From Macrostomum lignano (lineage: Eukaryota): DNA of 64,000 nt. Below the pieces are notes generated by a model. It was not told where the DNA came from, did no database searches, and was given only the letters and a program-made list of their open reading frames with translations. The DNA lies in NCBI GenBank assembly GCA_002269645.1, contig NIVC01001624.1:1-64000 (forward strand). Reading direction: 5' to 3'. Made by a program: the position numbers and the translations under genes. The first letter of the stretch is position 1; each line of letters begins with the position of its first letter. This document shows positions 1-64,000 of this stretch, one piece after another.

Positions 1-723
1 TTCATCAATTAAATAAGCTTGACAATCTCTCTTCCTCAGAAGAAGAATATCATCTCTGGGATCGCGGACCAAGCCTCCGTTGCAGATGGCCAATGCTTCT
101 TTAAAGAGCCGAAGCTTTACAAGAGCTTCCGACAGAATTCGATAGAATTTACCGGCTTTGGTCCAGCTGGATTGCATCTTCCGCATCTTCACGGGCCAGG
201 TTAAATTTGGATAGTCTGAGCTCGCACAGAGCTCGGTTTGAGTACAAAATGGCCAAATTTGCATTGATTCTGATGGCTTTTGTGTAGCAGTCCATGGCAT
301 CCGCCCATCGCTTATTTCCATAATGCTTGTTCCCTCGACCTTCAGCTTCTCCCAGTCTTCGCCAGAAACGCCAGCAAACTTCAATATTTCTCTTCTGCAG
401 TCGCTCAGCCCCATCAACTCCGCCAGCTTTAGAAAGCACTCGATATCATGCTCGAACCGGTTTGCATCGAAATCGTGGTGAGAATACTGGTTCCTAACGG
501 CCCTGGCTCTCTCCAAGGATCCACGCAGTTGTCTCTGAACAGCCGGGTCAGGAAAGAGTTTCTGCAGCTCATCTACAATCATTTTTAGCGAGTTGTTGAA
601 ATCCAGAGTGGTATTCAGTCCCAAGGCCGTCTTGAGTATCTGATTCATGCCGTGGGTGAGCAGCGAGACTGCAAACTGGATTTTCGATGTGGCTTCGGCA
701 CTCTCCATTGGAGCTGCAGCCAT
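1..723 (-). CDS. HEPN (Swt1/DZIP3-like, RNxxxH) + TPR protein, 3'-truncated by the window edge; two compensating frame disruptions (possible pseudogene or consensus error)
   Basis: Manual translation from ATG 723: MAAAPMESAEATSKIQFAVSLLTHGMNQILKTALGLNTTLDFNNSLKMIVDELQKLFPDPAVQRQLRGSLERARAVRNQYSHHDFD...EDWEKLKVEG. The RxxxxH motif is at 478-495. A TPR (GNKHYGNKRWADAMDCYTKAI...LYSNRALCELRLSKFNLAREDAEDAIQLD) follows after a 1-nt loss at about 330, then returns at about 152 to KFYRILSEALVKLRLFKEALAICNGGL. The first frame is open to position 1, so it is absent from the ORF track. Confidence 0.75.
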   Translation of the reverse strand, partial: MAAAPMESAEATSKIQFAVSLLTHGMNQILKTALGLNTTLDFNNSLKMIVDELQKLFPDPAVQRQLRGSLERARAVRNQYSHHDFDANRFEHDIECFLKLAELMGLSDCRREILKFAGVSGEDWEKLKVEGTSIMEISDGRMPWTATQKPSESMQIWPFCTQTELCASSDYPNLTWPVKMRKMQSSWTKAGKFYRILSEALVKLRLFKEALAICNGGLVRDPRDDILLLRKRDCQAYLIDE

Positions 724-1046
724 TGTATTGCAGGCGGATTCTGGAATTTGAAACGGAAGGTTGAATTTTTGGAAGAAAAGGCACGTCGAAACATAGTCCT
801 AAGGGAACCGAGTAGATGGTCAAGCAAGCAATGATACTATTGCCCACAAGCTTTTTTCTTCTGTTTCTGCTTGAGTAAATGGGTTTGGAGTGCCAGCGTG
901 GGGTCTCGCAGAGGGGAGACGGTCACTTAAGCAACTGGCAACTGTCCCTGGACTGAACAGCCGTATGCAGCCTTCAGATGTAAGACGCAATAGCTGCGGC
1001 TGAGCTGTCGGTTGCACATCTGGCCCATTGAGGCTAGTGAAATCAA

Positions 1047-1056
1047 TTACTATTAC

Positions 1057-1105
<49 letters not shown>

Positions 1106-1190
1106 TATTATTATTATATACTATTACTATTATTAATATTAATAATATTATTATTATTGTTAATATTCTTTTTATTATTATTAATATTGG
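1047..1190. repeat. (TAT)n microsatellite, attached to a SINE/LINE-like 3' tail
   Basis: Direct reading of tattattat... The preceding 987-1049 matches the SINE tail at 54900-54960. Confidence 0.95.
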
Positions 1191-1639
1191 CGTTACACGC
1201 CTCGAGTATTATCAAAAGCGCTGACTGGGTAACATCCGGAGCCGGGTCTTGACCAGATCCGTCAGACAGACGGATATCAATGGTAATTAAAGCTGTCAAA
1301 ATTAGATTGGGGTGCACTTAAATCGAAATGGAGGGCCGCCAGGAATCTAATGACCTAAATATAGGAATGCTTGCATTAGGCAGGAAATAAGTCAGGACAC
1401 AATCGGAGTTCGAGGCCATCAGCTTGTCTGTAAGTCGGTCTGTATTGTATACGAATAGAGATCAGTATACAGAAGCAAATTTGGGGCAATTTGGGCAGCA
1501 AAGCCATTCAGTCAGTAGCACAAGTAAAAACGGAAGCTTTGATATCGTTAAAAATCGATGTACAATAAAAAATCTGAAAGTGTATAGCTCGTTCAACGTT
1601 AATCATCATTAAGTAGACAAATGTTTGTATCAACATTAA

Positions 1640-2090
1640 GAAAAAGTAAAAAAATTGAAGATCAAATCACCATTAAAATCAGCGTCGACATCCAAAAACG
1701 GAAGTTTCTTCCCTCCAATCTCAACGGTACTAGTAAATTGGATATTTTTATGTGAGTAGAGCTTAAAGAATTTAGAAATTAAAGAAGTGTTGGCAATGAC
1801 TATCAAGAACAGCAAAGGTTTCGTCAGCATTGCACTTGCAACAACAAGGAGCGCAGTCAAGAGCCATTCATTCTTTATTATCTGTATGCGATGTAGGCGA
1901 TGTAGGTGTCTTCAAACACAAAAATGCCTGAGGTAGAAAAGCTAAGGAGTTTCTTGCATGCCGCTTTAAGAAGCGCTTCAGATGCACTATATTTCACCAT
2001 TTTTGTCGGGGCAAGATGCACGAAAATCCCGTGTGAGACATAGTCTAGCCAAGCGAGGGGGTAATTAAGGCTTAGCATTACCGGCCTGAT
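1640..2090 (-). mobile_element. Degenerate Penelope-like retroelement RT fragment
   Basis: HKNIQFTSTVEIGGKKLPFLDV resembles the Penelope RT motif HxxIxFTxExExxxxLPFLDV. Upstream frames are degraded. Confidence 0.55.
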
Positions 2091-2629
2091 CTTGTAGAAT
2101 TTATTGTATTGCTACTGTTATACGTGATTGCGTTAACTGACCCTTACGAGTACATATAAACGTAGTGAACGTTCACAAGATGGTTCCAAAATCATGTCAC
2201 GCTCAGTCTACGCGTAACCCAAGATGGTGATATCCGTGCAAAGCAACGGAGCACTTGCAGTGGCTTGGTTGTGCACAAAGGAAATATACTTAGACTCGAT
2301 CCAAAAGGGTGGGTGAGCATCAAGCCACACTCGTGTGTATAGTAAACTGCTTCCCACGCAATTTTCAGTGACATCATTCAGTGACATTTAGTACCCAAAA
2401 ATTTCTGCGCATTAAAAGCAAAGTAAAAAATATCTTCAAAATGTTGGAAATTTAGAGACAATACAAAAATCACCAATAATTGAATAATCAGCTACAGCTC
2501 ATATTACTGTTATACTGTGGTAATACTTTTTATCAAGACGAACTTTACATACATAGTTGAGAAAAATATTGTTTAAAAAATCCGTGAGCCCTCGAAGAAG
2601 CAAATTGAGTAGCAATCAAGCCTCATTTA

Positions 2630-4125
2630 TTAATCGTTTAAACTTTTGAGGCTTTCAAACTTTTCCTCATCAGCAGCCTCGCCTCTCGCCAAGCCTGCCT
2701 TCTGGTCCCGCACCAGCTGCTCCATCAGTCTTAAGCCTTCTTGCGCATGCTTCTGTAGCTCCAGTTTCAGGCAAATGTGATATACAGTCTCCAACTCCAT
2801 AAACTCTGCGTCCTCAAAATCCTCACGCAGCTCCTTCAGCCACCTCTCCACAAAGAGTGCACCCAGGAGAGGCTGGGTCTCAAACACTAGGCTCCACCAC
2901 AGGCAGCGGAAATTGATGTAAAGGTGAGAGGACTGGCCGGATGATTTCACCGCGATGAGGTGTCTTGTTGAATGCGGCAGGAAGTCAAACTTCAACGCCG
3001 GGTTATTGGGCTCCCAGGCAAAGCAGAATCTCCATGCAAAGTTATGTTTCGGAAATTCCCGAAAAAATTCATCCCAAGAGATGGAGTCCGTGGCATCCCA
3101 GCCACTCTGCACGGGGTGGTGAGTAAAAGTACTCACCAGTTTCTTAGCCTCCGCTTCATTTCCGACCTTCAGTTCAGCCATCACCATCAGGCACAGTTTG
3201 GCTGTATCGCAGCAGTTGTGTGGCAGGAGGCAGACCCGTTTAGCAAATGCGTTCTTGTCAAAACCATCCGCTTGCAGCTCAACAATAGCAGCAAAAACTA
3301 AGTTGTAGATTTGCGCTCCGTAGTGCACGTAAACTATGGTATCCACTTTCTGCTTCTCCACTTCAGCCAAGGAGAGACACGGCGTCAGCGGCAAAAGGGT
3401 GAATGGGTGGCAGTAGAATTTGCGGGACTGCAAAGGGCGCACGTGCGCGCTGATGGATTGATAGAGTTGATTCGCATCCTTCCTCAACTCGAACAGCTTC
3501 TCCGCTATCCTGCGTTTGGTCCCGAGATAATTTCCACCGATTCCAGCGTTCTTCACAAAAAGAGGGGCTTTCGGCATGAAGAAGTGAGGCATACAAATGT
3601 CAGGGTCCGGGCTGTCTGTCATGAACTGCAGCATCAGATTCAAGGACTCCTTTAACAGTGAGATCAGATTCTCAGGCTGCCAGACATGCTCGGTGAGTCT
3701 GTGCCTCTCCATGATGAAAAAAAGCAAAGTCTTTGCATTGTACGTCTTGAGGCCCTGCGTTCGCCATAGACGTGGCAGCAGCCTCTTGCAGACAAACTTG
3801 AGGAGAATGAAGAGCTGTCCTTGGATGGTATTCAGTTGCCGAATAATCTTCTTTTCGTGAAAACTGAAGCTGACTCTTAGATCGCTGTTTGAGTTGGGCC
3901 TGGTAGCCCTTACCAGGTGGACCTTCTCGTGGTCGCTGAGCAGTACTGAGCAGCGGTCTGCGCAGAACTCGCTGCAGCACTGAAAGGCATAGCAAGTGTC
4001 CATGGCAGGCCGCATGCCGCACGCATCGGCCGCAATGGCAGGCGAGCTGCCTGAAATGAGCGGTTGGACGAGTGGTTGGACGATGCATAAAGCTAGGACC
4101 TGCGCTGGAAGACGTATTCCCCTTG
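2630..4125 (-). CDS. Last exon of ANK-cGLR gene: Mab-21/cGAS-like C-terminal domain plus helical tail
   Basis: The ORF contains MDTCYAFQC (third acidic residue motif), LRVSFSFHEKKII, LLKFVCK, LKTYNAKTLLF, WQPENL and CMPHFFMPKAPLF, all Mab-21 hallmarks. Acceptor tttttag|CA at 4125 (alternative ttccag at 4104) is phase 1 and matches the upstream donor. Confidence 0.85.
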
Positions 4126-4834
4126 CTAAAAAATTTCCAACTGGGCATGCATGAGTCGTACTAAAACGTGATGAATTGGGCTTAAAAATAAACCTCGTAC
4201 ATTATTCTGAACCAGATTAAAAACAGGTCCTCCCTGCACTCTCCTTGCCACCTGTCGGTGTTGCCTGAAGCAGGAGTTTTCCCAACCTTGACGCTCGTGG
4301 CTTGAATGTGCTGAGTAGTATGTTTTTACTTCCATTTTCATAGCGGCCACCACCTCAACTGTTTTGTTTTTGGTCCCTGTTTGATCAGTGCGCCTGCCTA
4401 TGCTCACGGGTCTTTTCTACAAACTTCCTATCCTATATCTGGAAGTGCGGTAGAGATGAATTTACTCGCATACTTACTGCTTTGCAAGAGACAATGATAG
4501 CTAGGTACAATATAGAGCAGTCTTGATTGTTATGAGACAGTTTAAATTAGGACTGTACTATTCAGTCGATTGGAATTAGTTAATATACGAGGGTAGATAT
4601 CAGAACACGCACCAAAGTCAAACCTGTTTATTGAGATAAAATCATGTAAAAACACTTTATACCAGGGTAGAGGAAGAACCCTTCAATAAATAATACGGAT
4701 GTGCCATTATAGTCTAATGAGAAAAGAGATCTCAGGACTTTCGTCTTCTGTCGCAAAGTTGAAACAGTAAGATCACATGGATTTACCATCCAGCCCATCA
4801 CATATTAGGCAAATACAGTTCCTCAGAATCTCAC

Positions 4835-5231
4835 CAGCAGCAACCTCCAAGACCACGTGCCCCTCGTCGACCGAAAGCCGGTCTATACTTGCTCCGCTGC
4901 AAGCGCAACCTCCCTGCAGGTGCAGTGTCACGCCTGGAACGATGACAGTCCAGTCTATGTCGGAGTCAGCAGCGGTTCTGCCGTTTAGCTTTACCAAGTT
5001 GTTGCCCATCCGTCAGCGAAGCTGCCAGTCATCACAATTTCACTCTTTGTGAGCAGCTTCGCCAACGATTGAAGGAAATCAGCCATTCGCGTTTGAAATA
5101 CAACTCGTTGCTGGGTAAATCCTGCAGAGTTGAGCAGCTTATGCAGCGCAATGCTCAGTGTTTGATCTTCGTTCGGGTCATCTCTGAAAGTTTTTAGCGA
5201 TAATTTTTGCAGACTTAGCACGCTGCTCATG
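4835..5231 (-). CDS. Middle exon of ANK-cGLR gene: nucleotidyltransferase catalytic motif; 1-nt frameshift at about 5005
   Basis: EIVMTGSFADGW(G)NNLVKLNGRTAADSDIDWTV gives GS...DxD. The two halves are in different frames because TGG GGC reads TGGGC. Acceptor tctttag|C at 5231; donor GCT G|GTGAGA at 4835. Confidence 0.8.
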
Positions 5232-5809
5232 CTAAAGATTTAAGCACTGAATTAATTATGCTTAAAATTTACCCCGAATTTATATTTTTGCAGTGCACCT
5301 AAGCAGAGGGTAGTTGTCTTCTATTTTGGGTAGCGGTTCGATTAGCTTAGAGCCTTAGTTTAAGCGAATTAGATGCGTTCATTATTCTGCTACATTCATT
5401 GGCTTGTCAATGCCAATGTACGTTGGGCGGAGTAATATGGGCTTGAAACTATGGGGGTGGCTTGGCTGCATTTTTAACAGCTCTTCAGTAACTGCAATAG
5501 ATTTTACGCAGCCAATGCAATATTCATTTGCTGCAATATGCGAAATTAATGTAATACAATGAACGAAATTCTGTTAGCACTGTCTCAGCTTACCTTATTT
5601 GCTGCAAGTCGAATTTTATTTCAGGAATTGTTTCCGTTGGACACCTGAAAAGTACGTTAAAGTGCAAAAATTAAAATATTAAACAATTAGTCAGGCAGAA
5701 GCTGTGCCACATAAACGAATACTGAGAGGATTTCTTAACAAACCAATCGTAGTGAAGACCACAGAAACTGAAACACCCGAGGGCAGACATGCTTTCGCTT
5801 TAGACTCAC

Positions 5810-8389
5810 CCGTTTAGTTTCCATAGCAAAAAGGCATGAAAATCCGCGTGGCCGCCTTCAGAAGCCAGTTGAACGTCCCTGGGCTTCAATTCCGCCCCTG
5901 CGTCCATCAGGTACTTTGCTACTCGGACATGTCCGGCACGACAGGCCATTGAAAGAGCTGTGAATCCTTCGTTGTCTTGCGCGTTCACAGCGGCTGGATC
6001 AGCCAGTATGGCAAGGACGGCATGAACAATCTGGTCATGGCCGTGGCGGGCAGCAAGCATCAGAGCGGTGATTCCTTGAGCATCGCTGGAGTCAATGCGA
6101 GCCATGTATGGCAGCAGGGAAACGGCAAGGGACACGTGACCAGCTTCAATGCTTTTTAGCAGAGCAGCGTGGCGACCCTTCTCAGGATGCAGTTTGGCCA
6201 AAAGAGCCAGGTTCTCCGCTAGGCGCTTCACTGCATCTCCATTTAGCAGTCGCAGAAGTGCGGGGTCTGACATGCTCACTGGCGGCTTGCAACCCTGCAG
6301 CGTCGGGTCCTGGACATCGCTCAGCCCTCTCAGTATAACAGTCAGCGCTTCAGATCGAGCGTTTTCAATTGAGGTGCGAACGCCAATTTGCACGTACTGG
6401 TGTCGCAATTCAGGCGGAACAGTTTGCAGCAAGTCACTAAAAAAGTGCATTCGCCCATCCAGAATGGCATTAGCAACGGCTTCCTTGAGGCACTCAAGTT
6501 TTGCCCTTGAGTCATCCAGTGCAGCTAAGAGTGTAACAATGGTCGGCACATGGCTGGACAAGGCAGCCCGCGATACTGCAGCGCTGCAGCACTCAGCTCT
6601 GACAACGGGATCCGTGATCTCCTGTAGCAACTTTGTCACCAGCTCTGATCGACCATCAGCAGAGGCACAGATAGTGGCATCCTTGTAGGATTGTATTTTG
6701 GAATCAGGATTGGCGATGGCTGCAAGCAGCTGAGACAAAGACGATTCATGGCCTTTCCTTGCGGCGACACCTACAGCTTTAATGCAACAGCGATCTTTCA
6801 CTTGCTGATCAGTAATTGTGTGAAGCAACAGCGCCAAAGCTTCCTTTTGATCAGACATCGCAGCTCCCGTGATCCCCTTTCGGTAGCATTTATTCTTCAT
6901 CTCTGGATCGCTGACGGAATTGAGAAGCTCAGACAGAATCTCCACGTGACCTTCATTGGCAGCGACTAAAGTGGCTTCCTTGCAGCATCGATCTCTGAGA
7001 TTGGGATGGCTCGCTGTTTGCAGTAGGCGGGTTAGCAGTTCCCTCCAACCGTTTCTTGTGGCCGTCAACACGATATAATTATAGAGCCTTTCCTTACGTT
7101 TCGAGTCGGAAACAAGTTCAAGCGCGTCCGCAATTGTGTCCCTCCAGCTTTGCTTGCATCCATCCGCAATCACGATTTCGCAGCACTGGTCTTTGCACTC
7201 TGCATCCCTTACCGTTTTTGCCAGCTCATATGCCGTAGCAGGGTGTCCGCTGGACACAGATAGCCGAACCAAAGAGACGCATAGCACATGGACACAGATA
7301 GCCGAACCAAAGAGACGCATAGCACATGGACACAGATAGCCGAACCAAAGAGACGCATAGCACATGGACACAGATAGCCGAACCAAAGAGACGCATAGCA
7401 CATGGACACAGATAGCCGAACCAAAGAGACGCATAGCACATGGACACAGATAGCCGAACCAAAGAGACGCATAGCACATGGACACAGATAGCCGAACCAA
7501 AGAGACGCATAGCACATGGACACAGATAGCCGAACCAAAGAGACGCATAGCACATAGACACAGATAGCCGAACCAAAGAGACGCATAGCTTGTCTCTGGT
7601 TGTCGAGTCAGACACAGGAAGAAATCCAGCTAGCATCTCATGGCGTCCTGTTTTCGCTGCTTCCCAAAGGGCAGTTTTTTGCAATGAATCCTTGATGGCA
7701 CCATCTGAAACAGCTGCAATTAGTTCATCCGCAATTACCTTATGCCCGTTCTTTACTGCCTGACCGACTATTTCTTTAAAGCGCTGGTCTTGGACCGCGT
7801 TATGCCCAAAGCTTTGAAGAAGTTCAGAAACAATTTCGTTGTGGCCAAAAGTTGCAGCAGTTCGGATTCCTTCCCAGAATACCTCATTCCGCCTAGTCGC
7901 ATCCGCAGCAGCCTGAATCAATTCGGAGACGAGCTTCTTATGGCCCCGTGATGCGGCTCCATATGTGGCCAATCGGAGGCACTCGTTCTCAACTGGCGAG
8001 CCGCGAACAGCTTTGAGGATCTCCATAACAGCGGATTCTCTTCCGTTTCTCGCGAAGCACTCAACAGCGGATTGCCGGCACTGGTCCAAGACATCAGCAT
8101 CAGTTACTGCAGGTAGGCTTTCCTTTACAATCTCTTCGCGGTCATACACATTGGCAGTCTGAATCGCAGTTCTGCAGTAGCGATCTCTGAACTCGGAATC
8201 AGGTGCATATTTTAAAAGCTCGGAGACCATCTCCGCGTGCCCGGCTTTTGTGGAGATCTTGATAACTTTCTCCAGAGTCTGCTCCTGACCTGCCGAATTA
8301 GCGAGAACGGCCAAAAACTTTTTGACAGAATCAAAATTGCCATTCCGGGCTGCAGCTTCCAGTTGATCGGCCGGTTTCTCAGAACTCAT
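5810..8389 (-). CDS. Ankyrin-repeat exon (many degenerate ~34-aa repeats plus canonical ANKs) of ANK-cGLR gene, interrupted by a 38-bp VNTR
   Basis: ORFs 7226-8389 and 5806-7548 join into one frame if 8 extra 38-bp units are removed (DKLCVSLVRLSVSSGHPATAYEL). Canonical ANKs are GITALMLAARHGHDQIV and GFTALSMACRAGHVRVAKYLMDAGA. Ends AAC GG|GTGAGT, a phase-2 donor at 5810. Confidence 0.85.
7252..7589. repeat. 38-bp tandem repeat, 9 copies, inside the ankyrin coding exon
   Basis: Unit ggacacagatagccgaaccaaagagacgcatagcacat starts at 7252, 7290, 7328 and so on to 7556. Confidence 0.95.
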
Positions 8390-10574
8390 TGCTGCATAAC
8401 TCGCTGCTTTGATCTTTACAGCGCTGCTAATGCAAAAATTGAAAATGTATGTTTTGTCATTGTTATAGCCAAATTTTAAATGTTACAGGATTAAAAGTGA
8501 TTTTAAATTTTTTATAACTCTACAAAATAGTAAATTTTCAAAACCGTGCTCTTCTCCTTTGCCACGCTTGGTTGGTCCAATCTAAATAAAATCTCATGGT
8601 AAATCATGTTAGATATTTGAATCCTAAATTCTCTGATTACAAGAAATAGCAACTACTAATGAATATATGGTTTTAATTGAGAGATAGAAATAATTACATG
8701 CATCTAGGCCATGAAAGTTGACCAAATACAGTTTATCATTAAGAAAAAATTGTGGCACCAACCATTGCTAATAATAAATTGTAAAATAAAAAAATAGTTT
8801 CTAGAACTATGGCTCAGTGAGCAACAAGCAATAGAGACATATATATGGCTATTTAAATTATCTAACATGCAAAGCTACTTGTAAATTTTATTTCTGTTAT
8901 TTTTTATTTAAAACTGTGCTGACTTATAACTGCCCATGCCTTTTATGTGCTATTGTTTCCAAAGTTTCCCAAATAATATTTTTTATGATTTAATAAACTA
9001 TTAAACTATTAACTACTGATATTTTGACGTTACTATTTTATCAATTCAGTCCAGTTTCCAATGTTTTAACTGAGATAACATTATTTTTTGTGACAAAAAG
9101 TTTATTTACTTAAATCATTTAAAATAATTAAAATAATTAAAATTGAAATTGAAAATTCAAAAAATTTACACGGTTGCTACCAGTGTCCTACCACTCATAT
9201 TGTCTGAAAACATCCTTTCGTTGACAACAAACTTAATTAGTTTAAAAGCATAGTAAATTCATTTTTTCCTGTAAGTATAGTTGAAGGCCAGGAAAGGAAT
9301 TTTATTTCGTCTCAGTTTGTTATAATGAAATGCACCACCCCGCGACGTCCATGAGATCGCAACAATTAGAATTTTCTCATGAAGTTTTATAACTTAGCTT
9401 TGGTATTGTGATCGGATTCAATCTGAATTTGAATTCGATTAGTCCACTTCCTTTGCTTACTTACGTGGGTCCTTACGCTACCTGCATACACTTTATAATA
9501 GAGTCCTGGTGATGGATTACAGTAGTAGTACTTTAGTGTGACAGTGTGATTCGTAGAAGCGTGTATCGTATTTCTTTAGTTTCATATGCATACTGTACTA
9601 CTACTGAGTCTACTGTATTCTTTCATTTATTTTAACAATATTCGTACGTATTATTATCGCACTATAGTCTATAATTTTTACTGTTAATTGCTTTGTTTTT
9701 GTAGTCTCGTATGTATTTATTCTATTATTTGTATTTCATTCATATCGTTATTATTTCTCGTAAAAGTAGTTCTACCTATGTACATGTACTGACGTATGTT
9801 ATTCTTGCATGATATATTTTATCGATTAATTTGTACAGGTACATTAATTTGCGCGCCGCGTGGGGGTTGTTTGTCTGGGTTTTGGATTAAGGGTGTTGTT
9901 GTTATCTGTTTACCTTTAAATATATGCTTACACTACAGTCAGCAGCCGCTCTCGCCCTTCCCCTTGCTTCGCTTCTCGACCTAGGCTCGCTAACCCTTAG
10001 CTGTGACGCTGTCTGGCCTCCTTGCACCAACTCTTCCGCCGTCTACCTTGGCCCACCATTAATTAGCTAATCAACTGATCCAGCAATTTTAAGCAAAAGT
10101 CTAAGGGTTGAAGCGGCTTGCCGATCTGCTAACTAATCGTGAACTATCTAAATTAACCGCTACACAAATCCGTTTTATTCGCCTTATTCGTCACATTAGT
10201 ATGCATCATCACGAATGGGTGAATCGTCTCAAGTTAGGCTAAATTATAGCTACAATATCAGCCCGATCATCCATTTAAACCCTATGAAAGCACTCAGAAA
10301 TAACATGTTACGTCAGAATTCACATTTCAATGAGAGCATAAAGTCAATGACGTGAAAATTTGCTTTATTAAATAAGGTACATGTACATTTACGCGTGAAT
10401 TCAAAATAGTTAATGGTTAGTTAGTGAATAAAAAACAATTTTTTAAAGTCTGCATAAATAGATTGCGTTAGAATGCAGCGAATTGCAGAAATCCGTGATA
10501 TACAGGTACAGTAGAAGGCATGAGGGGGCTTTTGTTAGGCTAAAGGGGGCTTTTGGGACAAAATTTTTCACGTC

Positions 10575-11050
10575 CTCCATAATCCCATTAAATCCATCCA
10601 TATTATCCCCGACAGAATCAGAAAAAAAGGGGGTCGCACTTGCTCCAAAAACTTTGAACGTAATCCCAGTAAATCCATCCATATTATCCCTGACAGAATC
10701 AGAAAAAAGGGGTCGCACTTGCTCACAAAACATCCTCCATAATCCCATTAAATCCATCCATATTATCCCCGACAGAATCAGAAAAAAAGGGGGGTCGCAC
10801 TTGCTCACAAAACATCCTCCATAATCCCATTAAATCCATCCATATTATCCCCGACAGAATCAGAAAAAAAGGGGGGTCGCACTCGCTCACAAAACGTCCT
10901 CCATAATCCCATTAAATCCATCCATATTATCCCCGACAGAATCAGAAAAAAAGGGGGGTCGCACTCGCTCACAAAACGTCCTCCATAATCCCAGTAAATC
11001 CATCCATATTATCCCTGACAGAATCAGAGCATTACCCCTGACAGAATCAG
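10575..11050. repeat. ~80-bp minisatellite, about 6 copies
   Basis: Recurring cataatcccattaaatccatccatattatccccgacagaatcagaaaaaaaggggtcgcac with variable A/G runs. Confidence 0.9.
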
Positions 11051-11503
11051 AGCATAACAGGTGTCCACTAACACCTGTTATGCTCACTGACACAGACATA
11101 ATCCACCAACATCCACCCATAGCATCTTCGAAACAATCAGAAAATAATCTGCATTCTTCTCCCCACATTCAATCCGAAGCGTTGAAACCAGATCCCTAAA
11201 ACTTTAAATCCCCTAACCCAGGGTCCTTACCCTTTGAAAAAAAATTAAATTTTCTCTAAAAATGTTTCCAGTTGTCTCTCCAGGTTCCTGGAGGCTGAGC
11301 ACCAGGTAGGTATCCATCCAGCTAGGTACTAATGCGGTAGTTTGCAAATAACAATAAAAAGATAACCATTCTAAAAAGCAATCAACTGGCTCAAAGCAGG
11401 GGGTCAGTGAGACAGACTGGAACACAAAAGAATTTGCCATATACTGCTACATGCAGTTCTCAACTGTCAGTTCAGTCAGTTGCCATGGCAACCGTATGGC
11501 ACA

Positions 11504-12304
11504 TTACTTGGCCCCATTCTGCAGCTCGGCAGGCTTGTCGATCTCCATGGGGACATCCTTGAGCTGCGGCTTCTCCTTGGCGGGCGGAGCCTCGAACGGC
11601 GCCTCGATGCAGAGCCGGCCGTCCTGGCTGAGCTTGCTGGCCACCTGGTCCAGCTTGGTGCCGGCGGGCAGCTGGAACTCTCTCTCCAGCCGCTTGTGGA
11701 TCCGCTGCCCGTTCGACTCGTCCTTGTGCTCAGCCTCGACTCGCACGCAGTCGCCCTGCTGCTTGATGCGGATCTCGTCCGGCTTGAACTCGCGCACCGA
11801 CAGCTCCGCCTTGAACCGCTTGCTGCCGTCGCTGGCCTCCACCAGCTGGCCGGACTGCAGGTCGCCTCGCAGCAGACTGCGCAGCTCGTCCCACACCGAG
11901 TCCTGCTGCTGCTGTTGCTGCTTGAGCTGCTGCTCCTTGAACGGCGCCTTCAGCACCAGCATGCCGTCCTGGGTGAAGCCGCTGCTCAGCTTCTCAGCGT
12001 CCACCTCCTCCGGCAGCTCCACCGTCCGCTTCACCTCCGTCGAGTCCTCGCCGTTCTCGAGCCGAGCCACCACGCGCACCTTCCGGTCCTCTCGCTTCAC
12101 CGACACGTCCTTCGGGGGGAAGCCGCGAAGGTCGACAGTCCGGCTCCACTGCCGAGGTCGCCTCGGACCCCGGTGGCGTAGCAGCTGCACCAGCGGGTCG
12201 TACTCGGGCGTCAGCCAGTCGTCCAGCTCGCTCATGGCTGCCGCGAGCGGCAGGGCGTGCGAGAACGGCGTGTACACGTTGCTTGGCGCGATCCAGAGCG
12301 ACAT
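11504..12304 (-). CDS. Small heat-shock protein with two alpha-crystallin domains (flatworm p40/HSP20-like), intronless
   Basis: ACD1 is VDLRGFPPKDVSVK...VKRTVELPEEVDAEKLSSGFTQDGMLVLKAP. ACD2 is LSVREFKPDEIRIK...KRLEREFQLPAGTKLDQVASKLSQDGRLCIEAP. There is a C-terminal V-P-M (IxI-like) motif and high GC3. Confidence 0.93.
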   Translation of the reverse strand: MSLWIAPSNVYTPFSHALPLAAAMSELDDWLTPEYDPLVQLLRHRGPRRPRQWSRTVDLRGFPPKDVSVKREDRKVRVVARLENGEDSTEVKRTVELPEEVDAEKLSSGFTQDGMLVLKAPFKEQQLKQQQQQQDSVWDELRSLLRGDLQSGQLVEASDGSKRFKAELSVREFKPDEIRIKQQGDCVRVEAEHKDESNGQRIHKRLEREFQLPAGTKLDQVASKLSQDGRLCIEAPFEAPPAKEKPQLKDVPMEIDKPAELQNGAK

Positions 12305-12425
12305 TGTGGCGAATTCGCTTGATTGTTGAACGCTTCGAGTGCTTTGCTTGGTTTGCTTGGATTGCTTTCGATTGGCTTGTTTGCTTGCTTTGCAACTTGA
12401 CTCTTCGAGAATCAGCCTGTCGCGC

Positions 12426-12495
12426 TTATATAAACTGCGCGGAGAAGTTTCTAGAAGTATTGTGTCACTGACTTGATTCTGGAAATTTCTGGAAA
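12426..12495 (-). promoter_or_regulatory. Heat-shock promoter of the sHSP: TATA box plus two HSE arrays
   Basis: TATATAAG on the minus strand at 12426-12433. GAAnnTTCnnGAA at 12444-12456 and TTCnnGAAnnTTCnnGAA at 12477-12494. Confidence 0.9.
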
Positions 12496-13902
12496 TGGGG
12501 CTTGTTTTCTATAAAATAAGATAAAATAATTATATTTCTACTTACAGTAGACGTTGTGAACATGTGTATTTTTCTTTTTGAATACGTACGAAAGTGGAAC
12601 ACCTTTCAAGACGCAACTTGTTTGTATCCGCGAGTGCAGCGAGGCACGCAAAGTAGATGAGAGGGAAAATGGGAGGGAAAATTGCATAATTACACAGGTA
12701 CAGGTACGAGCGCCTTAACTCTCTAAGATTGGGCAGAAATTGAAGATTCCTACAGTACGGCAGCCGTTCTGTGTATGTCCAGAAAGGGTGCCGCGGGATG
12801 GGATCGTCAGTCCCTGTGCGGTGGGGGATTAGAATTGCTAAAGTAAGATTTAGAGCTTCCAAGCCATACAATCTTAAGACCCGATTAAGGATGGAGAGGC
12901 GTGAACTACAAGCGCATTACAGAACAAGTTTTACTCGCAACACTCCCGCGGTTTACAACTCTGCATTGAGATTGTGAGAGCGTCCCGCAGTTGCTGTGCT
13001 CAGTTACAGCTGGCTTGCAACAGCTACGATCGATATCGCCGCCCTCAACATGCTTTATCTCAGCACGATCTGCTGTGAGTATACTCGAGTAACCTTCATG
13101 CTTAGCGATTCATTCCAGATAGGAAACTCGAAATGGCTGAGAGGTTTCGCTTGTTGCGAATGTCAAGTGGCAGTCTTAATCTGTCAGACTGCAGTTTCCG
13201 CCCCGATTTTGGTAAGTTCGAGTCTCACGGGTTGCCAAGAGAAGTTTAATTACAAGGGGGATCGAATCGGCTGTTGCGAACGCCCCGACATGCCGAACTG
13301 TCAGACCATGCCGCTAATTATTCCTCGTGACAGGTAAAAAACTCCCGCTAATAAGCTGGTGCCGGAGGCTTTTCCTTTCTAGTCGGACTCGCAGTTGCAC
13401 GAGTACTGATCAGCATCAGCTCCAGCTTCATCCAGGATGATGCGTATGTAGGTATTCGCACCCCCCAATCCAGCACTGCAAGCGAACTGCTGGAACTCGG
13501 CCAGCTTGCATTGATCGGCCGGCGGCAGTTCCCCTCCATCTGGGGCCTCAGGATACTTGGCTTGTTCCCACGCGGAAACCATGTGCATCCTGCTCCGGGA
13601 AATTGATGTCTCATTGCTGGCACTCGCCGCAGCCCTGGGAGTAATAAACAGGCCTCATAACTGGGAGCTGCCCGAGCTGGCTGGACAGGGAGTGCACATT
13701 TTTATTGCCCTCGTGCCGTTGGCAGAGCACTCGCGCTTGCAGGAACGAAAGGCAATCATCTGGGAAGTTGTGGCATTGCTGAGAGGCGCTGGATAGGCTA
13801 TCGAATCGTGTTTTTCACTTGGAGTATGAGTAAGTCTGCTGCATAAGGCTTCTCACAAAACTACTGGAATGCTCTTGGAATGTGAGGAATTACGGAGATG
13901 CT

Positions 13903-14530
13903 CACAGGACCATTGAGAAGCTCCGAGAATGTCAGCAAAGTCAGAGACGCTCACAGGACCATTGAGAAGCTCCGAGAATGTCAGCAATGTCAGAGACGCT
14001 CACAGGACCATTGAGAAGCTCTGAGAATGTCAGGGATGTCAGAGATCACAGGACCATTGAGAAGCTCTGAGAATGTCAGGGATGTCAGAGATCACAGGAC
14101 CATTGACAAGCTCCGAGAATGTCAGGGATGTCAGAGATCACGTACAGGACCATTGAGAAGCTCTGAGAATGTCAGGGATGTCAGAGATCACAGGACCATT
14201 GAGAAGCTCTGAGAATGTCAGCAATGTCAGAGACGCTCACAGGACCATTGAGAAGCTCCGAGAATGTCAGCAATGTCAGAGACGCTCACAGGACCATTGA
14301 GAAGCTCTGAGAATGTCAGGGATGTCAGAGATCACAGGACCATTGAGAAGCTCTGAGAATGTCAGCAATGTCAGAGACGCTCACAAGACCATTGAGAAGC
14401 TCCGAGAATGTCAGGGATGTCAGAGACGCTCACAGGACCATTGAGAAGCTCCGAGAATGTCAGCAATGTCAGAGACGCTCACAGGATCATTGAGAAGCTC
14501 TGAGAATGTCAGCAATGTCAGAGACGCTCA
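13903..14530. repeat. 46-49-bp minisatellite
   Basis: Unit cacaggaccattgagaagctc(c/t)gagaatgtcag(caa/gga)tgtcagaga(cgct/t). Confidence 0.95.
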
Positions 14531-14997
14531 CAACACTGCATTTTTCTGCCAATAAAAAAATTGAAAACAAACTGTAAGGCTCGGGGAGCTGACAGTCAGT
14601 TTATCCAAATTCGAACAGGGCAAGACAGGCCAGAGCTGCTGCACAGGGCAGATTCTGACCAAATAAAACATTGGACTTGCAGCCTCCTGAAGCTAATAGA
14701 AGTCGCATATTAAAAATAACAGAAAAAACTTTAACTAAATAGAAACTAAATGTAGAACTAATTTTTTTTCTAAATAAGACGGCGTTCCGACGTTAAAAAA
14801 TGGTCACATCTAATTTATCTTGATAATGTGAGTAAGTTTAAAAGATTCTGCTACACCCTCAATGACGGTTTCAACTTCATCCAGAGCACTGGCTCAGTGC
14901 AAATTCTCCGTTTAAGTCTGTGGAAGGCGGGCTCGGTCTTCTTGAGCACCCCAGCGTCTGCGGACTTTTCTCCTCGAAATTCGAAGAGGCCGGCCGC

Positions 14998-17900
14998 TCA
15001 GTCGCTCCTGACCGCCGCCGAGTCCTCCTCGCCCACCTCCTCGATGCTGGCGATCTGCCTGACGTCCGCCTCCGCCCGGCTCCTCCACCGCTCCTTGTTG
15101 CTCGCTAGCAGCTCCAGTGGCCGCCAGGTCGCCTCATCTGGCGGCGTTGACTGCGGGGGCGGGGGCGGCGAAGTCGGCGGCTCCGGCGGCGGCTTCGCTT
15201 CGTCGGCGTTCTCGGGCTCCGCGGCCTCCTCGCTCTGCTGCTCGTCGATGTCGTCGCTGGCCTTCTTGCTGAGCTCCTGGACGCCGTTCAGCAGCTGCAG
15301 CAGGGTGCGGAAGCACGGCTCCACGATGTACTCGATGAAGCCTTCGGGAGGGATCGGACAGGTGAAAGTCATGGACAGCTGAACGCGCAAGGATGCCACG
15401 CTTCCAAACCGTACGAAATGGACTGGAGAACCTTTAAGCCTATAGCCGAAGCTAAAATCGGGTTTTTAGAGTTAAGCAGAGGTGGTCGCGGTTAGTACGC
15501 AGTTAAATGGGATCATTATTACATGTTCGACCCTCGAGGTGGCCGCAGTGAGCCCGCATTGCTGATCGGCAGGAGTTCCTGTGTTTCCAGTGTGCATTTG
15601 TCCTGAATTCACATCCTTCTACATAGTACCGAGGGCAAGAATATCGGTTTCAACAGCTACTCTCGCTTCCCTGGGCATCTCTTGAGGGCTTCCCTACCCC
15701 CTATCAATGATTCAGGAATTTGAGAAAGCCAGAAGCCGGAGCTGGAGATGCTCAGATACTTCCCCATAGCCCAGCCTCCTTGCGGGGTTGGGATGGATTT
15801 TTTTTTGAAAGAATGAATTGAAGAGCGGGGCTGCAGGGACTCCAGCCACAAGATCCTTGTCTGCCTGTCCGCTGCTTCCCATCCGCTGCTTCAAGGCGCT
15901 CTGCCCGGTGCTCACACGGCAGGAAAAGTGCAGGAATCCCCGCAGCTGCGCAGCCTGCGGAAGACAGCTGGGCCAATCTTCCCGTTCCCCAGCCAAGCTT
16001 TTATCTCGCCTCTCGATTCCCCTCCCCCACTCTGTCCCCCCGCCTCGCCCGCGAAGGCAGATCTCAGCCAGTTATTCAGTTGCCACAATTCGATAGCAGG
16101 TGTCCCCTCGCCTCGGTTTCCCGTCACCGCGTCGAGCTGAAATCGAATTATTCAGTTCTCTGTTCGACACGATTTGCGCTTCGCGAACTCTGATTTACTG
16201 ATCAGCTGAGCCTCTGCGTCCCCTGAGCGTCCTCTACTCAGCGAGCCAGGTGAGCAGTAAGGTCACTGAGTGATTGGGGGAGTGAGCAGGGAGGTGACTG
16301 AGTGATTGGGGGAGTGAGCAGGGAGGTCACTGAGTGATTGGGGGAGTGAGCAGGGAGGTGACTGAGTGATTGGGGGAGTGAGCAGGGAGGTGACTGAGTG
16401 ATTGGGGGGAGTGAGCAGGGTGACTGATCCAGTCTCTTTTTCTCTCTTATCTGCAAGCTTCAATCCAAAATTCCCAAGCCCCAGGCGCCATTCATTATCA
16501 TACAAAAATTTCATTCAAAGCGACGGCTCGCAGCCAGGAAATCCCTATTATGAAATCCCTCTGGGGACTGCGAGACTTGCGCGGACAATCTTAGGGGAGA
16601 ATTATCCTCATAACTGAAGGCAGCAGACCGGCTACCTCGATAAATTACTGTTGCTGGCTTCGAGAAAATTTCTCAGTTACGAGCTACGTCCCGAGTTCTC
16701 TAAGAATACCAGCTGCCTTCCGAAATGTCAATAATGTCATTGCCGTTACTGAGCAACCAGTCTCCACGGATGCTCTGATCCCCACGGATGCTCTGATCCC
16801 CACGGATGCTCTGATCCCCACGGATGCTCTGATCCCCACGGATGCTCTGATCCCCACGGATGCTCTGATCCCCACGGATGCTCTGATCCCCACGGATGCT
16901 CTGATCCCCACGGATGCTCTGATCCCCACGGATGCTCTGATCCCCACGGATGCTCTGATCCCCACGGATGCTCTGATCCCCACGGATGCTCTGATCCCCA
17001 CGGATGCTCTGATCCCCACGGATGCTCTGATCCCCACGGATGCTCTGATCCCCACGGATGCTCTGATCCCCACGGATGCTCTGATCCCCACGGATCCCCA
17101 CGGATGCTCTGATCCCCACGGATGCTCTGATCCCCACGGATGCTCTGATCCCCACGGATGCTCTGATCCCCACGGATGCTCTGATCCCCACGGATGCTCT
17201 GATCCCCACGGATGCTCTGATCCCCACGGATGCTCTGATCCCCACGGATGCTCTGATCCCCACGGATGCTCTGATCCTTTCCAGTCTCACCGACTTGCGA
17301 GGCAGCTATCATCGTCTTCTCCCGGTCGCACAGCGGGCTGCACTGCATCCCCAGCTGCTTCTCCTTGTCGCCCTGGGCAAAGAACTCCTCGCTGAGCAGG
17401 TGCGTCCAGCGCTCGTGCAGCGACCAGCCCTTGGCGGGGTGGCTGATGTCGGCCGAGTGCAGGATGTAGGACAGAATTTCCACCCGGGGCAGGTTCTCCG
17501 GACACAGGCTGCCCTCCTTCATGGCGGACACCTGGGCAAAGTGGGTGGACATGTCCGTGGCCAGCACCATGTCGATGACCATCGAGCGGAACTGACGGAA
17601 CTCCACGTGGCCCATGTTCTGCAGGATGTTGCACCTGCGGGGTAATTGGTTGTGGACTCGTTGCCAAGCGAAGCTGGTGCCGCAACAAAATCTGCTGCTA
17701 TGTTTCTTTAGTTTTTCTGGCAACGAGCTGCTGACGCTACAGGCGCCCTACTGGCGCGAGGACAGGGGCGCTCTCAGCGTCTGCCCACATTCTGTCGGCG
17801 GCATGACCGATGTTCACGCCTTTGAACTGGTGTGTTGCAGCGTGCAACACCGGCTTGACGGACCTCCAGCTCATCCAGCTCCTCCAGCCCCTTCAGCCCC

Positions 17901-19536
17901 TTCAGCCCCTTCAGCTCCTTCAGCTCCTTCAGCCCCTTAAACTCCTTCAACTCCTTCAGCCCCTTCAGCCCCTTCAGCTCCTTTAGCTCCTTCAGCCTCT
18001 TCAGCCCCTTCAGCCCCTTCAGCCCCTTCAGCTCCTTCAGCTCCTTCAGCCCCTTCAGCCCCTTCAGCCCCTTCAGCCCATTCAGCCCCTTCAGCCCCTT
18101 AAACTCCTTCAACTCCTTCAGCCCCTTCAGCCCCTTCAGCCCCTTAAACTCCTTCAACTCCTTCAGCCCCTTCAGCCCCTTCAGCCCCTTCAGCCCCTTC
18201 AGCCCCTTCAGCCCCTTCAGCCCATTCAGCCCCTTAAACTCCTTCAACTCCTTCAGCCCCTTCAGCCCCTTCAGCCCCTTCAGCCCCTTCAGCCCCTTCA
18301 GCCCCTTCAGCCCATTCAGCCCCTTAAACTCCTTAAACTCCTTCAGCCCCTTCAGCCCCTTCAGCCCCTTCAGCCCCTTCAGCCCCTTCAGCCCTTTCAA
18401 CACCTTTAGTACCTTCCCAGAAAGAAAAGTCAGCGTTAATTCCATTTGGAAGCACTACTTTTGATCACAACTCACCTTGAGTCTGCATCCAGCAGCCTCT
18501 TGAACACGGCGCTGACGTGGTGATTCTCCAGCACGGCCTTGTCGTTGTACACCACGGCCAACTGGGAGGCCGTCTGCACGTGGAAGCCGTTGGTGGTCCC
18601 GGTGTGCTCGAAGTCGTGCACCAGCGCGGCGAACAGCAGGCTGAAGACCTCCAAGTCGCTCAGCCAGCCCGTCAGGCCGTGCTGCCGGACGATGTAGCAG
18701 CAGGTCTGCGCCACGTCCGCTGAGTGCGCGCAGTTGTGGTAGGGGTTGCCGTGCAGGCGGTAGCCCTCCTCCATCATGTCCAGGAAGGCCTCTAGCGCGG
18801 GCACCGATATGGAGAACTTCTCGATGAGGTCCAGACGCTGGAACAGGTGCAGCCCCATCGCCCTGACTGGCCGGCCGGAGCTCAGCTCGGACAGGCGGAA
18901 CACGTCGAAGTCCCACGAGGCGGCGCCCTGGTCGAGACAGGCGCGGACCTCCGCCGGCAGCGACACGCCGGGCGCAGCCAGGCTCCGGCGGCGGCGGAAC
19001 AGGCGGTCGATGTACACCCCGGTCTGGATCACCGTGGCCAGGCTGCGGAGGCGGCGTCGGCGGAACACGGCCTCGCTGGCTCTCCGGGTGAAAGTGAAGT
19101 TCAGCCACTCCTGCACCTTCTCCGGAACTTCCAGAGTGCCATCGGCGGAGCCCCCCGGCTTCCGGAACAGGTCCTCGTCGTCCTCCCGCCCGCGCGTGCG
19201 CTGCTGCACCGCGGACTCGAGAAGGCGGCCGGCCTCCGACAACGAGGCGACGATGTCGTCGCGGGTGAGCCTGTCTGCTGCCACCAGCTGCTTCAGCCGC
19301 GCCAGCTGCTGTGCGCAGGCCTGCAGCTCCGAGACGCAGCCCACGTCGCCACCGCCGACTCCACCGCCGACTCCACCGCCGACTCCACCGCCGACTCCAC
19401 CGCCGACTCCACCGCCGATTCCACAGCCGACTCCACCGCCGACTCCACCGCCGACTCCACCGCCGCCTCCGGCGCAGCTGCCTTGGGCACCGTCTGTCTG
19501 AGCTGGCGAATCCTGCCGCTCTGTCTGGTGTTCCAT
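14998..19536 (-). CDS. PDE1: Ca2+/calmodulin-dependent cyclic nucleotide phosphodiesterase 1; exons 18476-19536, 17291-17634, 14998-15341 (582 aa)
   Basis: PDE1 N-terminal motifs (VPEKVQEWLNFTFTRR, LRSLATVIQTGVYIDRLFRR) and catalytic motifs (YHNCAHSADV, VHDFEHTGTTN, LENHH, LATDM, LHSADISHP, EFFAQGDKE, SQVGFIEYIV). GT-AG junctions are phase-consistent. An alternative upstream start or exon is possible. Confidence 0.92.
16262..16425. repeat. 32-bp minisatellite, about 5 copies (PDE1 intron 2)
   Basis: Unit gagtgattgggggagtgagcagggaggt(g/c)act. Confidence 0.9.
16762..17278. repeat. 18-bp minisatellite next to the PDE1 exon 2 donor
   Basis: Unit ccccacggatgctctgat. Confidence 0.95.
17880..18400. 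repeat. 9-bp minisatellite (PDE1 intron 1)
   Basis: Unit cttcagccc / cttcagctc / cttaaactc. Confidence 0.95.
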
Positions 19537-21159
19537 TTTGACGCCTGCTGAGTGAGTTGCCGTGCTCAGCTCAGGCCGTGCTCCAGTGCGCTCCCACATC
19601 GCAGCTGGCAGGCCGTGTTTATGGCGGCCTGCAGTGCCTCCCTGCCCCCCCCCCCCTGCTCCGGCTCAATGCGATTGGCTCGCAGAGCACTGAGGTGGCA
19701 AACCGAGCGGCCCCCCTGCTATTATGGCCAAATACCTTTCATTTGGCCTGCCTGCTCAGCTGCTGCTGAGCTTTCAATGCTTGACGGGCTGACGGCTTGT
19801 GAGGCGGGGCGGGCGCCGCGGGGGCTCCCGCTGTCCCGGCTCTCCGGATCGCCTGCAGATCAGGAAATGGGATTGCGGCTCCGCGCTCTTGCCTCCACTG
19901 CCCCCTCCCGTCCCCTCAGCTACATGCCGCAGAGTTCCTTGCACACAGGCTGCAGAGGGGACGTCAGATTGATGAGACTCTGAGAGAACGACTCCAAGGC
20001 CTCTGCGCTAGACAAGAGCGAGGGAGCGAGCTGAGCAAGATAGAGGGCAAGGGGGTCTTTTGTGATTAATTAGGGGGGGGGGCGGACTTGCCATTGCCTG
20101 CGTGGCGACTCGAGCAGCAGCAGCTTTCTGAACTCGAGCTGAGACGCGGCGCCCACCTCGATTGCCGACTGCCCGGGAGTTCGCCAAAGAGCGGCCGCCG
20201 GAACACGAGCGGTCGGCCGCTAATTATATTGAGAGAAAGTCGTTTTTTGAACCCGAGATCCGGTCCCAGATCCGGTCCGAGACCTGACAAAGACAAAGAA
20301 AGAAATGCACACCTGTCAGTAATTATGGCTGGAAAATTCGGTTCTTCTTAATGAGTGCCGTAAAATTTTAGCACAGCATTGAGTTGTATTTCTCCAGCTG
20401 AGCAGCTGGGCGATGAGTTCTCGAGCAGAGAACTGGCGCGCAAGGGTTAGGAGGGAAAAGTTACAAGCGAAGCGAGGGTTTGCAGTTTAAAGCAAAGATT
20501 CGAAATATGGATGGCGGATCCCAGGTTTCCAGATTCGATACATCATCAGGCCCCGGGTGATCCGGGCTTCTGCATATCGGAGTTCCCGGCGGAGTAGCAA
20601 GGGGTTCCGAATAGCAAACTGCCGCCTTGCCGCTCTGCAGGAAAAGGCTTTGAAACAGTTTGTGGCTGAAGGTGAAGTAGCGATAGGAGACGGGGAGGCG
20701 AGGCTGCTGTGTCCAAGGGGGTGGCTCTGAGGTGACCGGGGAAGTCGCAGTGCCTGCTGGGCCATCCATCAGTCAGGCCGCTTCTTCGACTCTTCAGGTC
20801 AAATAAACAAATCTAGAGGCCAATCATGAGAATTTTCCCAAACACCGGCCTCTCTCCTTTATCTGTAATTGCAGCGTAGTGACGGCTGTTGGTTCCGGGG
20901 GGGGGAGTCCGTCAGATGCAATATTTATTCTTAAATACGGGGTCACGAGGGAAGAGTAGGGAGCTGCCTCTGCCTCGCTATCCAATGACCCTATTAACCG
21001 ATTGTGAAGAATTCAATTAACTCGCACACAGAATTTCTATTGACTTGTACGCTTATCTTCTGATGCCTAAAATTGCCTATAGACTTGTGCGTAGACTTAA
21101 GTACATCGCCAATTGGACACGTACACATGAGACTGGCTGAGACTTGCCCACGTTCTACT

Positions 21160-21720
21160 TAGACTTGTACACAAGTTCCCCATAGACTTGTACACAGGTT
21201 CCCCATAGACTTGTACACAGGATCCCATAGACTTGTACACAGGATCCCCGTAGACTTGTACACAAGTTCCCCATAGACTTGTACACAGGATCCCCATAGA
21301 CTTGTACACAGGATCCCCATAGACTTGTACACAGGATCCCCATAGACTTGTACACAGGTTCCCCATAGACTTGTACACAGGTTCCCCATAGACTTGTACA
21401 CAGGATCCCCATAGACTTGTACACAGGATCCCCATAGACTTGTACACAGGATCCCATAGACTTGTACACAGGATTCCCATAGACTTGTACACAGGATTCC
21501 CATAGACTTGTACACAGGATTCCCATAGACTTGTACACAGGATTCCCATAGACTTGTACACAGGATTCCCATAGACTTGTACACAGGATCCCATAGACTT
21601 GTACACAGGATCCCCATAGACTTGTACACAGGTTCCCCATAGACTTGTACAGAGAAGGCTTGTACATACAGTTGTACATACAGTCTAAAGACTTGTACAT
21701 GCGGTCAATAGACTTGTACG
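21160..21720. repeat. 21-23-bp minisatellite directly after the PDZ-LIM stop codon
   Basis: Unit catagacttgtacacagg(a/t)tccc. Confidence 0.95.
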
Positions 21721-21732
21721 CAGGTTGCGAGT

Positions 21733-24700
21733 TCACTTGTACACGGGCACCGGCTTGAGCCCGGGCTCTGGCGGCGCGGCCACCTGCTTGGCGTGGGTCT
21801 CGCAGTACAGCTTGCCCTCGATGTAGAAGTAGCCGCAGTGCCGCAGCCCGACGCCGCACTTTGCGCACTTCAGGCACTCCGGGTGCATCGGCACGCTGCC
21901 CTGCACCCGCACGAAGACGCCTTTGATCATGTCACCGCAGGCGCCGCAGTGCATGGAAGCGCCGGCCAGGTTGGGCCGCGGAGTCGCCGGGTCCGCCACC
22001 GGCTGGTGCGCCGAACCGTCCGCCGATGCAGCCGAAGCCCCCGACGAAGCCGATGCCGCCAGCCGATGACCGCCACCGTCAGCGTCCTGACTGGCCGCAC
22101 GCAGGGTGCTGTCGAAGGTCGCCTGCACGAAGCCGCTGGCGTACAGGCCGGAGGGCGAGTTATAGTTGTTGTGGAACACCTGCTTGGTGCGCCCGCCCGG
22201 CGTGGTGGTCACCGTGCGGCCGATGTTGAAGGGCCGCGGGCTGTTGTTGAACCCGCCGCCGCCTGCGGCGTACCCGGGAGAAGATGGGCCCGCCGGCTGG
22301 GGGGAGCCGCTCGCCTGCAGATGGAGGGAGGCGGTACAGTCTGAGCTTTCAAATATTCTGGGGTTCTGGGATTTTGGGATTCTGGGATTTTTGGTTATTT
22401 GGGATTTTGGGAATCTGAGATTTTGGAATTCCGAGATTTCGGGATTCCTCGATTCTGGAACTCTGTGATATTTGATTCTGGGATTTTGGATTCTGGGATT
22501 TCGGAATTCTGGGATTTCGGGAGTCTGGGATTTCGGGATTCCAGGAAGTTGGAATTTTGGGAATCTGAAATTTTGGGAATCAGGGATTTTGGGAATCTAG
22601 GATTTTGAGAATCTGGGATTTTGGGAATCTGGGATTTTGGAAATCTAGGATTTCGGGATTCTGGGATTTTGGAAATCTAGGATTTCGGGATTCTGGGATT
22701 TTGGAAATCTAGGATTTCGGGATTCTGGGATTTTGGAAATCTAGGATTTCGGGATTCTGGGATTTTGGAAATCTAGGATTTCGGGATTCTGGGATTTTGG
22801 AAATCTAGGATTTCGGGATTCTGGGATTTTGGAAATCTAGGATTACGGGATTCTGGGATTTTGGAAATCTAGGATTTCGGGATTCTGGGATTTTGGAAAT
22901 CTAGGATTTCGGGATTCTGGGATTTTGGAAATCTAGGATTTCGGGATTCTGGGATTTTGGAAATCTAGGATTTCGGGATTCTGGGATTTTGGAAATCTAG
23001 GATTTCGGGATTCTGGGATTTTGGAAATCTAGGATTTCGGGATTCTGGGATTTTGGAAATCTAGGATTTCGGGATTCTGGGATTTTGGAAATCTAGGATT
23101 TCGGGATTCTGGGATTTTGGAAATCTAGGATTTCGGGATTCTGGGATTTTGGAAATCTAGGATTTCGGGATTCTGGGATTTTGGAAATCTAGGATTTCGG
23201 GATTCTGGGATTTTGGAAATCTAGGATTTCGGGATTCTGGGATGCTGAAATTTTGGAAGATAAAAATCTTAAATGCTGTGTCCCAGTGTTTCAAAATGGT
23301 CCTTGATGTTAAGATTTGGTTTCGATTCGTTCATCATGGCAAAGCGGAACCACAGATTGAAAAGCCGTGGAAATCTCCGCGGGTGGTCGAATCCCTCCTT
23401 GGGCTGCGATCTCCGGCTCTAAGCTTCCTCTGTGTCCAAGGCCGTATGCTTCACTTGTGCGCGTTTCAATGACATGCTCCTTCACTGGCACAAATAATTC
23501 ATACTTATTTCTCCTGTGTACTTATAATCTAGTTTAAATGCTGCCCAGCTACACTGCCGGGATGCCAATTCAATAAAAACCATCGGAATCTCGAAATGGC
23601 TGACGCTTACGCCCGAGCGCGCTAATGTCACACGCGCTTCATCAACCGCGGCCTTCCCCGAGAAGCAGGGCTTGGAAGATGTGAAAGCGATCTGCAAGGC
23701 GGTGCTGAGCTTCATTTTGCAGAGTCTGCAGCCGCACTTTGCCAGTTGCTGGGCGGGCGGGACTTCCATTCAGATTTCTAATTGAAGATGCGCCCGTCAA
23801 ATCCCCGGGGGGAAGGGGGGGCTGTGCGGTTCGAATTGGCCACGACCGCCTTCCCCTCTGCCCGGACAGAAGTGCGCGGACTGGCAGACAATGCGCGAAA
23901 TGTCAGGAGCAGCGGAAATGCCACTCAGCTGGAGCTGCGGGAGAAGAACTGAAGATCCGCCCTGCCACTTGCGGCCTTGCACTGCGATGGCCCTTGACTA
24001 AGTCTCGCGAGGTCTGGGGCTCGGGTTCTTGCTTACCAAGGGGCGCCAGCACCAAAGGGCGCCAGCACCAAGGGGCGCCAGCACCAAGGGGCGCCAGCAC
24101 CAAGGGGCGCCAGCACCAAAGAGCGCCAGCACCAAGGGGCGCCAGCACCAAAGGGCGCCAGCACCAAGGGGCGCCAGCACCAAAGGGCGCCAGCACCAAG
24201 GGGCGCCAGCACCAAGGGGCGCCAGCACCAAGGGGCGCCAGCACCAAGGGGCGCCAGCACCAAGGGGCGCCAGCACCAAGGGGCGCCAGCACCAAGGGGC
24301 GCCAGCACCCTTGCCAAGGCCAAGTCCTGCCTTCACCTCCTGGCTGCTTCCCTGCCCCTCTCCTCATAAGCTGCATTTACCCTCGGTACACTGTTGTAGG
24401 TTGCGCCTGCGGCAGCCGCCATTGCAGCTTGGCTTCGGTGCTGCTGCTGCTGAGGCGGAGGCGCCACCTGCTGCACCGCCGGCCGCCAAGTCGCGGTGGC
24501 AACGCCAGCCGCTCCATCGGCTCCGCCTCGCTGCACAAAGAATTCGACGCTGTTGCCGGAGCGGATGATCTCCATCTTGGCGGCCTCGTGCTGCATGGCC
24601 CCAGCTGGCGCGCCGTTGATGGCGAGCACCAGGTCGCCCGCGCGGAGGCCGCACCGCTCCGCCACCGAGCCGGCGGCGACGCTCTCAATGGTCAGCGGGG

Positions 24701-24791
24701 CCTGGAACTCGGCGCCGCCGTGCAGCCGGAAGCCCCACGGCTGCGAGGTGTCCGGCCGGCTCAGGCTGACTCGCTGCTGCTGCTGCGACAT
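21733..24791 (-). CDS. PDZ-ZM-LIM protein (ALP/Zasp/PDLIM family); exons 24381-24791, 21733-22314 (330 aa)
   Basis: PDZ domain QPWGFRLHGGAEFQAPLTI..., ZM motif QVFHNNYNSPSGLY, LIM domain CGACGD...MHPECLKCAKC...YCETH. Donor AGG|GTAAAT and acceptor ctgcag|GCG, both phase 0. Confidence 0.92.
22355..23243. repeat. 32-bp minisatellite (PDZ-LIM intron)
   Basis: Unit gggattttggaaatctaggatttcgggattct, degenerate towards the exon. Confidence 0.95.
24040..24310. repeat. 16-bp minisatellite (PDZ-LIM intron, near the donor)
   Basis: Unit caaggggcgccagcac. Confidence 0.95.
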
Positions 24792-25374
24792 TTCTGCTTT
24801 GCAGAGGCAATTCGCCCTCTGCCGAAGCGTAGGCGCGCGCTTTTATTAGAAACTGGGCTCGGAGGGCAATCAGGGGAAGAAAGCGGGAAGGGGCAAACGG
24901 GGCAGAGAAAGAGGCGCCTTCAACTTTCCATGCGCTCCGGCGCGTACACAGCGGCGACCCCTGGAGTTTACGACCGAATTGTTGGCCAGGGCTGAACTTT
25001 CCACCGAAAGGGAGAAAAATGCGCAGAGACGGCGGCCGGGCGGGCGGCGGCGAGGAAAGCGGGAGAAATTTTTTGCCTGCGGCGAAAATTCGACGCCCCC
25101 CCCTATTTCGGATCAGCCGATTCGAGGTTCAAACGCGCCGAACGAATCGAGCCGAAGAGCTGCGGGCAGCGGATTAAGAAGTTCGCGAGAGATGAAAGCG
25201 GATGAATTCATAAGCGAGTCTGATCGATGCTTTTAAAATACCCAAACACGAATTTGCGCGCAGGAGGCCCGACGTGCAGCAGAAAAGTACAAACTCTGGT
25301 GCACCAGGACTGGTAAGCTGCCTTCGAGGTAGCAACTTCGGTCCGACTTCATACCGTATTGGGTGAACTGTCTT

Positions 25375-27195
25375 CTACATCAACTGTCACCGACAGGACT
25401 GTCAAATTCAACCTGTCACCGACAGGAACTGTCAGACACAACCTCTCACCAACAGGAACTGTCAGACACAACCTCTCATCAACAGGAACTGTCAGACAAC
25501 CTGTCACCAACAGGAACTGTCAGACAACCTGTCACCAACAGGAACTGTCAGACACAACCTCTCACCAACAGGAACTGTCAGACACAACCTCTCACCAACA
25601 GGAACTGTCAGATTCAACCTGTCACCAACAGGAACTGTCAGATTCAACCTGTCACCAACAGGAACTGTCAGACTCAACCTGTCACCGACAGGAACTGTCA
25701 GACACAACCTGTCACCAACAGGAACTGTCAGACTCAACCTGTCACCGACAGGAACTGTCAGACACAACCTGTCACCAACAGGAACTGTCAGACACAACCT
25801 GTCACCAACAGGAACTGTCAGACACAACCTCTCACCAACAGGAACTGTCAGACACAACCTCTCACCGACAGGAACTGTCAGACACAACCTGTCACCAACA
25901 GGAACTGTCAGACTCAACCTGTCACCAACAGGAACTGTCAGACTCAACCTGTCACCGACAGGAACTGTCAGACACAACCTCTCACCGACAGGAACTGTCA
26001 GACACAACCTGTCACCAACAGGAACTCTCAGATTCAACCTGTCACCAACAGGAACTCTCAGATTCAACCTGTCACCAACAGGAACTGTCAGACACAACCT
26101 CTCACCGACAGGAACTGTCAGACACAACCTGTCACCAACAGGAACTGTCAGACTCAACCTGTCACCAACAGGAACTGTCAGACTCAACCTGTCACCGACA
26201 GGAACTGTCAGACACAACCTGTCACCAACAGGAACTGTCAGACTCAACCTGTCACCAACAGGAACTGTCAGATTCAACCTGTCACCAACAGGAACTGTCA
26301 GACTCAACCTGTCACCAACAGGAACTGTCAGATTCAACCTGTCACCAACAGGAACTCTCAGATTCAACCTGTCACCAACAGGAACTGTCAGACTCAACCT
26401 GTCACCAACAGGAACTGTCAGATTCAACCTGTCACCAACAGGAACTGTCAGACACAACCTGTCACCAACAGGAACTCTCAGATTCAACCTGTCACCGACA
26501 GGAACTGTCAGACTCAACCTGTCACCAACAGGAACTGTCAGACACAACCTGTCACCAACAGGAACTCTCAGATTCAACCTGTCACCGACAGGAACTGTCA
26601 GACACAACCTGTCACCAACAGGAACTGTCAGACTCAACCTGTCACCGACAGGAACTGTCAGACACAACCTCTCACCAACAGGAACTGTCAGACACAACCT
26701 GTCACCGACAGGAACTGTCAGACACAACCTGTCACCAACAGGAACTGTCAGACTCAACCTGTCACCGACAGGAACTGTCAGACACAACCTCTCACCAACA
26801 GGAACTGTCAGACACAACCTGTCACCGACAGGAACTGTCAGACACAACCTGTCACCAACAGGAACTGTCAGACACAACCTGTCACCAACAGGAACTGTCA
26901 GACTCAACCTGTCACCGACAGGAACTGTCAGACACAACCTCTCACCAACAGGAACTGTCAGACACAACCTGTCACCGACAGGAACTGTCAGACACAACCT
27001 CTCACCAACAGGAACTGTCAGACACAACCTGTCACCAACAGGAACTGTCAGACTCAACCTGTCACCGACAGGAACTGTCAGACACAACCTCTCACCAACA
27101 GGAACTGTCAGACACAACCTGTCACCAACAGGAACTGTCAGATTCAACCTGTCACCAACAGGAACTCTCAGATTCAACCTGTCACCAACAGGAAC
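25375..27195. repeat. 30-bp minisatellite, about 60 copies, intergenic
   Basis: Unit gtcacc(a/g)acaggaactgtcaga(cac/ctc/ttc)aacct. Confidence 0.97.
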
Positions 27196-28099
27196 CGTAC
27201 AACGCTGTCACGGGCACAAAATGTGGCTTGACAGATCGCGAAATGAATACAAGAATTGAATTTCTCCATGCCAAGCATGCGAGCTTATCGGATTAGCCTA
27301 ATCCCTTGATCAATAAATATTTCTCGGCAAAGTGCAGCAAATGTTTGCGCTTAGCGAAGCCAGAAATTCCTACGCCAACAAAAACAGCACGTACGAGTAT
27401 TTGGCGCAGAAATGCCTGGAGGCCCGCGATTCCCAGAAATCGTACTGGGGGTCTGCGGCTACTGCCAACTCAAAACAGCTCAGTCAGAGACTGGAGGAAG
27501 AGCAACTCTGAGCAGCAGTGCGAGCAGACGCAGAATTTCCGGGTCAAAGTGTTGTTTTTCTCGGAAGATTTAGCCAACAACTCGCTCGTCATCTACTCTT
27601 AGTAGCAATGCACCAACTTTACTGTTTAAAATGTATGACCCGGGGACGTGGCAACCTTGGACTGAGGCAAAGTAGGCAAAGAGTCTTTCAAGCTTTGAAC
27701 ACTTGCGCTGCTGCAGGTGGCCGCGGTGGTTCCCGCAGAACCTGTCACTCAATCGCATTCAGTACGTCATCGTAAAAAATAAACTCGGAATCGCGGTAGT
27801 TTTCATCGTTGAGTTCACCCAGCCAACGAACTGGTCCAGTGGCTCGGCTGGACCAGTGCTAGAAATTACTTTGACAAGTTCGGGCCTTATGCCGCACACT
27901 GAGTCCAACCAATGCTCCACTCCAGGGCAATCTCGTGAGCAAGAGTTGTCTCACGAGTTCCTGAGTATACCCATTAATGGGTAACTTAGTTCCACGCAGC
28001 TGTGCACAGGGGCGTCGCCATGGATTTTATGGTGGGGGGGGGGGACAAAGCCAAGAATTCTACATGTACATTACTAGCAGAATCGGTGTTTTCAGCGCT

Positions 28100-28255
28100 C
28101 ATTTTAGCGCCACAGGCACTCATTATTGGCGCCGCAGGCACTCATTTTAGCGTCGCAGGCACTCATTATTGGCGCCGCAGGCACTCATTTTAGCGCCACA
28201 GGCACTCATTATTGGCGCTTCAGGCACTCATTTTAGCGTCGCAGGCACTCATTTG
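28100..28255. repeat. ~21-bp alternating tandem repeat
   Basis: caggcactcattttagcg / caggcactcattattggcg units. Confidence 0.8.
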
Positions 28256-29179
28256 ACTTGAGTTCATTCTCAACTGCTGTAGCAGCTGTTTGTGCTTTTA
28301 GTATGACCACAAAACTATTCAAGTCAAGAACGAGGATTTCAAAACCTTGGTTCAAGGTTTACAATCAATCTCCCCATGCAGAAGATGAAGGCGTTTGCGA
28401 AGACTTTGAGATGTCAGGATTTCGTCAATTGACTATGCTGATGACAATGTATATTTGCCGGTGGCAACGCGGCTTGCACACACACTGGTCAACACGCAAA
28501 AGAATGTCTGGGATAAAAATGAGTCAGACAGGCTCAGCCGCAGCAAGTGGGGCTGTCAGCTGCTAGAAGCAGAACTTAGGAGACACAGCGAGCAGTTCAG
28601 AACGCAAAAAGCATTGCTGCAAGCAGTGAGCAGCAGCAGCAGCAGACACCCAAAGATAAGAGCGCAAACAGTTTGTACAAAGCAGGGAAATGAGGACAAA
28701 GACGGGAACAAAGAGCAATATTAAATGTGAGAAATGGCTGGGCATAAAACGCTGAAGCAGTGACAGAACTTGCTTCAAACACAAGAAAACTAAAACAGGA
28801 GGGAATAACCACGGGGTGCAAAACAACATGTACAACAGCAAGCGGGTGCCGGGCATGCCAGACACAAGCAGGTGTGCACTTGAACTGCACAAACAGATCA
28901 GAGGGAACATGTGTGCACTATTAGTAGGCAAAACACTGAATGGAAAAGTGCATAAATTCGTGAATATTTGCTTGCTACTGCAATTGTTAGCACTAAATAT
29001 GAAAAAAATCCATTTTAATTGCGTTATTAACCTATCCATTTTATGAGCCGGTGCTAATAGTGAGTATTAAAAAGGAATTCATAAACTACAATAAAATCAA
29101 ATATTTGTATGTACAGTCAATTTCATCCGAGACCCCCGTAGTCCCGCAGCCCAGATTCTGTCCCCTAAAAGCAGAAATC

Positions 29180-32100
29180 TCAAAGCCCTGGCGAGCTGCC
29201 GGCGCCGCGTAGTCGCTGCGAGCAGCGCCTGGAGCTGCCGGCATCGGCGGCCTCCGCAGAGCTGCCAACGACAGGCGATTCCGGCGCTGCGGCGGCTGTC
29301 GGCGCGGCGTCGCCACCAGCGCGGCTTAAGTCGGGCCGGCAGCGTCGGTTGTGGCGTCGGAGCGCCGTTCGCGACTGGCGCGGCGGAGGCGGCATGGGCG
29401 GGTAGAAATCCTCGGCCAGGAATTCGGCCAGCGAGTCCGCGACCTCCCCGCCAACTGGCGGCATCCGAGGCAGCACCTTCGGGAGGCGGGACTGCGGATC
29501 GGCGGCTTCAGCGGGTCGCGAGCTGTCGGATCGGCGCTGCCGTTTCTCTTCGGACGGCGCCGCTAAGTCGCCATCGCCGGATTTTTCTGCGGAATCTCCG
29601 ACGGCCGCCGTCTCCAGGGAAACGTGCCGACGCCGCAGGCGGCGCTCTCTGGCTGTTAGAGCGGTCAGGGGCGACGGAGGACGCAGCAGCGGCAAAGGTC
29701 GCGATTCGGCCGGCCACTGCTGCGACTCCCCGGTTGCTGCCGGGGTGGCCGTCTCTTTGGCTTTGGCGTAGCGTCTGGCGGTTGCCGCGGCGTCTTCAAG
29801 AGCGCGCCTGTGCTTTGTGACGGCAGTGTCCATGACAACAGGAGCATCCATGGCAACTGGATCAATAGAAATCTTGGCTGTCGGATGCTTGGCAATCTCG
29901 GACTCGGCCAATTCCATAGCTTTTGAAGCGTCCTTAGTAACCACATCGTCTTCAGACACCGAGGGGCTTCCGCTAACAGCTTCCGCTGCAAGATTCTGTG
30001 CGCGCCTGTCCAAGCAGGATGTCTTAGAAGAGCTCCTAACTGGTGGTGCACTCTTCATAGCGGTGTTCAAAACAGGAGCTTCTGTAGCAAAAGCAGTTTC
30101 CATGACAACAGGTGCTTCTTTTGAAACAAGAGCTTCTTCTTCAGGAGCTGAATCTCCAGCGGCAACTGCAGCCTCTTCAGAAACGGACAATTCCTTAGCA
30201 AAATCTTCCGTAGCAACGGAGACATCCATAGGAATGGAGGCGACGTTATCAACAGGGGCATCAATAACAGAGGAAACTTCCTTAGCAACGGGGGCATCCA
30301 TAGCATCAGGAGCGTCCTTAGCAACAGGGGTGTCTACAGTAGCGAACACTTCCATAGCAACGGAAGCGACCTTAGCAACAGGGGCGTCCATAGCAGCGGA
30401 AACTTCCTTAGCAACAGAGGCTTCCTTAGCAGCGGCAGGTTTCGCAGCTGCAGGAGTTTCCTGAGCCACGGCAATTTTAGCCGCATGGGCAGCCCTAGAT
30501 GCGGGAGTTATATTCAAAACACAATGGTCCATGATAGTAGCGGCGTCCTTGACAACAGTTTCAGTTGTCAAAGCAGCGGACGGCTCTTTTTCAACAGGGG
30601 CTGCTGATGCAGTGGCATCTTCGACTGTCTCAGCGCCCTCGTCACTGCCATTCTCGGCTTCAGACTTAGCGCCTTCTTTGTTGCTATGGCTACCAGCCTC
30701 ATCCAGGTCGTCGTTGACGCTGCCTCGCCGGCGAACCTGTCGCCGAAGTTTCCTCTCATCCAGCAGGCCGGTGCCGAGGTGGCCGAGGCTGCGTGACTCG
30801 GAGCAGTGGCTCAGGCGGTTGCGCACCTTTGCAGGCAGCTCCTCGCCGTCGGCGTAGACGAATCGCCGCTCCAGCTGGCATTCGTCGCCGGTGGCGAAGC
30901 GCACCCGAAATTCGTCCACAATGCTGCTGCCCATGAAGCGCACGGTGTACACCTGGGGATGGGGCAGGGGAGGCTGCAGCCTGAGCACAATGGCTCTCGT
31001 GCATTCAGCAACGTCAACTACTGCTGTTTTTGCGTCATCTCTGACTTCGGTGGCTGCTGACCTTCAGCCCTTCACCTAGGCAGAGCTTCTGGACCCTCAA
31101 CAGGTGGCGACTATGGACCCCATGTTGCGAATTTCTCAAACATCGCTGATCAAGCTATGACAGCGGCTAAGAAGTCATGCCCATTCTGCTGACTACGCAC
31201 CCGCTCAGCCAAGGAGTACAGCGGGCCTGACTTTCTACTGCACACTGGCATCCATGGGTGCGAATCGCGAGGAAACTCAAAATTTACTCAACACTAGTTA
31301 CAAGTTGAGAGCAGCCAGAATAACTGGCTGCTCCCATTAAAAAGAGCATAGAAGATGCAAACCTCATTGTTAGTCCAGACCACTTTAGTCATGTCGCCAA
31401 CGCTCGGCATCTCGGCGTCCTCGGCAACATCGATGAAGCTGGACCGAGGCACGTCCTCGCTGAACGAGCCGTCCTGAAAGTCCACGGAGAACTGCTGCGC
31501 GCTGACCCGCTGCACAACCTGGCCCGGGTAGTACCTGCCGTTCTTGTGCTTGGCCACCACCCGGTCCCCGGCCTTGATCTGCACCGGCGGCTGCGACTCC
31601 GAGCTGGCGAAGGAGCCCCGGTGCCGCCGGCAGGTGATCCACGAGGGCCAGGGCCAGTCGTACACCTCGATCAGCGCGCCAGAGTAGTAGGCGCAGCCGG
31701 GGTGGAAGTGCGTGCTGCAGTTGTAGGAGCACTTGCACAGCGGGTGCGGCCCCGCCTTGCCGTTGCACACCGAGCACCTGCGGTCGGGACAGTTGGCTTT
31801 AGGGCTGCTGATCCCCTGCTGACTCTCCCTGATGCATCCTGACTCACCCTGATGTATCCTGACTCACCCTGATGTATCCTGACTCACCCTGATGTATCCT
31901 GACTCACCCTGATGTATCCTGACTCACCCTGATGTATCCTGACTCACCCTGATGTATCCTGACTCACCCTGATGTATTCTGACTCTCCCTGATGCATCCT
32001 GACTCACCCTGATGTATCCTGACTCTCCCTGATGTATCCTGACTCACCCTGGTGTATCCTGACTCACCCTGATGTATCCTGACTCTCCCTGATGCATCCT

Positions 32101-35100
32101 GACTCACCCTGATGTATCCTGACTCTCCCTGATGTATCCTGACTCACCCTGATGTATCCTGACTCTCTCTGCCGCCTCCTGACTCTCCCTGATGCATCCT
32201 GACTCACCCTGATGCATCCTGACTCTCCCTGCCGCCTCCTGACTCTCCCTGATGCATCCTGACTCTCCCTGATGCATCCTGACTCTCCCTGCCGCCTTCT
32301 GACTCTCCCTACCGCCTCCTGACTCTCCCTGCTGTCTCCTGACTCTCCCTGCTGTCTCCTGACTCTCCCTGTTGCCTCCTGACTCTCTCTTCTGCCTACT
32401 GACTCTCCCTGATGCATCCTGACTCTCTCTGATGTATCCTGACTCTCTCTGATGTATCCTGACTCTCCCTGCCGCCTCCTGACTCTCCCTACCGCCTCCT
32501 GACTCTCCCTACCGCCTCCTGACTCTCCCTGCTGTCTCCTGACTCTCCCTGCTGTCTCCTGACTCTCCCTGTTGCCTCCTGACTCTCTCTTCTGCCTACT
32601 GACTCTCCCTGTCACCACCTGACTCTCCCTGTCACCACCTGACTCTCCCTGTCACCACCTGACTCTCCCTGTCACCACCTGACTCTCCCTGTCACCGGAT
32701 GACTCTCTCTGCCACCTCCTGACTCTCCTTGCCGCCTCCTGACTCTCCTTGCCGCCTCCTGACTCTCCCTGCTGTCCCCCGACTCTCCCTACTGCCTCCT
32801 GACTCTCCCTGTCACCTCCTGACTCTCCCTGCTGTCTCCTGACTCTCTCTGTTGCCTCCTGACTCTCCTTGATGTCTCATGAATCACCCTATTGCCTCCT
32901 GACTCTCCCTGCTGCCTCCTGACTCTCCCTGTCACCACCTGACTCTCCCTGTCACCACCTGACTCTCCCTGTCACCGGATGACTCTCTCTGCCACCTCCT
33001 GACTCTCCCTGTCACCTCCTGACTCTCCCTGCTGTCTCCTGACTCTCTCTGTTGCCTCCTGACTCTCCTTGATGTCTCATGAATCACCCTATTGCCTCCT
33101 GACTCTAACTGCTGCCTCCTGACTCTCTCTTCTGCCTACTGACTCTCCCTGTCACCACCTGACTCTCCCTGTCACCACCCGACTCTCCCTGTCACCGGAT
33201 GACTCTCTCTGCCACCTCCTGACTCTCCCTGTCACCTCCTGACTCTCCCTGCTGTCTCCTGACTCTCTCTGTTGCCTCCTGACTCTCCTTGATGTCTCAT
33301 GAATCACCCTATTGCCTCCTGACTCTCCCTGCTGCCTCCTGACTCTCCCTGTCACCACCTGACTCTCCCTGTCACCACCTGACTCTCCCTGTCACCACCT
33401 GACTCTCCCTGTCACCGGATGACTCTCTCTGCCACCTCCTGACTCTCCCTGTCACCTCCTGACTCTCCCTGCTGTCTCCTGACTCTCTCTGTTGCCTCCT
33501 GACTCTCCTTGATGTCTCATGAATCACCCTATTGCCTCCTGACTCTAACTGCTGCCTCCTGACTCTCTCTTCTGCCTACTGACTCTCCCTGTCACCACCT
33601 GACTCTCCCTGTCACCCGATGACTCTCTCTGCCACCTCCTGACTCTCCTTGCCGCCTCCTGACTCTCCCTGCTGTCCCCCGACTCTCCCTACTGCCTCCA
33701 GACTCTCCCTGTCACCTCCTGACTCTCCCTGCTGTCCCCTGACTTTACCTGCTGCCTCCTGACGCCCCCTGCTGTCGTCTCCCTGATTCTCCTTGCTCTC
33801 TAATCCCAGCCCCGCACCCATCCTCAGCCAATTTCACACTGTCTGCTTACAACTTGGCGGCTTTGCCCTCTCCAGTCGATTTCCGCGGCAGCAGGATGGG
33901 CGACCGGCGGCCGAGGTCGCCGAAAGTGGCGCCGCGGACGGCCAACGCGCAGGCAACGTGCGCCCACATGACGGCGCCAGTAGATGCCGGGGCGTCGGCC
34001 AGCAGCGCAGGCTTGAGGGCGCCGCCGCGGTGTCGGCACAGACGGCACTGGGCAGCGGCAGCCGCCGCCTTGTCCACCCCAGCGGCGGTGTCGGAACAGC
34101 AGCGGTCGCAGAGCCAGCCGGCCGCTGGCGTGTCCTCCGGGCAGCCGTAGCAAAATGCGTGCACGGCCACTCGGCACCTGGTGAAGTTGAGGAAAATGTT
34201 ATTTTACTTACTTAGTAAGTAGTGCCTAAGGAATGATGCTTCGATAATTTAGGTGCATAACTTAAAAGAATTGAGTATCCGAATGAACTAAACACAGATT
34301 TGACCAACTCAGGAGGCGGCAGAGGGTCAGGGGACAGCAGGGAGATTTAGGAAGGCAGCAGGGAGAGTCAGGGGACAGCAGGGGCAGTCAGGGGACAGCA
34401 GGAAGGGTCAGGGGACATCAGGGAGGGTCAGTGGACAGCAGAGAGGGTCAGGGGACAGCAGAGGCAGTCAGGGGCAGTCAGGGGACAGCAGAGGCAGTCA
34501 GGGGACAGCAGGGGCAGTCAGGGGACAGCAGGGGCAGTCAGAGGACAGCAGGGGCAGTCAGAGGACAGCAGGGGCAGTCAGGGGCAGTCAGAGGACAGCA
34601 GGGGCAGTCAGGGGCAGTCAGAGGACAGCAGGGGCAGTCAGGGGACAGCAGGGGCAGTCAGAGGACAGCAGGGGCAGTCAGGGGACAGCAGGAGCAGTCA
34701 GGGGACAGCAGGGGCAGTCAGGGGAAGGCAGAGAGCCAGCAGCACTCCCAATGTCTGAGTGAGAACAATCTGAGCCAGTTAGCAGCAAGGCGCAGACCTG
34801 GCACACTGCAGCACAGCGGAGAATTCCACAGTAGACCGGCCCAGATCGAAGGGGCCGTCCTTGGCGAACAGCAGCTCGGGCAGCCAGACTGAGGAGCGGC
34901 TCTGCGGGCACTGCTTCCTAGGCGAGAAGCCGGACCAGAGGACCTCGGCGCGGCGGTCCGGCAGCAGGAAGAAGGTGCAGACGGCGCAGTGCGGCTCCAC
35001 CAGCGCCATTCGCTCGTTTAGCGCCGCCTCCGCCGCCGGGTTGGCCGGCGCGTCCGCCCACAGGGCGCCCTGGGCGGCCACGAAGCGGCGGCCGCTGGCG

Positions 35101-37002
35101 CCGAACTGCACCGGGCAGGCGTCGGCGGAGACGGTGGCGGCTGCTGGCGCCTCAGCCTCGCCGCCGATCGAAGCAGCAGCCGCGGAGGTGGCGGCGGCCT
35201 CGCGCAGCAACTCAATGGGGCCGCAGTGCCGGCGCGGATCGTCGCTCAGCGTCAGCGACGGAATGTCGGACGAATGGTCGCTGCCGGCGTCCCAGTCGGC
35301 TGCGGCAGCAGTGTCAGCGGAAGAGGAGACGACGGGCGCCTGCGGCTGCGGCGTTGGCGCCGGCTGCGTTGGTCGCCGCTGCCGCTTGATGTCGTCCTCG
35401 GGGTGCGGGCTGGCGTCGCGGCCCTCCAGCCAGTCCTCGTATCTGCGGGGACAACAGGCGAGGAATTGCGCCATCATTGATTTGATGCTGGTGCGCTACT
35501 GGCTACTGAAAAGTAGGCTGAAAAGGCATTAATAGTAACCAGATTCCAGGCCTCAAGGAGTCTCAAAAGTATGTGCCCAGCCTTGCTCTTACCAACGAAT
35601 GAATTTTTTTTATTAGAGGCAGGGGGTTGTGTGCACCCTGGCGGACTTTAAGCGACATAGGCACACAACCGGCGAGAGGCATTACTGCCCATTCCGCCGA
35701 CTCCCCTGAGCAGGCACACAAGCGCACGGATACGTACGCAGGCACACACTCACACAGGAGTGTACAGCGGCCCTAACTTTATATTATCGTTAGGCATGTA
35801 CAACTTCATTGCGCCTTGGGCGGTTGGCTCTCAAGGCCGTTAATTGCACGAGCAGAGCCAAGCCGAGATTCCAATTCAGCCCCAAATTAATGACTGCACT
35901 TGGAATCGAGCCTGGGTCGCTGGCACACCAGAGCCGGCACTAGACTGCTGGGCTACGGCCCCTTTACCAACGAATGAAGGTATATAGAAAGGATTGCCCC
36001 CCCGTACAAGGCCTCTCAAACTCACTTGTCCGGCTCGAACTTGCGCACAAACAGGCCCATGTCGATCTTGACGCTGTCCTTCTGGCAGCAGCAGAGAGTG
36101 GCCTTCTTGCCGTAGGAAATCCAGCGCCTGCTAGCAAAGTTGGTGCTCTCGGCGCAGTTGTAGCCAACGTTGAAGCCGCTGTGGTAGCCGTACGGAAAGG
36201 TGATGATGATCTCGCCCGAGTGCTGCGTGATCTTGTCAAAGGGCACGCCGTACTTGTGCAGCACCTGCGGACTGATCAGAGTGGTTTTGTGCCGCAGGAA
36301 CGCCGGGCAGCTCTTGTAGGAGGCGCCGAAGAAGCTCTGGGCGAGGCGCTCCAGCTTGCGGCCGTGGGCGGGCGGCACGGCGTACCAGTGCTTGGGGGCG
36401 CCGAAGTGGATGTAGTTAATGGAGTACAGGTCCATGTCCTCCGTGTGCCAGGGGAACGAGGTCTTCCACATGCCGAAGTACAGGTAGGGCGTGTTCACGC
36501 CCTCGATCTTGACTCCGGAGTCCAGCCCGATCTCGTCGAGGATGCTGCCCAGGTTGGCGATGTTCCAGCAGGTCTGGTCGGGGTCGGTGACGGAGCCGCT
36601 GACGTCGGCGCCGTAGATGCCGGGGTTGATGGTGAGGTTGGCCCAGTACTTCTTCTCCAGGTGCTCCATGTCTGTGTGGGCAGGGGTCTGGTACTTGCCG
36701 CTGGTGGCTAGCTGCCGAAAGCTTGCCACTGTCAGCGGCTTTTGCAGCTCGTTCCACTGGCTGAACACGCCGCCCGTGCCGCAGACCTTCTGCCTGATGG
36801 GGCCGGGGATGACCAGCTGGTCCAGGTCCGCGTAGCCTCCGCGGCGGGGCACCCACTCGGCCGGCGGCACGATCTTGCACACCCCGGCCAGGTGCGCGTC
36901 GGCCGACTCGATCTTGGCGATGTAGGCGTTGAAGTCGCGGAACTCCTCCATGGTGGGGCGGAATGTCTGGATCCTGGTGCCGGTTGAGCCTGGGCTGGCC
37001 AT
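29180..37002 (-). CDS. KDM4: Histone lysine demethylase KDM4/JMJD2 (JmjN-JmjC-PHD-PHD-Tudor-Tudor plus long tail); exons 36026-37002, 34798-35442, 33851-34177, 31363-31777, 29180-30952 (1378 aa)
   Basis: Jmj[15 protein letters not shown]; Jmj[29 protein letters not shown]...GYHSGFN with the Fe ligands intact; PHD C/H patterns; Tudors [11 protein letters not shown] and [14 protein letters not shown]. All four introns are GT-AG with matching phases 2, 2, 2, 0. Confidence 0.95.
31818..33790. repeat. 20-bp minisatellite filling KDM4 intron 3
   Basis: Unit gactctccct + variable 10-mer (gatgtatcct, gctgtctcct, gtcaccacct), with higher-order blocks. Confidence 0.95.
34315..34735. repeat. Same 20-bp family in reverse orientation, KDM4 intron 2
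   Basis: aggggacagcagggagagtc is the reverse complement of gactctccctgctgtcccct. Confidence 0.9.
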
Positions 37003-37132
37003 GGCTGCGGGGGCTGCTGGTGCAGTGCCGGGGTTGCGAAGCCTTAACTTTGATTTATACTCCTAATATTCAGCAAATTATGCTGTAAGAAGCAATTGAC
37101 AATTTACAATTGACAAAGAAATTGGGCTGACG

Positions 37133-37530
37133 GGTGTGTGGGGTGCAGGATGGGGTAGTTGGTGTCTGGAGTGTGGGGTGCAAGATGGGGTAGTTGGCAT
37201 GTGGGGTGCAAGATGGGGTAGTTAGTGTGTGGGGTGCAGGATGGGGTAGTTGGCATGTGGGGTGCAAGATGGGGTAGTTAGTGTGTGGGGTGCAGGATGG
37301 GGTAGTTGGCATGTGGGGTGCAAGATGGGGTAGTTGGCATGTGGGGTGCAGGATAAGGTAGTTGGCATGTGGGGTGCAGGATAAGGTAGTTGGCATGTGG
37401 GGTGCAGGATAAGGTAGTTGGCATGTGGGGTGCAGGATAAGGTAGTTGGCATGTGGGATGCAGGATGGGGTAATTGGCATGTGGGGTGCAGGATAGGATA
37501 GTTGTGTATGAGGTTATAGGATGGGTAGTT
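37133..37530. repeat. 28-bp minisatellite upstream of KDM4
   Basis: Unit gtggggtgca(a/g)gatggggtagttggcat. Confidence 0.93.
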
Positions 37531-40500
37531 GGCATATGCAGTTTCACTTAATTGATTGATTCTAATTGATATATAGCTAGGCATAGATTTAACCAAGACA
37601 ATATTGGCTGACTGACTAAGTTTTACATTTTAAAATGATAATTCTCTATCATAACTAATTGTCTTAGTTGTGCCTTACACTAGTTATTTTTCTTAATAAA
37701 AGATATTAGTAAAATATTAACTTAATAATTTTCGTTTCAGTATATACAGATAATAAAAACATTTTTATATATTTTCTCTATAAGCATAATATAATAAAAA
37801 ACTTCTAACTTATATTTGTTAGTTGAGAGCTATTGTATAATATAATCTAGATCATAGAAAAACTACAATGCACATGATTTTTTATAATCTGGATCTTGAT
37901 TAGAGAATAGACTATACATACAAAACATATTAGACATTTAAATCTTTAATAAACAAACAAAATAAGAATTTTATAGCAATTTTCTAGGTTGCTTTGCATC
38001 ATCATTTGTGTGCATTTTTTATATTTGTTGTTATTTCTAATAATAAACACTATAATATTTTATTTTAGCAACTTCTATATTATGTCTAGTTAGAGTTTTA
38101 TACTTTTATGATACATCTTCTATTAGTTATCTTATATAAGTTATCTTGTTTAAAATATATATGTAAACTTAGAAACTAGACTTTAAAAACTAAAAACCCA
38201 AGACTTAAAGACTTTTTGCATTTTATACAATATATTTACCCATTACCACTTTTGTTAGACTTTCACCATGTCTATTTCATTCACTTATATTTATCTCAGT
38301 TTTCATATTAAAGCTATCAATATTTGATCACTAACAATGCTACTTATATGGCAAAGCATGCTGCTTTGCTAAAATTACCATTAGTATCTTGTATGTAAGA
38401 TATCACCTCAAAGTCAATGACATTGTTGTTCTGGAAAAAAGATTGAAAAGTTCATTTTTAAGTGTAAATTTCAAGCTTTAAAGTTTTTAAGCAAATTATC
38501 AGCCAATAAAGGGTCATTACAGGGCCAATAAGGGTCCTTTATTGGCTGATAAATTGGTTGATTACTCATTTTTCTTGTTTATACTATTTAAAGCAGAAAA
38601 TTGATATGCATAAACACTTGTTAAAATGCCTTATTACAAGCCTAGAAACTGGAAAGCTTGAAATAGTTGCAAAACAAAAAGGTCATTTGTACCTATCTTT
38701 GGAAGATGTAGTGCATGTCAGAATTTTCTAGCATGCATTGAAAATGTCAACATGTATATCATGCATTTTAAAATATCATCAAGCAACTGAAAGAAAGTAT
38801 AGTTATGAGCATACACAATTGGCATGCAATGTGCATTATGGCATATCAGTGTAGGGCATATGATAGATAGATGTTCAAAGTTATTTGCCACAGAAAGTTT
38901 TTTTACAATTCAAGGCTAAATTAGAAGAGTGGTTTTTCTAAAGGTATTAACTAGGATAAATATAAATAATTGAAAAGATATTGACAGTTTGTTAGTAGGA
39001 CCATGTACATGTAGGTTGTATCATTAGTTTAGTTTTAACCAAAACTTAGATTATAAAATGAAAACCAAAAAAGGTCCTTTATTGTTGCCATTGGCGTAGC
39101 CAGAAATTTAATTCAGGGAAGCCCATTCAATACCCAAAAGAGAGAGTATAGGAGGGGGATAAATTTGGAGGGGGCCAAAGGGGCCTATTGTTGCAACTGC
39201 AATTGGCATTGGTGTGCATTTACTTGGGGTTAGCAAGGAAATGAAATAAAATTCAAAGCATTCTGGTATGTATTTAGCATGATCTACACTATGGCATTTA
39301 TAGTTGCAATATAAAAAATGTTATTTATTCTTGCAATACTGGCCTAGATTTGAGAATACTCATTTTTAGCATGTATTTTAACTATTCAATTTTTGTTTGG
39401 GTACCCAGTATAATCTAGGCTCTGGGTTGACAATAAGTTTAGGCCCCTAGCCCAAATTCTAGAACTGACATATTATTAGAAATTCCAGCTTATCCAGACA
39501 TCCAGGTTTAACAATTTTAATAATAAAAGATTATAGAAAAATGTTCAAAAATAGATATGCAAAGAAAACTAGAAAATTCCCAACTTTATAATTGTATCTT
39601 TTAAAATAAAATGCCATCTAGCTCAAATAAGAAAGCAATTTTCAAAAAATATTTGATATACCACATCTTTTGAGGCTAGGCCTACCTATACTCTATAGAA
39701 TTATTCATTATATTATTTTTGCTTTAATTTAATTTCTTTCTATTTTAGAGTCCAAAATATGAAACAAGTGAACAAATTAATAGTTTAATATGTACTGATA
39801 ACAAATTTGTTTGTTATAGTCAATCACCACTCTAAACCTAGCTATACTTCCACAGGTGGCACATTCCAACTCGAGGCTACTAGTTGTCTAGCTATCTAGA
39901 GTAGAAGTCTAAAAATTAGAAAAGTAAGCAATGGCTTGACTTGAATCCCAGTATTGATAGCTTGGCAACTAATTTTTTAAATCTCAAATGCATTGCCCTT
40001 AAAAGGTCCCTTTGTATTGTCTTAGTCTTTTGACCATAGACATATTTTAATACTTTGTGTGTATAAACCAATAATTCAAATATTGTAGAGATTTATCCTA
40101 AAAAATTTACCTAGTTACACTATATTATCCTATGTTAAAGTAGTAGGCTTACCCTTGTATTGTAATATAGCAATTGACTATAACAAACAAATTTGCCACT
40201 AGTACATGTTAAACTATTAATTTGTTTACTTGCTTTATACTTTTAGATTCTAAAAATCAAAAAGAATTGAATTCAAGCAAAAAAAAATTAACAAACAGTT
40301 CTATAAGATAGCTCCATAGCTTGGATTGTGTAGGCCTATTAGTGTATGCTGGGTTTAATATTGGAAAAAATGAGGAGACCTTGTTTGTATGCAAGGTTTG
40401 TGCACCAATACAAAAAAACTTGTCATTTGACACAATCATGCTTGGGTGCAACCAAGGGATTCACCCAGCCATTTCTATTGGCAACATACACATGTAAGTT

Positions 40501-41289
40501 GCTATTGGATGGAAGACTATTAGCCAATAGCAACTTACATATGTGTGTTGCCAATAGAAATGGCCAAGTGATTCCCAAGGTTGCGCATGTATGGACACAA
40601 TGTATCTGCTATGCCATGTACACCGGGATATAACCTGATGTACACTACACTGAAAAATGGTAAGACCTTTGTTGTATACAGGAAATCCTGGCGTAGGCCT
40701 ATATGTCTCCTTTCAAACTATGGGATAGACCCTTTTGATAATTTGTCATTTGGCACAATAATGGGTCCTAGTCATTTCGTCAACTGGCGTTTCATCAACT
40801 GGCCATTTTGTCAACTCAGTTTTATCACTGGTTGTTTCGTCAACTAGCCAATGAAGCGATCTCAAACCTTGGTCACTTCGTCAACTGGCCAACAGGAAGT
40901 GTTCCAACATTGGTCACTTCGTCAACTGCCAATAAACTACCCCCCCAGCCGCAAAAAAAGTAAAACTGAACCCTGAAATGACTAAGTCGACAGGCTAATT
41001 AATGTTCATACCCTCTGCAACATCTGCCGGCTTTTGATCGATGCGTCTCTGTTATACGCTTGTACATGTACTAACAAAATAAAATGTGCTCATGTGTTTG
41101 AAACGTGTGCAGCACGACGGGGTTGACATGCCGCGTGTGCACATTTGTATATTTTTAATTTTGAATGCAGAAGTTAATTAAGAAGTAGTACATGTAGTTG
41201 AGGAGAACCCGGACCAAAGATAATGCTTGAAGTGGCCGGGTCCTCTATTCGCAAAACATACATATAGAAAGCATTCCAAATCAAGCCAT

Positions 41290-41590
41290 TACATACATGA
41301 ATGTGGTCATGTATGACTGCGCAGCCGGTCGCTTGGACGGAACAGGTCGGCGCGGTGATACAAAAGCCGTGTTGGTCACTCGCGTAGGCGATCTTGAAGG
41401 CGGCGCGCAGCAGGCCAGCATGCGCCGCGTCAACTTGTTGCTCGAGCGACTTCATCAGCGTCCAGGTCTTGACAGTATACAGCAGGACGGTCTCGATCAC
41501 CGCCTCGCCTGGAACAACGCTGCCCTCTAGCAGTCAGCTGTACATTAAGCTGGCCTTGGACTGCAGGACTCCCCAGACTACCATGTAAAT
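41290..41590 (-). mobile_element. RTE-type LINE fragment (post-RT region)
   Basis: IETVLLYTVKTWTLMKSLEQQVDAAHAGLLRAAFKI resembles the RTE motif xSVLLYGxETWTL...LD...RxLRxIL. Confidence 0.65.
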
Positions 41591-41900
41591 GTACTGTAGC
41601 TCAAGCCAGTAGTGTCGGAACATTTCAGAGTTGGGGGGGGCTAATGATGGGAGGGCACATTGCACATAATTTCTTCTAATCTAAGGGCACCCAAACTGCA
41701 GCTACATGAGAAGGAATGCACGAATCAAGAGCTAGCACGCCGCTGTGGTACTGCACCTAATATCGCTGATCAGTTTGCGCGTCTGCCTGTGCCTTTGCGT
41801 CTGTCTGCTCTTGTCTGCTTGTGCCTTCTTACAGTGCATTGTACATTTTAGTGTTATACGGCATGATTGATCGATGAGCGCGCGTGAATCATGCGTAATT

Positions 41901-42928
41901 CAAGGACTTCTAGACTAACAGGACGTAAAACTCAAAGATCGTGCAATTTTTTGGAGGCCACGATTTCCTGGAAAAAATACACTGCAAAGATAGGAAAAAA
42001 TCTGTTTTTTGTCACAAAATCTGTGATTGTATTTGATCTGGGGCAGTGAAGACTACCATTCTTTTAATTTACCATGCACAACATGTTACTCTATTATATT
42101 TTCATATAGCTGTGTAGTGAAGTTTTCATTTTCATATTGTTTTCACTTTATTTCATAAGCCCAAAGTTGCAAACTCACAAGTGGCATTAGCCAAATATCA
42201 AATTCAAGAAAAGAAAAGCTATTCAAATTTGTAATATAATAATATTTTTAGCCTTTAAAATAAAAATTATAAAAGGACTAATCAATGTTTTTTCTTATAG
42301 ATACCTAGTAAAAATGGTTAGGGCCTATTTTTGTGATTAAGTCTATTCTTCTTAAATCTTAGTCTTAAATATAGGCTTGGCTTAAAAACTGATAATACAG
42401 CTTTCTCAAGCCTAGGTAACCAACCATATGAAACTATGTATTGATAATCTATATATAATAAAAAAATCATTGTCTAAATTTAATTACTTATTAGGCTAGA
42501 TAGTGTAGTGATAGGTCTAGTTCTAGTAGGCCTAGGAATTAGTATAGTTACTAAACCTACAATAATAGCTTAAGACTAAGAGTACCTACTTGCAATGTTT
42601 TTATACTTTATTTTAAAAAGAACAACACAAAAAGTTTGGCTAATGCCACTTGTGAGTTTGCAACTTTGGGCTTATGAAATAAAGTGAAAACAATATGAAA
42701 ATTAAAACTTCACTACACAGCTATATGAAAATATAATAGAGTAACATGTTGTGCATGTTAAATTAAAAGAATGGTAGTCTTCACTGCCCCAGATCAAATA
42801 CAATCACAGATTTTGTGACGAAAAACAGATTTTTCCTATCTTCGCAGTGTATTTTTTCCAGGAAATCGTGGCCTCCAAAAAATTGCAAGATCTTTGAGTT
42901 TTACATCCTGTTAGTCTAGAAGTCCTTG
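41901..42928. mobile_element. Foldback/MITE with ~295-bp TIRs (CAAGG termini) and 8-bp TSD, P- or hAT-like
   Basis: 41901-42195 is the reverse complement of 42635-42928 with about 6 differences. Flanks are gcgtaatt and gcataatt. Confidence 0.9.
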
Positions 42929-44889
42929 GCATAATTATATACTCCGATCAAGAGCATTACCGGATATCAAGATTCGCTGTGGGGGCTTCGGTTGACTGTG
43001 CACAGCGGGGTGGAGGGGTGGGAATTAGGCGCACGCAGTCCACCAATTTTCACGACTCCATATATAGGGGACTTTATAGCAGTCCTCGACGCGTTTTGAT
43101 AGAAGAACCCATGTTATGTAGTCGCATGTATGGTCGCATAACACACAAATACTCAATTTTCATTAATGCCCGGATGCATATGGGTATGAGTGCGCATGGG
43201 GTGACGCATTTGCATAGAATATTTGCATCGAAACATTTAACCTAATGGACATACAGTCTGGTATTGCAGAATTTGTTCATTTTTAAAAATAAGGCAATTA
43301 ATAAAACAAGTCATCGATATAGCAATAATTGTAAGCTATACAAGATATGCAGCTGTATCAGCTACATACGTATATCATTCATATAATGAAAATTTTAGTC
43401 ACTTTGTCAAAAAGCAAATTGGAAGGACTTAGGCATTGGTCACTTCGTCAACTACAAATAAAGTCGCCCCAACACTTTGGTCACTTTGTCAACCGAGTTG
43501 ACGAAACGCCAGTTGACGAAATGACCATCACCCACAATAATAGCCTAGTCAGTATATAACAATAAATATAATACATATGAATATGATATAATCTCTAGGC
43601 CCTACCTATAAAAATATAAAAACCTATAAAAGATCTCTAAGTAAAAAAAACTATGGTATGGAGTAGGCCTAGGCTATAAAATCATTAAAATCACATTTGC
43701 TAAAAATTAAAACTTGATATAAAGCAAATAGCATAAAGACAAAGTGCATTGATTTTACAGGCTGTAGAGATCTTGGCTGTAGAGGTGTTTTTAATTAATG
43801 AATAAATTAAATGAATAGATGGTCGATTTCCAAATTAAATAAGGACAGGGTTTTAAAAAATGCTACAGTAACATATGCCTGAAACATATGCCTGAAACGC
43901 CTGAAACTCATAGGAGGCCTAAGAAAATAAAGAGGTGTATGTACATCAACTTGCTGCCTACTACTACAACAATTTTTTTCGCCAATTTTAATAAAATTAA
44001 ATTTGTGACATTATACTTCGACAAGTATAACGAGCGCCTCAGACAACCTACGTTTTATGATAGGCCTACACCAAAACTAAGCCAAAAGCAGCAAAATACG
44101 CTTTTAATTTTCGGCAGGTCATAATGTATATATTTTGCAGTTATATTTTGTATAACTTTTTTTGAGTTGGCCTTTGTTTTTGAACATAAAGAAAATAGAC
44201 GTGTTGAGCTCTTGACTGAGAATACTATAAAGTCCAAAAAGAAAATTGTTCTTAAGTTGGATCATGATTCATGAAAAATGAAAGTTAATTAGTCATCTAT
44301 TCACTGCTGCTATATACTGTTAGTCTTTTCAAATCCTGCTGATTCAAAATCGCATTGACTCCTTTGACATTGTCACAATCACAATCAAGAAGACAAGAAT
44401 CAATGTATGAAATGAACAATAAAAGTTAAAAATAAGCAGACTTATTTCATAGACACAGAACTCTGTGGTCATAGATAGGGTTATTATGTGCTTTATATTT
44501 TTTTTGGTTTTTGTTTACTAGGCCTACTTAATGTTAATATTTTCTTATCAATTGACTCCCTCAAAATTTAAAGTAACACTAACACTGAACTTAAATATAT
44601 CATGCACTTACTATAGTAACAGACAATGTTAGGCCTAGGCCTTAGGATTAGGAATGGGAAGTGTGGTTCACATTGCTAGAAATAAAATTTAAAGATAGGC
44701 CTATAAGTATATTATCTGGCTATCTAGGCTATTTTTGCTAAAAAATGTGCATGATAACACATTGAAGTGTGCAATTAAATGATAGGCCCTTACTCACGAC
44801 TCACTTATCCAATGGATTGGTTTAGACTTATCAGTTATTTCTAGATAAGACTAGGTCATAGATAACTTGTAGAAAAAGGAGCATCAAAG

Positions 44890-46155
44890 TATTGGGTTAG
44901 GCCTATCATAAAAGTTTTGAGCATTTTCTTTAAACTTCTAGAACTTTCTCTAAAGAAATTTCTAGAATGTTCTATGGGGGTATATAAGAGTAACCAGTGT
45001 GCACTACCGTATCCATATAGATAACTGATAAGCTCAACCTGTAACTACAATGGCTATATAACAACACAATCAACTACCTTATTTGAGCATCTTTACTTTT
45101 CTGCTTCAAGCTGGGCGACTCAGCAGTTGAGGTGCATTGCAAGTTATGTCAGGCATATGACAAGGACTATCTAAGCAAGCAACGCTGCCATGCCTGGTTT
45201 GTGCATTTCAAAAAGGATGATGAATCCCTCAAAGACAATGAGCACTCTGGTCACCCACCTGAGCTTGATATCTAGCAGCTTGCCTTGCTTGTCGAAGCTT
45301 AGCCACATCTCACAATATGTGAAATGGCAGAGTACTTTAAGGTCTTTGCCATGACCATTGACCGCACCCTTCATCAACTTGGCAAGGTGCATAAGCTTGG
45401 TCAATGGGTTTTGCACAAACTTTCATATAAGAACAAGGATCAATGCATCATCACATGCACCCAACTCCTATCCTATTGTTGCAACCTAGGATGGCTTAAT
45501 ACCCTGGTGACTGGAGATGAGATTTGGGTAGCTTATTTTAACATCACACGCAAGCATCAGTGGCTTGGCATGGGGGATCAGCCACAACCAATGCCCAAAC
45601 CTGATCTATACCAAAAGAAGGTCATACTGTGTGTCTGGTAGAATTCCATTGGAATTGTCCACTGGGAGCTTCTGCCTTGTAACACCAACATCACTGCCAA
45701 TGTCTATTGTGAGCAGCTAGATAAACTGCACTAGGCAATTGTCAAGCAGCAGGGCATTGGCACAAAAATTCAATTTCTTTGCAACAATGCCTGACCTTAC
45801 ATGGCAAAGAAGACACCACAGAAGTTGCTTAAGCTGGGCTGAAAAGTCATGCCCCACCCTCTATACTCGCCTAATCTTGTATTATCAGACTACCACCTGT
45901 TCCGCTCAATACCAAACCACATAAATGGCATGACATTAAGAGATGAAGAGGAGGTGAAAGCCTGGCTTGAGCAATACTTCAAGTCATTGCCACCTAAGTT
46001 CTTTAAGAAGAGCATCCATGATCTTATCGCCAGATGGCAATAGGTCATTGATCAGGATGGTGATTATATCCTAGAATAGAAACTGTTATGAGACTAGAAA
46101 AATAAATTCAAAGTTTGAGTACAAAAACGCTCAGAACTTTTGTTACAACCCAATA
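44890..46155 (+). mobile_element. Full-length decayed mariner (DD34D-type) transposon, ~1.27 kb, TA TSDs
   Basis: TIRs are TATTGGGTT..AAAAGTTTTGAGCATTTT at 44890 and its inverse ending ...ttacaacccaata at 46155. Transposase remnants WVLHKL, LVTGDEIW, KKVILCVW, FLCNNA*P and HPLYSPNLVLSDYHLF correspond to WVPHEL, TGDEKW, HDNARPH and YSPDLAPSDY. Multiple stops. Confidence 0.92.
44936..44988 (+). promoter_or_regulatory. HSE arrays plus TATA box inside the mariner 5' UTR
   Basis: TTCtaGAActTTC at 44936-44948, GAAatTTCtaGAAtgTTC at 44955-44972, TATATAAG at 44981-44988, about 60 bp before the transposase ATG at 45050. Confidence 0.75.
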
Positions 46156-47634
46156 GTTGATCAGCATGCTAGAGCCAAACCACATTGTCTATTCATTGGC
46201 CAATACTGCAATATGAATCTGGATAATAATGACTATATGATTGAACCAGACCTTAGGTTAGAAATTGGGACTACTACTCTAAAGCATTTTGTATAGATTT
46301 TGAGTTTTAGGAATTAGGACATTGAGACAGAAATTTTTTTGGTTTCTAAATATAGTCTAGGCTATACTTTGGAAAATATAGTTAGTGTATATCAAAATTT
46401 TCTAAGTGTATATTCTAAAACCTCAATGCAGTGTGCACAGCATGCAAATGGAGAAAATCTATAGTTGTCAGTGTCTACTATGCATGTCATGGCATGTTTG
46501 TATATGTTAGTACATGTTACGACATGTGCAGGCATACCTATAAAAAATACAAAAATGTCTTATTGTGTTGCAATGGCTTAAACATTAGCATTGGCTAGAT
46601 GAAATTTGGCCTTTTGATCTATTGTTATATGCTAGCATGAACTTAGCATGGTCCCAACTATAGATTCTAGGATTATGCCATGATCCTAACTATGGACTAA
46701 ATCACTTTCTAAATAATAAATTAACATAAAATATCCATTAGACTTTAGATCAAAATCCTTAGCTTAGTCTTAGTCTGCTTATATGCTGTGTTCTAATGTA
46801 TCCCTTTTAATTATCATAAACTTATTATTATTATAACCGTAAAGTAAAAGAAATCTAGGTTTAACCTTGGTATACCTAGCCCTTGTAAGTAGTTTGTAAG
46901 TTCATAGAATTAACATAGGATATGCTTATCTGGCTAGTATTTTAGATGAAGGCAAAAAGATCATAGATGTTTCTAGGATAGTCAGTTTCTCCTTTTGCTA
47001 AGAATGACCAAATTTATACTACATCTTATTGAATTAAAGGCAAAATTTGATTTGATGTTCAATGGTCTTCTTCTCTCCTATGCCATAAAAAGACAGATAA
47101 GAATGCAATTAGTTTGCAATAGGATTTGTCTTAGAAGAACTCATGGCATCTATGATTTTTAGACCTAATAATAGCCTTTTTGATAGTATTTTCTAAAAGA
47201 CCTATAATATTCTGATAGATAATCTAACATATATTCTAATCAACCTAAACTCGATTTTTTTAGTTATCGTAAATAAGAAAAGACCCAATCTATTATGATT
47301 AAAGTATATTAAAGGATATAGTTTTAAAACTAGTAACTTAGCATATAATATAAATATAAGTTCAGTTACTCATAACACTATTTTGCTATAATCTCTATAG
47401 TCCATAGTATATAGATTGATACCAAATGGCAATTGTTTCAATATTCAAATAAAACTTTACTGCCTTGTATCATCTTGCTATATTTGATTGCATTTCATAT
47501 TTATAGACTTATCTATTACCATTTTATAATCTTCATATTCTATTGTGTATTTTCTACTTTTTTATTTGTCTAGTTCTACTGTTTTGCATTGAAAGTTTCA
47601 ATCTGCCATTGCCTTCTTCTCCACTCATGCAGCC

Positions 47635-48231
47635 ATGGCGCACTCCAGCCAGCCCCGGAAGGGCATTCTCAAGCACCGCGCCAGCTTTGACTGCACAGGC
47701 GGCTCCAGCTTCCACCAGCCGCCAGACAGAGAGGCTGCCGCAGCGCAGCCAAGCTGCCCGACAGACGCCGAGGGCCGCAAGCTGTTCCAGTGGGACGAGA
47801 TGAACATCCTGCGCACGTACCATCCGGTCGACAAAGACTATGGCCACATGAAAATCGACGAGGCCCCGACGCCCTACGAAGCGTCCTCGGGGGCGTCGGG
47901 CAGCGATGCGGAGGCCGCGGAGGCGGAGCCGGGGCCCAGCAAGGACCAGCGGCGCCGGGCCAGCTTCAGCGACGCTGTGCAGCCGGACATGCTGGCCCAG
48001 CGGCTGGAGGAGACCGCCGCCGCCGACGAGCTTGAAGCCTGCGGCTCCTCCGACGTCAATCACGACGCCGACGCTGACGACTCGGAGCTGACGGAGGCGG
48101 AGCGGGAGCACCGCAGGCGCTTTGACGAGCTGCGCCGGCAGCACTACAACGAGTTCCAGGCGGTGCTGCTGGCCAGGGCGCGGGCCGCCGCCGAGGATGA
48201 CGACGAGGAGGAGGACGAGGGCGAGAAGTAG
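47635..48231 (+). CDS. PPP1R2: Protein phosphatase 1 inhibitor-2 (IPP-2), intronless
   Basis: KGILK (SILK motif), [31 protein letters not shown] and [12 protein letters not shown]. Confidence 0.93.
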
Positions 48232-48258
48232 CGGCGTGGGACCGGGCAGGCAGTGCAC

Positions 48259-48461
48259 GAGATGTTGAACCAGGGCCTGGAGTGTCAACTCCTCTGAGAC
48301 CCTCCTGTTCATACATGATAAGGCCGAGATGTTGAACCAGGGCCTGGAGTGTCAACTCCTCTGAGACCCTCATGTTCATACATGATAAGGCCGAGATGTT
48401 GAACCAGGGCCTGGAGTGTCAACTCCTCTGAGACCCTCATGTTCATACATGATAAGGCCGA
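48259..48461. repeat. 67-bp tandem repeat x3 in the IPP-2 3' UTR
   Basis: Unit starting gagatgttgaaccagggcctgg at 48259, 48326 and 48393. Confidence 0.93.
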
Positions 48462-50715
48462 CCTCTGCATGATAACATTAGGAAAATTCTACTCTGTCTT
48501 GTCGTGTAGCTGTGGCCAGCCTCATCCTGTATGAAAATGAAGCTTAAGGGGGGGGGGGTCGGGCATTGCAATATTCTGGCCTAAGTTCTTCTTGGTGGAG
48601 GCGCGGGGTCCTTATCGGTTCGGGGGATCGGTGATAACGTGATAAGCTTTGGTGATAAGTGATTTGGTGATCGGTGATAAGCTTTGCCCTGCCGCGTTGG
48701 GATGCGAAAGAATTTCCTGGGAAAGAATTTGTTGGAATTACGAGTATGTTGGCAATTTCTCACCGGGGGTCTCTAAATATATGGCTTGGCTGTCCGGTCA
48801 CTTCACTAATTTACTTGTGCACTTTTAGGACCAGTTGTGAGTGGTGCAAAGTACGAGCGTATTTTTGGTTGCTTCATACTAAAGCCACTTAAAAATTTTG
48901 AATTTCCTCGGAGCCATCGACAGGTGTAGGCTTTCTCCAGCCGCAGGACTTGAAGGTAGTCAAATGGGAAGCCAGTTGATGGAAACTCCAAATGAAGCCC
49001 TTGAACTTCATCAACTCTGGCCTGTTGACATGGAAAGAATGGCAAGAGATTTTTTGCATAAGCGTTCTTAAAACTGAATGAGAGAATGGGTGACTTGCAA
49101 ATGGACTAGTCGTGGTACCTGCGATTTAGGCTACTGGTTTCTATTGCTAAGGATTTTACTAGTGGATTTACTTCCTACTGGTTTGAGACTTTTGGTAGTT
49201 CGCTGCCACCAGGTTCCTGCTGTTCCCTAATTCTAGCTTTAGGTTTAAAGAACTGAGTCAGGACACCGATAAATTTAGTTAACACAAGTTTAATAAAGAA
49301 GTAAATTAATTGTTACGGTACAAAGTATCGTTACATTAACTCCCTATTTAAGTTTTCCCGTTATTGTGCGTTGGGCAAGACTCCCAGTTATAGATTTAGA
49401 GGCAAGACTCCTCTGTGCAAGCCTAAATTATATTCTGACATTTTTTCCCCCTTCTTACCACTTCCTTTCGTGAATTTTCTAAGTTAGATCGCAATGGATC
49501 GCAACGAGGATACTTTTCCGAGAGCCAAACTGCTCTGTAGTTCTAGAGAAACCCCAAAACTAGCGATTTACCCCCGCTCTAATTATTTCCCCGGGTTAAA
49601 ACTACTGATAGTAGGCAAAAAGCATATTTGAACCCACAATAATTCCCGTTCCTAAAATAATGCCCTACTACACAAAGTTAAAATGTGACTCGTGTCTCGA
49701 CCCTATTGGCAGATAGATAAATTAATCTTAGCATATTCAAATTATACTGCTGCCCTATGAGTAGTCACATGCCTGTTGAAAACGTTACCTTGACAAGCAT
49801 TGCTAAAGGATCGTCTCAGGGGCGACTCTGACTTTTTTAACGACTCAAACGACTGCAATGCGACGGAGAGGCGGCTGTTGAGTCGCGAGCGCATCGCCCG
49901 AGCTGCAGAATCGTAAAAGAGCCGCGAAAAAAGTTCGTCGTTTCAAAGTCGACCTGTGTTACCTGCCACCACTCTGGGGTGGCGCAAGTGACTAGGTCAT
50001 TAACTAGCTGTTCAATCTAGTTAATGTATTATTCAGCCCACGGGTCCGTGGAAGGAGGGTCTGGCTGCCCTGTGTGCCTGCTGTCTGCAATAATTTTAGC
50101 TTATATTTTAACATGCAGTTCATTTTCGCTCCAGCTGCTCCCCTTCATTATAGGCCAGCGCTTCTGTTAGTTGCTACCTGAAATCGGAGTTGTACTGCAT
50201 TTTGGTTTTATTGCTCCATGTTTTCATTTTATCATTGCGTCATGCTACACTTTTCTGTTACATTTTGCAGCCTTCTTCGGCTATTATTTTACTGCGCTGA
50301 ATATACTACTGTTTGCAAAGTAGACTATTAGTGGTGAGTAGTGTGTGCGTTTGTGCTGCTGGATTTAGTTTGCATGTTGTTTTATACCCGCCTAGTTGTG
50401 TTAGAGAGGCACAATTGCTGTGGTTATTTATACATGTCTCAGTTTGCCGCATAGAGCAAATATTTCACTTTATATTGATTTTGTCTGGCTGCTGTAAATA
50501 CTTTTATAAGTTTATTATAACAATTTGGTATCCGCTTGCATCTCCCAGCGATCGCTTTATCAACTCGCAGCTTACAAATGCACATCTTTATTTTAAAGAT
50601 GCGGATCGTCTATTTATCCGCCGAAAAAATTGTTTTTCGTTGTAGAAATAATTATTGGAAGCTGTTTGAATTCGTGCCATTTTTTCACTTTATATTCTCC
50701 GATGCTATCTTTGAT

Positions 50716-51620
50716 GGTGGGACTTCAGTGCCGGCTGGTACTCAGCCAGGTGGGACTTCAGTGCCGGCTGGTACTCAGCCAGGTGGGACTTCAGTGCCGG
50801 CTGGTACTCAGCCAGGTGGGACTTCAGTGCCGGCTGGTACTCAGCCAGGTGGGACTTCAGTGCCGGCTGGTACTCAGCCAGGTGGGACTTCAGTGCCGGC
50901 TGGTACTCAGCCAGGTGGGACTTCAGTGCCGGCTGGTACTCAGCCAGGTGGGACTTCAGTGCCGGCTGGTACTCAGCCAGGTGGGACTTCAGTGCCGGCT
51001 GGTACTCAGCCAGGTGGGACTTCAGTGCCGGCTGGTACTCAGCCAGGTGGGACTTCAGTGCCGGCTGGTACTCAGCCAGGTGGGACTTCAGTGCCGGCTG
51101 GTACTCAGCCAGGTGGGACTTCAGTGCCGGCTGGTACTCAGCCAGGTGGGACTTCAGTGCCGGCTGGTACTCAGCCAGGTGGGACTTCAGTGCCGGCTGG
51201 TACTCAGCCAGGTGGGACTTCAGTGCCGGCTGGTACTCAGCCAGGTGGGACTTCAGTGCTGGCTGGTACTCAGCCAGGTGGGACTTCAGTGCCGGCTGGT
51301 ACTCAGCCAGGTGGGACTTCAGTGCCGGCTGGTACTCAGCCAGGTGGGACTTCAGTGCTGGCTGGTACTCAGCCAGGTGGGACTTCAGTGCCGGCTGGTA
51401 CTCAGCCAGGTGGGACTTCAGTGCCGGCTGGTACTCAGCCAGGTGGGACTTCAGTGCCGGCTGGTACTCAGCCAGGTGGGACTTCAGTGCTGGCTGGTAC
51501 TCAGCCAGGTGGGACTTCAGTGCTGGCTGGTACTCAGCCAGGTGGGACTTCAGTGCCGGCTGGTACTCAGCCAGGTGGGACTTCAGTTCCGGCTGCATGG
51601 TACTCAGCCAGGTGGGACTT
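50716..51620. repeat. 33-bp minisatellite, about 27 copies
   Basis: Unit ggtgggacttcagtgc(c/t)ggctggtactcagcca. Confidence 0.97.
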
Positions 51621-52282
51621 GTGGCTTGGGTTCAAAAGTAAGAGAGTATGCAGGAAAGTACAGATGCGCATATTTATTTTTCATAAAGTTATTACAATAC
51701 TAAAATAATGTTCTTTATAGGCAATAAAATTTTCATTCAAATCGAGCTCACCAGTTTCATAGAAAAATTCAAATTAGAAAAATATTTCACTTTGCAGTAG
51801 ATCTGTTGCCCGCGGTACAACATGTACATTAAAAGAGTAAGATGTTTCACAGTGCAGCCGCAACCATTGGTAACTACACATTGACTGCTCTCTTTCATAT
51901 TCATGCCTATTTTCATGAAAATTTCAAGAATTTTTTGTAGCAGCAGAGCAAACTATGGAGTTGGCGTCTGGTTCTTGAGCAGTCTCTGCTTCGATTCCGT
52001 GGGGGATTTTAGACTTGGATGGGCAGAGATTGTAAATGCCTGTGGGTGCGAAAGTCCGGCCTGTTGTACACCCTGTGAGAGCACGTACGTCCGCATCCGG
52101 GTGCGTCAGTGGGAATTCTTCTGCCTTCAAGTCCCAATTGCATACAGCATTTTTATCTTACGAGGCTGCTCTGTGGCTGCGGCTGGATTAGAGGAAAAAC
52201 AAAAGAGATCGACCCAGAAGGTGTTCATTTACAGTAAACAGTCTGGTCGCTTAAATAAGCGGTTGATGAATCAAATACAAGC

Positions 52283-54245
52283 TCACACGCAGGCGGATGC
52301 CGCCCCGATCAGCTGGATGCTGACCCGCCCGGCGGCCTGGCTGTTGCCCCCCGCCGAGCCCTGCACTGCGGTGGCGCCGACAGCCACGAAGCTGCCACCA
52401 CCGCCGCCGCCTTCCATGCCGTTGCCGCTCGCACCGCCGCCCGAGTAGCCGCCGCCACCGCCGCCGCCTCCGGATGAGCCGCCTGACTTCTTGCCCCCTC
52501 CGCCGCCGCCTCCATAACCGCCGCTCCCGGCGTTGCCGGTCGACGTGCCGCCACCCCAGCCACCGATGCGGGAGACGCCGCCGTCGCCACTGGTGCCTCC
52601 GCTCTGAGACCCGCCGTTCGACAGCCAGCCGGCGCCACCGCCACCCGAGCCACCGCAGCAAGTCGCCGAAGCCGCCGGAGCGCCGCTCCCAGCCGTTCCG
52701 CCGCTGCCGCGGTAGTTGTCGGCCGACGCTGAGGCGCTGCCGTTCTGACCGACGGCGCCATCGACTCCCGCTGATGACTCAGCGGCTCCGCCGCCTCCGC
52801 CGGCCGCCAGCAGCAGTGACGTGGACTCGTAGACAAAACTCCCGCCGCCACCGCCGGCCCCATTATCGCTTGCAGTCGCGTCGCTGCCGGCTTCCCCGAC
52901 GACCACCGTCAGCTGCGCGCCGCTGAGCACGAAGGTCGCCTCCTTGTGGGCGCCGTTACCGCCGGGGTTCGCGCCGGAGTTCGAGCCGCCGCGGGCGCCC
53001 CACGCTCGGATTCGGTAGCAGGCGCCGGGCACGGGTGGCGAGTAGCTCTGGGGAGACGAGCTGCCTGCGGCTGTCGGGGAGGCATTGCGAAATGAACGAC
53101 TGCAATTCTCTGACAGCGCTGCAACAGCGGCTTGAACATTGTTCGGGGTTAAAAAGAGTAAACAAGCTGTGCTTACAAAGCGTCACTTCCGCGGTTGGCG
53201 TGATAGTTTGAAGTGTTGTTGTCGGAGTGGTAGTTGTCGGTGTTGTGGTAGTTGCTGTAGTTGTCGGTGTAGTTGTCGGTGTTGTTGTGGTAGTTGTCGG
53301 TGTTGTTGTGGCTGTCGGCGTTGTTGTGGTAGTTGTCGGTGTTGTTGTGGTAGTTGTCGGTGTTGTTGTGGTTGTCGGCGTTGTTGTGGTAGTTGTCGGT
53401 GTTGTTGTGGTAGTTCTCGGTGTTGTTGTGGTTGTCGGCGTTGTTGTGGTAGTTGTCGGTGTTGTTGTGGTAGTTGTCGGCGTTGTTGTGGTAGTTGTCG
53501 GTGTTGTTGTGGTTGTCGGCGTTGTGGTAGTTGTCGGTGTTGTTGTGGTAGTTGTCGGCGTTGTTGTGGTAGTTGTCGGTGTTGTTGTGGTTGTCGGCGT
53601 TTTTGTGGTAGTTGTCGGTGTTGTTGTGGTAGTTGTCGGCGTTGTTGTGGTAGTTGGTGTTGTTGTGATTGTCGGCGTTGTTGTGGTAGTTGTCGGTGTT
53701 GTTGTGGTTGTCGGCGTTGTTGTGGTAGTTGTCGGTGTTGTTGTGGTTGTCGGCGTTGTTGTGGTAGTTGTCGGTGTTGTTGTGGTTGTCGGCGTTGTTG
53801 TGGTTGTCGGCGTTGTTGTGATAGTCGTCGGTGTTCCAGCTGCGGTGGGATCGGTGTCGTTGGCACTGTCAGCCGCAGCCAGAGTGGTATCCGGGCAGCC
53901 GGGCCGATCCGCCGCCACCCAGGTGCTGCAGCCGCCGCCACCAGATGCAGTCCAGAGGCTGCGCAGGTCGCAGGCGGTGCCCATTCGGCACACGGCGGCT
54001 CCGATGTCGAACTCGGCGACCGCGCAGGCGGCCTCGACGCCGCAGAGGAGGGCGCAGGCGGCCGCGCTGACGGCCTGCCTGGCCGGGAGGTGGACGGCCG
54101 AGGCGTTCGAGCAGCAGAGACCGCGGGCCGGCAGCAGCCGGAGCCGACTGGCAGCGCAGCTGGGCTGGGCCGATGAGGCCGAGAGGAGGCTGGGCTGCAG
54201 CAGCAGCAGCAGATGTAAAAGTGTGATGAAGCCGATGTTCAGCAT
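52283..54245 (-). CDS. Secreted protein: signal peptide, PAN/apple-like domain, Thr-rich mucin stalk, ALK/LTK-type glycine-rich domain; exons 53177-54245, 52283-53130
   Basis: Signal MLNIGFITLLHLLLLLQPSLLSASSA; SAAACALLCGVEAACAVAEF...C (PAN-like); about 200 aa of PTTTT repeats; YRIRAWGARGG...LTVVVGEAG...GGGGGSFV...LLLAAGGGGG...GGGGGGSF (Gly-rich domain). 46-nt phase-1 intron T|GTAAGC...ttcaag|CC; a second in-frame acceptor lies just downstream. Confidence 0.85.
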
Positions 54246-54629
54246 CTGGCTGGACCAGCAAATTTTCGGGCCAAAAACAGTACTTGGCCAAAATCTCGCT
54301 TTATAATAGAGATGAGCTGCCGGTGCGGCGCTGGCCAGTGGCAACTCACTGCTCTGAGGTTGGCTTTGTTTTGAATCTGAAATCCTACGTCGCTTCCGTG
54401 GCACCCAGCAGTTCTTCGGGTCCGTTTCAGAGCCAGGAAATTGCCCACGTGTTTTAAAGCAGTTGGGTTTTAAAAGCAGAGGTTGTTGATTTTTGTGAAG
54501 CACCAATCAAAGCAACTCATGAAGCTCTTTGCACTGGGGGCAAGTTAACTGCTCTGTAGCAGAGCGGCAACATGTCGGACTCTGGGTTCGATTATGATCG
54601 TGTGAGTGCGTGCGTATCCGAGTTGCTCA

Positions 54630-54975
54630 GGGGTTGTAGCCTCATGGTTAGAGCGTCGGACTCAGGACTGAAAGGTCGGGGGTTCGATTCCTGACCCACC
54701 CGGAACAATTTGTGTCCTCGAGCAAGACACAATTAACTCTGCATTGCTTCAGTTCATCAAGCTGTAAAAGGGGTGCCCAGCTAGCGGAATGGGCGCCCGC
54801 GCCTTCCAGCTGTGTCCCCTCCGGGACAGCCCTGCAGTTAAGTCAAGGGGTGCCCAGCATTAGCTGGGGTAATTGAGGGAGGGTTTGTGGCGACCCCCAG
54901 CAATTGCTGCGGTGAGCTGTCGGTTGCACATCTGTCCATTGTGGCAGGTGAAATCAATTATTGCTATTCTTATCA
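54630..54975 (+). mobile_element. tRNA-derived SINE (A/B boxes, conserved central domain, LINE-like tail)
   Basis: A box TAGCCTCATGG and B box GGTTCGATTCC, then tgtgtcctcgagcaagacac...gctgtaaaagggg resembling V/Meta/CORE-type SINE cores. The tail ends aatcaattattgctatt and is shared with 987-1049. Confidence 0.8.
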
Positions 54976-55039
54976 GGGGTTGTCAGGACGGCTTGTCCTC
55001 TCGTTGACTGTTTCGTCTCGATGGGTCGCTTTCCTTCCA

Positions 55040-55272
55040 CGATCCTTCACAAGACCGAAACTTCATAAGACCGAAATTTCACATCGTAGAAAACTTAATA
55101 CAATAAGGAGCATACAGAATTTTCGGCGTTGTGAAATTTCGGTCTTATGAAGTTTCAGTCTTGTGAAAGGCCCTGCATTTTGAGTTTTCGGCGTTGTGAA
55201 ATTTCGGTCTTATGAAGTTTCGGTCTTGTGAAGTATGGTGTTTCGGCGTTGTGAAATTTCGGTCTTATGAAC
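55040..55272. repeat. Short inverted/tandem repeat cluster, probable MITE remnant
   Basis: ttcacaagaccgaaacttcataagaccgaaatttcaca (55045-55082) is followed by three reverse-complement copies of tgtgaaatttcggtcttatgaa. Confidence 0.65.
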
Positions 55273-56404
55273 CCCCCGTCTCGATTTGCGCCAGTGTCCG
55301 AAGCCCCCCCCCCCCCCTAGCAACTCTCGCCTTTGCGCCGTGATGATGTTAAGCGTCTAGGCAGGTACGCCTTGAGGCGAAGCATGAACGGGCAAACCGG
55401 TTCTCCTTATCACCAATTCATCTATTGAGTTGAGCACTTTCCCGAGGAAGGGGCTGAGCAAACCGCAGTTGGTTTGGTTGAGCAGCTCAGCCTGCCTGAG
55501 TTTGCTCGATGAAAAATTTATCCGGGAAACTCTGGAAGCGAGGAATTTTGCAAGTCAACAACTCACGGGGAGAAGGAGGCTTGAGAGCGGGGCTGCTGCT
55601 GCTGCTGGCCCTTCAAGCAGGACTGGAGACTACCATGTGGTCAGGTGATGCTGGTGACCTGTCAGTTACTCTTCATTTTTAAGAAAGGTGCCTGTAGCGA
55701 AATTAATTTTTTCCGGGTGTTGCGATCATGGACAACTAGAGTATCTAGGACTCTAGTTGTCCATGGTTGCGATGCAATTTAGCGCACCTTCCTGGAGCCC
55801 CGGTCGCATGTTTTTATTATGACCAACACGCGTCGCGCCTTAGTTTGCTATAACTGCATGAATAATTCACTGAGAACTAATACATGAGCTGCTGGCAAAG
55901 GTAAAGCAAGGCCACTCCGTCCCTCTGGCACTGGCTACGAGTACTGTAGTGCGGAAACTTGACGAAATGACTGCCCTTTCAAGTCATGTGATTACAGAAA
56001 GAAACCTGCAGTGCATCTTTTAGAAGCAGAAATAATGCGATGCAAAAATAGCTTCCAAACCGAAAGATTTATTGTTTCTATATTTAGATTTGCCAATGGG
56101 CAAAAAATCGAAATCAAGTAAAAAAAACGGTGATAAAACTTCGTGACAAAGCTTCTTTCCAGAGTTTCTCGCTAAATAGAGCTCCCTTTCATGATGCAGC
56201 AGTGAAAGATTTATTAAAAATGACTGGCTTAACACTCTCTATTATCGCTAGCTGCGCTGTCCCCCTTGCAGACAGTCGTGAGTGCAACAATAGGCAGTGC
56301 TCAAATCCTGAGCTTTGCTACCCTGCAAGCTGGATTGCTCAATTATTGTTTTTTTCAGGCTTTCACTGCTTCTTTTGGGAAAAATGTCTGACATGTGCGT
56401 TTCT

Positions 56405-56938
56405 AGTCACTAGATGGGTCACTAGATGGGTCACTAGATGGATCACTAGATGGATCACTAGAAGATGGGTTCACTAGATGGGTCACTAGAAGATGGGTTC
56501 ACTAGATGGGTCACCGGATGATGGGTCACTGGATGGGTCACTAGATAGGTCATTAGATGGGTCACTAGATAGGTCACTAGATTGGTCACTGGATGATGGG
56601 TCACTGGATGGGTCACTAGATAAGTCACTAGATGGGTCACTAGAAGATGGGTCACTGGATGATGGGTCACTGGATGATGGGTCACTGGATAGGTCACTAG
56701 AAGATGGGTCACTAGATGATGGGTCACTGGATGATGGGTCACTGGATGATGGGTCACTGGATAGGTCACTAGATGGGTCACTAGAAGATGGGTCACTAGA
56801 TGATGGGTCACTGGATGATGGGTCACTGGATGATGGGTCACTGGATGATGGGTCACTGGATAGGTCACTAGATGGGTCACTAGAAGATGGGTCACTAGAT
56901 GATGGGTCACTGGATGATGGGTCACTAGATGGGGTCAC
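56405..56938. repeat. 12-15-bp minisatellite
   Basis: Unit gggtcact(a/g)gat(gat). Confidence 0.95.
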
Positions 56939-57129
56939 TCGCGCTATCTACGTAATACAATAAATGATTCTTTTTTATCTAGTTTCTTGTGAAAAAGCAA
57001 ATTTACACAAAAAACTCTAAACATACGCTCAATTCTGAAAGTAGTATTATTAGCTAAGGGAGTGACGAATGTAGCGTTTTCAAAGATCTGTTGTTTGCCT
57101 AAAAATAACGAAGATTCTGATCTCAGAAC

Positions 57130-57352
57130 CATTCTGATCCCAGACCGAGAGTCATTCTGATCCCAGACCGAGAGTCATTCTGATCCCAGACCGAGAGTCA
57201 TTCTGATCCCAGACCGAGAGCCATTCTGATCCCAGACCGAGAGTCATTCTGATCCCAGACCGAGAGTCATTCTGATCCCAGACCGAGAGTCATTCTGATC
57301 CCAGACCGAGAGTCATTCTGATCCCAGACCGAGAGTCATTCTGATCCCAGAC
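57130..57352. repeat. 23-bp minisatellite, about 10 copies
   Basis: Unit cattctgatcccagaccgagagt. Confidence 0.95.
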
Positions 57353-58487
57353 CCTTTTCACTGCCACCATAATCCCATGAATTTAACAATCATTTTCCAG
57401 AAAAAAATTAAACGTGGTCATCTTATTTCTAAAACTTCCAAACATACTACTTGCTTGTAATCTTCTCATTATCAACAAGTTATCAACGGCTTCCCAACAA
57501 CTTTCAGTCATCAGCGCAGGGTCCTCACCCTCTCAAAAACAAATACCAGGTTCCTATTGTAAACAGCGCGAGCCTAACCTACAAATCCAAGTGCAAGAAG
57601 GAATGCACCCAGTGCCATGCACAAGTTTTGGTCCCAAGAAGAAACTAAGAATATGGCGCTCATAGCTCACTGGTTGCATCGGCAAAAAGTAATAATTTAT
57701 TCTTATGACAGCTCGAATAACTTTTCTCAAATTAAAGGGCCGAATCTCTTATAGTCAACTGGCCGATTGAAAGAGAAAACAGGAAAAGACAGTTTTTTTC
57801 TATTGAGGGAAGAGAATCGACGGTGGTCACGTGCTCCCCACCCCCTTCCTCGCGCTCAAACTCCACACGAATCCGAATGCTGCCTGCAGCTGCCTCTCTG
57901 CCCGAGAGCCCGGTTACCCCGCGGTTGCTCTTCCCCATCCCGTGTCTCGTCTCTCTCGAAATCCCTTGGAAAGGGATTAAAACTAAGGAAGTACTCAGCT
58001 GGAGAGAGATTCACTAAGCGCACTGTAAAATGTACAGTTTGCTTTCTGCTAATGCAAAGCACAGTTGGCTGAGGTTGTATTGATTTTTTATTTACCTAGA
58101 CAGGGGACTAGAGGTTTATAAAGAAAGGCATAAGCCGGTCAGCCCTCTTCACCCCATTGCCATCTATCTCTGGACAACAAAACGGAATCGTTAATCCAAT
58201 TTCCAAACCATGAAAGCAAGAATCCGTACAAAAGGATACGCAAGAAGCCAAAGGTAACCATGACCGCTTGAAAGCAAGAAGACTAAGTTTTTGGTCACAT
58301 TTTTTACTCTTAAGACTTACGGGACCTCCCAGACCGATGTTGCCCAGTCTCCAGAAGAAATTATGGCTATGTCAAGCTACCAGATAAATGGCTCATCGAA
58401 CCGACCTACTTATTGATAAAATAAATTTTTCACTGGCTTTAATGCGTTCAACAGCAATATTTGCTTTATGGTTTCTACACATTGTAG

Positions 58488-59131
58488 GGTATACATGAGA
58501 ATCTGATTGATCGGTGGTCCACTGCCCACGATAAGGACGCACTGGAATTCTATTCGTATGAGGACTTCCGCAGAAACTATTCAATTCCGGAGCTGCCAAA
58601 AAACTCGAAATCGTACGCGGCCCCATTAAATATTTGATGAAGTCGATTCTTTCGAGAACTCCATGCGGAAACTTCAAAGTGTTGTCCCTCGGCTGCGGTC
58701 CGGGCACTGACCTGCTGGCTGTTATCGAAGCGATCCAGCATGCTTTTCAAAATAATAAGCGACCACCATTTAACGAAGTCCACTGCACTGGTGTCGACCT
58801 GTACAGCTGGCCCTTGGATGAGTTCAACAATAGAAATGCTACTTTTCAACACCCGGTTCGCACGCAGTTCATCTTTGACATTGATATGAAGGACTTTATC
58901 ATCGAGACAGACGACTCATTCCACCTTATTATTCTGAGCTTCGCCGGAGTGAAGTCGAAGGTCGAATTTCTCGGCAGCGAACTTCCCCAATTGCTGCTTC
59001 CCGGAGGCAGCGCGATCGTTATCGACATCAACATCCCAGCAGTTCGGCAGCTGGAAAACTATGGATTCCAGTGTGAAGCCAGCCACCGTACTCGACAGAA
59101 AAGTCGTCTGCTCTGTGTTCGACAGAAGTGA
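58488..59131 (+). CDS. Class I SAM-dependent methyltransferase-like exon; 1-nt frameshift at about 58581; 5' exon(s) uncertain
   Basis: Motif I FKVLSLGCGPGTDLLAV, motif II CTGVDLYSW, then FIFDIDM and DSFHLIILSF. Acceptor attgtag|GGT at 58488 opens GIHENLIDRW...FRRNY, which joins (F)NSGAAKKLEIVRGPIKYLM if TAT TTC lost one T. Candidate upstream donor AAG|GTAACC at 58253. Confidence 0.7.
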
Positions 59132-59954
59132 GAGCTCCTTGATGGATGTCTGGAATCGGACTTGGAGGATGTTCTGTATTGCTCCCAGTATGACGTGAGT
59201 ACATTTTCTGTTATTACTTTTATTACAAGAAATTATGAAGCCGAATAGCTAAGTATCCAAAGTAGCCAAATAGCGAAACTGCTGAGTAGCCAAACAACTC
59301 GGACCCAACAAATTGATTCATCGAACCCACCAAAGGATAGCCGATCCCGTCCTTATAACAGATCGAACTATCAGTTACTACTGATAACCCCTCCTTATAA
59401 CAAACTTGAGCTAATAAAATCTTAAATGGAACACCTTTATACTCGTAATATATCTGATATTCTCTGTAAGCAAGCATCACTGAAATTGAGATTGACAAAA
59501 ACTGCTGCATTCCTGAATCGCATTGTTTAGGAACTTCACCGACTGGCTCGGAACATCTACTCTGGAAGCAGCGACGTCGCAAGCATTGACAAAAATTCGT
59601 GCAGCAGGCGTTTCAGAAAGAAACAACGCCAGATTTCCGCGTTTCTAACGAAGCAGTATAACCGTCGCGAAATTCTATCTTGAAATATTTATCTCTGTAA
59701 TTCTCTCTATCGCCCTCCGGTGTTTTACGTCCCCTTCCTGAGTGCCTAGCTTTGTTTTGTTTCTCACCCTCTCTGTACATAAATAGCGCGTTCTTCTCTA
59801 CCGTCAATTTGTAGAGTACTGTTGGTCATGCCGTAATGCACTACTTAAAGTATTATTCTATAAATGTCACTTTAAATTCCAATATATCTTTAGAATGAGT
59901 CATGTGCAAACAGAAGTGACTCAGAACCCTACGTAGGGCCAACGTTTTTTTGAT

Positions 59955-60838
59955 CAAGGAACCGGATTTCAGCAGCTGTATTTGCTTAACTCCATATATG
60001 GTAGTGCTCAAATATTCATGGCCCCTTTAATCAAATACGTATGACCTAAGTAAATATCCGATCTTAAAAAAAGGTTTTCCCCAAAATTTTACAATAAATA
60101 TAAGTGAATATCCTAGAAAAAAATTACGAGTAAAGGGGCGGATCAATGCGCCTTAAAGTGCAGCATGTCGCCTATAGTAGATAGCAAAGCGGCCGAAAGG
60201 TTGAAAACAAAGAGGAGGAGAGGAGAGGTGTGAGATCTGACAGCAAAATATGTTTTACTTTTATTTGTAGTCTGTCAGAGCCCCCCCTCTCAAGCGGGTT
60301 GGTGGGTGGCGGCCTGCCGATCTGAAATCCCAATTGCACTGGACCCGCGGCTCGCTCTCAGGCCTGGCTATATAGATCCTTGCAATCCGTGCCACTTGCA
60401 AGGAACCGGATTTCAGCAGCTGTATTTGCTTAACTCCATATATGGTAGTGCTCAAATATTCATGGCCCCTTTAATCAAATACGTATGACCTAAGTAAATA
60501 TCCGATCTTAAAAAAAGGTTTTCCCCAAAATTTTACAATAAATATAAGTGAATATCCTAGAAAAAAATTACGAGTAAAGGGGCGGATCAATGCGCCTTAA
60601 AGTGCAGCATGTCGCCTATAGTAGATAGCAAAGCGGCCGAAAGGTTGAAAACAAAGAGGAGGAGAGGAGAGGTGTGAGATCTGACAGCAAAATATGTTTT
60701 ACTTTTATTTGTAGTCTGTCAGAGCCCCCCTCTCAAGCGGGTTGGTGGGTGGCGGCCTGCCGATCTGAAATCCCAATTGCACTGGACCCGCGGCTCGCTC
60801 TCAGGCCTGGCTATATAGATCCTTGCAATCCGTGCCAC
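59955..60838. repeat. Near-perfect 444-bp tandem duplication
   Basis: caaggaaccggatttcagcagc... at 59955 and 60399; both copies end gcaatccgtgccac. Confidence 0.95.
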
Positions 60839-61954
60839 GTGCCCCAGGTCTTCGCAAGCCGCAACCTATCAATAGTTCTAGTCTGACTTCGCGTACTTTG
60901 AGAACAATAGCCAAAATAGCGAATAACAAATAACAAATATTAACAAAAAATAATAACAATTCGCATAAGATGCTCGCTCTAAACGATATTTTGAAAGAGT
61001 GATAGCAATCCACACTTAATTTATACTTAAATCTTAACTAAATCAAACTAAATTCTCCACTTAATACAAATTACAATAAGTGTAGAGATTTCTGCGGCGG
61101 AGTGCACATACGAATAGCTCATACTGCTACGCCTGAGCCAAAGGTAACCATGACTGCTTGTAAGCAAAAATTTATACTTTTTGGCCACTTATTGCACTCC
61201 TAATGGCGTGCGAGACCTCCCAGACCGATGTGGCCCAGTCTCCAGAAGAAATTATGGCTACGTCAAGCTACCAGATATATGGATCCTCAAACCGACCTAC
61301 TTAAAAAAATTGGAACTTCTGTTGCGATTTCATTTTCAATGGCGAATGTCTAGCACGACGGCAAGCAAAATGCATCACAGAACTGCTGCCGGCGTGTTTC
61401 TAAGAACACCCAAGAACAAGAATCCACCCGAGCCCCTTCAAATCTTCAAGATGCTGGAAAGAAATCTCCGGAGTCTTCTTCCATGCAGTGGCAGTGCTGC
61501 GATTTCATTGCTGTCAGTTTCTTCAAGCAGCTCTCCAGTCACCTCTGCTCCAGCTGCACGAGTAGCTCACGCTTCTTGATGACGCTTCGAAATTTTTATC
61601 AAATTAACGGCTAAAGACTCTCCAACAACTTGAAGTGCAACTGATTGGCATGAGCAGCTTCATCAACTCAAGAGCAAATTAATTAATTCTGCCTGTCAAA
61701 CCCTCAAGCTGGGCTCATCCTGGGCTTAAAGTCCGTTGCCAAGGTGGCGCGAAAACATTCGCAAAACAGAAGCCCCTCCACCGGCCGGGAACTCAAAGCC
61801 CCATTGGCCCGCTCGCCCATCTCGGAGCCGCGCAGACGCCCCGCCCGCCGTCGCGAGCTCCATAAAAGCCCCGCCTCCGGCCTCGCCGGGAACTCGCGCC
61901 CCTCCAGACTCCTCAGCGACATCAGCAACTCTCTCGGCTCTTCCTGTTTCTGCA

Positions 61955-62864
61955 ATGCATTTCCCTGTTCTGGTGGGCCTTCTGCTTCTTCGCGTAGTCA
62001 GTAAGTTCCTTCAGTTGTCAGGCTGTGCTGTACACCATCACTCAGTGCTGAGCACTCCGCCTGTTTAAGCATCACTCAGTGCTGAGCACTCCGCCTGTTT
62101 AAGCATCACTCAGTGCTGAGCACTCCGCCTGTTTCAGCATCACTCAGTGCTGAGCACTCCGCCTATTTCAGCATCACTCAGTGCTGAGCACTCCGCCTCT
62201 TTCAGCATCACTCATTGCTAAGCACTCTGTCTGTTTCAGCATCACTCAGTGCTGAGCACTCCGCCTGTTTCAGCATCACTCAGTGCTAAGCACTCCGCCT
62301 ATTTCAGCATCACTCAGTGCTAAGCACTCTGTCTGTTTCAGCATCACTCAGTGCTGAGCACTCCGCCTGTTTCAGCATCACTCAGTGCTGAGCACTCCGC
62401 CTGTTTCAGCATCACTCAGTGCTAAGCACTCTGTCTGTTTCAGCATCACTCAGTGCTGAGCACTCCGCCTCTTTCAGCATCACTCATTGCTAAGCACTCC
62501 GCCTGTTTCAGTGGCATCGGCCTCAAGCGGCCAGGAGTTCAACCTGGTCCCCAGCCGCTTCCTGGTGCTGAATGACACGTTCAGCGTCAGCATGTTCAGC
62601 GAGTCCGGCATCCGCTCCGATGCCGAGTGCCTGACGTGGTGCCGAAGGAGAGGCTGCGCCGCTGCGGTGGTGAACATGACCAGCCACGTCTGCCTGATGG
62701 CCGTCATCAATGATGAGTCATCGGGACAGCCGGGCCCTGACGGAAGTCACGTGACCAGGCACCTGGGCTCGCGCGGCGACGCTGCAGTGAGGGTGTGGAC
62801 GGCGGACGACTTTGAGTCGCAGCTGCGGAATCGGGCCTTCGAGCAGGTGCTCCGAAGTGAGTGA
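61955..62864 (+). CDS. Small secreted PAN/apple-like protein; exons 61955-62000 and 62512-62864 (may continue via the donor at 62857)
   Basis: Signal-like MHFPVLVGLLLLRVV with donor A|GTAAGT; acceptor gtttcag|TG in phase 1; SDAECLTWCRRRGCAAAVVNMTSHVCLM is a PAN-like cysteine pattern. The stop overlaps a perfect GTGAGT donor. Confidence 0.7.
62037..62511. repeat. 34-bp minisatellite, about 14 copies, forming the 3' part of the intron
   Basis: Unit catcactcagtgctgagcactccgcctgttt(c/a)ag. Confidence 0.95.
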
Positions 62865-62905
62865 AGCTGACAGGTGTGAGTGAAGCTGACAGGTGTGAGT
62901 GAATC

Positions 62906-64000
62906 TGACAACAACAACAAAAAAGTACACTGGAGAGTCTCTAGTGTCACAGGGCGCGTCTCAAGGCCAGGGTGCGAACATAGGCCACTCCGCCGGCAGA
63001 GTCCGGGGCGCCGGCGTCAGCCAGCAGGCAGTCGACGAAACGCCGAGTGCGCGCCTGTCCTCGCCGGTAGGGTGCCTGCAGCGTGATCAACAGCAACCAG
63101 TCGATCAAGCTGTCACTGGGCGCCCTCAACGGTAGAGGACAGCAGGGCGAGATCGTCGGCGTAACCAAGCACGCTGAGCCGCCTCTCCGGTTGAAGTCGT
63201 CCCACGCGTCGCCGCAGCAGGAAGCCATCGTCGTTGGAGGGAAGTGCAGTCCGCAGCACCCAGTCAAGCACCAGCACGAACAAGAACACGGCGCTAGCGT
63301 ATCTCCTTGAAGAACCCCCGAGGAGGTCTCGAAGAAATCCGATAGGCCGTCCGGCGTTGTCACAGCAGCTTTCGTGTCGCGGTACATCGCCATGATGGCG
63401 GAAACCAGCTGCTCTGGCACCTTGTACGCACGGAGCACCATTGGGAGCGCAGCCCTGACAACCGAGTCGAACGCCTTCTTGAAATCAACAAAGATAACAA
63501 TCAGGATCGACTGGCGCGTCCGCGCCTCCTCGATGACTCGGCGAAGAGCCAGGATCTGAGTCACTGTGCTGCGATGGGGTCGGAAGCCGTTCTGCTCTGG
63601 GCGCAGGCACGGATCCAGCACCGGCTGTAACCGCGATAACAGCAGGCGGTTGAACAGCTTCGCAGCGCAGGACTGAAGGCAGATGCCTCGATGCTCTTCA
63701 AGCCTCGTGGTTCCCGGCTTCTTAGGAACTGCGACGATGTGTGCCGTGGTCCATTCGTTGGGCGCCGCCTCATTGGAAAGCACTCGATTCATCAATCTGG
63801 CGACCTCACTGGCCACACAGTGGATGCGCAGTGCTTCGATGGGCACCTCGTCCGGACCCAGCGCCTTGCCGCCCGGTGACAGCTGGGCGAGCTTCACAAC
63901 GTCGGCTGTGCTGACTGGGGCTACACTGAAACTCTCCTCTGCCGGCAACGGCGTCTCCGGCGGCAGCGTCAGGTTATCCGGCAGCAGGGGTGGCGGCGCG
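62906..64000 (-). mobile_element. RTE-clade non-LTR retrotransposon (RT region, frameshifted, internally deleted, (TTG)n tail); continues beyond the window
   Basis: ALGPDEVPIE, IVAVPKK, HRGICLQSCAAKLFNR, EQNGFRPHRST, FVDFKKAFDSV and GVLQGDTLAP, with a frameshift at about 63290 to LFVLVLDWVL...LGYADDLALL. The 3' end has ttgttgttg at 62906-62922. Confidence 0.92.

Follow-up and report, generated by a model that had tools for sequence, protein, structure and literature searches.

A probable HEPN domain coupled to TPRs in a gene that adjoins a Mab21-like gene of Macrostomum lignano

Does a gene with a candidate HEPN RNase motif, lying beside a nucleotidyltransferase-type gene in the flatworm Macrostomum lignano, act with its neighbour in the manner of a bacterial sensor and its effector, or does it belong to a family with a life of its own? 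The question arises at the left edge of a 64,000-nucleotide stretch of contig NIVC01001624.1 (hereafter, the window), where an earlier note had described an N-terminal helical domain with an RxxxxH motif, followed by TPRs and located downstream of a cGLR gene, and had proposed that it is part of a second-messenger-gated RNase functionally linked to that cGLR. The explanation favoured here is that positions 1–723 are the start of a gene of a small eukaryotic HEPN-TPR-Sel1-MYND family that has no HEPN annotation in the records checked. Taken as a whole, that is, with the family, its mechanism, a damaged copy and an accidental adjacency all included, this explanation is regarded as rather probable.

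Translation of the minus strand of the window from 723 to 1 yields a product beginning M-AAAPMES, in which both LDFNNSLKMI and the RxxxxH sequence RNQYSH are found in the N-terminal helical domain, just as they had been read before (Table 1). The gene is missing from the list of open reading frames, as the earlier note had pointed out, because frames that leave the window are not listed; it is truncated by the window edge, and its relatives go on for ~770 residues further. An acceptor-like site (ttccag), read from the sequence, is positioned 20 nt upstream of the ATG. Three TPRs do follow the HEPN domain, but TPR1 and TPR2 are out of frame with it: the HEPN domain and TPR3 are encoded in frame 1 and TPR1-2 in frame 3, owing to two deletions, one of 1 nt and the other of 2 nt, which were located by DNA alignment to two intact M. 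lignano copies. Short introns were considered as the source of the frame changes and rejected, since the frames abut without a spacer and the alignment contains simple 1-nt and 2-nt gaps. Frame 1 is open across all 241 codons despite both deletions, which, with TPR1-2 in frame 3, means that in the product as written TPR1-2 would be replaced by a scrambled segment of ~60 residues.

Table 1. Positions of the features in the window (aa, residues of the HEPN-TPR product).
Feature	Position	Strand	Remarks
HEPN-TPR gene, 5′ part	1..723	-	241 codons, single exon; ATG 721-723; leaves window at left end
N-terminal helical domain, probable Swt1-clade HEPN	331..723	-	aa 1-131 (~125 aa)
LDFNNSLKMI	577-606	-	aa 40-49; from translation
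Near-invariant D41-F42	598-603	-	
RNQYSH, candidate Rx4H catalytic motif	478-495	-	aa 77-82; R77-N-Q-Y-S-H82
1-nt deletion vs intact M. lignano copies	331..332	-	GAGGG-AAC; frame 1 to TPR frame
TPR1-TPR2	~155..331	-	NKHYGNKRW...AIQLDQS; frame 3 only, out of phase with start codon
2-nt deletion vs intact copies	151..152	-	CCGG--TAAATTC; reading back in frame 1
TPR3 and following linker	1..150	-	frame 1 (KFYRILSEALVKLRLFKEAL...)
Intergenic spacer, 1,906 nt	724..2629	.	(ATT)n-rich microsatellite ~1048-1190
Mab21-like (cGLR-like) gene	2630..5230	-	exon 5230-4835, intron 4051-4834, exon 4050-2630
1-nt deletion in Mab21-like exon	~5006	-	directly after GSFADGW
Ankyrin-repeat exons	5806..8389	-	end in G/GTGAGT donor

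A search of 1.84 billion representative proteins identified 19 relatives of the HEPN-TPR gene, and 20 family members were compared. Full-length relatives are ~1,000 aa long and contain a HEPN domain, three TPRs, Sel1 repeats and a MYND finger. The best relative, M. lignano PAA88107.1 (P0001, 1015 aa), is 53% identical in the N-terminal domain (E=1e-32) and 62% identical in the TPRs; the HEPN region, TPRs and Sel1 repeats are present in P0001, P0004 and P0006 (Pfam, E down to 7e-37), zf-MYND was detected in P0001 and P0004 (E=3e-10), and the frame-corrected window sequence matches TPR_1 (E=1e-8) and TPR_2 (E=6e-8). The closest PDB matches of the three-TPR module are the TPRs of Hsp70/Hsp90 co-chaperones, namely STIP1/Hop (E=3e-22), SPAG1, RPAP3, CHIP and PP5, with E-values as far as 2e-11; when the module is aligned to TPR1 of Hop, four positions of the EEVD carboxylate clamp (Lys, Asn, Asn and Lys) appear to be matched, and the clamp Arg is offset by one. 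The known members come from the flatworm Macrostomum, the oomycete Aphanomyces and metagenome eukaryotes, and the single-exon flatworm gene is 42–45% identical to the oomycete gene. UniProt names the proteins of this family only “MYND-type domain-containing”, their precomputed Pfam lists include no HEPN, and the identifiers of the M. lignano genes gave no match in the literature. Neither the HEPN-TPR gene nor the Mab21-like gene has a paralogue elsewhere in the 64-kb window. A word-indexed homology search returned nothing for the N-terminal domain alone and only a distant short subfamily for the family alignment; this search missed P0001, and that index is therefore unreliable for the HEPN-TPR family.

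The identification of the N-terminal domain as a HEPN was evaluated by profile comparison, motif conservation and fold prediction. The window domain scores 13.7–15 bits (E=0.03–0.08) against Pfam HEPN_Swt1 (PF18731), below the cut-off of 27.5, but no family other than HEPN_Swt1 recurs among the relatives, where it matches 12 of the 20 members (best E=2e-6). With 29.3 bits against the same cut-off, P0011 is the sole member above the curated threshold, and in the search of 1.84 billion proteins it was found with the window sequence at E=7e-8; the link to HEPN thus holds by transitivity. The Arg and His of the motif fall at the same HEPN_Swt1 profile positions, ~87 and ~92, in five separate matches, in one register. 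A DZIP3-like identity, which had been suggested for comparison beside the Swt1-like one, was rejected, because at E<=1 no member among the 20 gave a match to the DZIP3 HEPN profile. About 0.3 RxxxxH motifs are expected by chance per 241 aa (our own estimate), so that the motif alone is within chance and its significance rests on the conservation of R77 and H82: among the 20 members, A73 and R77 are invariant, conservation reaches 90% or more at D41, F42, R72, H82 and Q83, H82 is kept in 19, and every member has N, H or D directly after the motif Arg. The five M. lignano copies, the closest relatives, carry R-D-R-H-S-R, in which the motif His is replaced by Arg, so that catalysis is not conserved throughout the family.

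An AlphaFold2 (AF2) model of the N-terminal domain computed with the family alignment reached a pLDDT of 88.6 and consists of helices at residues 3–34, 42–56, 60–81, 87–103 and 107–117; the single-sequence AF2 model was useless (pLDDT 53). R77 is predicted to fall within the final turn of helix 3, H82 to be the first residue of the loop to helix 4, and D41 to cap helix 2. [quoted passage not shown] A Foldseek search of the PDB gave generic helical bundles (best E 1.9, TM <=0.37) with no HEPN in the top 50, and a Foldseek search of BFVD likewise gave no significant match; as Foldseek returned nothing significant at all, the result counts only weakly against a HEPN fold in a domain so short and all-helical. 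Sequence searches of the PDB with the domain and the family profile produced only noise (Pizza designer proteins, GGDEF, prenyl synthase) and no HEPN protein, and PADLOC gave weak matches to Cas13-type HEPN models. Judged by profiles and not by fold search, the N-terminal domain is probably a HEPN of the Swt1 clade, which supports the HEPN call of the earlier note.

The family shares with the Swt1-like clade (PF18731; the Abi2/Swt1 group of PMC3710099) the R-N-x3-H pattern, a polar residue after the Arg and the position at the end of helix 3, as well as a patchy eukaryotic distribution and local copy-number expansion. Active eukaryotic versions of this clade comprise the Ava_2192-like solos in Daphnia, Naegleria and dictyostelids, and CXorf38 (Anantharaman et al., 2013, PMC3710099). 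In contrast to these proteins and to Swt1 itself, the HEPN-TPR family lacks the PIN domain of Swt1, the AAA+ ATPase of Ava_2192 and the NACHT, CARD and dsRBD of the CXorf38 group, and the combination of HEPN with TPR, Sel1 and MYND is missing from the architecture table of PMC3710099. Fusions of HEPN and TPR in animals have already been described in the DZIP3/hRUL138-like proteins and C6orf70 (ERMARD) (PMC3710099); the HEPN-TPR family differs from both in having no RING, NACHT or death-fold domains.

Beyond what the data show, namely the domain content, the family, the frameshifts and the absence of a conserved adjacency, we infer that the HEPN domain would act as a metal-independent endoribonuclease, or at least as an RNA-binding module, probably as a dimer like other HEPNs, and that the protein-interaction modules would govern the place and time of its action. 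The TPRs could dock on chaperone C-termini, the Sel1 repeats and the MYND finger could dock on other partners, and a nucleotide second messenger would have no part in this mechanism, which would be independent of the Mab21-like gene. Sacsin likewise combines a HEPN with Hsp70/Hsp90-linked modules; the likeness is one of modules, and the architecture of sacsin differs in that the HEPN is C-terminal and is accompanied by a J domain and Hsp90-like repeats. If the assignment holds, the eukaryotic HEPNs gain a small family whose putative RNase is joined to TPRs of the chaperone type, to Sel1 repeats and to a MYND finger. This raises the questions of whether the Hsp70/Hsp90 system is linked with RNA cleavage and of what causes the 42–45% identity between a single-exon flatworm gene and an oomycete gene.

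The window copy itself may be a recently damaged copy, a compensated frameshift or the outcome of indel errors in the assembly. It is possible, if somewhat unlikely, that this repeat-rich region is decaying, that both of its genes have become dead pseudogenes and that nothing functional lies at 1–723, a reading that is compatible with the family assignment and hence not a strict alternative to it. Three frame-disrupting deletions occur in ~2.5 kb of coding sequence in the two genes together, an exact look-up of the 461-aa Mab21 open reading frame found no record, and word-based searches with the HEPN domain and the Mab21 exon found no identical or near-identical protein. Against this, the two deletions in the HEPN-TPR gene total 3 nt and restore the frame, and the 60 shifted codons contain no stop, whereas just 3–11% of 60-codon windows are open in the shifted frames of homologous coding sequences. 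The out-of-frame TPR DNA is still highly conserved, which indicates that any inactivation is very recent, and two of the three deletions fit, in our own reading, the A-run undercalls expected in long-read assemblies.

It is unlikely that the N-terminal domain is a HEPN-derived or HEPN-like bundle devoid of nuclease activity that serves as a binding or regulatory module of a TPR/Sel1/MYND scaffold. The change of the motif His to Arg in the M. lignano copies would fit such a role, as would the absence of a Foldseek match to any HEPN nuclease and the fact that the remainder of the protein consists of protein-interaction repeats only; moreover, the HEPN of Swt1 proper has been described as probably inactive (PMC3710099). 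On the other hand, the invariant R77, the retention of H82 and the polar N, H or D after the Arg form the pattern typical of active HEPNs (PMC3710099), and a near-invariant Asp is placed where the auxiliary acidic residue of HEPNs resides.

The neighbour that had been called a cGLR is a Mab21-like gene whose product keeps an NTase-type motif, GS...D-I-D, that is invariant among the paralogues. Mab-21_C is the only domain detected in the protein and is borderline (23.2 bits against a cut-off of 24.1), a deletion falls between the GS and DID motifs, and no third catalytic acid was recognised. The gene is probably an ankyrin-Mab21 fusion, as the ankyrin-repeat exons farther upstream are probably its 5′ part by comparison with the Ank+Mab-21 fusion paralogues of M. 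lignano. All homologues found for the Mab21-like protein are M. lignano proteins (36–60% identity), and a PDB sequence search with it gave no cGAS and no cGLR; any synthesis of cyclic nucleotides by proteins of this divergent Mab21 clade is putative. A literature search on cGLRs in flatworms gave, among the matches listed, only general Macrostomum papers, and cGLRs were mentioned in none of them.

The two genes are co-oriented, with the HEPN-TPR gene 1.9 kb downstream of the Mab21-like stop codon as the earlier note had stated, and an AATAAA (read from the sequence) overlaps that stop codon and suggests that the Mab21-like gene has a 3′ end of its own. The pairing did not recur at the related loci examined. 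With flanks of up to 10 kb on each side, a HEPN-TPR gene was found at none of six M. lignano Ank-Mab21 paralogue loci (L005–L010) and a Mab21 gene at none of five HEPN-TPR loci (L001–L004 and L011), a sample of 11 loci of which five are on contigs too short for the full 10 kb on both sides; the oomycete homologue has unrelated glycosyltransferase and protease genes on its flanks. Both families do meet on one M. lignano contig, NIVC01001020.1, which carries two HEPN-TPR genes (~114.5–130.4 kb) and an Ank-Mab21 paralogue (168.3–171.6 kb) ~38 kb apart; under uniform scatter, such a placement is improbable by a rough estimate (p about 0.01–0.1), so that the two families may be loosely associated by region. 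Synteny between the window and NIVC01001020.1 was unsupported, since gene order and orientation differ and the Mab21 paralogue there, P0034, is the least similar of the NCBI paralogues (40%). Pfam and PADLOC analysis of the window fragment and of full-length P0001, P0004 and P0006 detected only TPR, Sel1, zf-MYND and weak HEPN matches, and no SAVED, CARF, STING or cNMP-binding domain.

These results make it highly improbable that the Mab21-like enzyme produces a nucleotide second messenger that activates the adjoining HEPN-TPR RNase, as a CBASS-like or type-III-CRISPR-like pair in an animal: the co-orientation across a short spacer, the invariant GS...DID motif, the RNQYSH kept in the window copy and the shared contig are outweighed by the missing ligand-sensing domain, the 0 of 11 loci, the family's presence in an oomycete, the frameshifts in both genes and the AATAAA. 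The likeness to CBASS and cGAS-STING pairs and to CARF-/SAVED-HEPN effectors (Csm6, Csx1) consists in an NTase-fold gene beside a HEPN-type gene; the window locus differs in being eukaryotic, in having neither a ligand-sensing domain nor conserved adjacency, and in its 1.9-kb spacer with its own poly(A) signal. The CBASS-like reading is accordingly unlikely, and the locus supplies no evidence that animals have a CBASS-like pair of cGLR and effector.

Macrostomum makes polycistronic, trans-spliced precursors (PMC5730564), so that co-transcription of co-oriented neighbours is possible in principle. There is a very slight chance that in macrostomid flatworms a lineage-expanded Ank-Mab21 gene and the HEPN-TPR-Sel1-MYND RNase gene form a co-transcribed, trans-spliced unit in which the RNase is activated by the NTase product, or by the NTase through its ankyrin repeats; the co-orientation at 1.9 kb, the common M. 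lignano contig and the unassigned linkers of the relatives, in which a sensor could hide, leave room for it. Such a unit, if real, would be the animal counterpart of the signalling to a HEPN effector that bacteria carry out in CBASS or type III CRISPR. According to the explanation favoured here, that of a HEPN-TPR-Sel1-MYND family acting independently, the adjacency to the ankyrin-Mab21 gene would be a local accident in a repeat-rich, duplication-prone genome and not a conserved pairing. Satellites of the window are common to M. lignano contigs, at 85–92% identity.

Direct translation of the minus strand at 1–723 yields 241 open codons beginning MAAAPMESAEATSKIQFAVSLL..., in which LDFNNSLKMI occupies residues 40–49 and RNQYSH residues 77–82. 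The two motifs and the TPRs described in the earlier note are therefore real, but frame breaks interrupt the coding sequence and the end of the window cuts the gene short. Frame 1 encodes the N-terminal domain and TPR3 (KFYRILSEALVKLRLFKEAL...), and frame 3 encodes TPR1-2 (NKHYGNKRWADAMDCYTKAI...LYSNRALCELRLSKFNLAREDAEDAIQLDQS); in the frame-corrected sequence, TPR_1 (E=1e-8) and TPR_2 (E=6e-8) are both significant. Gaps were placed by DNA alignment with two intact copies from M. lignano (Table). Because the 1-nt and 2-nt deletions total 3 nt, the frame is back in register downstream, and the shifted stretch between them comprises 60 scrambled, stop-free codons; in shifted frames of the homologous coding sequence, only 3–11% of 60-codon windows are stop-free. 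The out-of-frame TPR segment is still highly conserved in DNA, which indicates either that the frames were broken recently or that the assembly is in error here. Three frame-disrupting deletions fall in two adjacent genes (two within 151–332 and one at ~5006); undercalling of A-runs is compatible with two of the three, and incompatible with the 2-nt deletion. The deletions in the HEPN-TPR and Mab21-like genes may thus reflect pseudogenes, a compensated frameshift or assembly error. Since the M. lignano relatives are single ORFs of ~3 kb, the window edge cuts the gene after about one quarter of its length. The ORF track does miss it, as had been remarked, solely because ORFs leaving the window go unlisted.

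Table. Coordinates of features in the window
Feature	Position	Strand	Basis or remark
1-nt gap, HEPN-TPR gene	332/331	-	DNA alignment vs two intact M. lignano copies
2-nt gap, HEPN-TPR gene	152/151	-	DNA alignment vs two intact M. lignano copies
In-frame 6-nt gap	HEPN-TPR gene	-	DNA alignment vs two intact M. lignano copies
(ATT)n-rich microsatellite	1048–1190		spacer between Mab21-like and HEPN-TPR genes
ORF of Mab21-like gene	2630–4015, extended upstream to splice acceptor 4051/4050	-	joins the exon at 5230–4835
Upstream Mab21-like exon	5230–4835	-	joined via phase-1 intron
Ankyrin-repeat exons	5806–8389	-	end in consensus donor G|GTGAGT
38-bp minisatellite	7251–7589		8.9 copies, between two ankyrin ORFs
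PDE1-type 3′,5′-cyclic nucleotide phosphodiesterase	16746–19599	-	PDEase_I_N + PDEase_I
Minisatellite arrays	24035–24309; 25384–27195; 28098–28254; 31815–33774; 50716–51620		period 16–43 bp, up to 98 copies
Exon of KDM4/5-like histone demethylase	36022–37002	-	JmjN + JmjC

The N-terminal domain is probably a HEPN domain. With its 131 aa as query, HMMER run over all of 1.84 billion representative proteins recovered 19 relatives. The alignment of the resulting 20 N-domains shows no variation at A73 or R77 and at least 90% conservation at each of D41, F42, R72, H82 and Q83, and the residue following R77 is always N, H or D; RxxxxH is thus the most conserved feature. When the members were scanned against Pfam one by one, 12 of the 20 matched HEPN_Swt1 (best E=2e-6), other HEPN models (RiboL-PSP, Apea, Cthe2314, HepT and pEK499_p136) were matched sporadically, and no unrelated family recurred. 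One relative, P0011, scored 29.3 bits, above the curated cut-off of 27.5 bits, but the window domain alone scored only 13.7–15 bits, below it; in five separate HEPN_Swt1 matches the R and H of the motif fall at profile positions ~87 and ~92. The HEPN call of the earlier note, which had proposed a search with Swt1-like profiles, is supported at the profile level. Given the alignment as input, AF2 produced a confident model (pLDDT 88.6) with helices at residues 3–34, 42–56, 60–81, 87–103 and 107–117, in which R77 lies in the final turn of helix 3, H82 opens the next loop and D41 caps helix 2. [quoted passage not shown] Evidence against the assignment, besides the low score of the window domain, is that the family profile found no HEPN among PDB sequences, that Foldseek returned no significant match to the model in PDB or BFVD, and that the M. 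lignano copies lack the motif His. Catalytic competence of the window-type RxxxxH motif is only slightly more likely than not.

The best relatives are ~1,000 aa long: P0001 (M. lignano PAA88107.1; 1015 aa, 53% identity, E=1e-32), P0004 (1058 aa) and P0006 (927 aa), the last from the oomycete Aphanomyces stellatus; the remainder include metagenome proteins. In Pfam order they carry a three-TPR module, Sel1 repeats (E down to 7e-37) and further TPR-like repeats, and P0001 and P0004 end in a MYND finger. Databases label family members either “MYND-type domain-containing protein” or “TPR repeat protein”, and look-up and homology searches found no exact match to the window proteins. At least five copies of the P0001 type, mutually >90% identical, are spread over three M. 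lignano contigs as uninterrupted ORFs, and the HEPN-TPR coding DNA of the window is 73% identical to M. lignano DNA. This identity, the shared minisatellites and the lack of an exact protein match point to M. lignano itself (assembly GCA_002269645.1), with unannotated and possibly broken copies, or to a close congener as the source. The patchy phyletic spread makes transfer between eukaryotes possible. The genes are single-exon (L001 10004–13048; L011 10001–13045), against an M. lignano average of ~5 introns, and the M. lignano proteins are 42–45% identical to that of Aphanomyces stellatus (L003 3001–5901) in the Sel1-rich middle third and 38–39% at the two ends. All M. lignano copies, the closest relatives of the window gene, read R-D-R-H-S-R (L001 ~10240–10260; same region of L011), with Arg for the motif His, versus R-[N/H]-x3-H in the rest of the family.

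The nearest solved relatives of the TPR module are all Hsp70/Hsp90 co-chaperone TPRs, namely STIP1 (3e-22), SPAG1, RPAP3, CHIP, PP5 and SGT, and the Lys and Asn clamp positions align, which suggests that the module might dock on chaperone C-termini. Eukaryotic Swt1-clade HEPNs in the 2013 survey comprise Swt1 itself, described as inactive, the active Ava_2192-like solos, which are greatly expanded in Daphnia, and CXorf38, whose HEPN is partnered by NACHT, CARD or dsRBD; HEPN-TPR fusions were already described in the DZIP3 and C6orf70 families (PMC3710099). A Swt1-clade HEPN combined with co-chaperone-type TPRs, Sel1 and MYND is absent from the survey's table (PMC3710099). The window family is of the same kind with partners of its own, a new architecture for a known kind of protein and not a new kind of system.

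For the neighbouring Mab21-like gene, Mab-21_C is the only Pfam match (23.2 bits, cut-off 24.1; paralogues 25–29 bits), and a PDB sequence search found no cGAS or cGLR. The joined protein is in register with M. lignano paralogues and, only when the 1-nt deletion at ~5006 is bridged, contains the block MTGS-x-A-x-GW-x-N...NGRT-x-ADSDIDWT, invariant among them. All 12 homologues are from M. lignano (36–60% identity), most being ankyrin and Mab-21 fusions, and the ankyrin exons probably form one gene with the Mab21 exons as the N-terminal half of such a fusion. The neighbour is therefore a putative cGLR-like Mab21 nucleotidyltransferase of a lineage-specific expansion. At one M. lignano locus two Mab21-like copies stand in tandem (L006 34278–35621 and 36281–37570), indicating local tandem duplication.

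The CBASS-like sensor/effector pairing proposed for the two genes finds no support, there being neither conserved adjacency nor a detectable nucleotide-sensing domain: no SAVED, CARF, STING or cNMP-binding domain was found in the window fragment or full-length relatives. An AATAAA overlapping the Mab21-like stop codon also counts against a signalling pair. Co-transcription is possible, since Macrostomum produces polycistronic trans-spliced precursors (PMC5730564) and a ttccag resembling a splice acceptor precedes the HEPN-TPR ATG by 20 nt. Repeated co-occurrence of paralogues, which the earlier note had proposed to test, was absent at 11 loci within flanks of up to 10 kb per side: none of six M. 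lignano Ank-Mab21 paralogues (L005–L010) had a HEPN-TPR gene beside it in tblastn searches with full-length P0001 and P0004 and with the window domains, and no Mab21 homologue occurred at five HEPN-TPR loci (L001 and L011, M. lignano; L002, another assembly; L003, Aphanomyces; L004, metagenome). The Aphanomyces gene lies between GlcNAc-transferase and cysteine-protease genes. One M. lignano contig, NIVC01001020.1 (379 kb), holds both families: a head-to-head HEPN-TPR pair occupies ~114.5–130.4 kb, and P0034, an Ank-Mab21 paralogue, occupies 168.3–171.6 kb. A Na/Ca-exchanger gene lies between them, and gene order and orientation differ from the window. The paired genes (L011 1–257 and 10001–13045) are 9.7 kb apart, and the paralogue (L009 10001–13227) lies ~38 kb from them. 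The expected overlap is ~0.015 for seven located Mab21 loci, 1.68 Mb of HEPN-bearing contigs and a 764-Mb assembly; with only the located Mab21 loci counted, this is no more than a hint that the families may be loosely clustered regionally.

Elsewhere in the window, the PDE1-type gene, split by a repeat-filled intron holding 9-mer and 18-mer arrays, has the look of a common housekeeping-type gene and no obvious tie to the HEPN-TPR finding. The minisatellite arrays account for the swings in GC content and for long ORFs that stay open on the two strands alike; the translation of one array matches Pfam “Decapeptide” repeats. Two of them also occur in M. lignano contigs, at 85–92% identity, and their abundance matches the description of the M. 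lignano genome (PMC5730564).

Follow-up and report, generated by a model that had tools for sequence, protein, structure and literature searches.

A 38-nt coding minisatellite in one copy of an ankyrin-repeat and cGAS-fold gene of Macrostomum lignano

In Macrostomum lignano, a minus-strand gene encoding ankyrin (ANK) repeats and a Mab21/cGAS-fold domain has a tandem array with a period of 38 nt in its first exon, which encodes ANK repeats. What does such an array do to the gene, and how did it come to be there? A preliminary description of the locus proposed that changes in copy number could switch an immune enzyme ON and OFF, as in bacterial contingency loci. We examined the array in the first 64,000 nt of contig NIVC01001624.1 (assembly GCA_002269645.1; hereafter the window), where the gene is one copy of M. 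lignano Mlig014260. We consider it likely that the array is a minisatellite of recent origin, restricted to this gene copy, and that the copy is a null allele or a decaying duplicate. The array is better explained as mutational damage caused by minisatellite instability across the genome than as a regulatory device.

The array and the gene around it

The array and the exons of the gene were placed as follows, by comparison with M. lignano protein models (P0148, P0297) and with two contigs of assembly Mlig_3_7, NIVC01001623.1 (L002) and NIVC01002980.1 (L003).

7251 to 7589, minus strand: 38-nt minisatellite of eight full units (GCTATGCGTCTCTTTGGTTCGGCTATCTGTGTCCATGT) and a terminal 35-nt unit (TRF, register print, pattern search, empty site in L002 and L003)
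7226 to 7228, minus strand: premature stop at codon 388, from a +304-nt frameshift (open reading frame 7226 to 8389, allele simulation)
5810 to 8389, minus strand: exon 1, from the ATG at 8389 to the donor GG/GTGAGT, with about 22 ANK or ANK-like 33-residue repeats, interrupted by the array (Pfam, register, collinearity with P0297)
5594 to 5644, minus strand: exon 2, a 17-codon linker, CPTETIPEIKFDLQQI (splice contexts, matches to P0297 and P0148)
4835 to 5183, minus strand: exon 3, which encodes the NTase core (GSFADGW and SDIDW motifs) and is disrupted by a 1-nt deletion (tblastn frame switch)
5005 to 5007, minus strand: the private 1-nt deletion, a second frameshift, in a GGG run (pairwise and three-way alignments, proteins)
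2630 to 4050, minus strand: exon 4, the Mab-21 C-terminal helical domain and tail, with the stop at 2630 to 2632 (Pfam Mab-21_C)

TRF reports 8.9 copies of a 38-nt period at 7251–7589, with 99% matches and a score of 671; head-to-tail units of this length lie within the ~10–100 bp range of minisatellites. A single C>T substitution occurs in the 5'-most unit of the minus strand, and the remaining units are uniform, indicating an array that is young or actively turning over. The unit had been described as amplified native coding sequence. This holds for 35 of its 38 nt; the other 3 nt are a TGT filler at the junction, which is missing at the empty site of the other gene copies (L002 and L003). 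The inter-unit junction, CCATGTGCTATG, encodes CVHV. Read as a single unit, the site gives DKLCVSLVRLSVSSGH, which matches the 33-residue ANK register as proposed earlier (GH anchors at residues 115, 148, 181, 214, 247 and 279) and is exactly what the intact protein P0297 reads at this position. All nine matches to the 35-nt core within the window lie in the array, where shuffles expect none, and a dispersed repeat or transposon fragment was ruled out as the source of the unit because the window holds no copy beyond the array. DNA hairpins or other secondary structure were also ruled out as the cause of slippage, given a boundary hairpin z of 0.3; the array units are less structured than shuffles.

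Pfam Ank_2, Ank and Ank_4 match both halves of exon 1, and the window gene is collinear with the 1355-aa P0297. A paralogue locus (L001) has the same small exon as exon 2, and its counterpart of exon 3 is a single uninterrupted exon. Exon 4 holds an optional in-frame 30-nt GT..AG segment at 3107–3136, as seen from P0297 and P0295.

Pfam and fold comparison agree with the earlier assignment of the gene as an ANK and cGAS-fold (Mab21) protein. The Mab-21 C-terminal domain (PF20266) is present in all six family members, the GSFADGW and SDIDW motifs are conserved across the family, and exon 4 of the window itself scores 24.0 bits for Mab-21_C against a cut-off of 24.1. No match to the Mab-21 NTase model PF03281 was found in the Macrostomum family. 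The fold was tested on a paralogue, P0016, with 45% identity to the last exon in the window. An AlphaFold model from 48 sequences reached a pLDDT of 88 and a pTM of 0.86 (six sequences gave a pLDDT of 48, which was unusable). Its 50 best Foldseek matches in the PDB were all cGAS, MAB21L1 or Sp-cGLR1 (E 4e-8 to 3e-5; target-normalised TM 0.41–0.58), and the predicted structure has the bilobal cGAS/Mab21 fold. A PDB profile search without the ANK region matched only cGAS (E 0.005) and cGLR1 (E 0.056); with that region kept, ankyrin matches swamped the list. From these models, the family appears cGLR-like, with a putative immune role and putative nucleotide synthesis.

In the survey by Li et al., ‘cGLRs are a diverse family of pattern recognition receptors’, 87% of cGLRs are without added domains, and ANK and TPR fusions are among the minority, for example in the coral Stylophora pistillata (PMC9980059). 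The Macrostomum family resembles these ANK fusions in joining a cGAS-like NTase to ankyrin repeats, but it is too divergent for PF03281, its ANK region is much longer (~760 aa), and its activity is putative. A large ANK and cGAS-fold family is of interest in a free-living flatworm, cGLRs being reported as mostly lost from its phylum.

Reading-frame effects and a second lesion

Compared with the single-unit state, the array adds 339 − 35 = 304 nt. Because 38 is not a multiple of three, these bases shift the frame and lead to a stop at codon 388, the codon at which a simulated nine-unit allele also stopped. Arithmetic and simulation thus agree with the earlier proposal that nine copies truncate the protein before the NTase. 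Exon 1 continues for 1416 nt beyond the stop and three exon junctions follow, so that nonsense-mediated decay would be expected. Any product would be a truncated ANK fragment without the enzyme.

Among simulated alleles, the ANK exon was open with 1, 4, 7 or 10 units and closed with other numbers, so that the array, like a contingency locus, is a tract within an open reading frame whose length sets that frame. The claim that these four copy numbers give full-length protein therefore stands for the ANK exon; it fails for the whole protein, which meets the second frameshift at 5005–5007. As had been stated, the array has no stop in any of the three minus-strand frames, but this is ordinary in the window, where 13 of 21 arrays have at least one strand open in all three frames. 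The Cys-rich inserts foreseen for longer in-frame alleles were also recovered, the 38-aa block having five Cys. In the simulation, 4, 7 and 10 units add 38, 76 and 114 residues inside an ANK repeat, and the mean hydropathy of the 38-aa insert is +1.41, compared with −0.09 for the native ANK region. From nine units, a single step leads either to eight, which is out of frame, or to ten, which is in frame with 114 non-native hydrophobic residues. Judged from their translations, the longer in-frame states would not supply an ON state in the form of a working protein with few tolerated extra residues.

The second frameshift lies in exon 3, where the tblastn frame changes from −1 to −3 within contiguous homologue residues. 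L002 and L003 have GGGG at the position equivalent to the GGG of the window, and all five related protein models (P0148 and P0294–P0297) read GWGNN at this site. The deletion falls between the GS and DID motifs and puts them in different frames. The repeat is thus not the one feature that decides whether an otherwise intact gene is read, with the deletion itself called from assembly sequence; if the assembly is wrong here, only the array remains as a lesion. Two ways of reconciling the lesions with an intact product were ruled out. Removal by hand of a 17-nt mini-intron at 5005–5007 restores the frame but makes a TGA at the junction, and +304 and −1 cannot act as a compensating pair because the shifted frame stops directly after the array.

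Aside from the two lesions, all 1365 window codons are open. With one unit and the G restored, the conceptual protein differs from P0297 at N31D and L622Q only, the corresponding window-private SNPs lying at 8299 and 6221. Open codons and just two residue differences suggest that the copy was inactivated only very recently; either lesion, or both, could still segregate or be reversible.

Copy number at the locus and across the region

An exhaustive profile search found P0148, whose cluster consists of P0297, P0296, P0294 and P0295, all from M. lignano. Word-indexed protein searches yielded distant ANK proteins only for the single-unit ANK region; for the last exon they yielded M. lignano paralogues at 36–59% identity and missed the near-identical proteins. 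Exact-sequence look-ups returned nothing for the window sHSP, last-exon and truncated 387-aa open reading frames, or for P0148, P0296 and P0297. A KDM4 exon is 54–69% identical to many animals.

L002 and L003 are syntenic with positions 1–12500 of the window at 98.5–99.5% identity. Both have a single unit at the array site, as do P0297, P0148 and P0294; the window has nine. The comparison with copies lacking the array that the preliminary description had suggested is thus available within the species, where other copies, each with one unit, are open over 1355 codons, including two 1355-aa UniProt models with exactly one unit and an intact gene. The ML2-derived model P0296 starts inside the inter-unit junction and has an intact NTase. 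From its sequence, we infer that this start fits two or three units, which suggests a third allele class and an array that changed length more than once. Copy number therefore differs among gene copies, as in a VNTR. Variation among 1, 2–3 and 9 units, together with the junction in P0296, indicates that the array is more than a single-assembly artefact. Invariant copy number and assembly artefact had been named in advance as grounds for rejecting a switch, and the sequenced copies do not bear out either. The single paralogue locus inspected, L001, has no out-of-frame arrays in its exons.

The instability is not confined to this array. All six minisatellites in the 17 kb shared between the window and L002/L003 differ in copy number, and an (ATT)n microsatellite is the sole shared tandem repeat that does not.

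18-nt array: 29 copies in the window; 12 and 11 in L003/L002
32-nt array: 5.3 copies in the window; 10.3 in the comparison
49-nt array: 13.2 copies in the window; 7 in the comparison
82-nt array: 5.6 copies in the window; 1.6 in the comparison
9-nt array: 58 copies in the window; 22.7 in L002 (L002 only)
38-nt array: 8.9 copies in the window; 1 in the comparison

Tandem repeats make up 20.5% of the window, and uniform placement would put ~1.5 arrays in the 4.4 kb of coding sequence. The M. lignano genome is reported to contain 15% simple and tandem repeats and 180 Mb in duplicated blocks (PMC5730564), and to comprise three subgenomes, S, L1 and L2 (PMC10733133). The extreme tandem-repeat load of this species (15–20%) thus extends into exons. 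A literature search for Macrostomum cGLRs, Mlig014260 or Macrostomum minisatellites found nothing relevant.

Origin of the array and competing readings

The structure of the unit points to a simple history. A 35-nt piece of the exon would have been duplicated with a TGT filler at the junction, and the resulting 38-nt unit would then have been amplified to nine by replication slippage or unequal exchange, probably the same process that alters the copy number of the other minisatellites in the region. Two private frameshifts mark the window copy as a null allele or decaying duplicate, and in a neopolyploid organism its loss would probably be buffered. Of 13 window-private indels, one lies in coding sequence, compared with ~44% expected (P ~0.006, a binomial estimate), a depletion that argues for real variants and against random assembly errors. 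Since empty site, intermediate (2–3 units) and expanded state are all visible in one species, the locus offers a clean, datable case of a minisatellite born from unique coding sequence and disabling a gene. Minisatellites that vary between near-identical copies are also relevant to the annotation of this neopolyploid model and to the study of duplicate decay.

Could the array nevertheless act as a contingency-like switch, in which this ANK-cGLR copy goes ON (1, 4, 7 or 10) or OFF as units are gained or lost? In such a scheme the array would cycle in germ line or neoblast lineages and be maintained by the advantage of variable immune-sensor expression. Copies with 1, 2–3 and 9 units, a homogeneous array open in all three phases, an almost undamaged remainder of the gene and a cGAS fold would all be in keeping with this proposal. 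However, every one of the six shared minisatellites varies, three-frame openness is common, and only the 1-unit state is native, the others adding 38, 76 or 114 hydrophobic, Cys-rich residues. The second private frameshift, in the catalytic exon, means that no unit number turns the window haplotype ON, and with intact gene copies elsewhere among three subgenomes, ON/OFF at the level of the organism would not follow. The lack of out-of-frame arrays in the L001 exons also counts against it. We therefore regard the switch as very improbable. More improbable still is a variant in which the deletion is an error or a late hit and a hypermutable, frame-cycling coding VNTR gives heritable or mosaic ON/OFF of one ANK-cGLR homeologue. 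The array would gain far greater weight only if it switches at a high rate and the gene acts in immunity.

The array might instead be removed from the mRNA, as a new intron or through use of its terminal AG as an SL trans-splice acceptor, leaving a functional or N-terminally shortened protein. The only AG on its sense strand is that of the terminal CCAG, preceded by a pyrimidine-rich tract, and the part of the earlier intron proposal concerning frame is correct: splicing to the AG at 7250/7251 puts the frame right from either donor, 7553 (a 304-nt intron) or 7559 (a 310-nt intron). P0296 shows that a long open reading frame can begin within or after the array, and M. lignano makes wide use of SL trans-splicing (PMC5730564). 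The part concerning the donors is not upheld. The two score −5.7 and −9.4 bits, and all candidates fall between −4 and −11 bits, compared with +4.7 to +7.3 for the three real donors of the gene (GTGAGT, GTAAGC and GTGAGA), these scores being approximate, from a generic 5' splice-site matrix written from general knowledge. A consensus-like donor is what the array lacks as a spliceosomal intron, and a rescued mRNA of the window haplotype would still hit the frameshift at 5005–5007; we find removal hardly credible. Assembly problems deserve somewhat more attention but are also unlikely. Here the array would be real and the nine-unit length, the deletion or both would be errors, in which case the real allele might be shorter, read in frame or be intact in some other way. 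The deletion sits in a short homopolymer (GGG versus GGGG), the Mlig_3_7 contigs of the locus have many 1-nt coding indels (28 indel columns are private to L002, 11 of them in exons), and P0296 fits 2–3 units rather than nine. On the other side, CVHV is independently present in P0296, the window keeps the frame of the full-length proteins at all other coding indel differences, and its private indels avoid coding sequence, as real variants would. Arrays of 339 nt are easily spanned by long reads.

Bacterial contingency loci such as Neisseria opa and Haemophilus lic1 vary by slipped-strand mispairing of short repeats within reading frames. The M. lignano array is similarly a coding tandem repeat, in a putative host-microbe interaction gene, whose unit number sets the frame, here with every third number open. 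Its unit, however, is 38 nt rather than 1–7 nt, the host is a multicellular neopolyploid animal, and the array is native at one unit only, its other open states adding a long foreign peptide. It also differs in the second lesion of its gene copy and in the instability being genome-wide rather than confined to the locus, and reversible switching here is hypothetical.

FLT3-ITD is an internal tandem duplication with junction filler, and MUC1 and CEL are human disease genes with frameshifting VNTR mutations. These cases share with the M. lignano array a short exon duplication, a few untemplated or locally templated junction bases and a disrupted or altered protein, whereas the M. lignano duplication has been amplified to nine units, in the germ line, in one of several gene copies. 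The locus also resembles the loss of duplicates in M. lignano after whole-genome duplication (PMC10733133, PMC5730564) in that one of several copies 98.5–99.5% identical is disabled and the others are intact. Here, however, the lesion is a newborn minisatellite rather than a point mutation or deletion, and the window copy may represent a homeologue, allele or strain variant.

Finally, coding minisatellites and VNTRs are well known in eukaryotes, among them the PRDM9 zinc-finger array (termed a ‘coding minisatellite’), the 60-bp VNTR of MUC1 and yeast FLO1. Like these, the M. lignano array is an exonic minisatellite of homogeneous units with copy number polymorphic between alleles. Their periods are multiples of three and give functional length variants, whereas a period of 38 shifts the frame. 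An in-frame coding minisatellite, with a 12-nt unit, is found in the window at 19349–19470, in the neighbouring PDE gene.

Gene structure and reading frame

The array lies in the first exon of a gene with four exons. L001, an M. lignano paralogue locus (protein P0015), shares this plan, and its NTase core is one uninterrupted exon.

Exons of the array-bearing gene
Exon 1: 8389-5810, minus strand, ANK repeats (Pfam Ank_2 in both halves, E 1e-19 and 5e-23)
Exon 2: 5644-5594, minus strand, 17-codon linker
Exon 3: 5183-4835, minus strand, NTase core (motifs GSFADGW and SDIDW)
Exon 4: 4050-2630, minus strand, Mab-21_C domain (24.0 bits, cut-off 24.1)

The fold was examined on the paralogue P0016 in place of the window protein. 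AlphaFold gave a pLDDT of 88 and a pTM of 0.86 with a 48-sequence alignment (pLDDT 48 with 6 sequences), and the best 50 PDB matches of this model were all cGAS, MAB21L1 or coral Sp-cGLR1 (E 4e-8 to 3e-5). In the PDB, the sequence profile matched only cGAS and cGLR1. The Pfam Mab-21 NTase model had no match in the family, and no residue was assigned as the third catalytic acid, so catalysis by this family is putative, as is an immune role. ANK-cGLR fusions have already been described (PMC9980059). Exon 4 also contains a 30-nt in-frame GTGAGT...GTGCAG segment (3107-3136, minus strand), removed in the UniProt models P0148 and P0297 and kept in the GenBank model P0295; it represents either an optional intron of very small size or an artefact of gene prediction. 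The N-terminal region of another M. lignano paralogue, P0146 (PAA62074.1), consists of near-identical 33-residue ANK-like units (KRDQCCIEAAE...VVKFLVP...), and its sequence suggests that recent in-frame tandem duplication, in steps of 99 nt, also lengthens the ANK domains of the family.

Tandem Repeats Finder placed the array at 7251-7589 (period 38, 8.9 copies, 99% matches, score 671). In the minus-strand register it comprises eight full units (GCTATGCGTCTCTTTGGTTCGGCTATCTGTGTCCATGT) and then one 35-nt unit, in agreement with the nine copies of the preliminary description; the sole variant is a C>T change in the 5'-most unit. The 35-nt core has nine matches in the window, all within the array, and none in 100 shuffles. 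A single copy fits the ANK register, as had been proposed: the one-unit exon reads ...TRDKLCVSLVRLSVSSGHPATAYELAKTV..., exactly matching the 33-residue repeat, with GH anchors at residues 115, 148, 181, 214, 247 and 279. The added length is 339 - 35 = 304 nt, or 1 mod 3. When alleles with 1-11 units were simulated, the ANK exon was open at 1, 4, 7 and 10 units, and nine units led to a stop at codon 388 (7226-7228), still within exon 1, so the claimed truncation before the NTase holds. Because 1416 nt separate this stop from the first exon junction downstream of it, nonsense-mediated decay of the transcript would be expected. Three minus-strand ORFs, one per frame, cross the array, also as described; such openness is not special in this window, where 13 of the 21 arrays lack stops in all three frames of at least one strand.

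Copies without the array and a second frameshift

A word-indexed protein search returned paralogues only, at 36-59% identity and all but one (JGI protein P0014) from M. lignano. It missed the near-identical proteins, including intact single-unit copies, which were retrieved via an exhaustive profile search alone. This search identified P0148, a 1355-aa M. lignano protein (UniRef100_A0A1I8JJ31) whose 90% cluster contains P0297, P0296, P0294 (PAA65738.1, Mlig014260g1) and P0295 (PAA54041.1, Mlig014260g3). A conceptual window protein, made for comparison only with one unit and one G restored, differs from P0297 by N31D, L622Q and the optional 10-residue segment, which identifies the window as M. 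lignano DNA.

P0294 and P0295 are encoded by L002 (NIVC01001623.1) and L003 (NIVC01002980.1), both from assembly Mlig_3_7 and 98.5-99.5% identical to window positions 1-12500. Each contains exactly one unit, against nine in the window; copy number is therefore not invariant. The empty site (...GACAAGCTATGCGTCTCTGTGGTTCGGCTATCTGTGTCCAGCGGACAC...) indicates that the single-unit state is ancestral and coding, and that native sequence accounts for only 35 of the 38 nt. The description of the unit as amplified coding sequence thus applies to these 35 nt; the TGT at each unit junction is filler not found in the flanks, and may be of the kind that arises in duplications by end-joining or template switching. 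P0297 carries the T variant (CVSLVRL) in single-copy form, indicating that the expansion arose on that haplotype.

The older ML2 annotation includes P0296 (1100 aa), which begins with MRLFGSAICVHV followed directly by LCVSLVRLSVSSGH. Its CVHV residues correspond to an inter-unit junction that a single-unit gene could not encode, and in simulations its N-terminus matched the ORF from the first ATG in alleles of 2 or 3 units and at no other copy number. If the gene predictor chose the first ATG, sequenced copies have 1, 2-3 and 9 units. P0296 also shows the amplification outside the assembly of the window, and its GWGNN reading means that its NTase exon is intact.

In tblastn comparisons, paralogues switched from frame -1 to -3 within contiguous homologue residues near window position 5000. 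At 5005-5007 (minus strand, exon 3) the window has GGG where L002 and L003 have GGGG, and GWGNN is the reading in each of the five related protein models (P0148, P0294-P0297). This 1-nt deletion places the GS and DID motifs in different frames. It would be a second, independent disabling lesion, one that went unnoticed in the preliminary description. Compensation between the +304 and -1 frameshifts is ruled out because the shifted frame stops immediately 3' of the array. The expectation that 1, 4, 7 or 10 copies would yield full-length protein is accordingly valid for the ANK exon, but this haplotype would still carry the second frameshift.

At all other coding indel differences, it is the window that preserves the reading frame seen in the full-length proteins. 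Of the 28 indel columns private to L002, 11 fall in exons, and private exon indels explain the truncated GenBank models (PAA65738.1, 822 aa; PAA54041.1, 999 aa) relative to the 1355-aa protein; the private 1-nt coding indels of L002 and L003 are most likely long-read assembly errors. Just 1 of 13 window-private indels falls in coding sequence, which makes up 44% of the compared sequence (binomial estimate P ~0.006), the pattern expected of real variants under selection and not of random errors. The deletion at 5005-5007 sits in a short G run and, on this sequence comparison, is probably real.

The genome of M. lignano is neopolyploid and comprises three subgenomes, S, L1 and L2, at 1.4-2.4% SNP divergence (PMC10733133). 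In Mlig_3_7, duplicated blocks with ≥95% identity add up to 180 Mb (PMC5730564). L002 and L003 differ by 0.14% in substitutions, and the window differs from L003 by ~0.45% from alignment mismatch counts; the window copy may be a homeologue, an allele or a strain variant. Since intact copies coexist in the species in each of these cases, loss of the array-bearing copy is probably buffered.

Minisatellite instability around the locus

Tandem repeats make up ~20.5% of the window, which has 24 minisatellite arrays 100 nt or longer, and uniform placement predicts ~1.5 arrays in 4.4 kb of coding sequence. Simple and tandem repeats are reported to account for 15% of the M. lignano genome (PMC5730564). 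Across the ~17 kb common to the window and L002/L003, copy number differs at every minisatellite, while the (ATT)n microsatellite at 1046-1188 is unchanged (47 vs 46 and 46.7 copies).

Copy number of shared minisatellites
18-nt array: window 29; L003 12, L002 11
32-nt array: window 5.3; L003 10.3, L002 10.3
49-nt array: window 13.2; L003 7, L002 7
82-nt array: window 5.6; L003 / L002 about 1.6
9-nt array: window 58; L003 not covered, L002 22.7
38-nt array: window 8.9; L003 1, L002 1
Five shared minisatellites other than the 38-nt array: 10573-11028, 13895-14532, 16250-16420, 16764-17277, 17876-18399

The 82-nt array, like the 38-nt array, is essentially newborn in the window copy. Given the instability of all shared minisatellites, the 38-nt array is not a locus-specific case; it represents one outcome of a process acting across the genome, which here happened to strike an exon with a period not divisible by 3. 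The exons of L001 contain no arrays, and its intron and flanks do. DNA folding gave no support for a hairpin as the cause of slippage.

A neighbouring 3'5'-cyclic nucleotide phosphodiesterase gene (Pfam PDEase_I) has in its first coding exon an in-frame 12-nt array, (GGGV)n, at 19349-19470 (minus strand, ORF 18472-19599), which is tolerated since 12 is divisible by 3. A PDE catalytic-domain exon (16746-17723, minus strand) continues directly into the array of 29 18-nt units (16764-17277), through which the ORF is open. The exon boundary is probably at the start of the array; read-through would append a long DQSIRG/PWGSEH repeat tail.

Possible switching or splicing, and probable loss of function

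The preliminary description had proposed that the array could toggle the gene by copy number, as in a bacterial contingency locus. This reading retains a small probability, given that copy number differs between copies and that the gene shows hardly any other damage. Against it, variation extends to all shared minisatellites, with no sign of locus-specific or adaptive switching, and the haplotype carries the second frameshift. Moreover, one step from nine units leads to eight (out of frame) or ten (in frame with 114 extra residues), and only collapse to one unit would restore the native protein. Longer in-frame alleles would indeed gain Cys-rich inserts, with 5 Cys per 38-aa block; the block has a mean Kyte-Doolittle hydropathy of +1.41 vs -0.09 for the native ANK region, reaches 1.91 in one 19-residue window, and would lie inside an ANK repeat. 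Removal of the array as an intron had been offered instead. Its terminal AG is the sole sense-strand AG in the array, and donors at 7553 (304 nt) and 7559 (310 nt) both restore frame, as claimed; all candidate donors, however, score -4 to -11 bits, whereas the three real donors of the gene reach +4.7 to +7.3, all approximate values from a generic 5' splice-site matrix. The terminal AG could conceivably serve as an SL trans-splice acceptor, trans-splicing being widespread in M. lignano (PMC5730564). Either way, mRNA from the window haplotype would still meet the frameshift at 5005-5007.

We consider it likely that a newborn exon minisatellite, amplified by general instability, frameshifts this ANK + cGAS-fold copy, which with its second private frameshift would be a recent null allele or a decaying duplicate. 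The minisatellite would have been born from a 35-nt exon segment plus 3-nt filler, and general replication slippage or unequal exchange would have produced nine units. The array belongs to a known class, coding-exon VNTRs or internal tandem duplications that cause loss of function.

Other features of the window
11504-12304, minus strand: intronless ORF for a tandem small heat-shock protein of 266 aa (two HSP20/alpha-crystallin domain matches), located 3 kb upstream of the ANK-cGLR gene
36025-37002, minus strand: exon of a KDM4-type JmjN+JmjC histone demethylase, lying between arrays of 20-nt and 28-nt units (31815-33774, 34326-34725, 37137-37535)
62950-63948, minus strand: retroelement reverse-transcriptase (RVT_1) ORF fragment at the window's end
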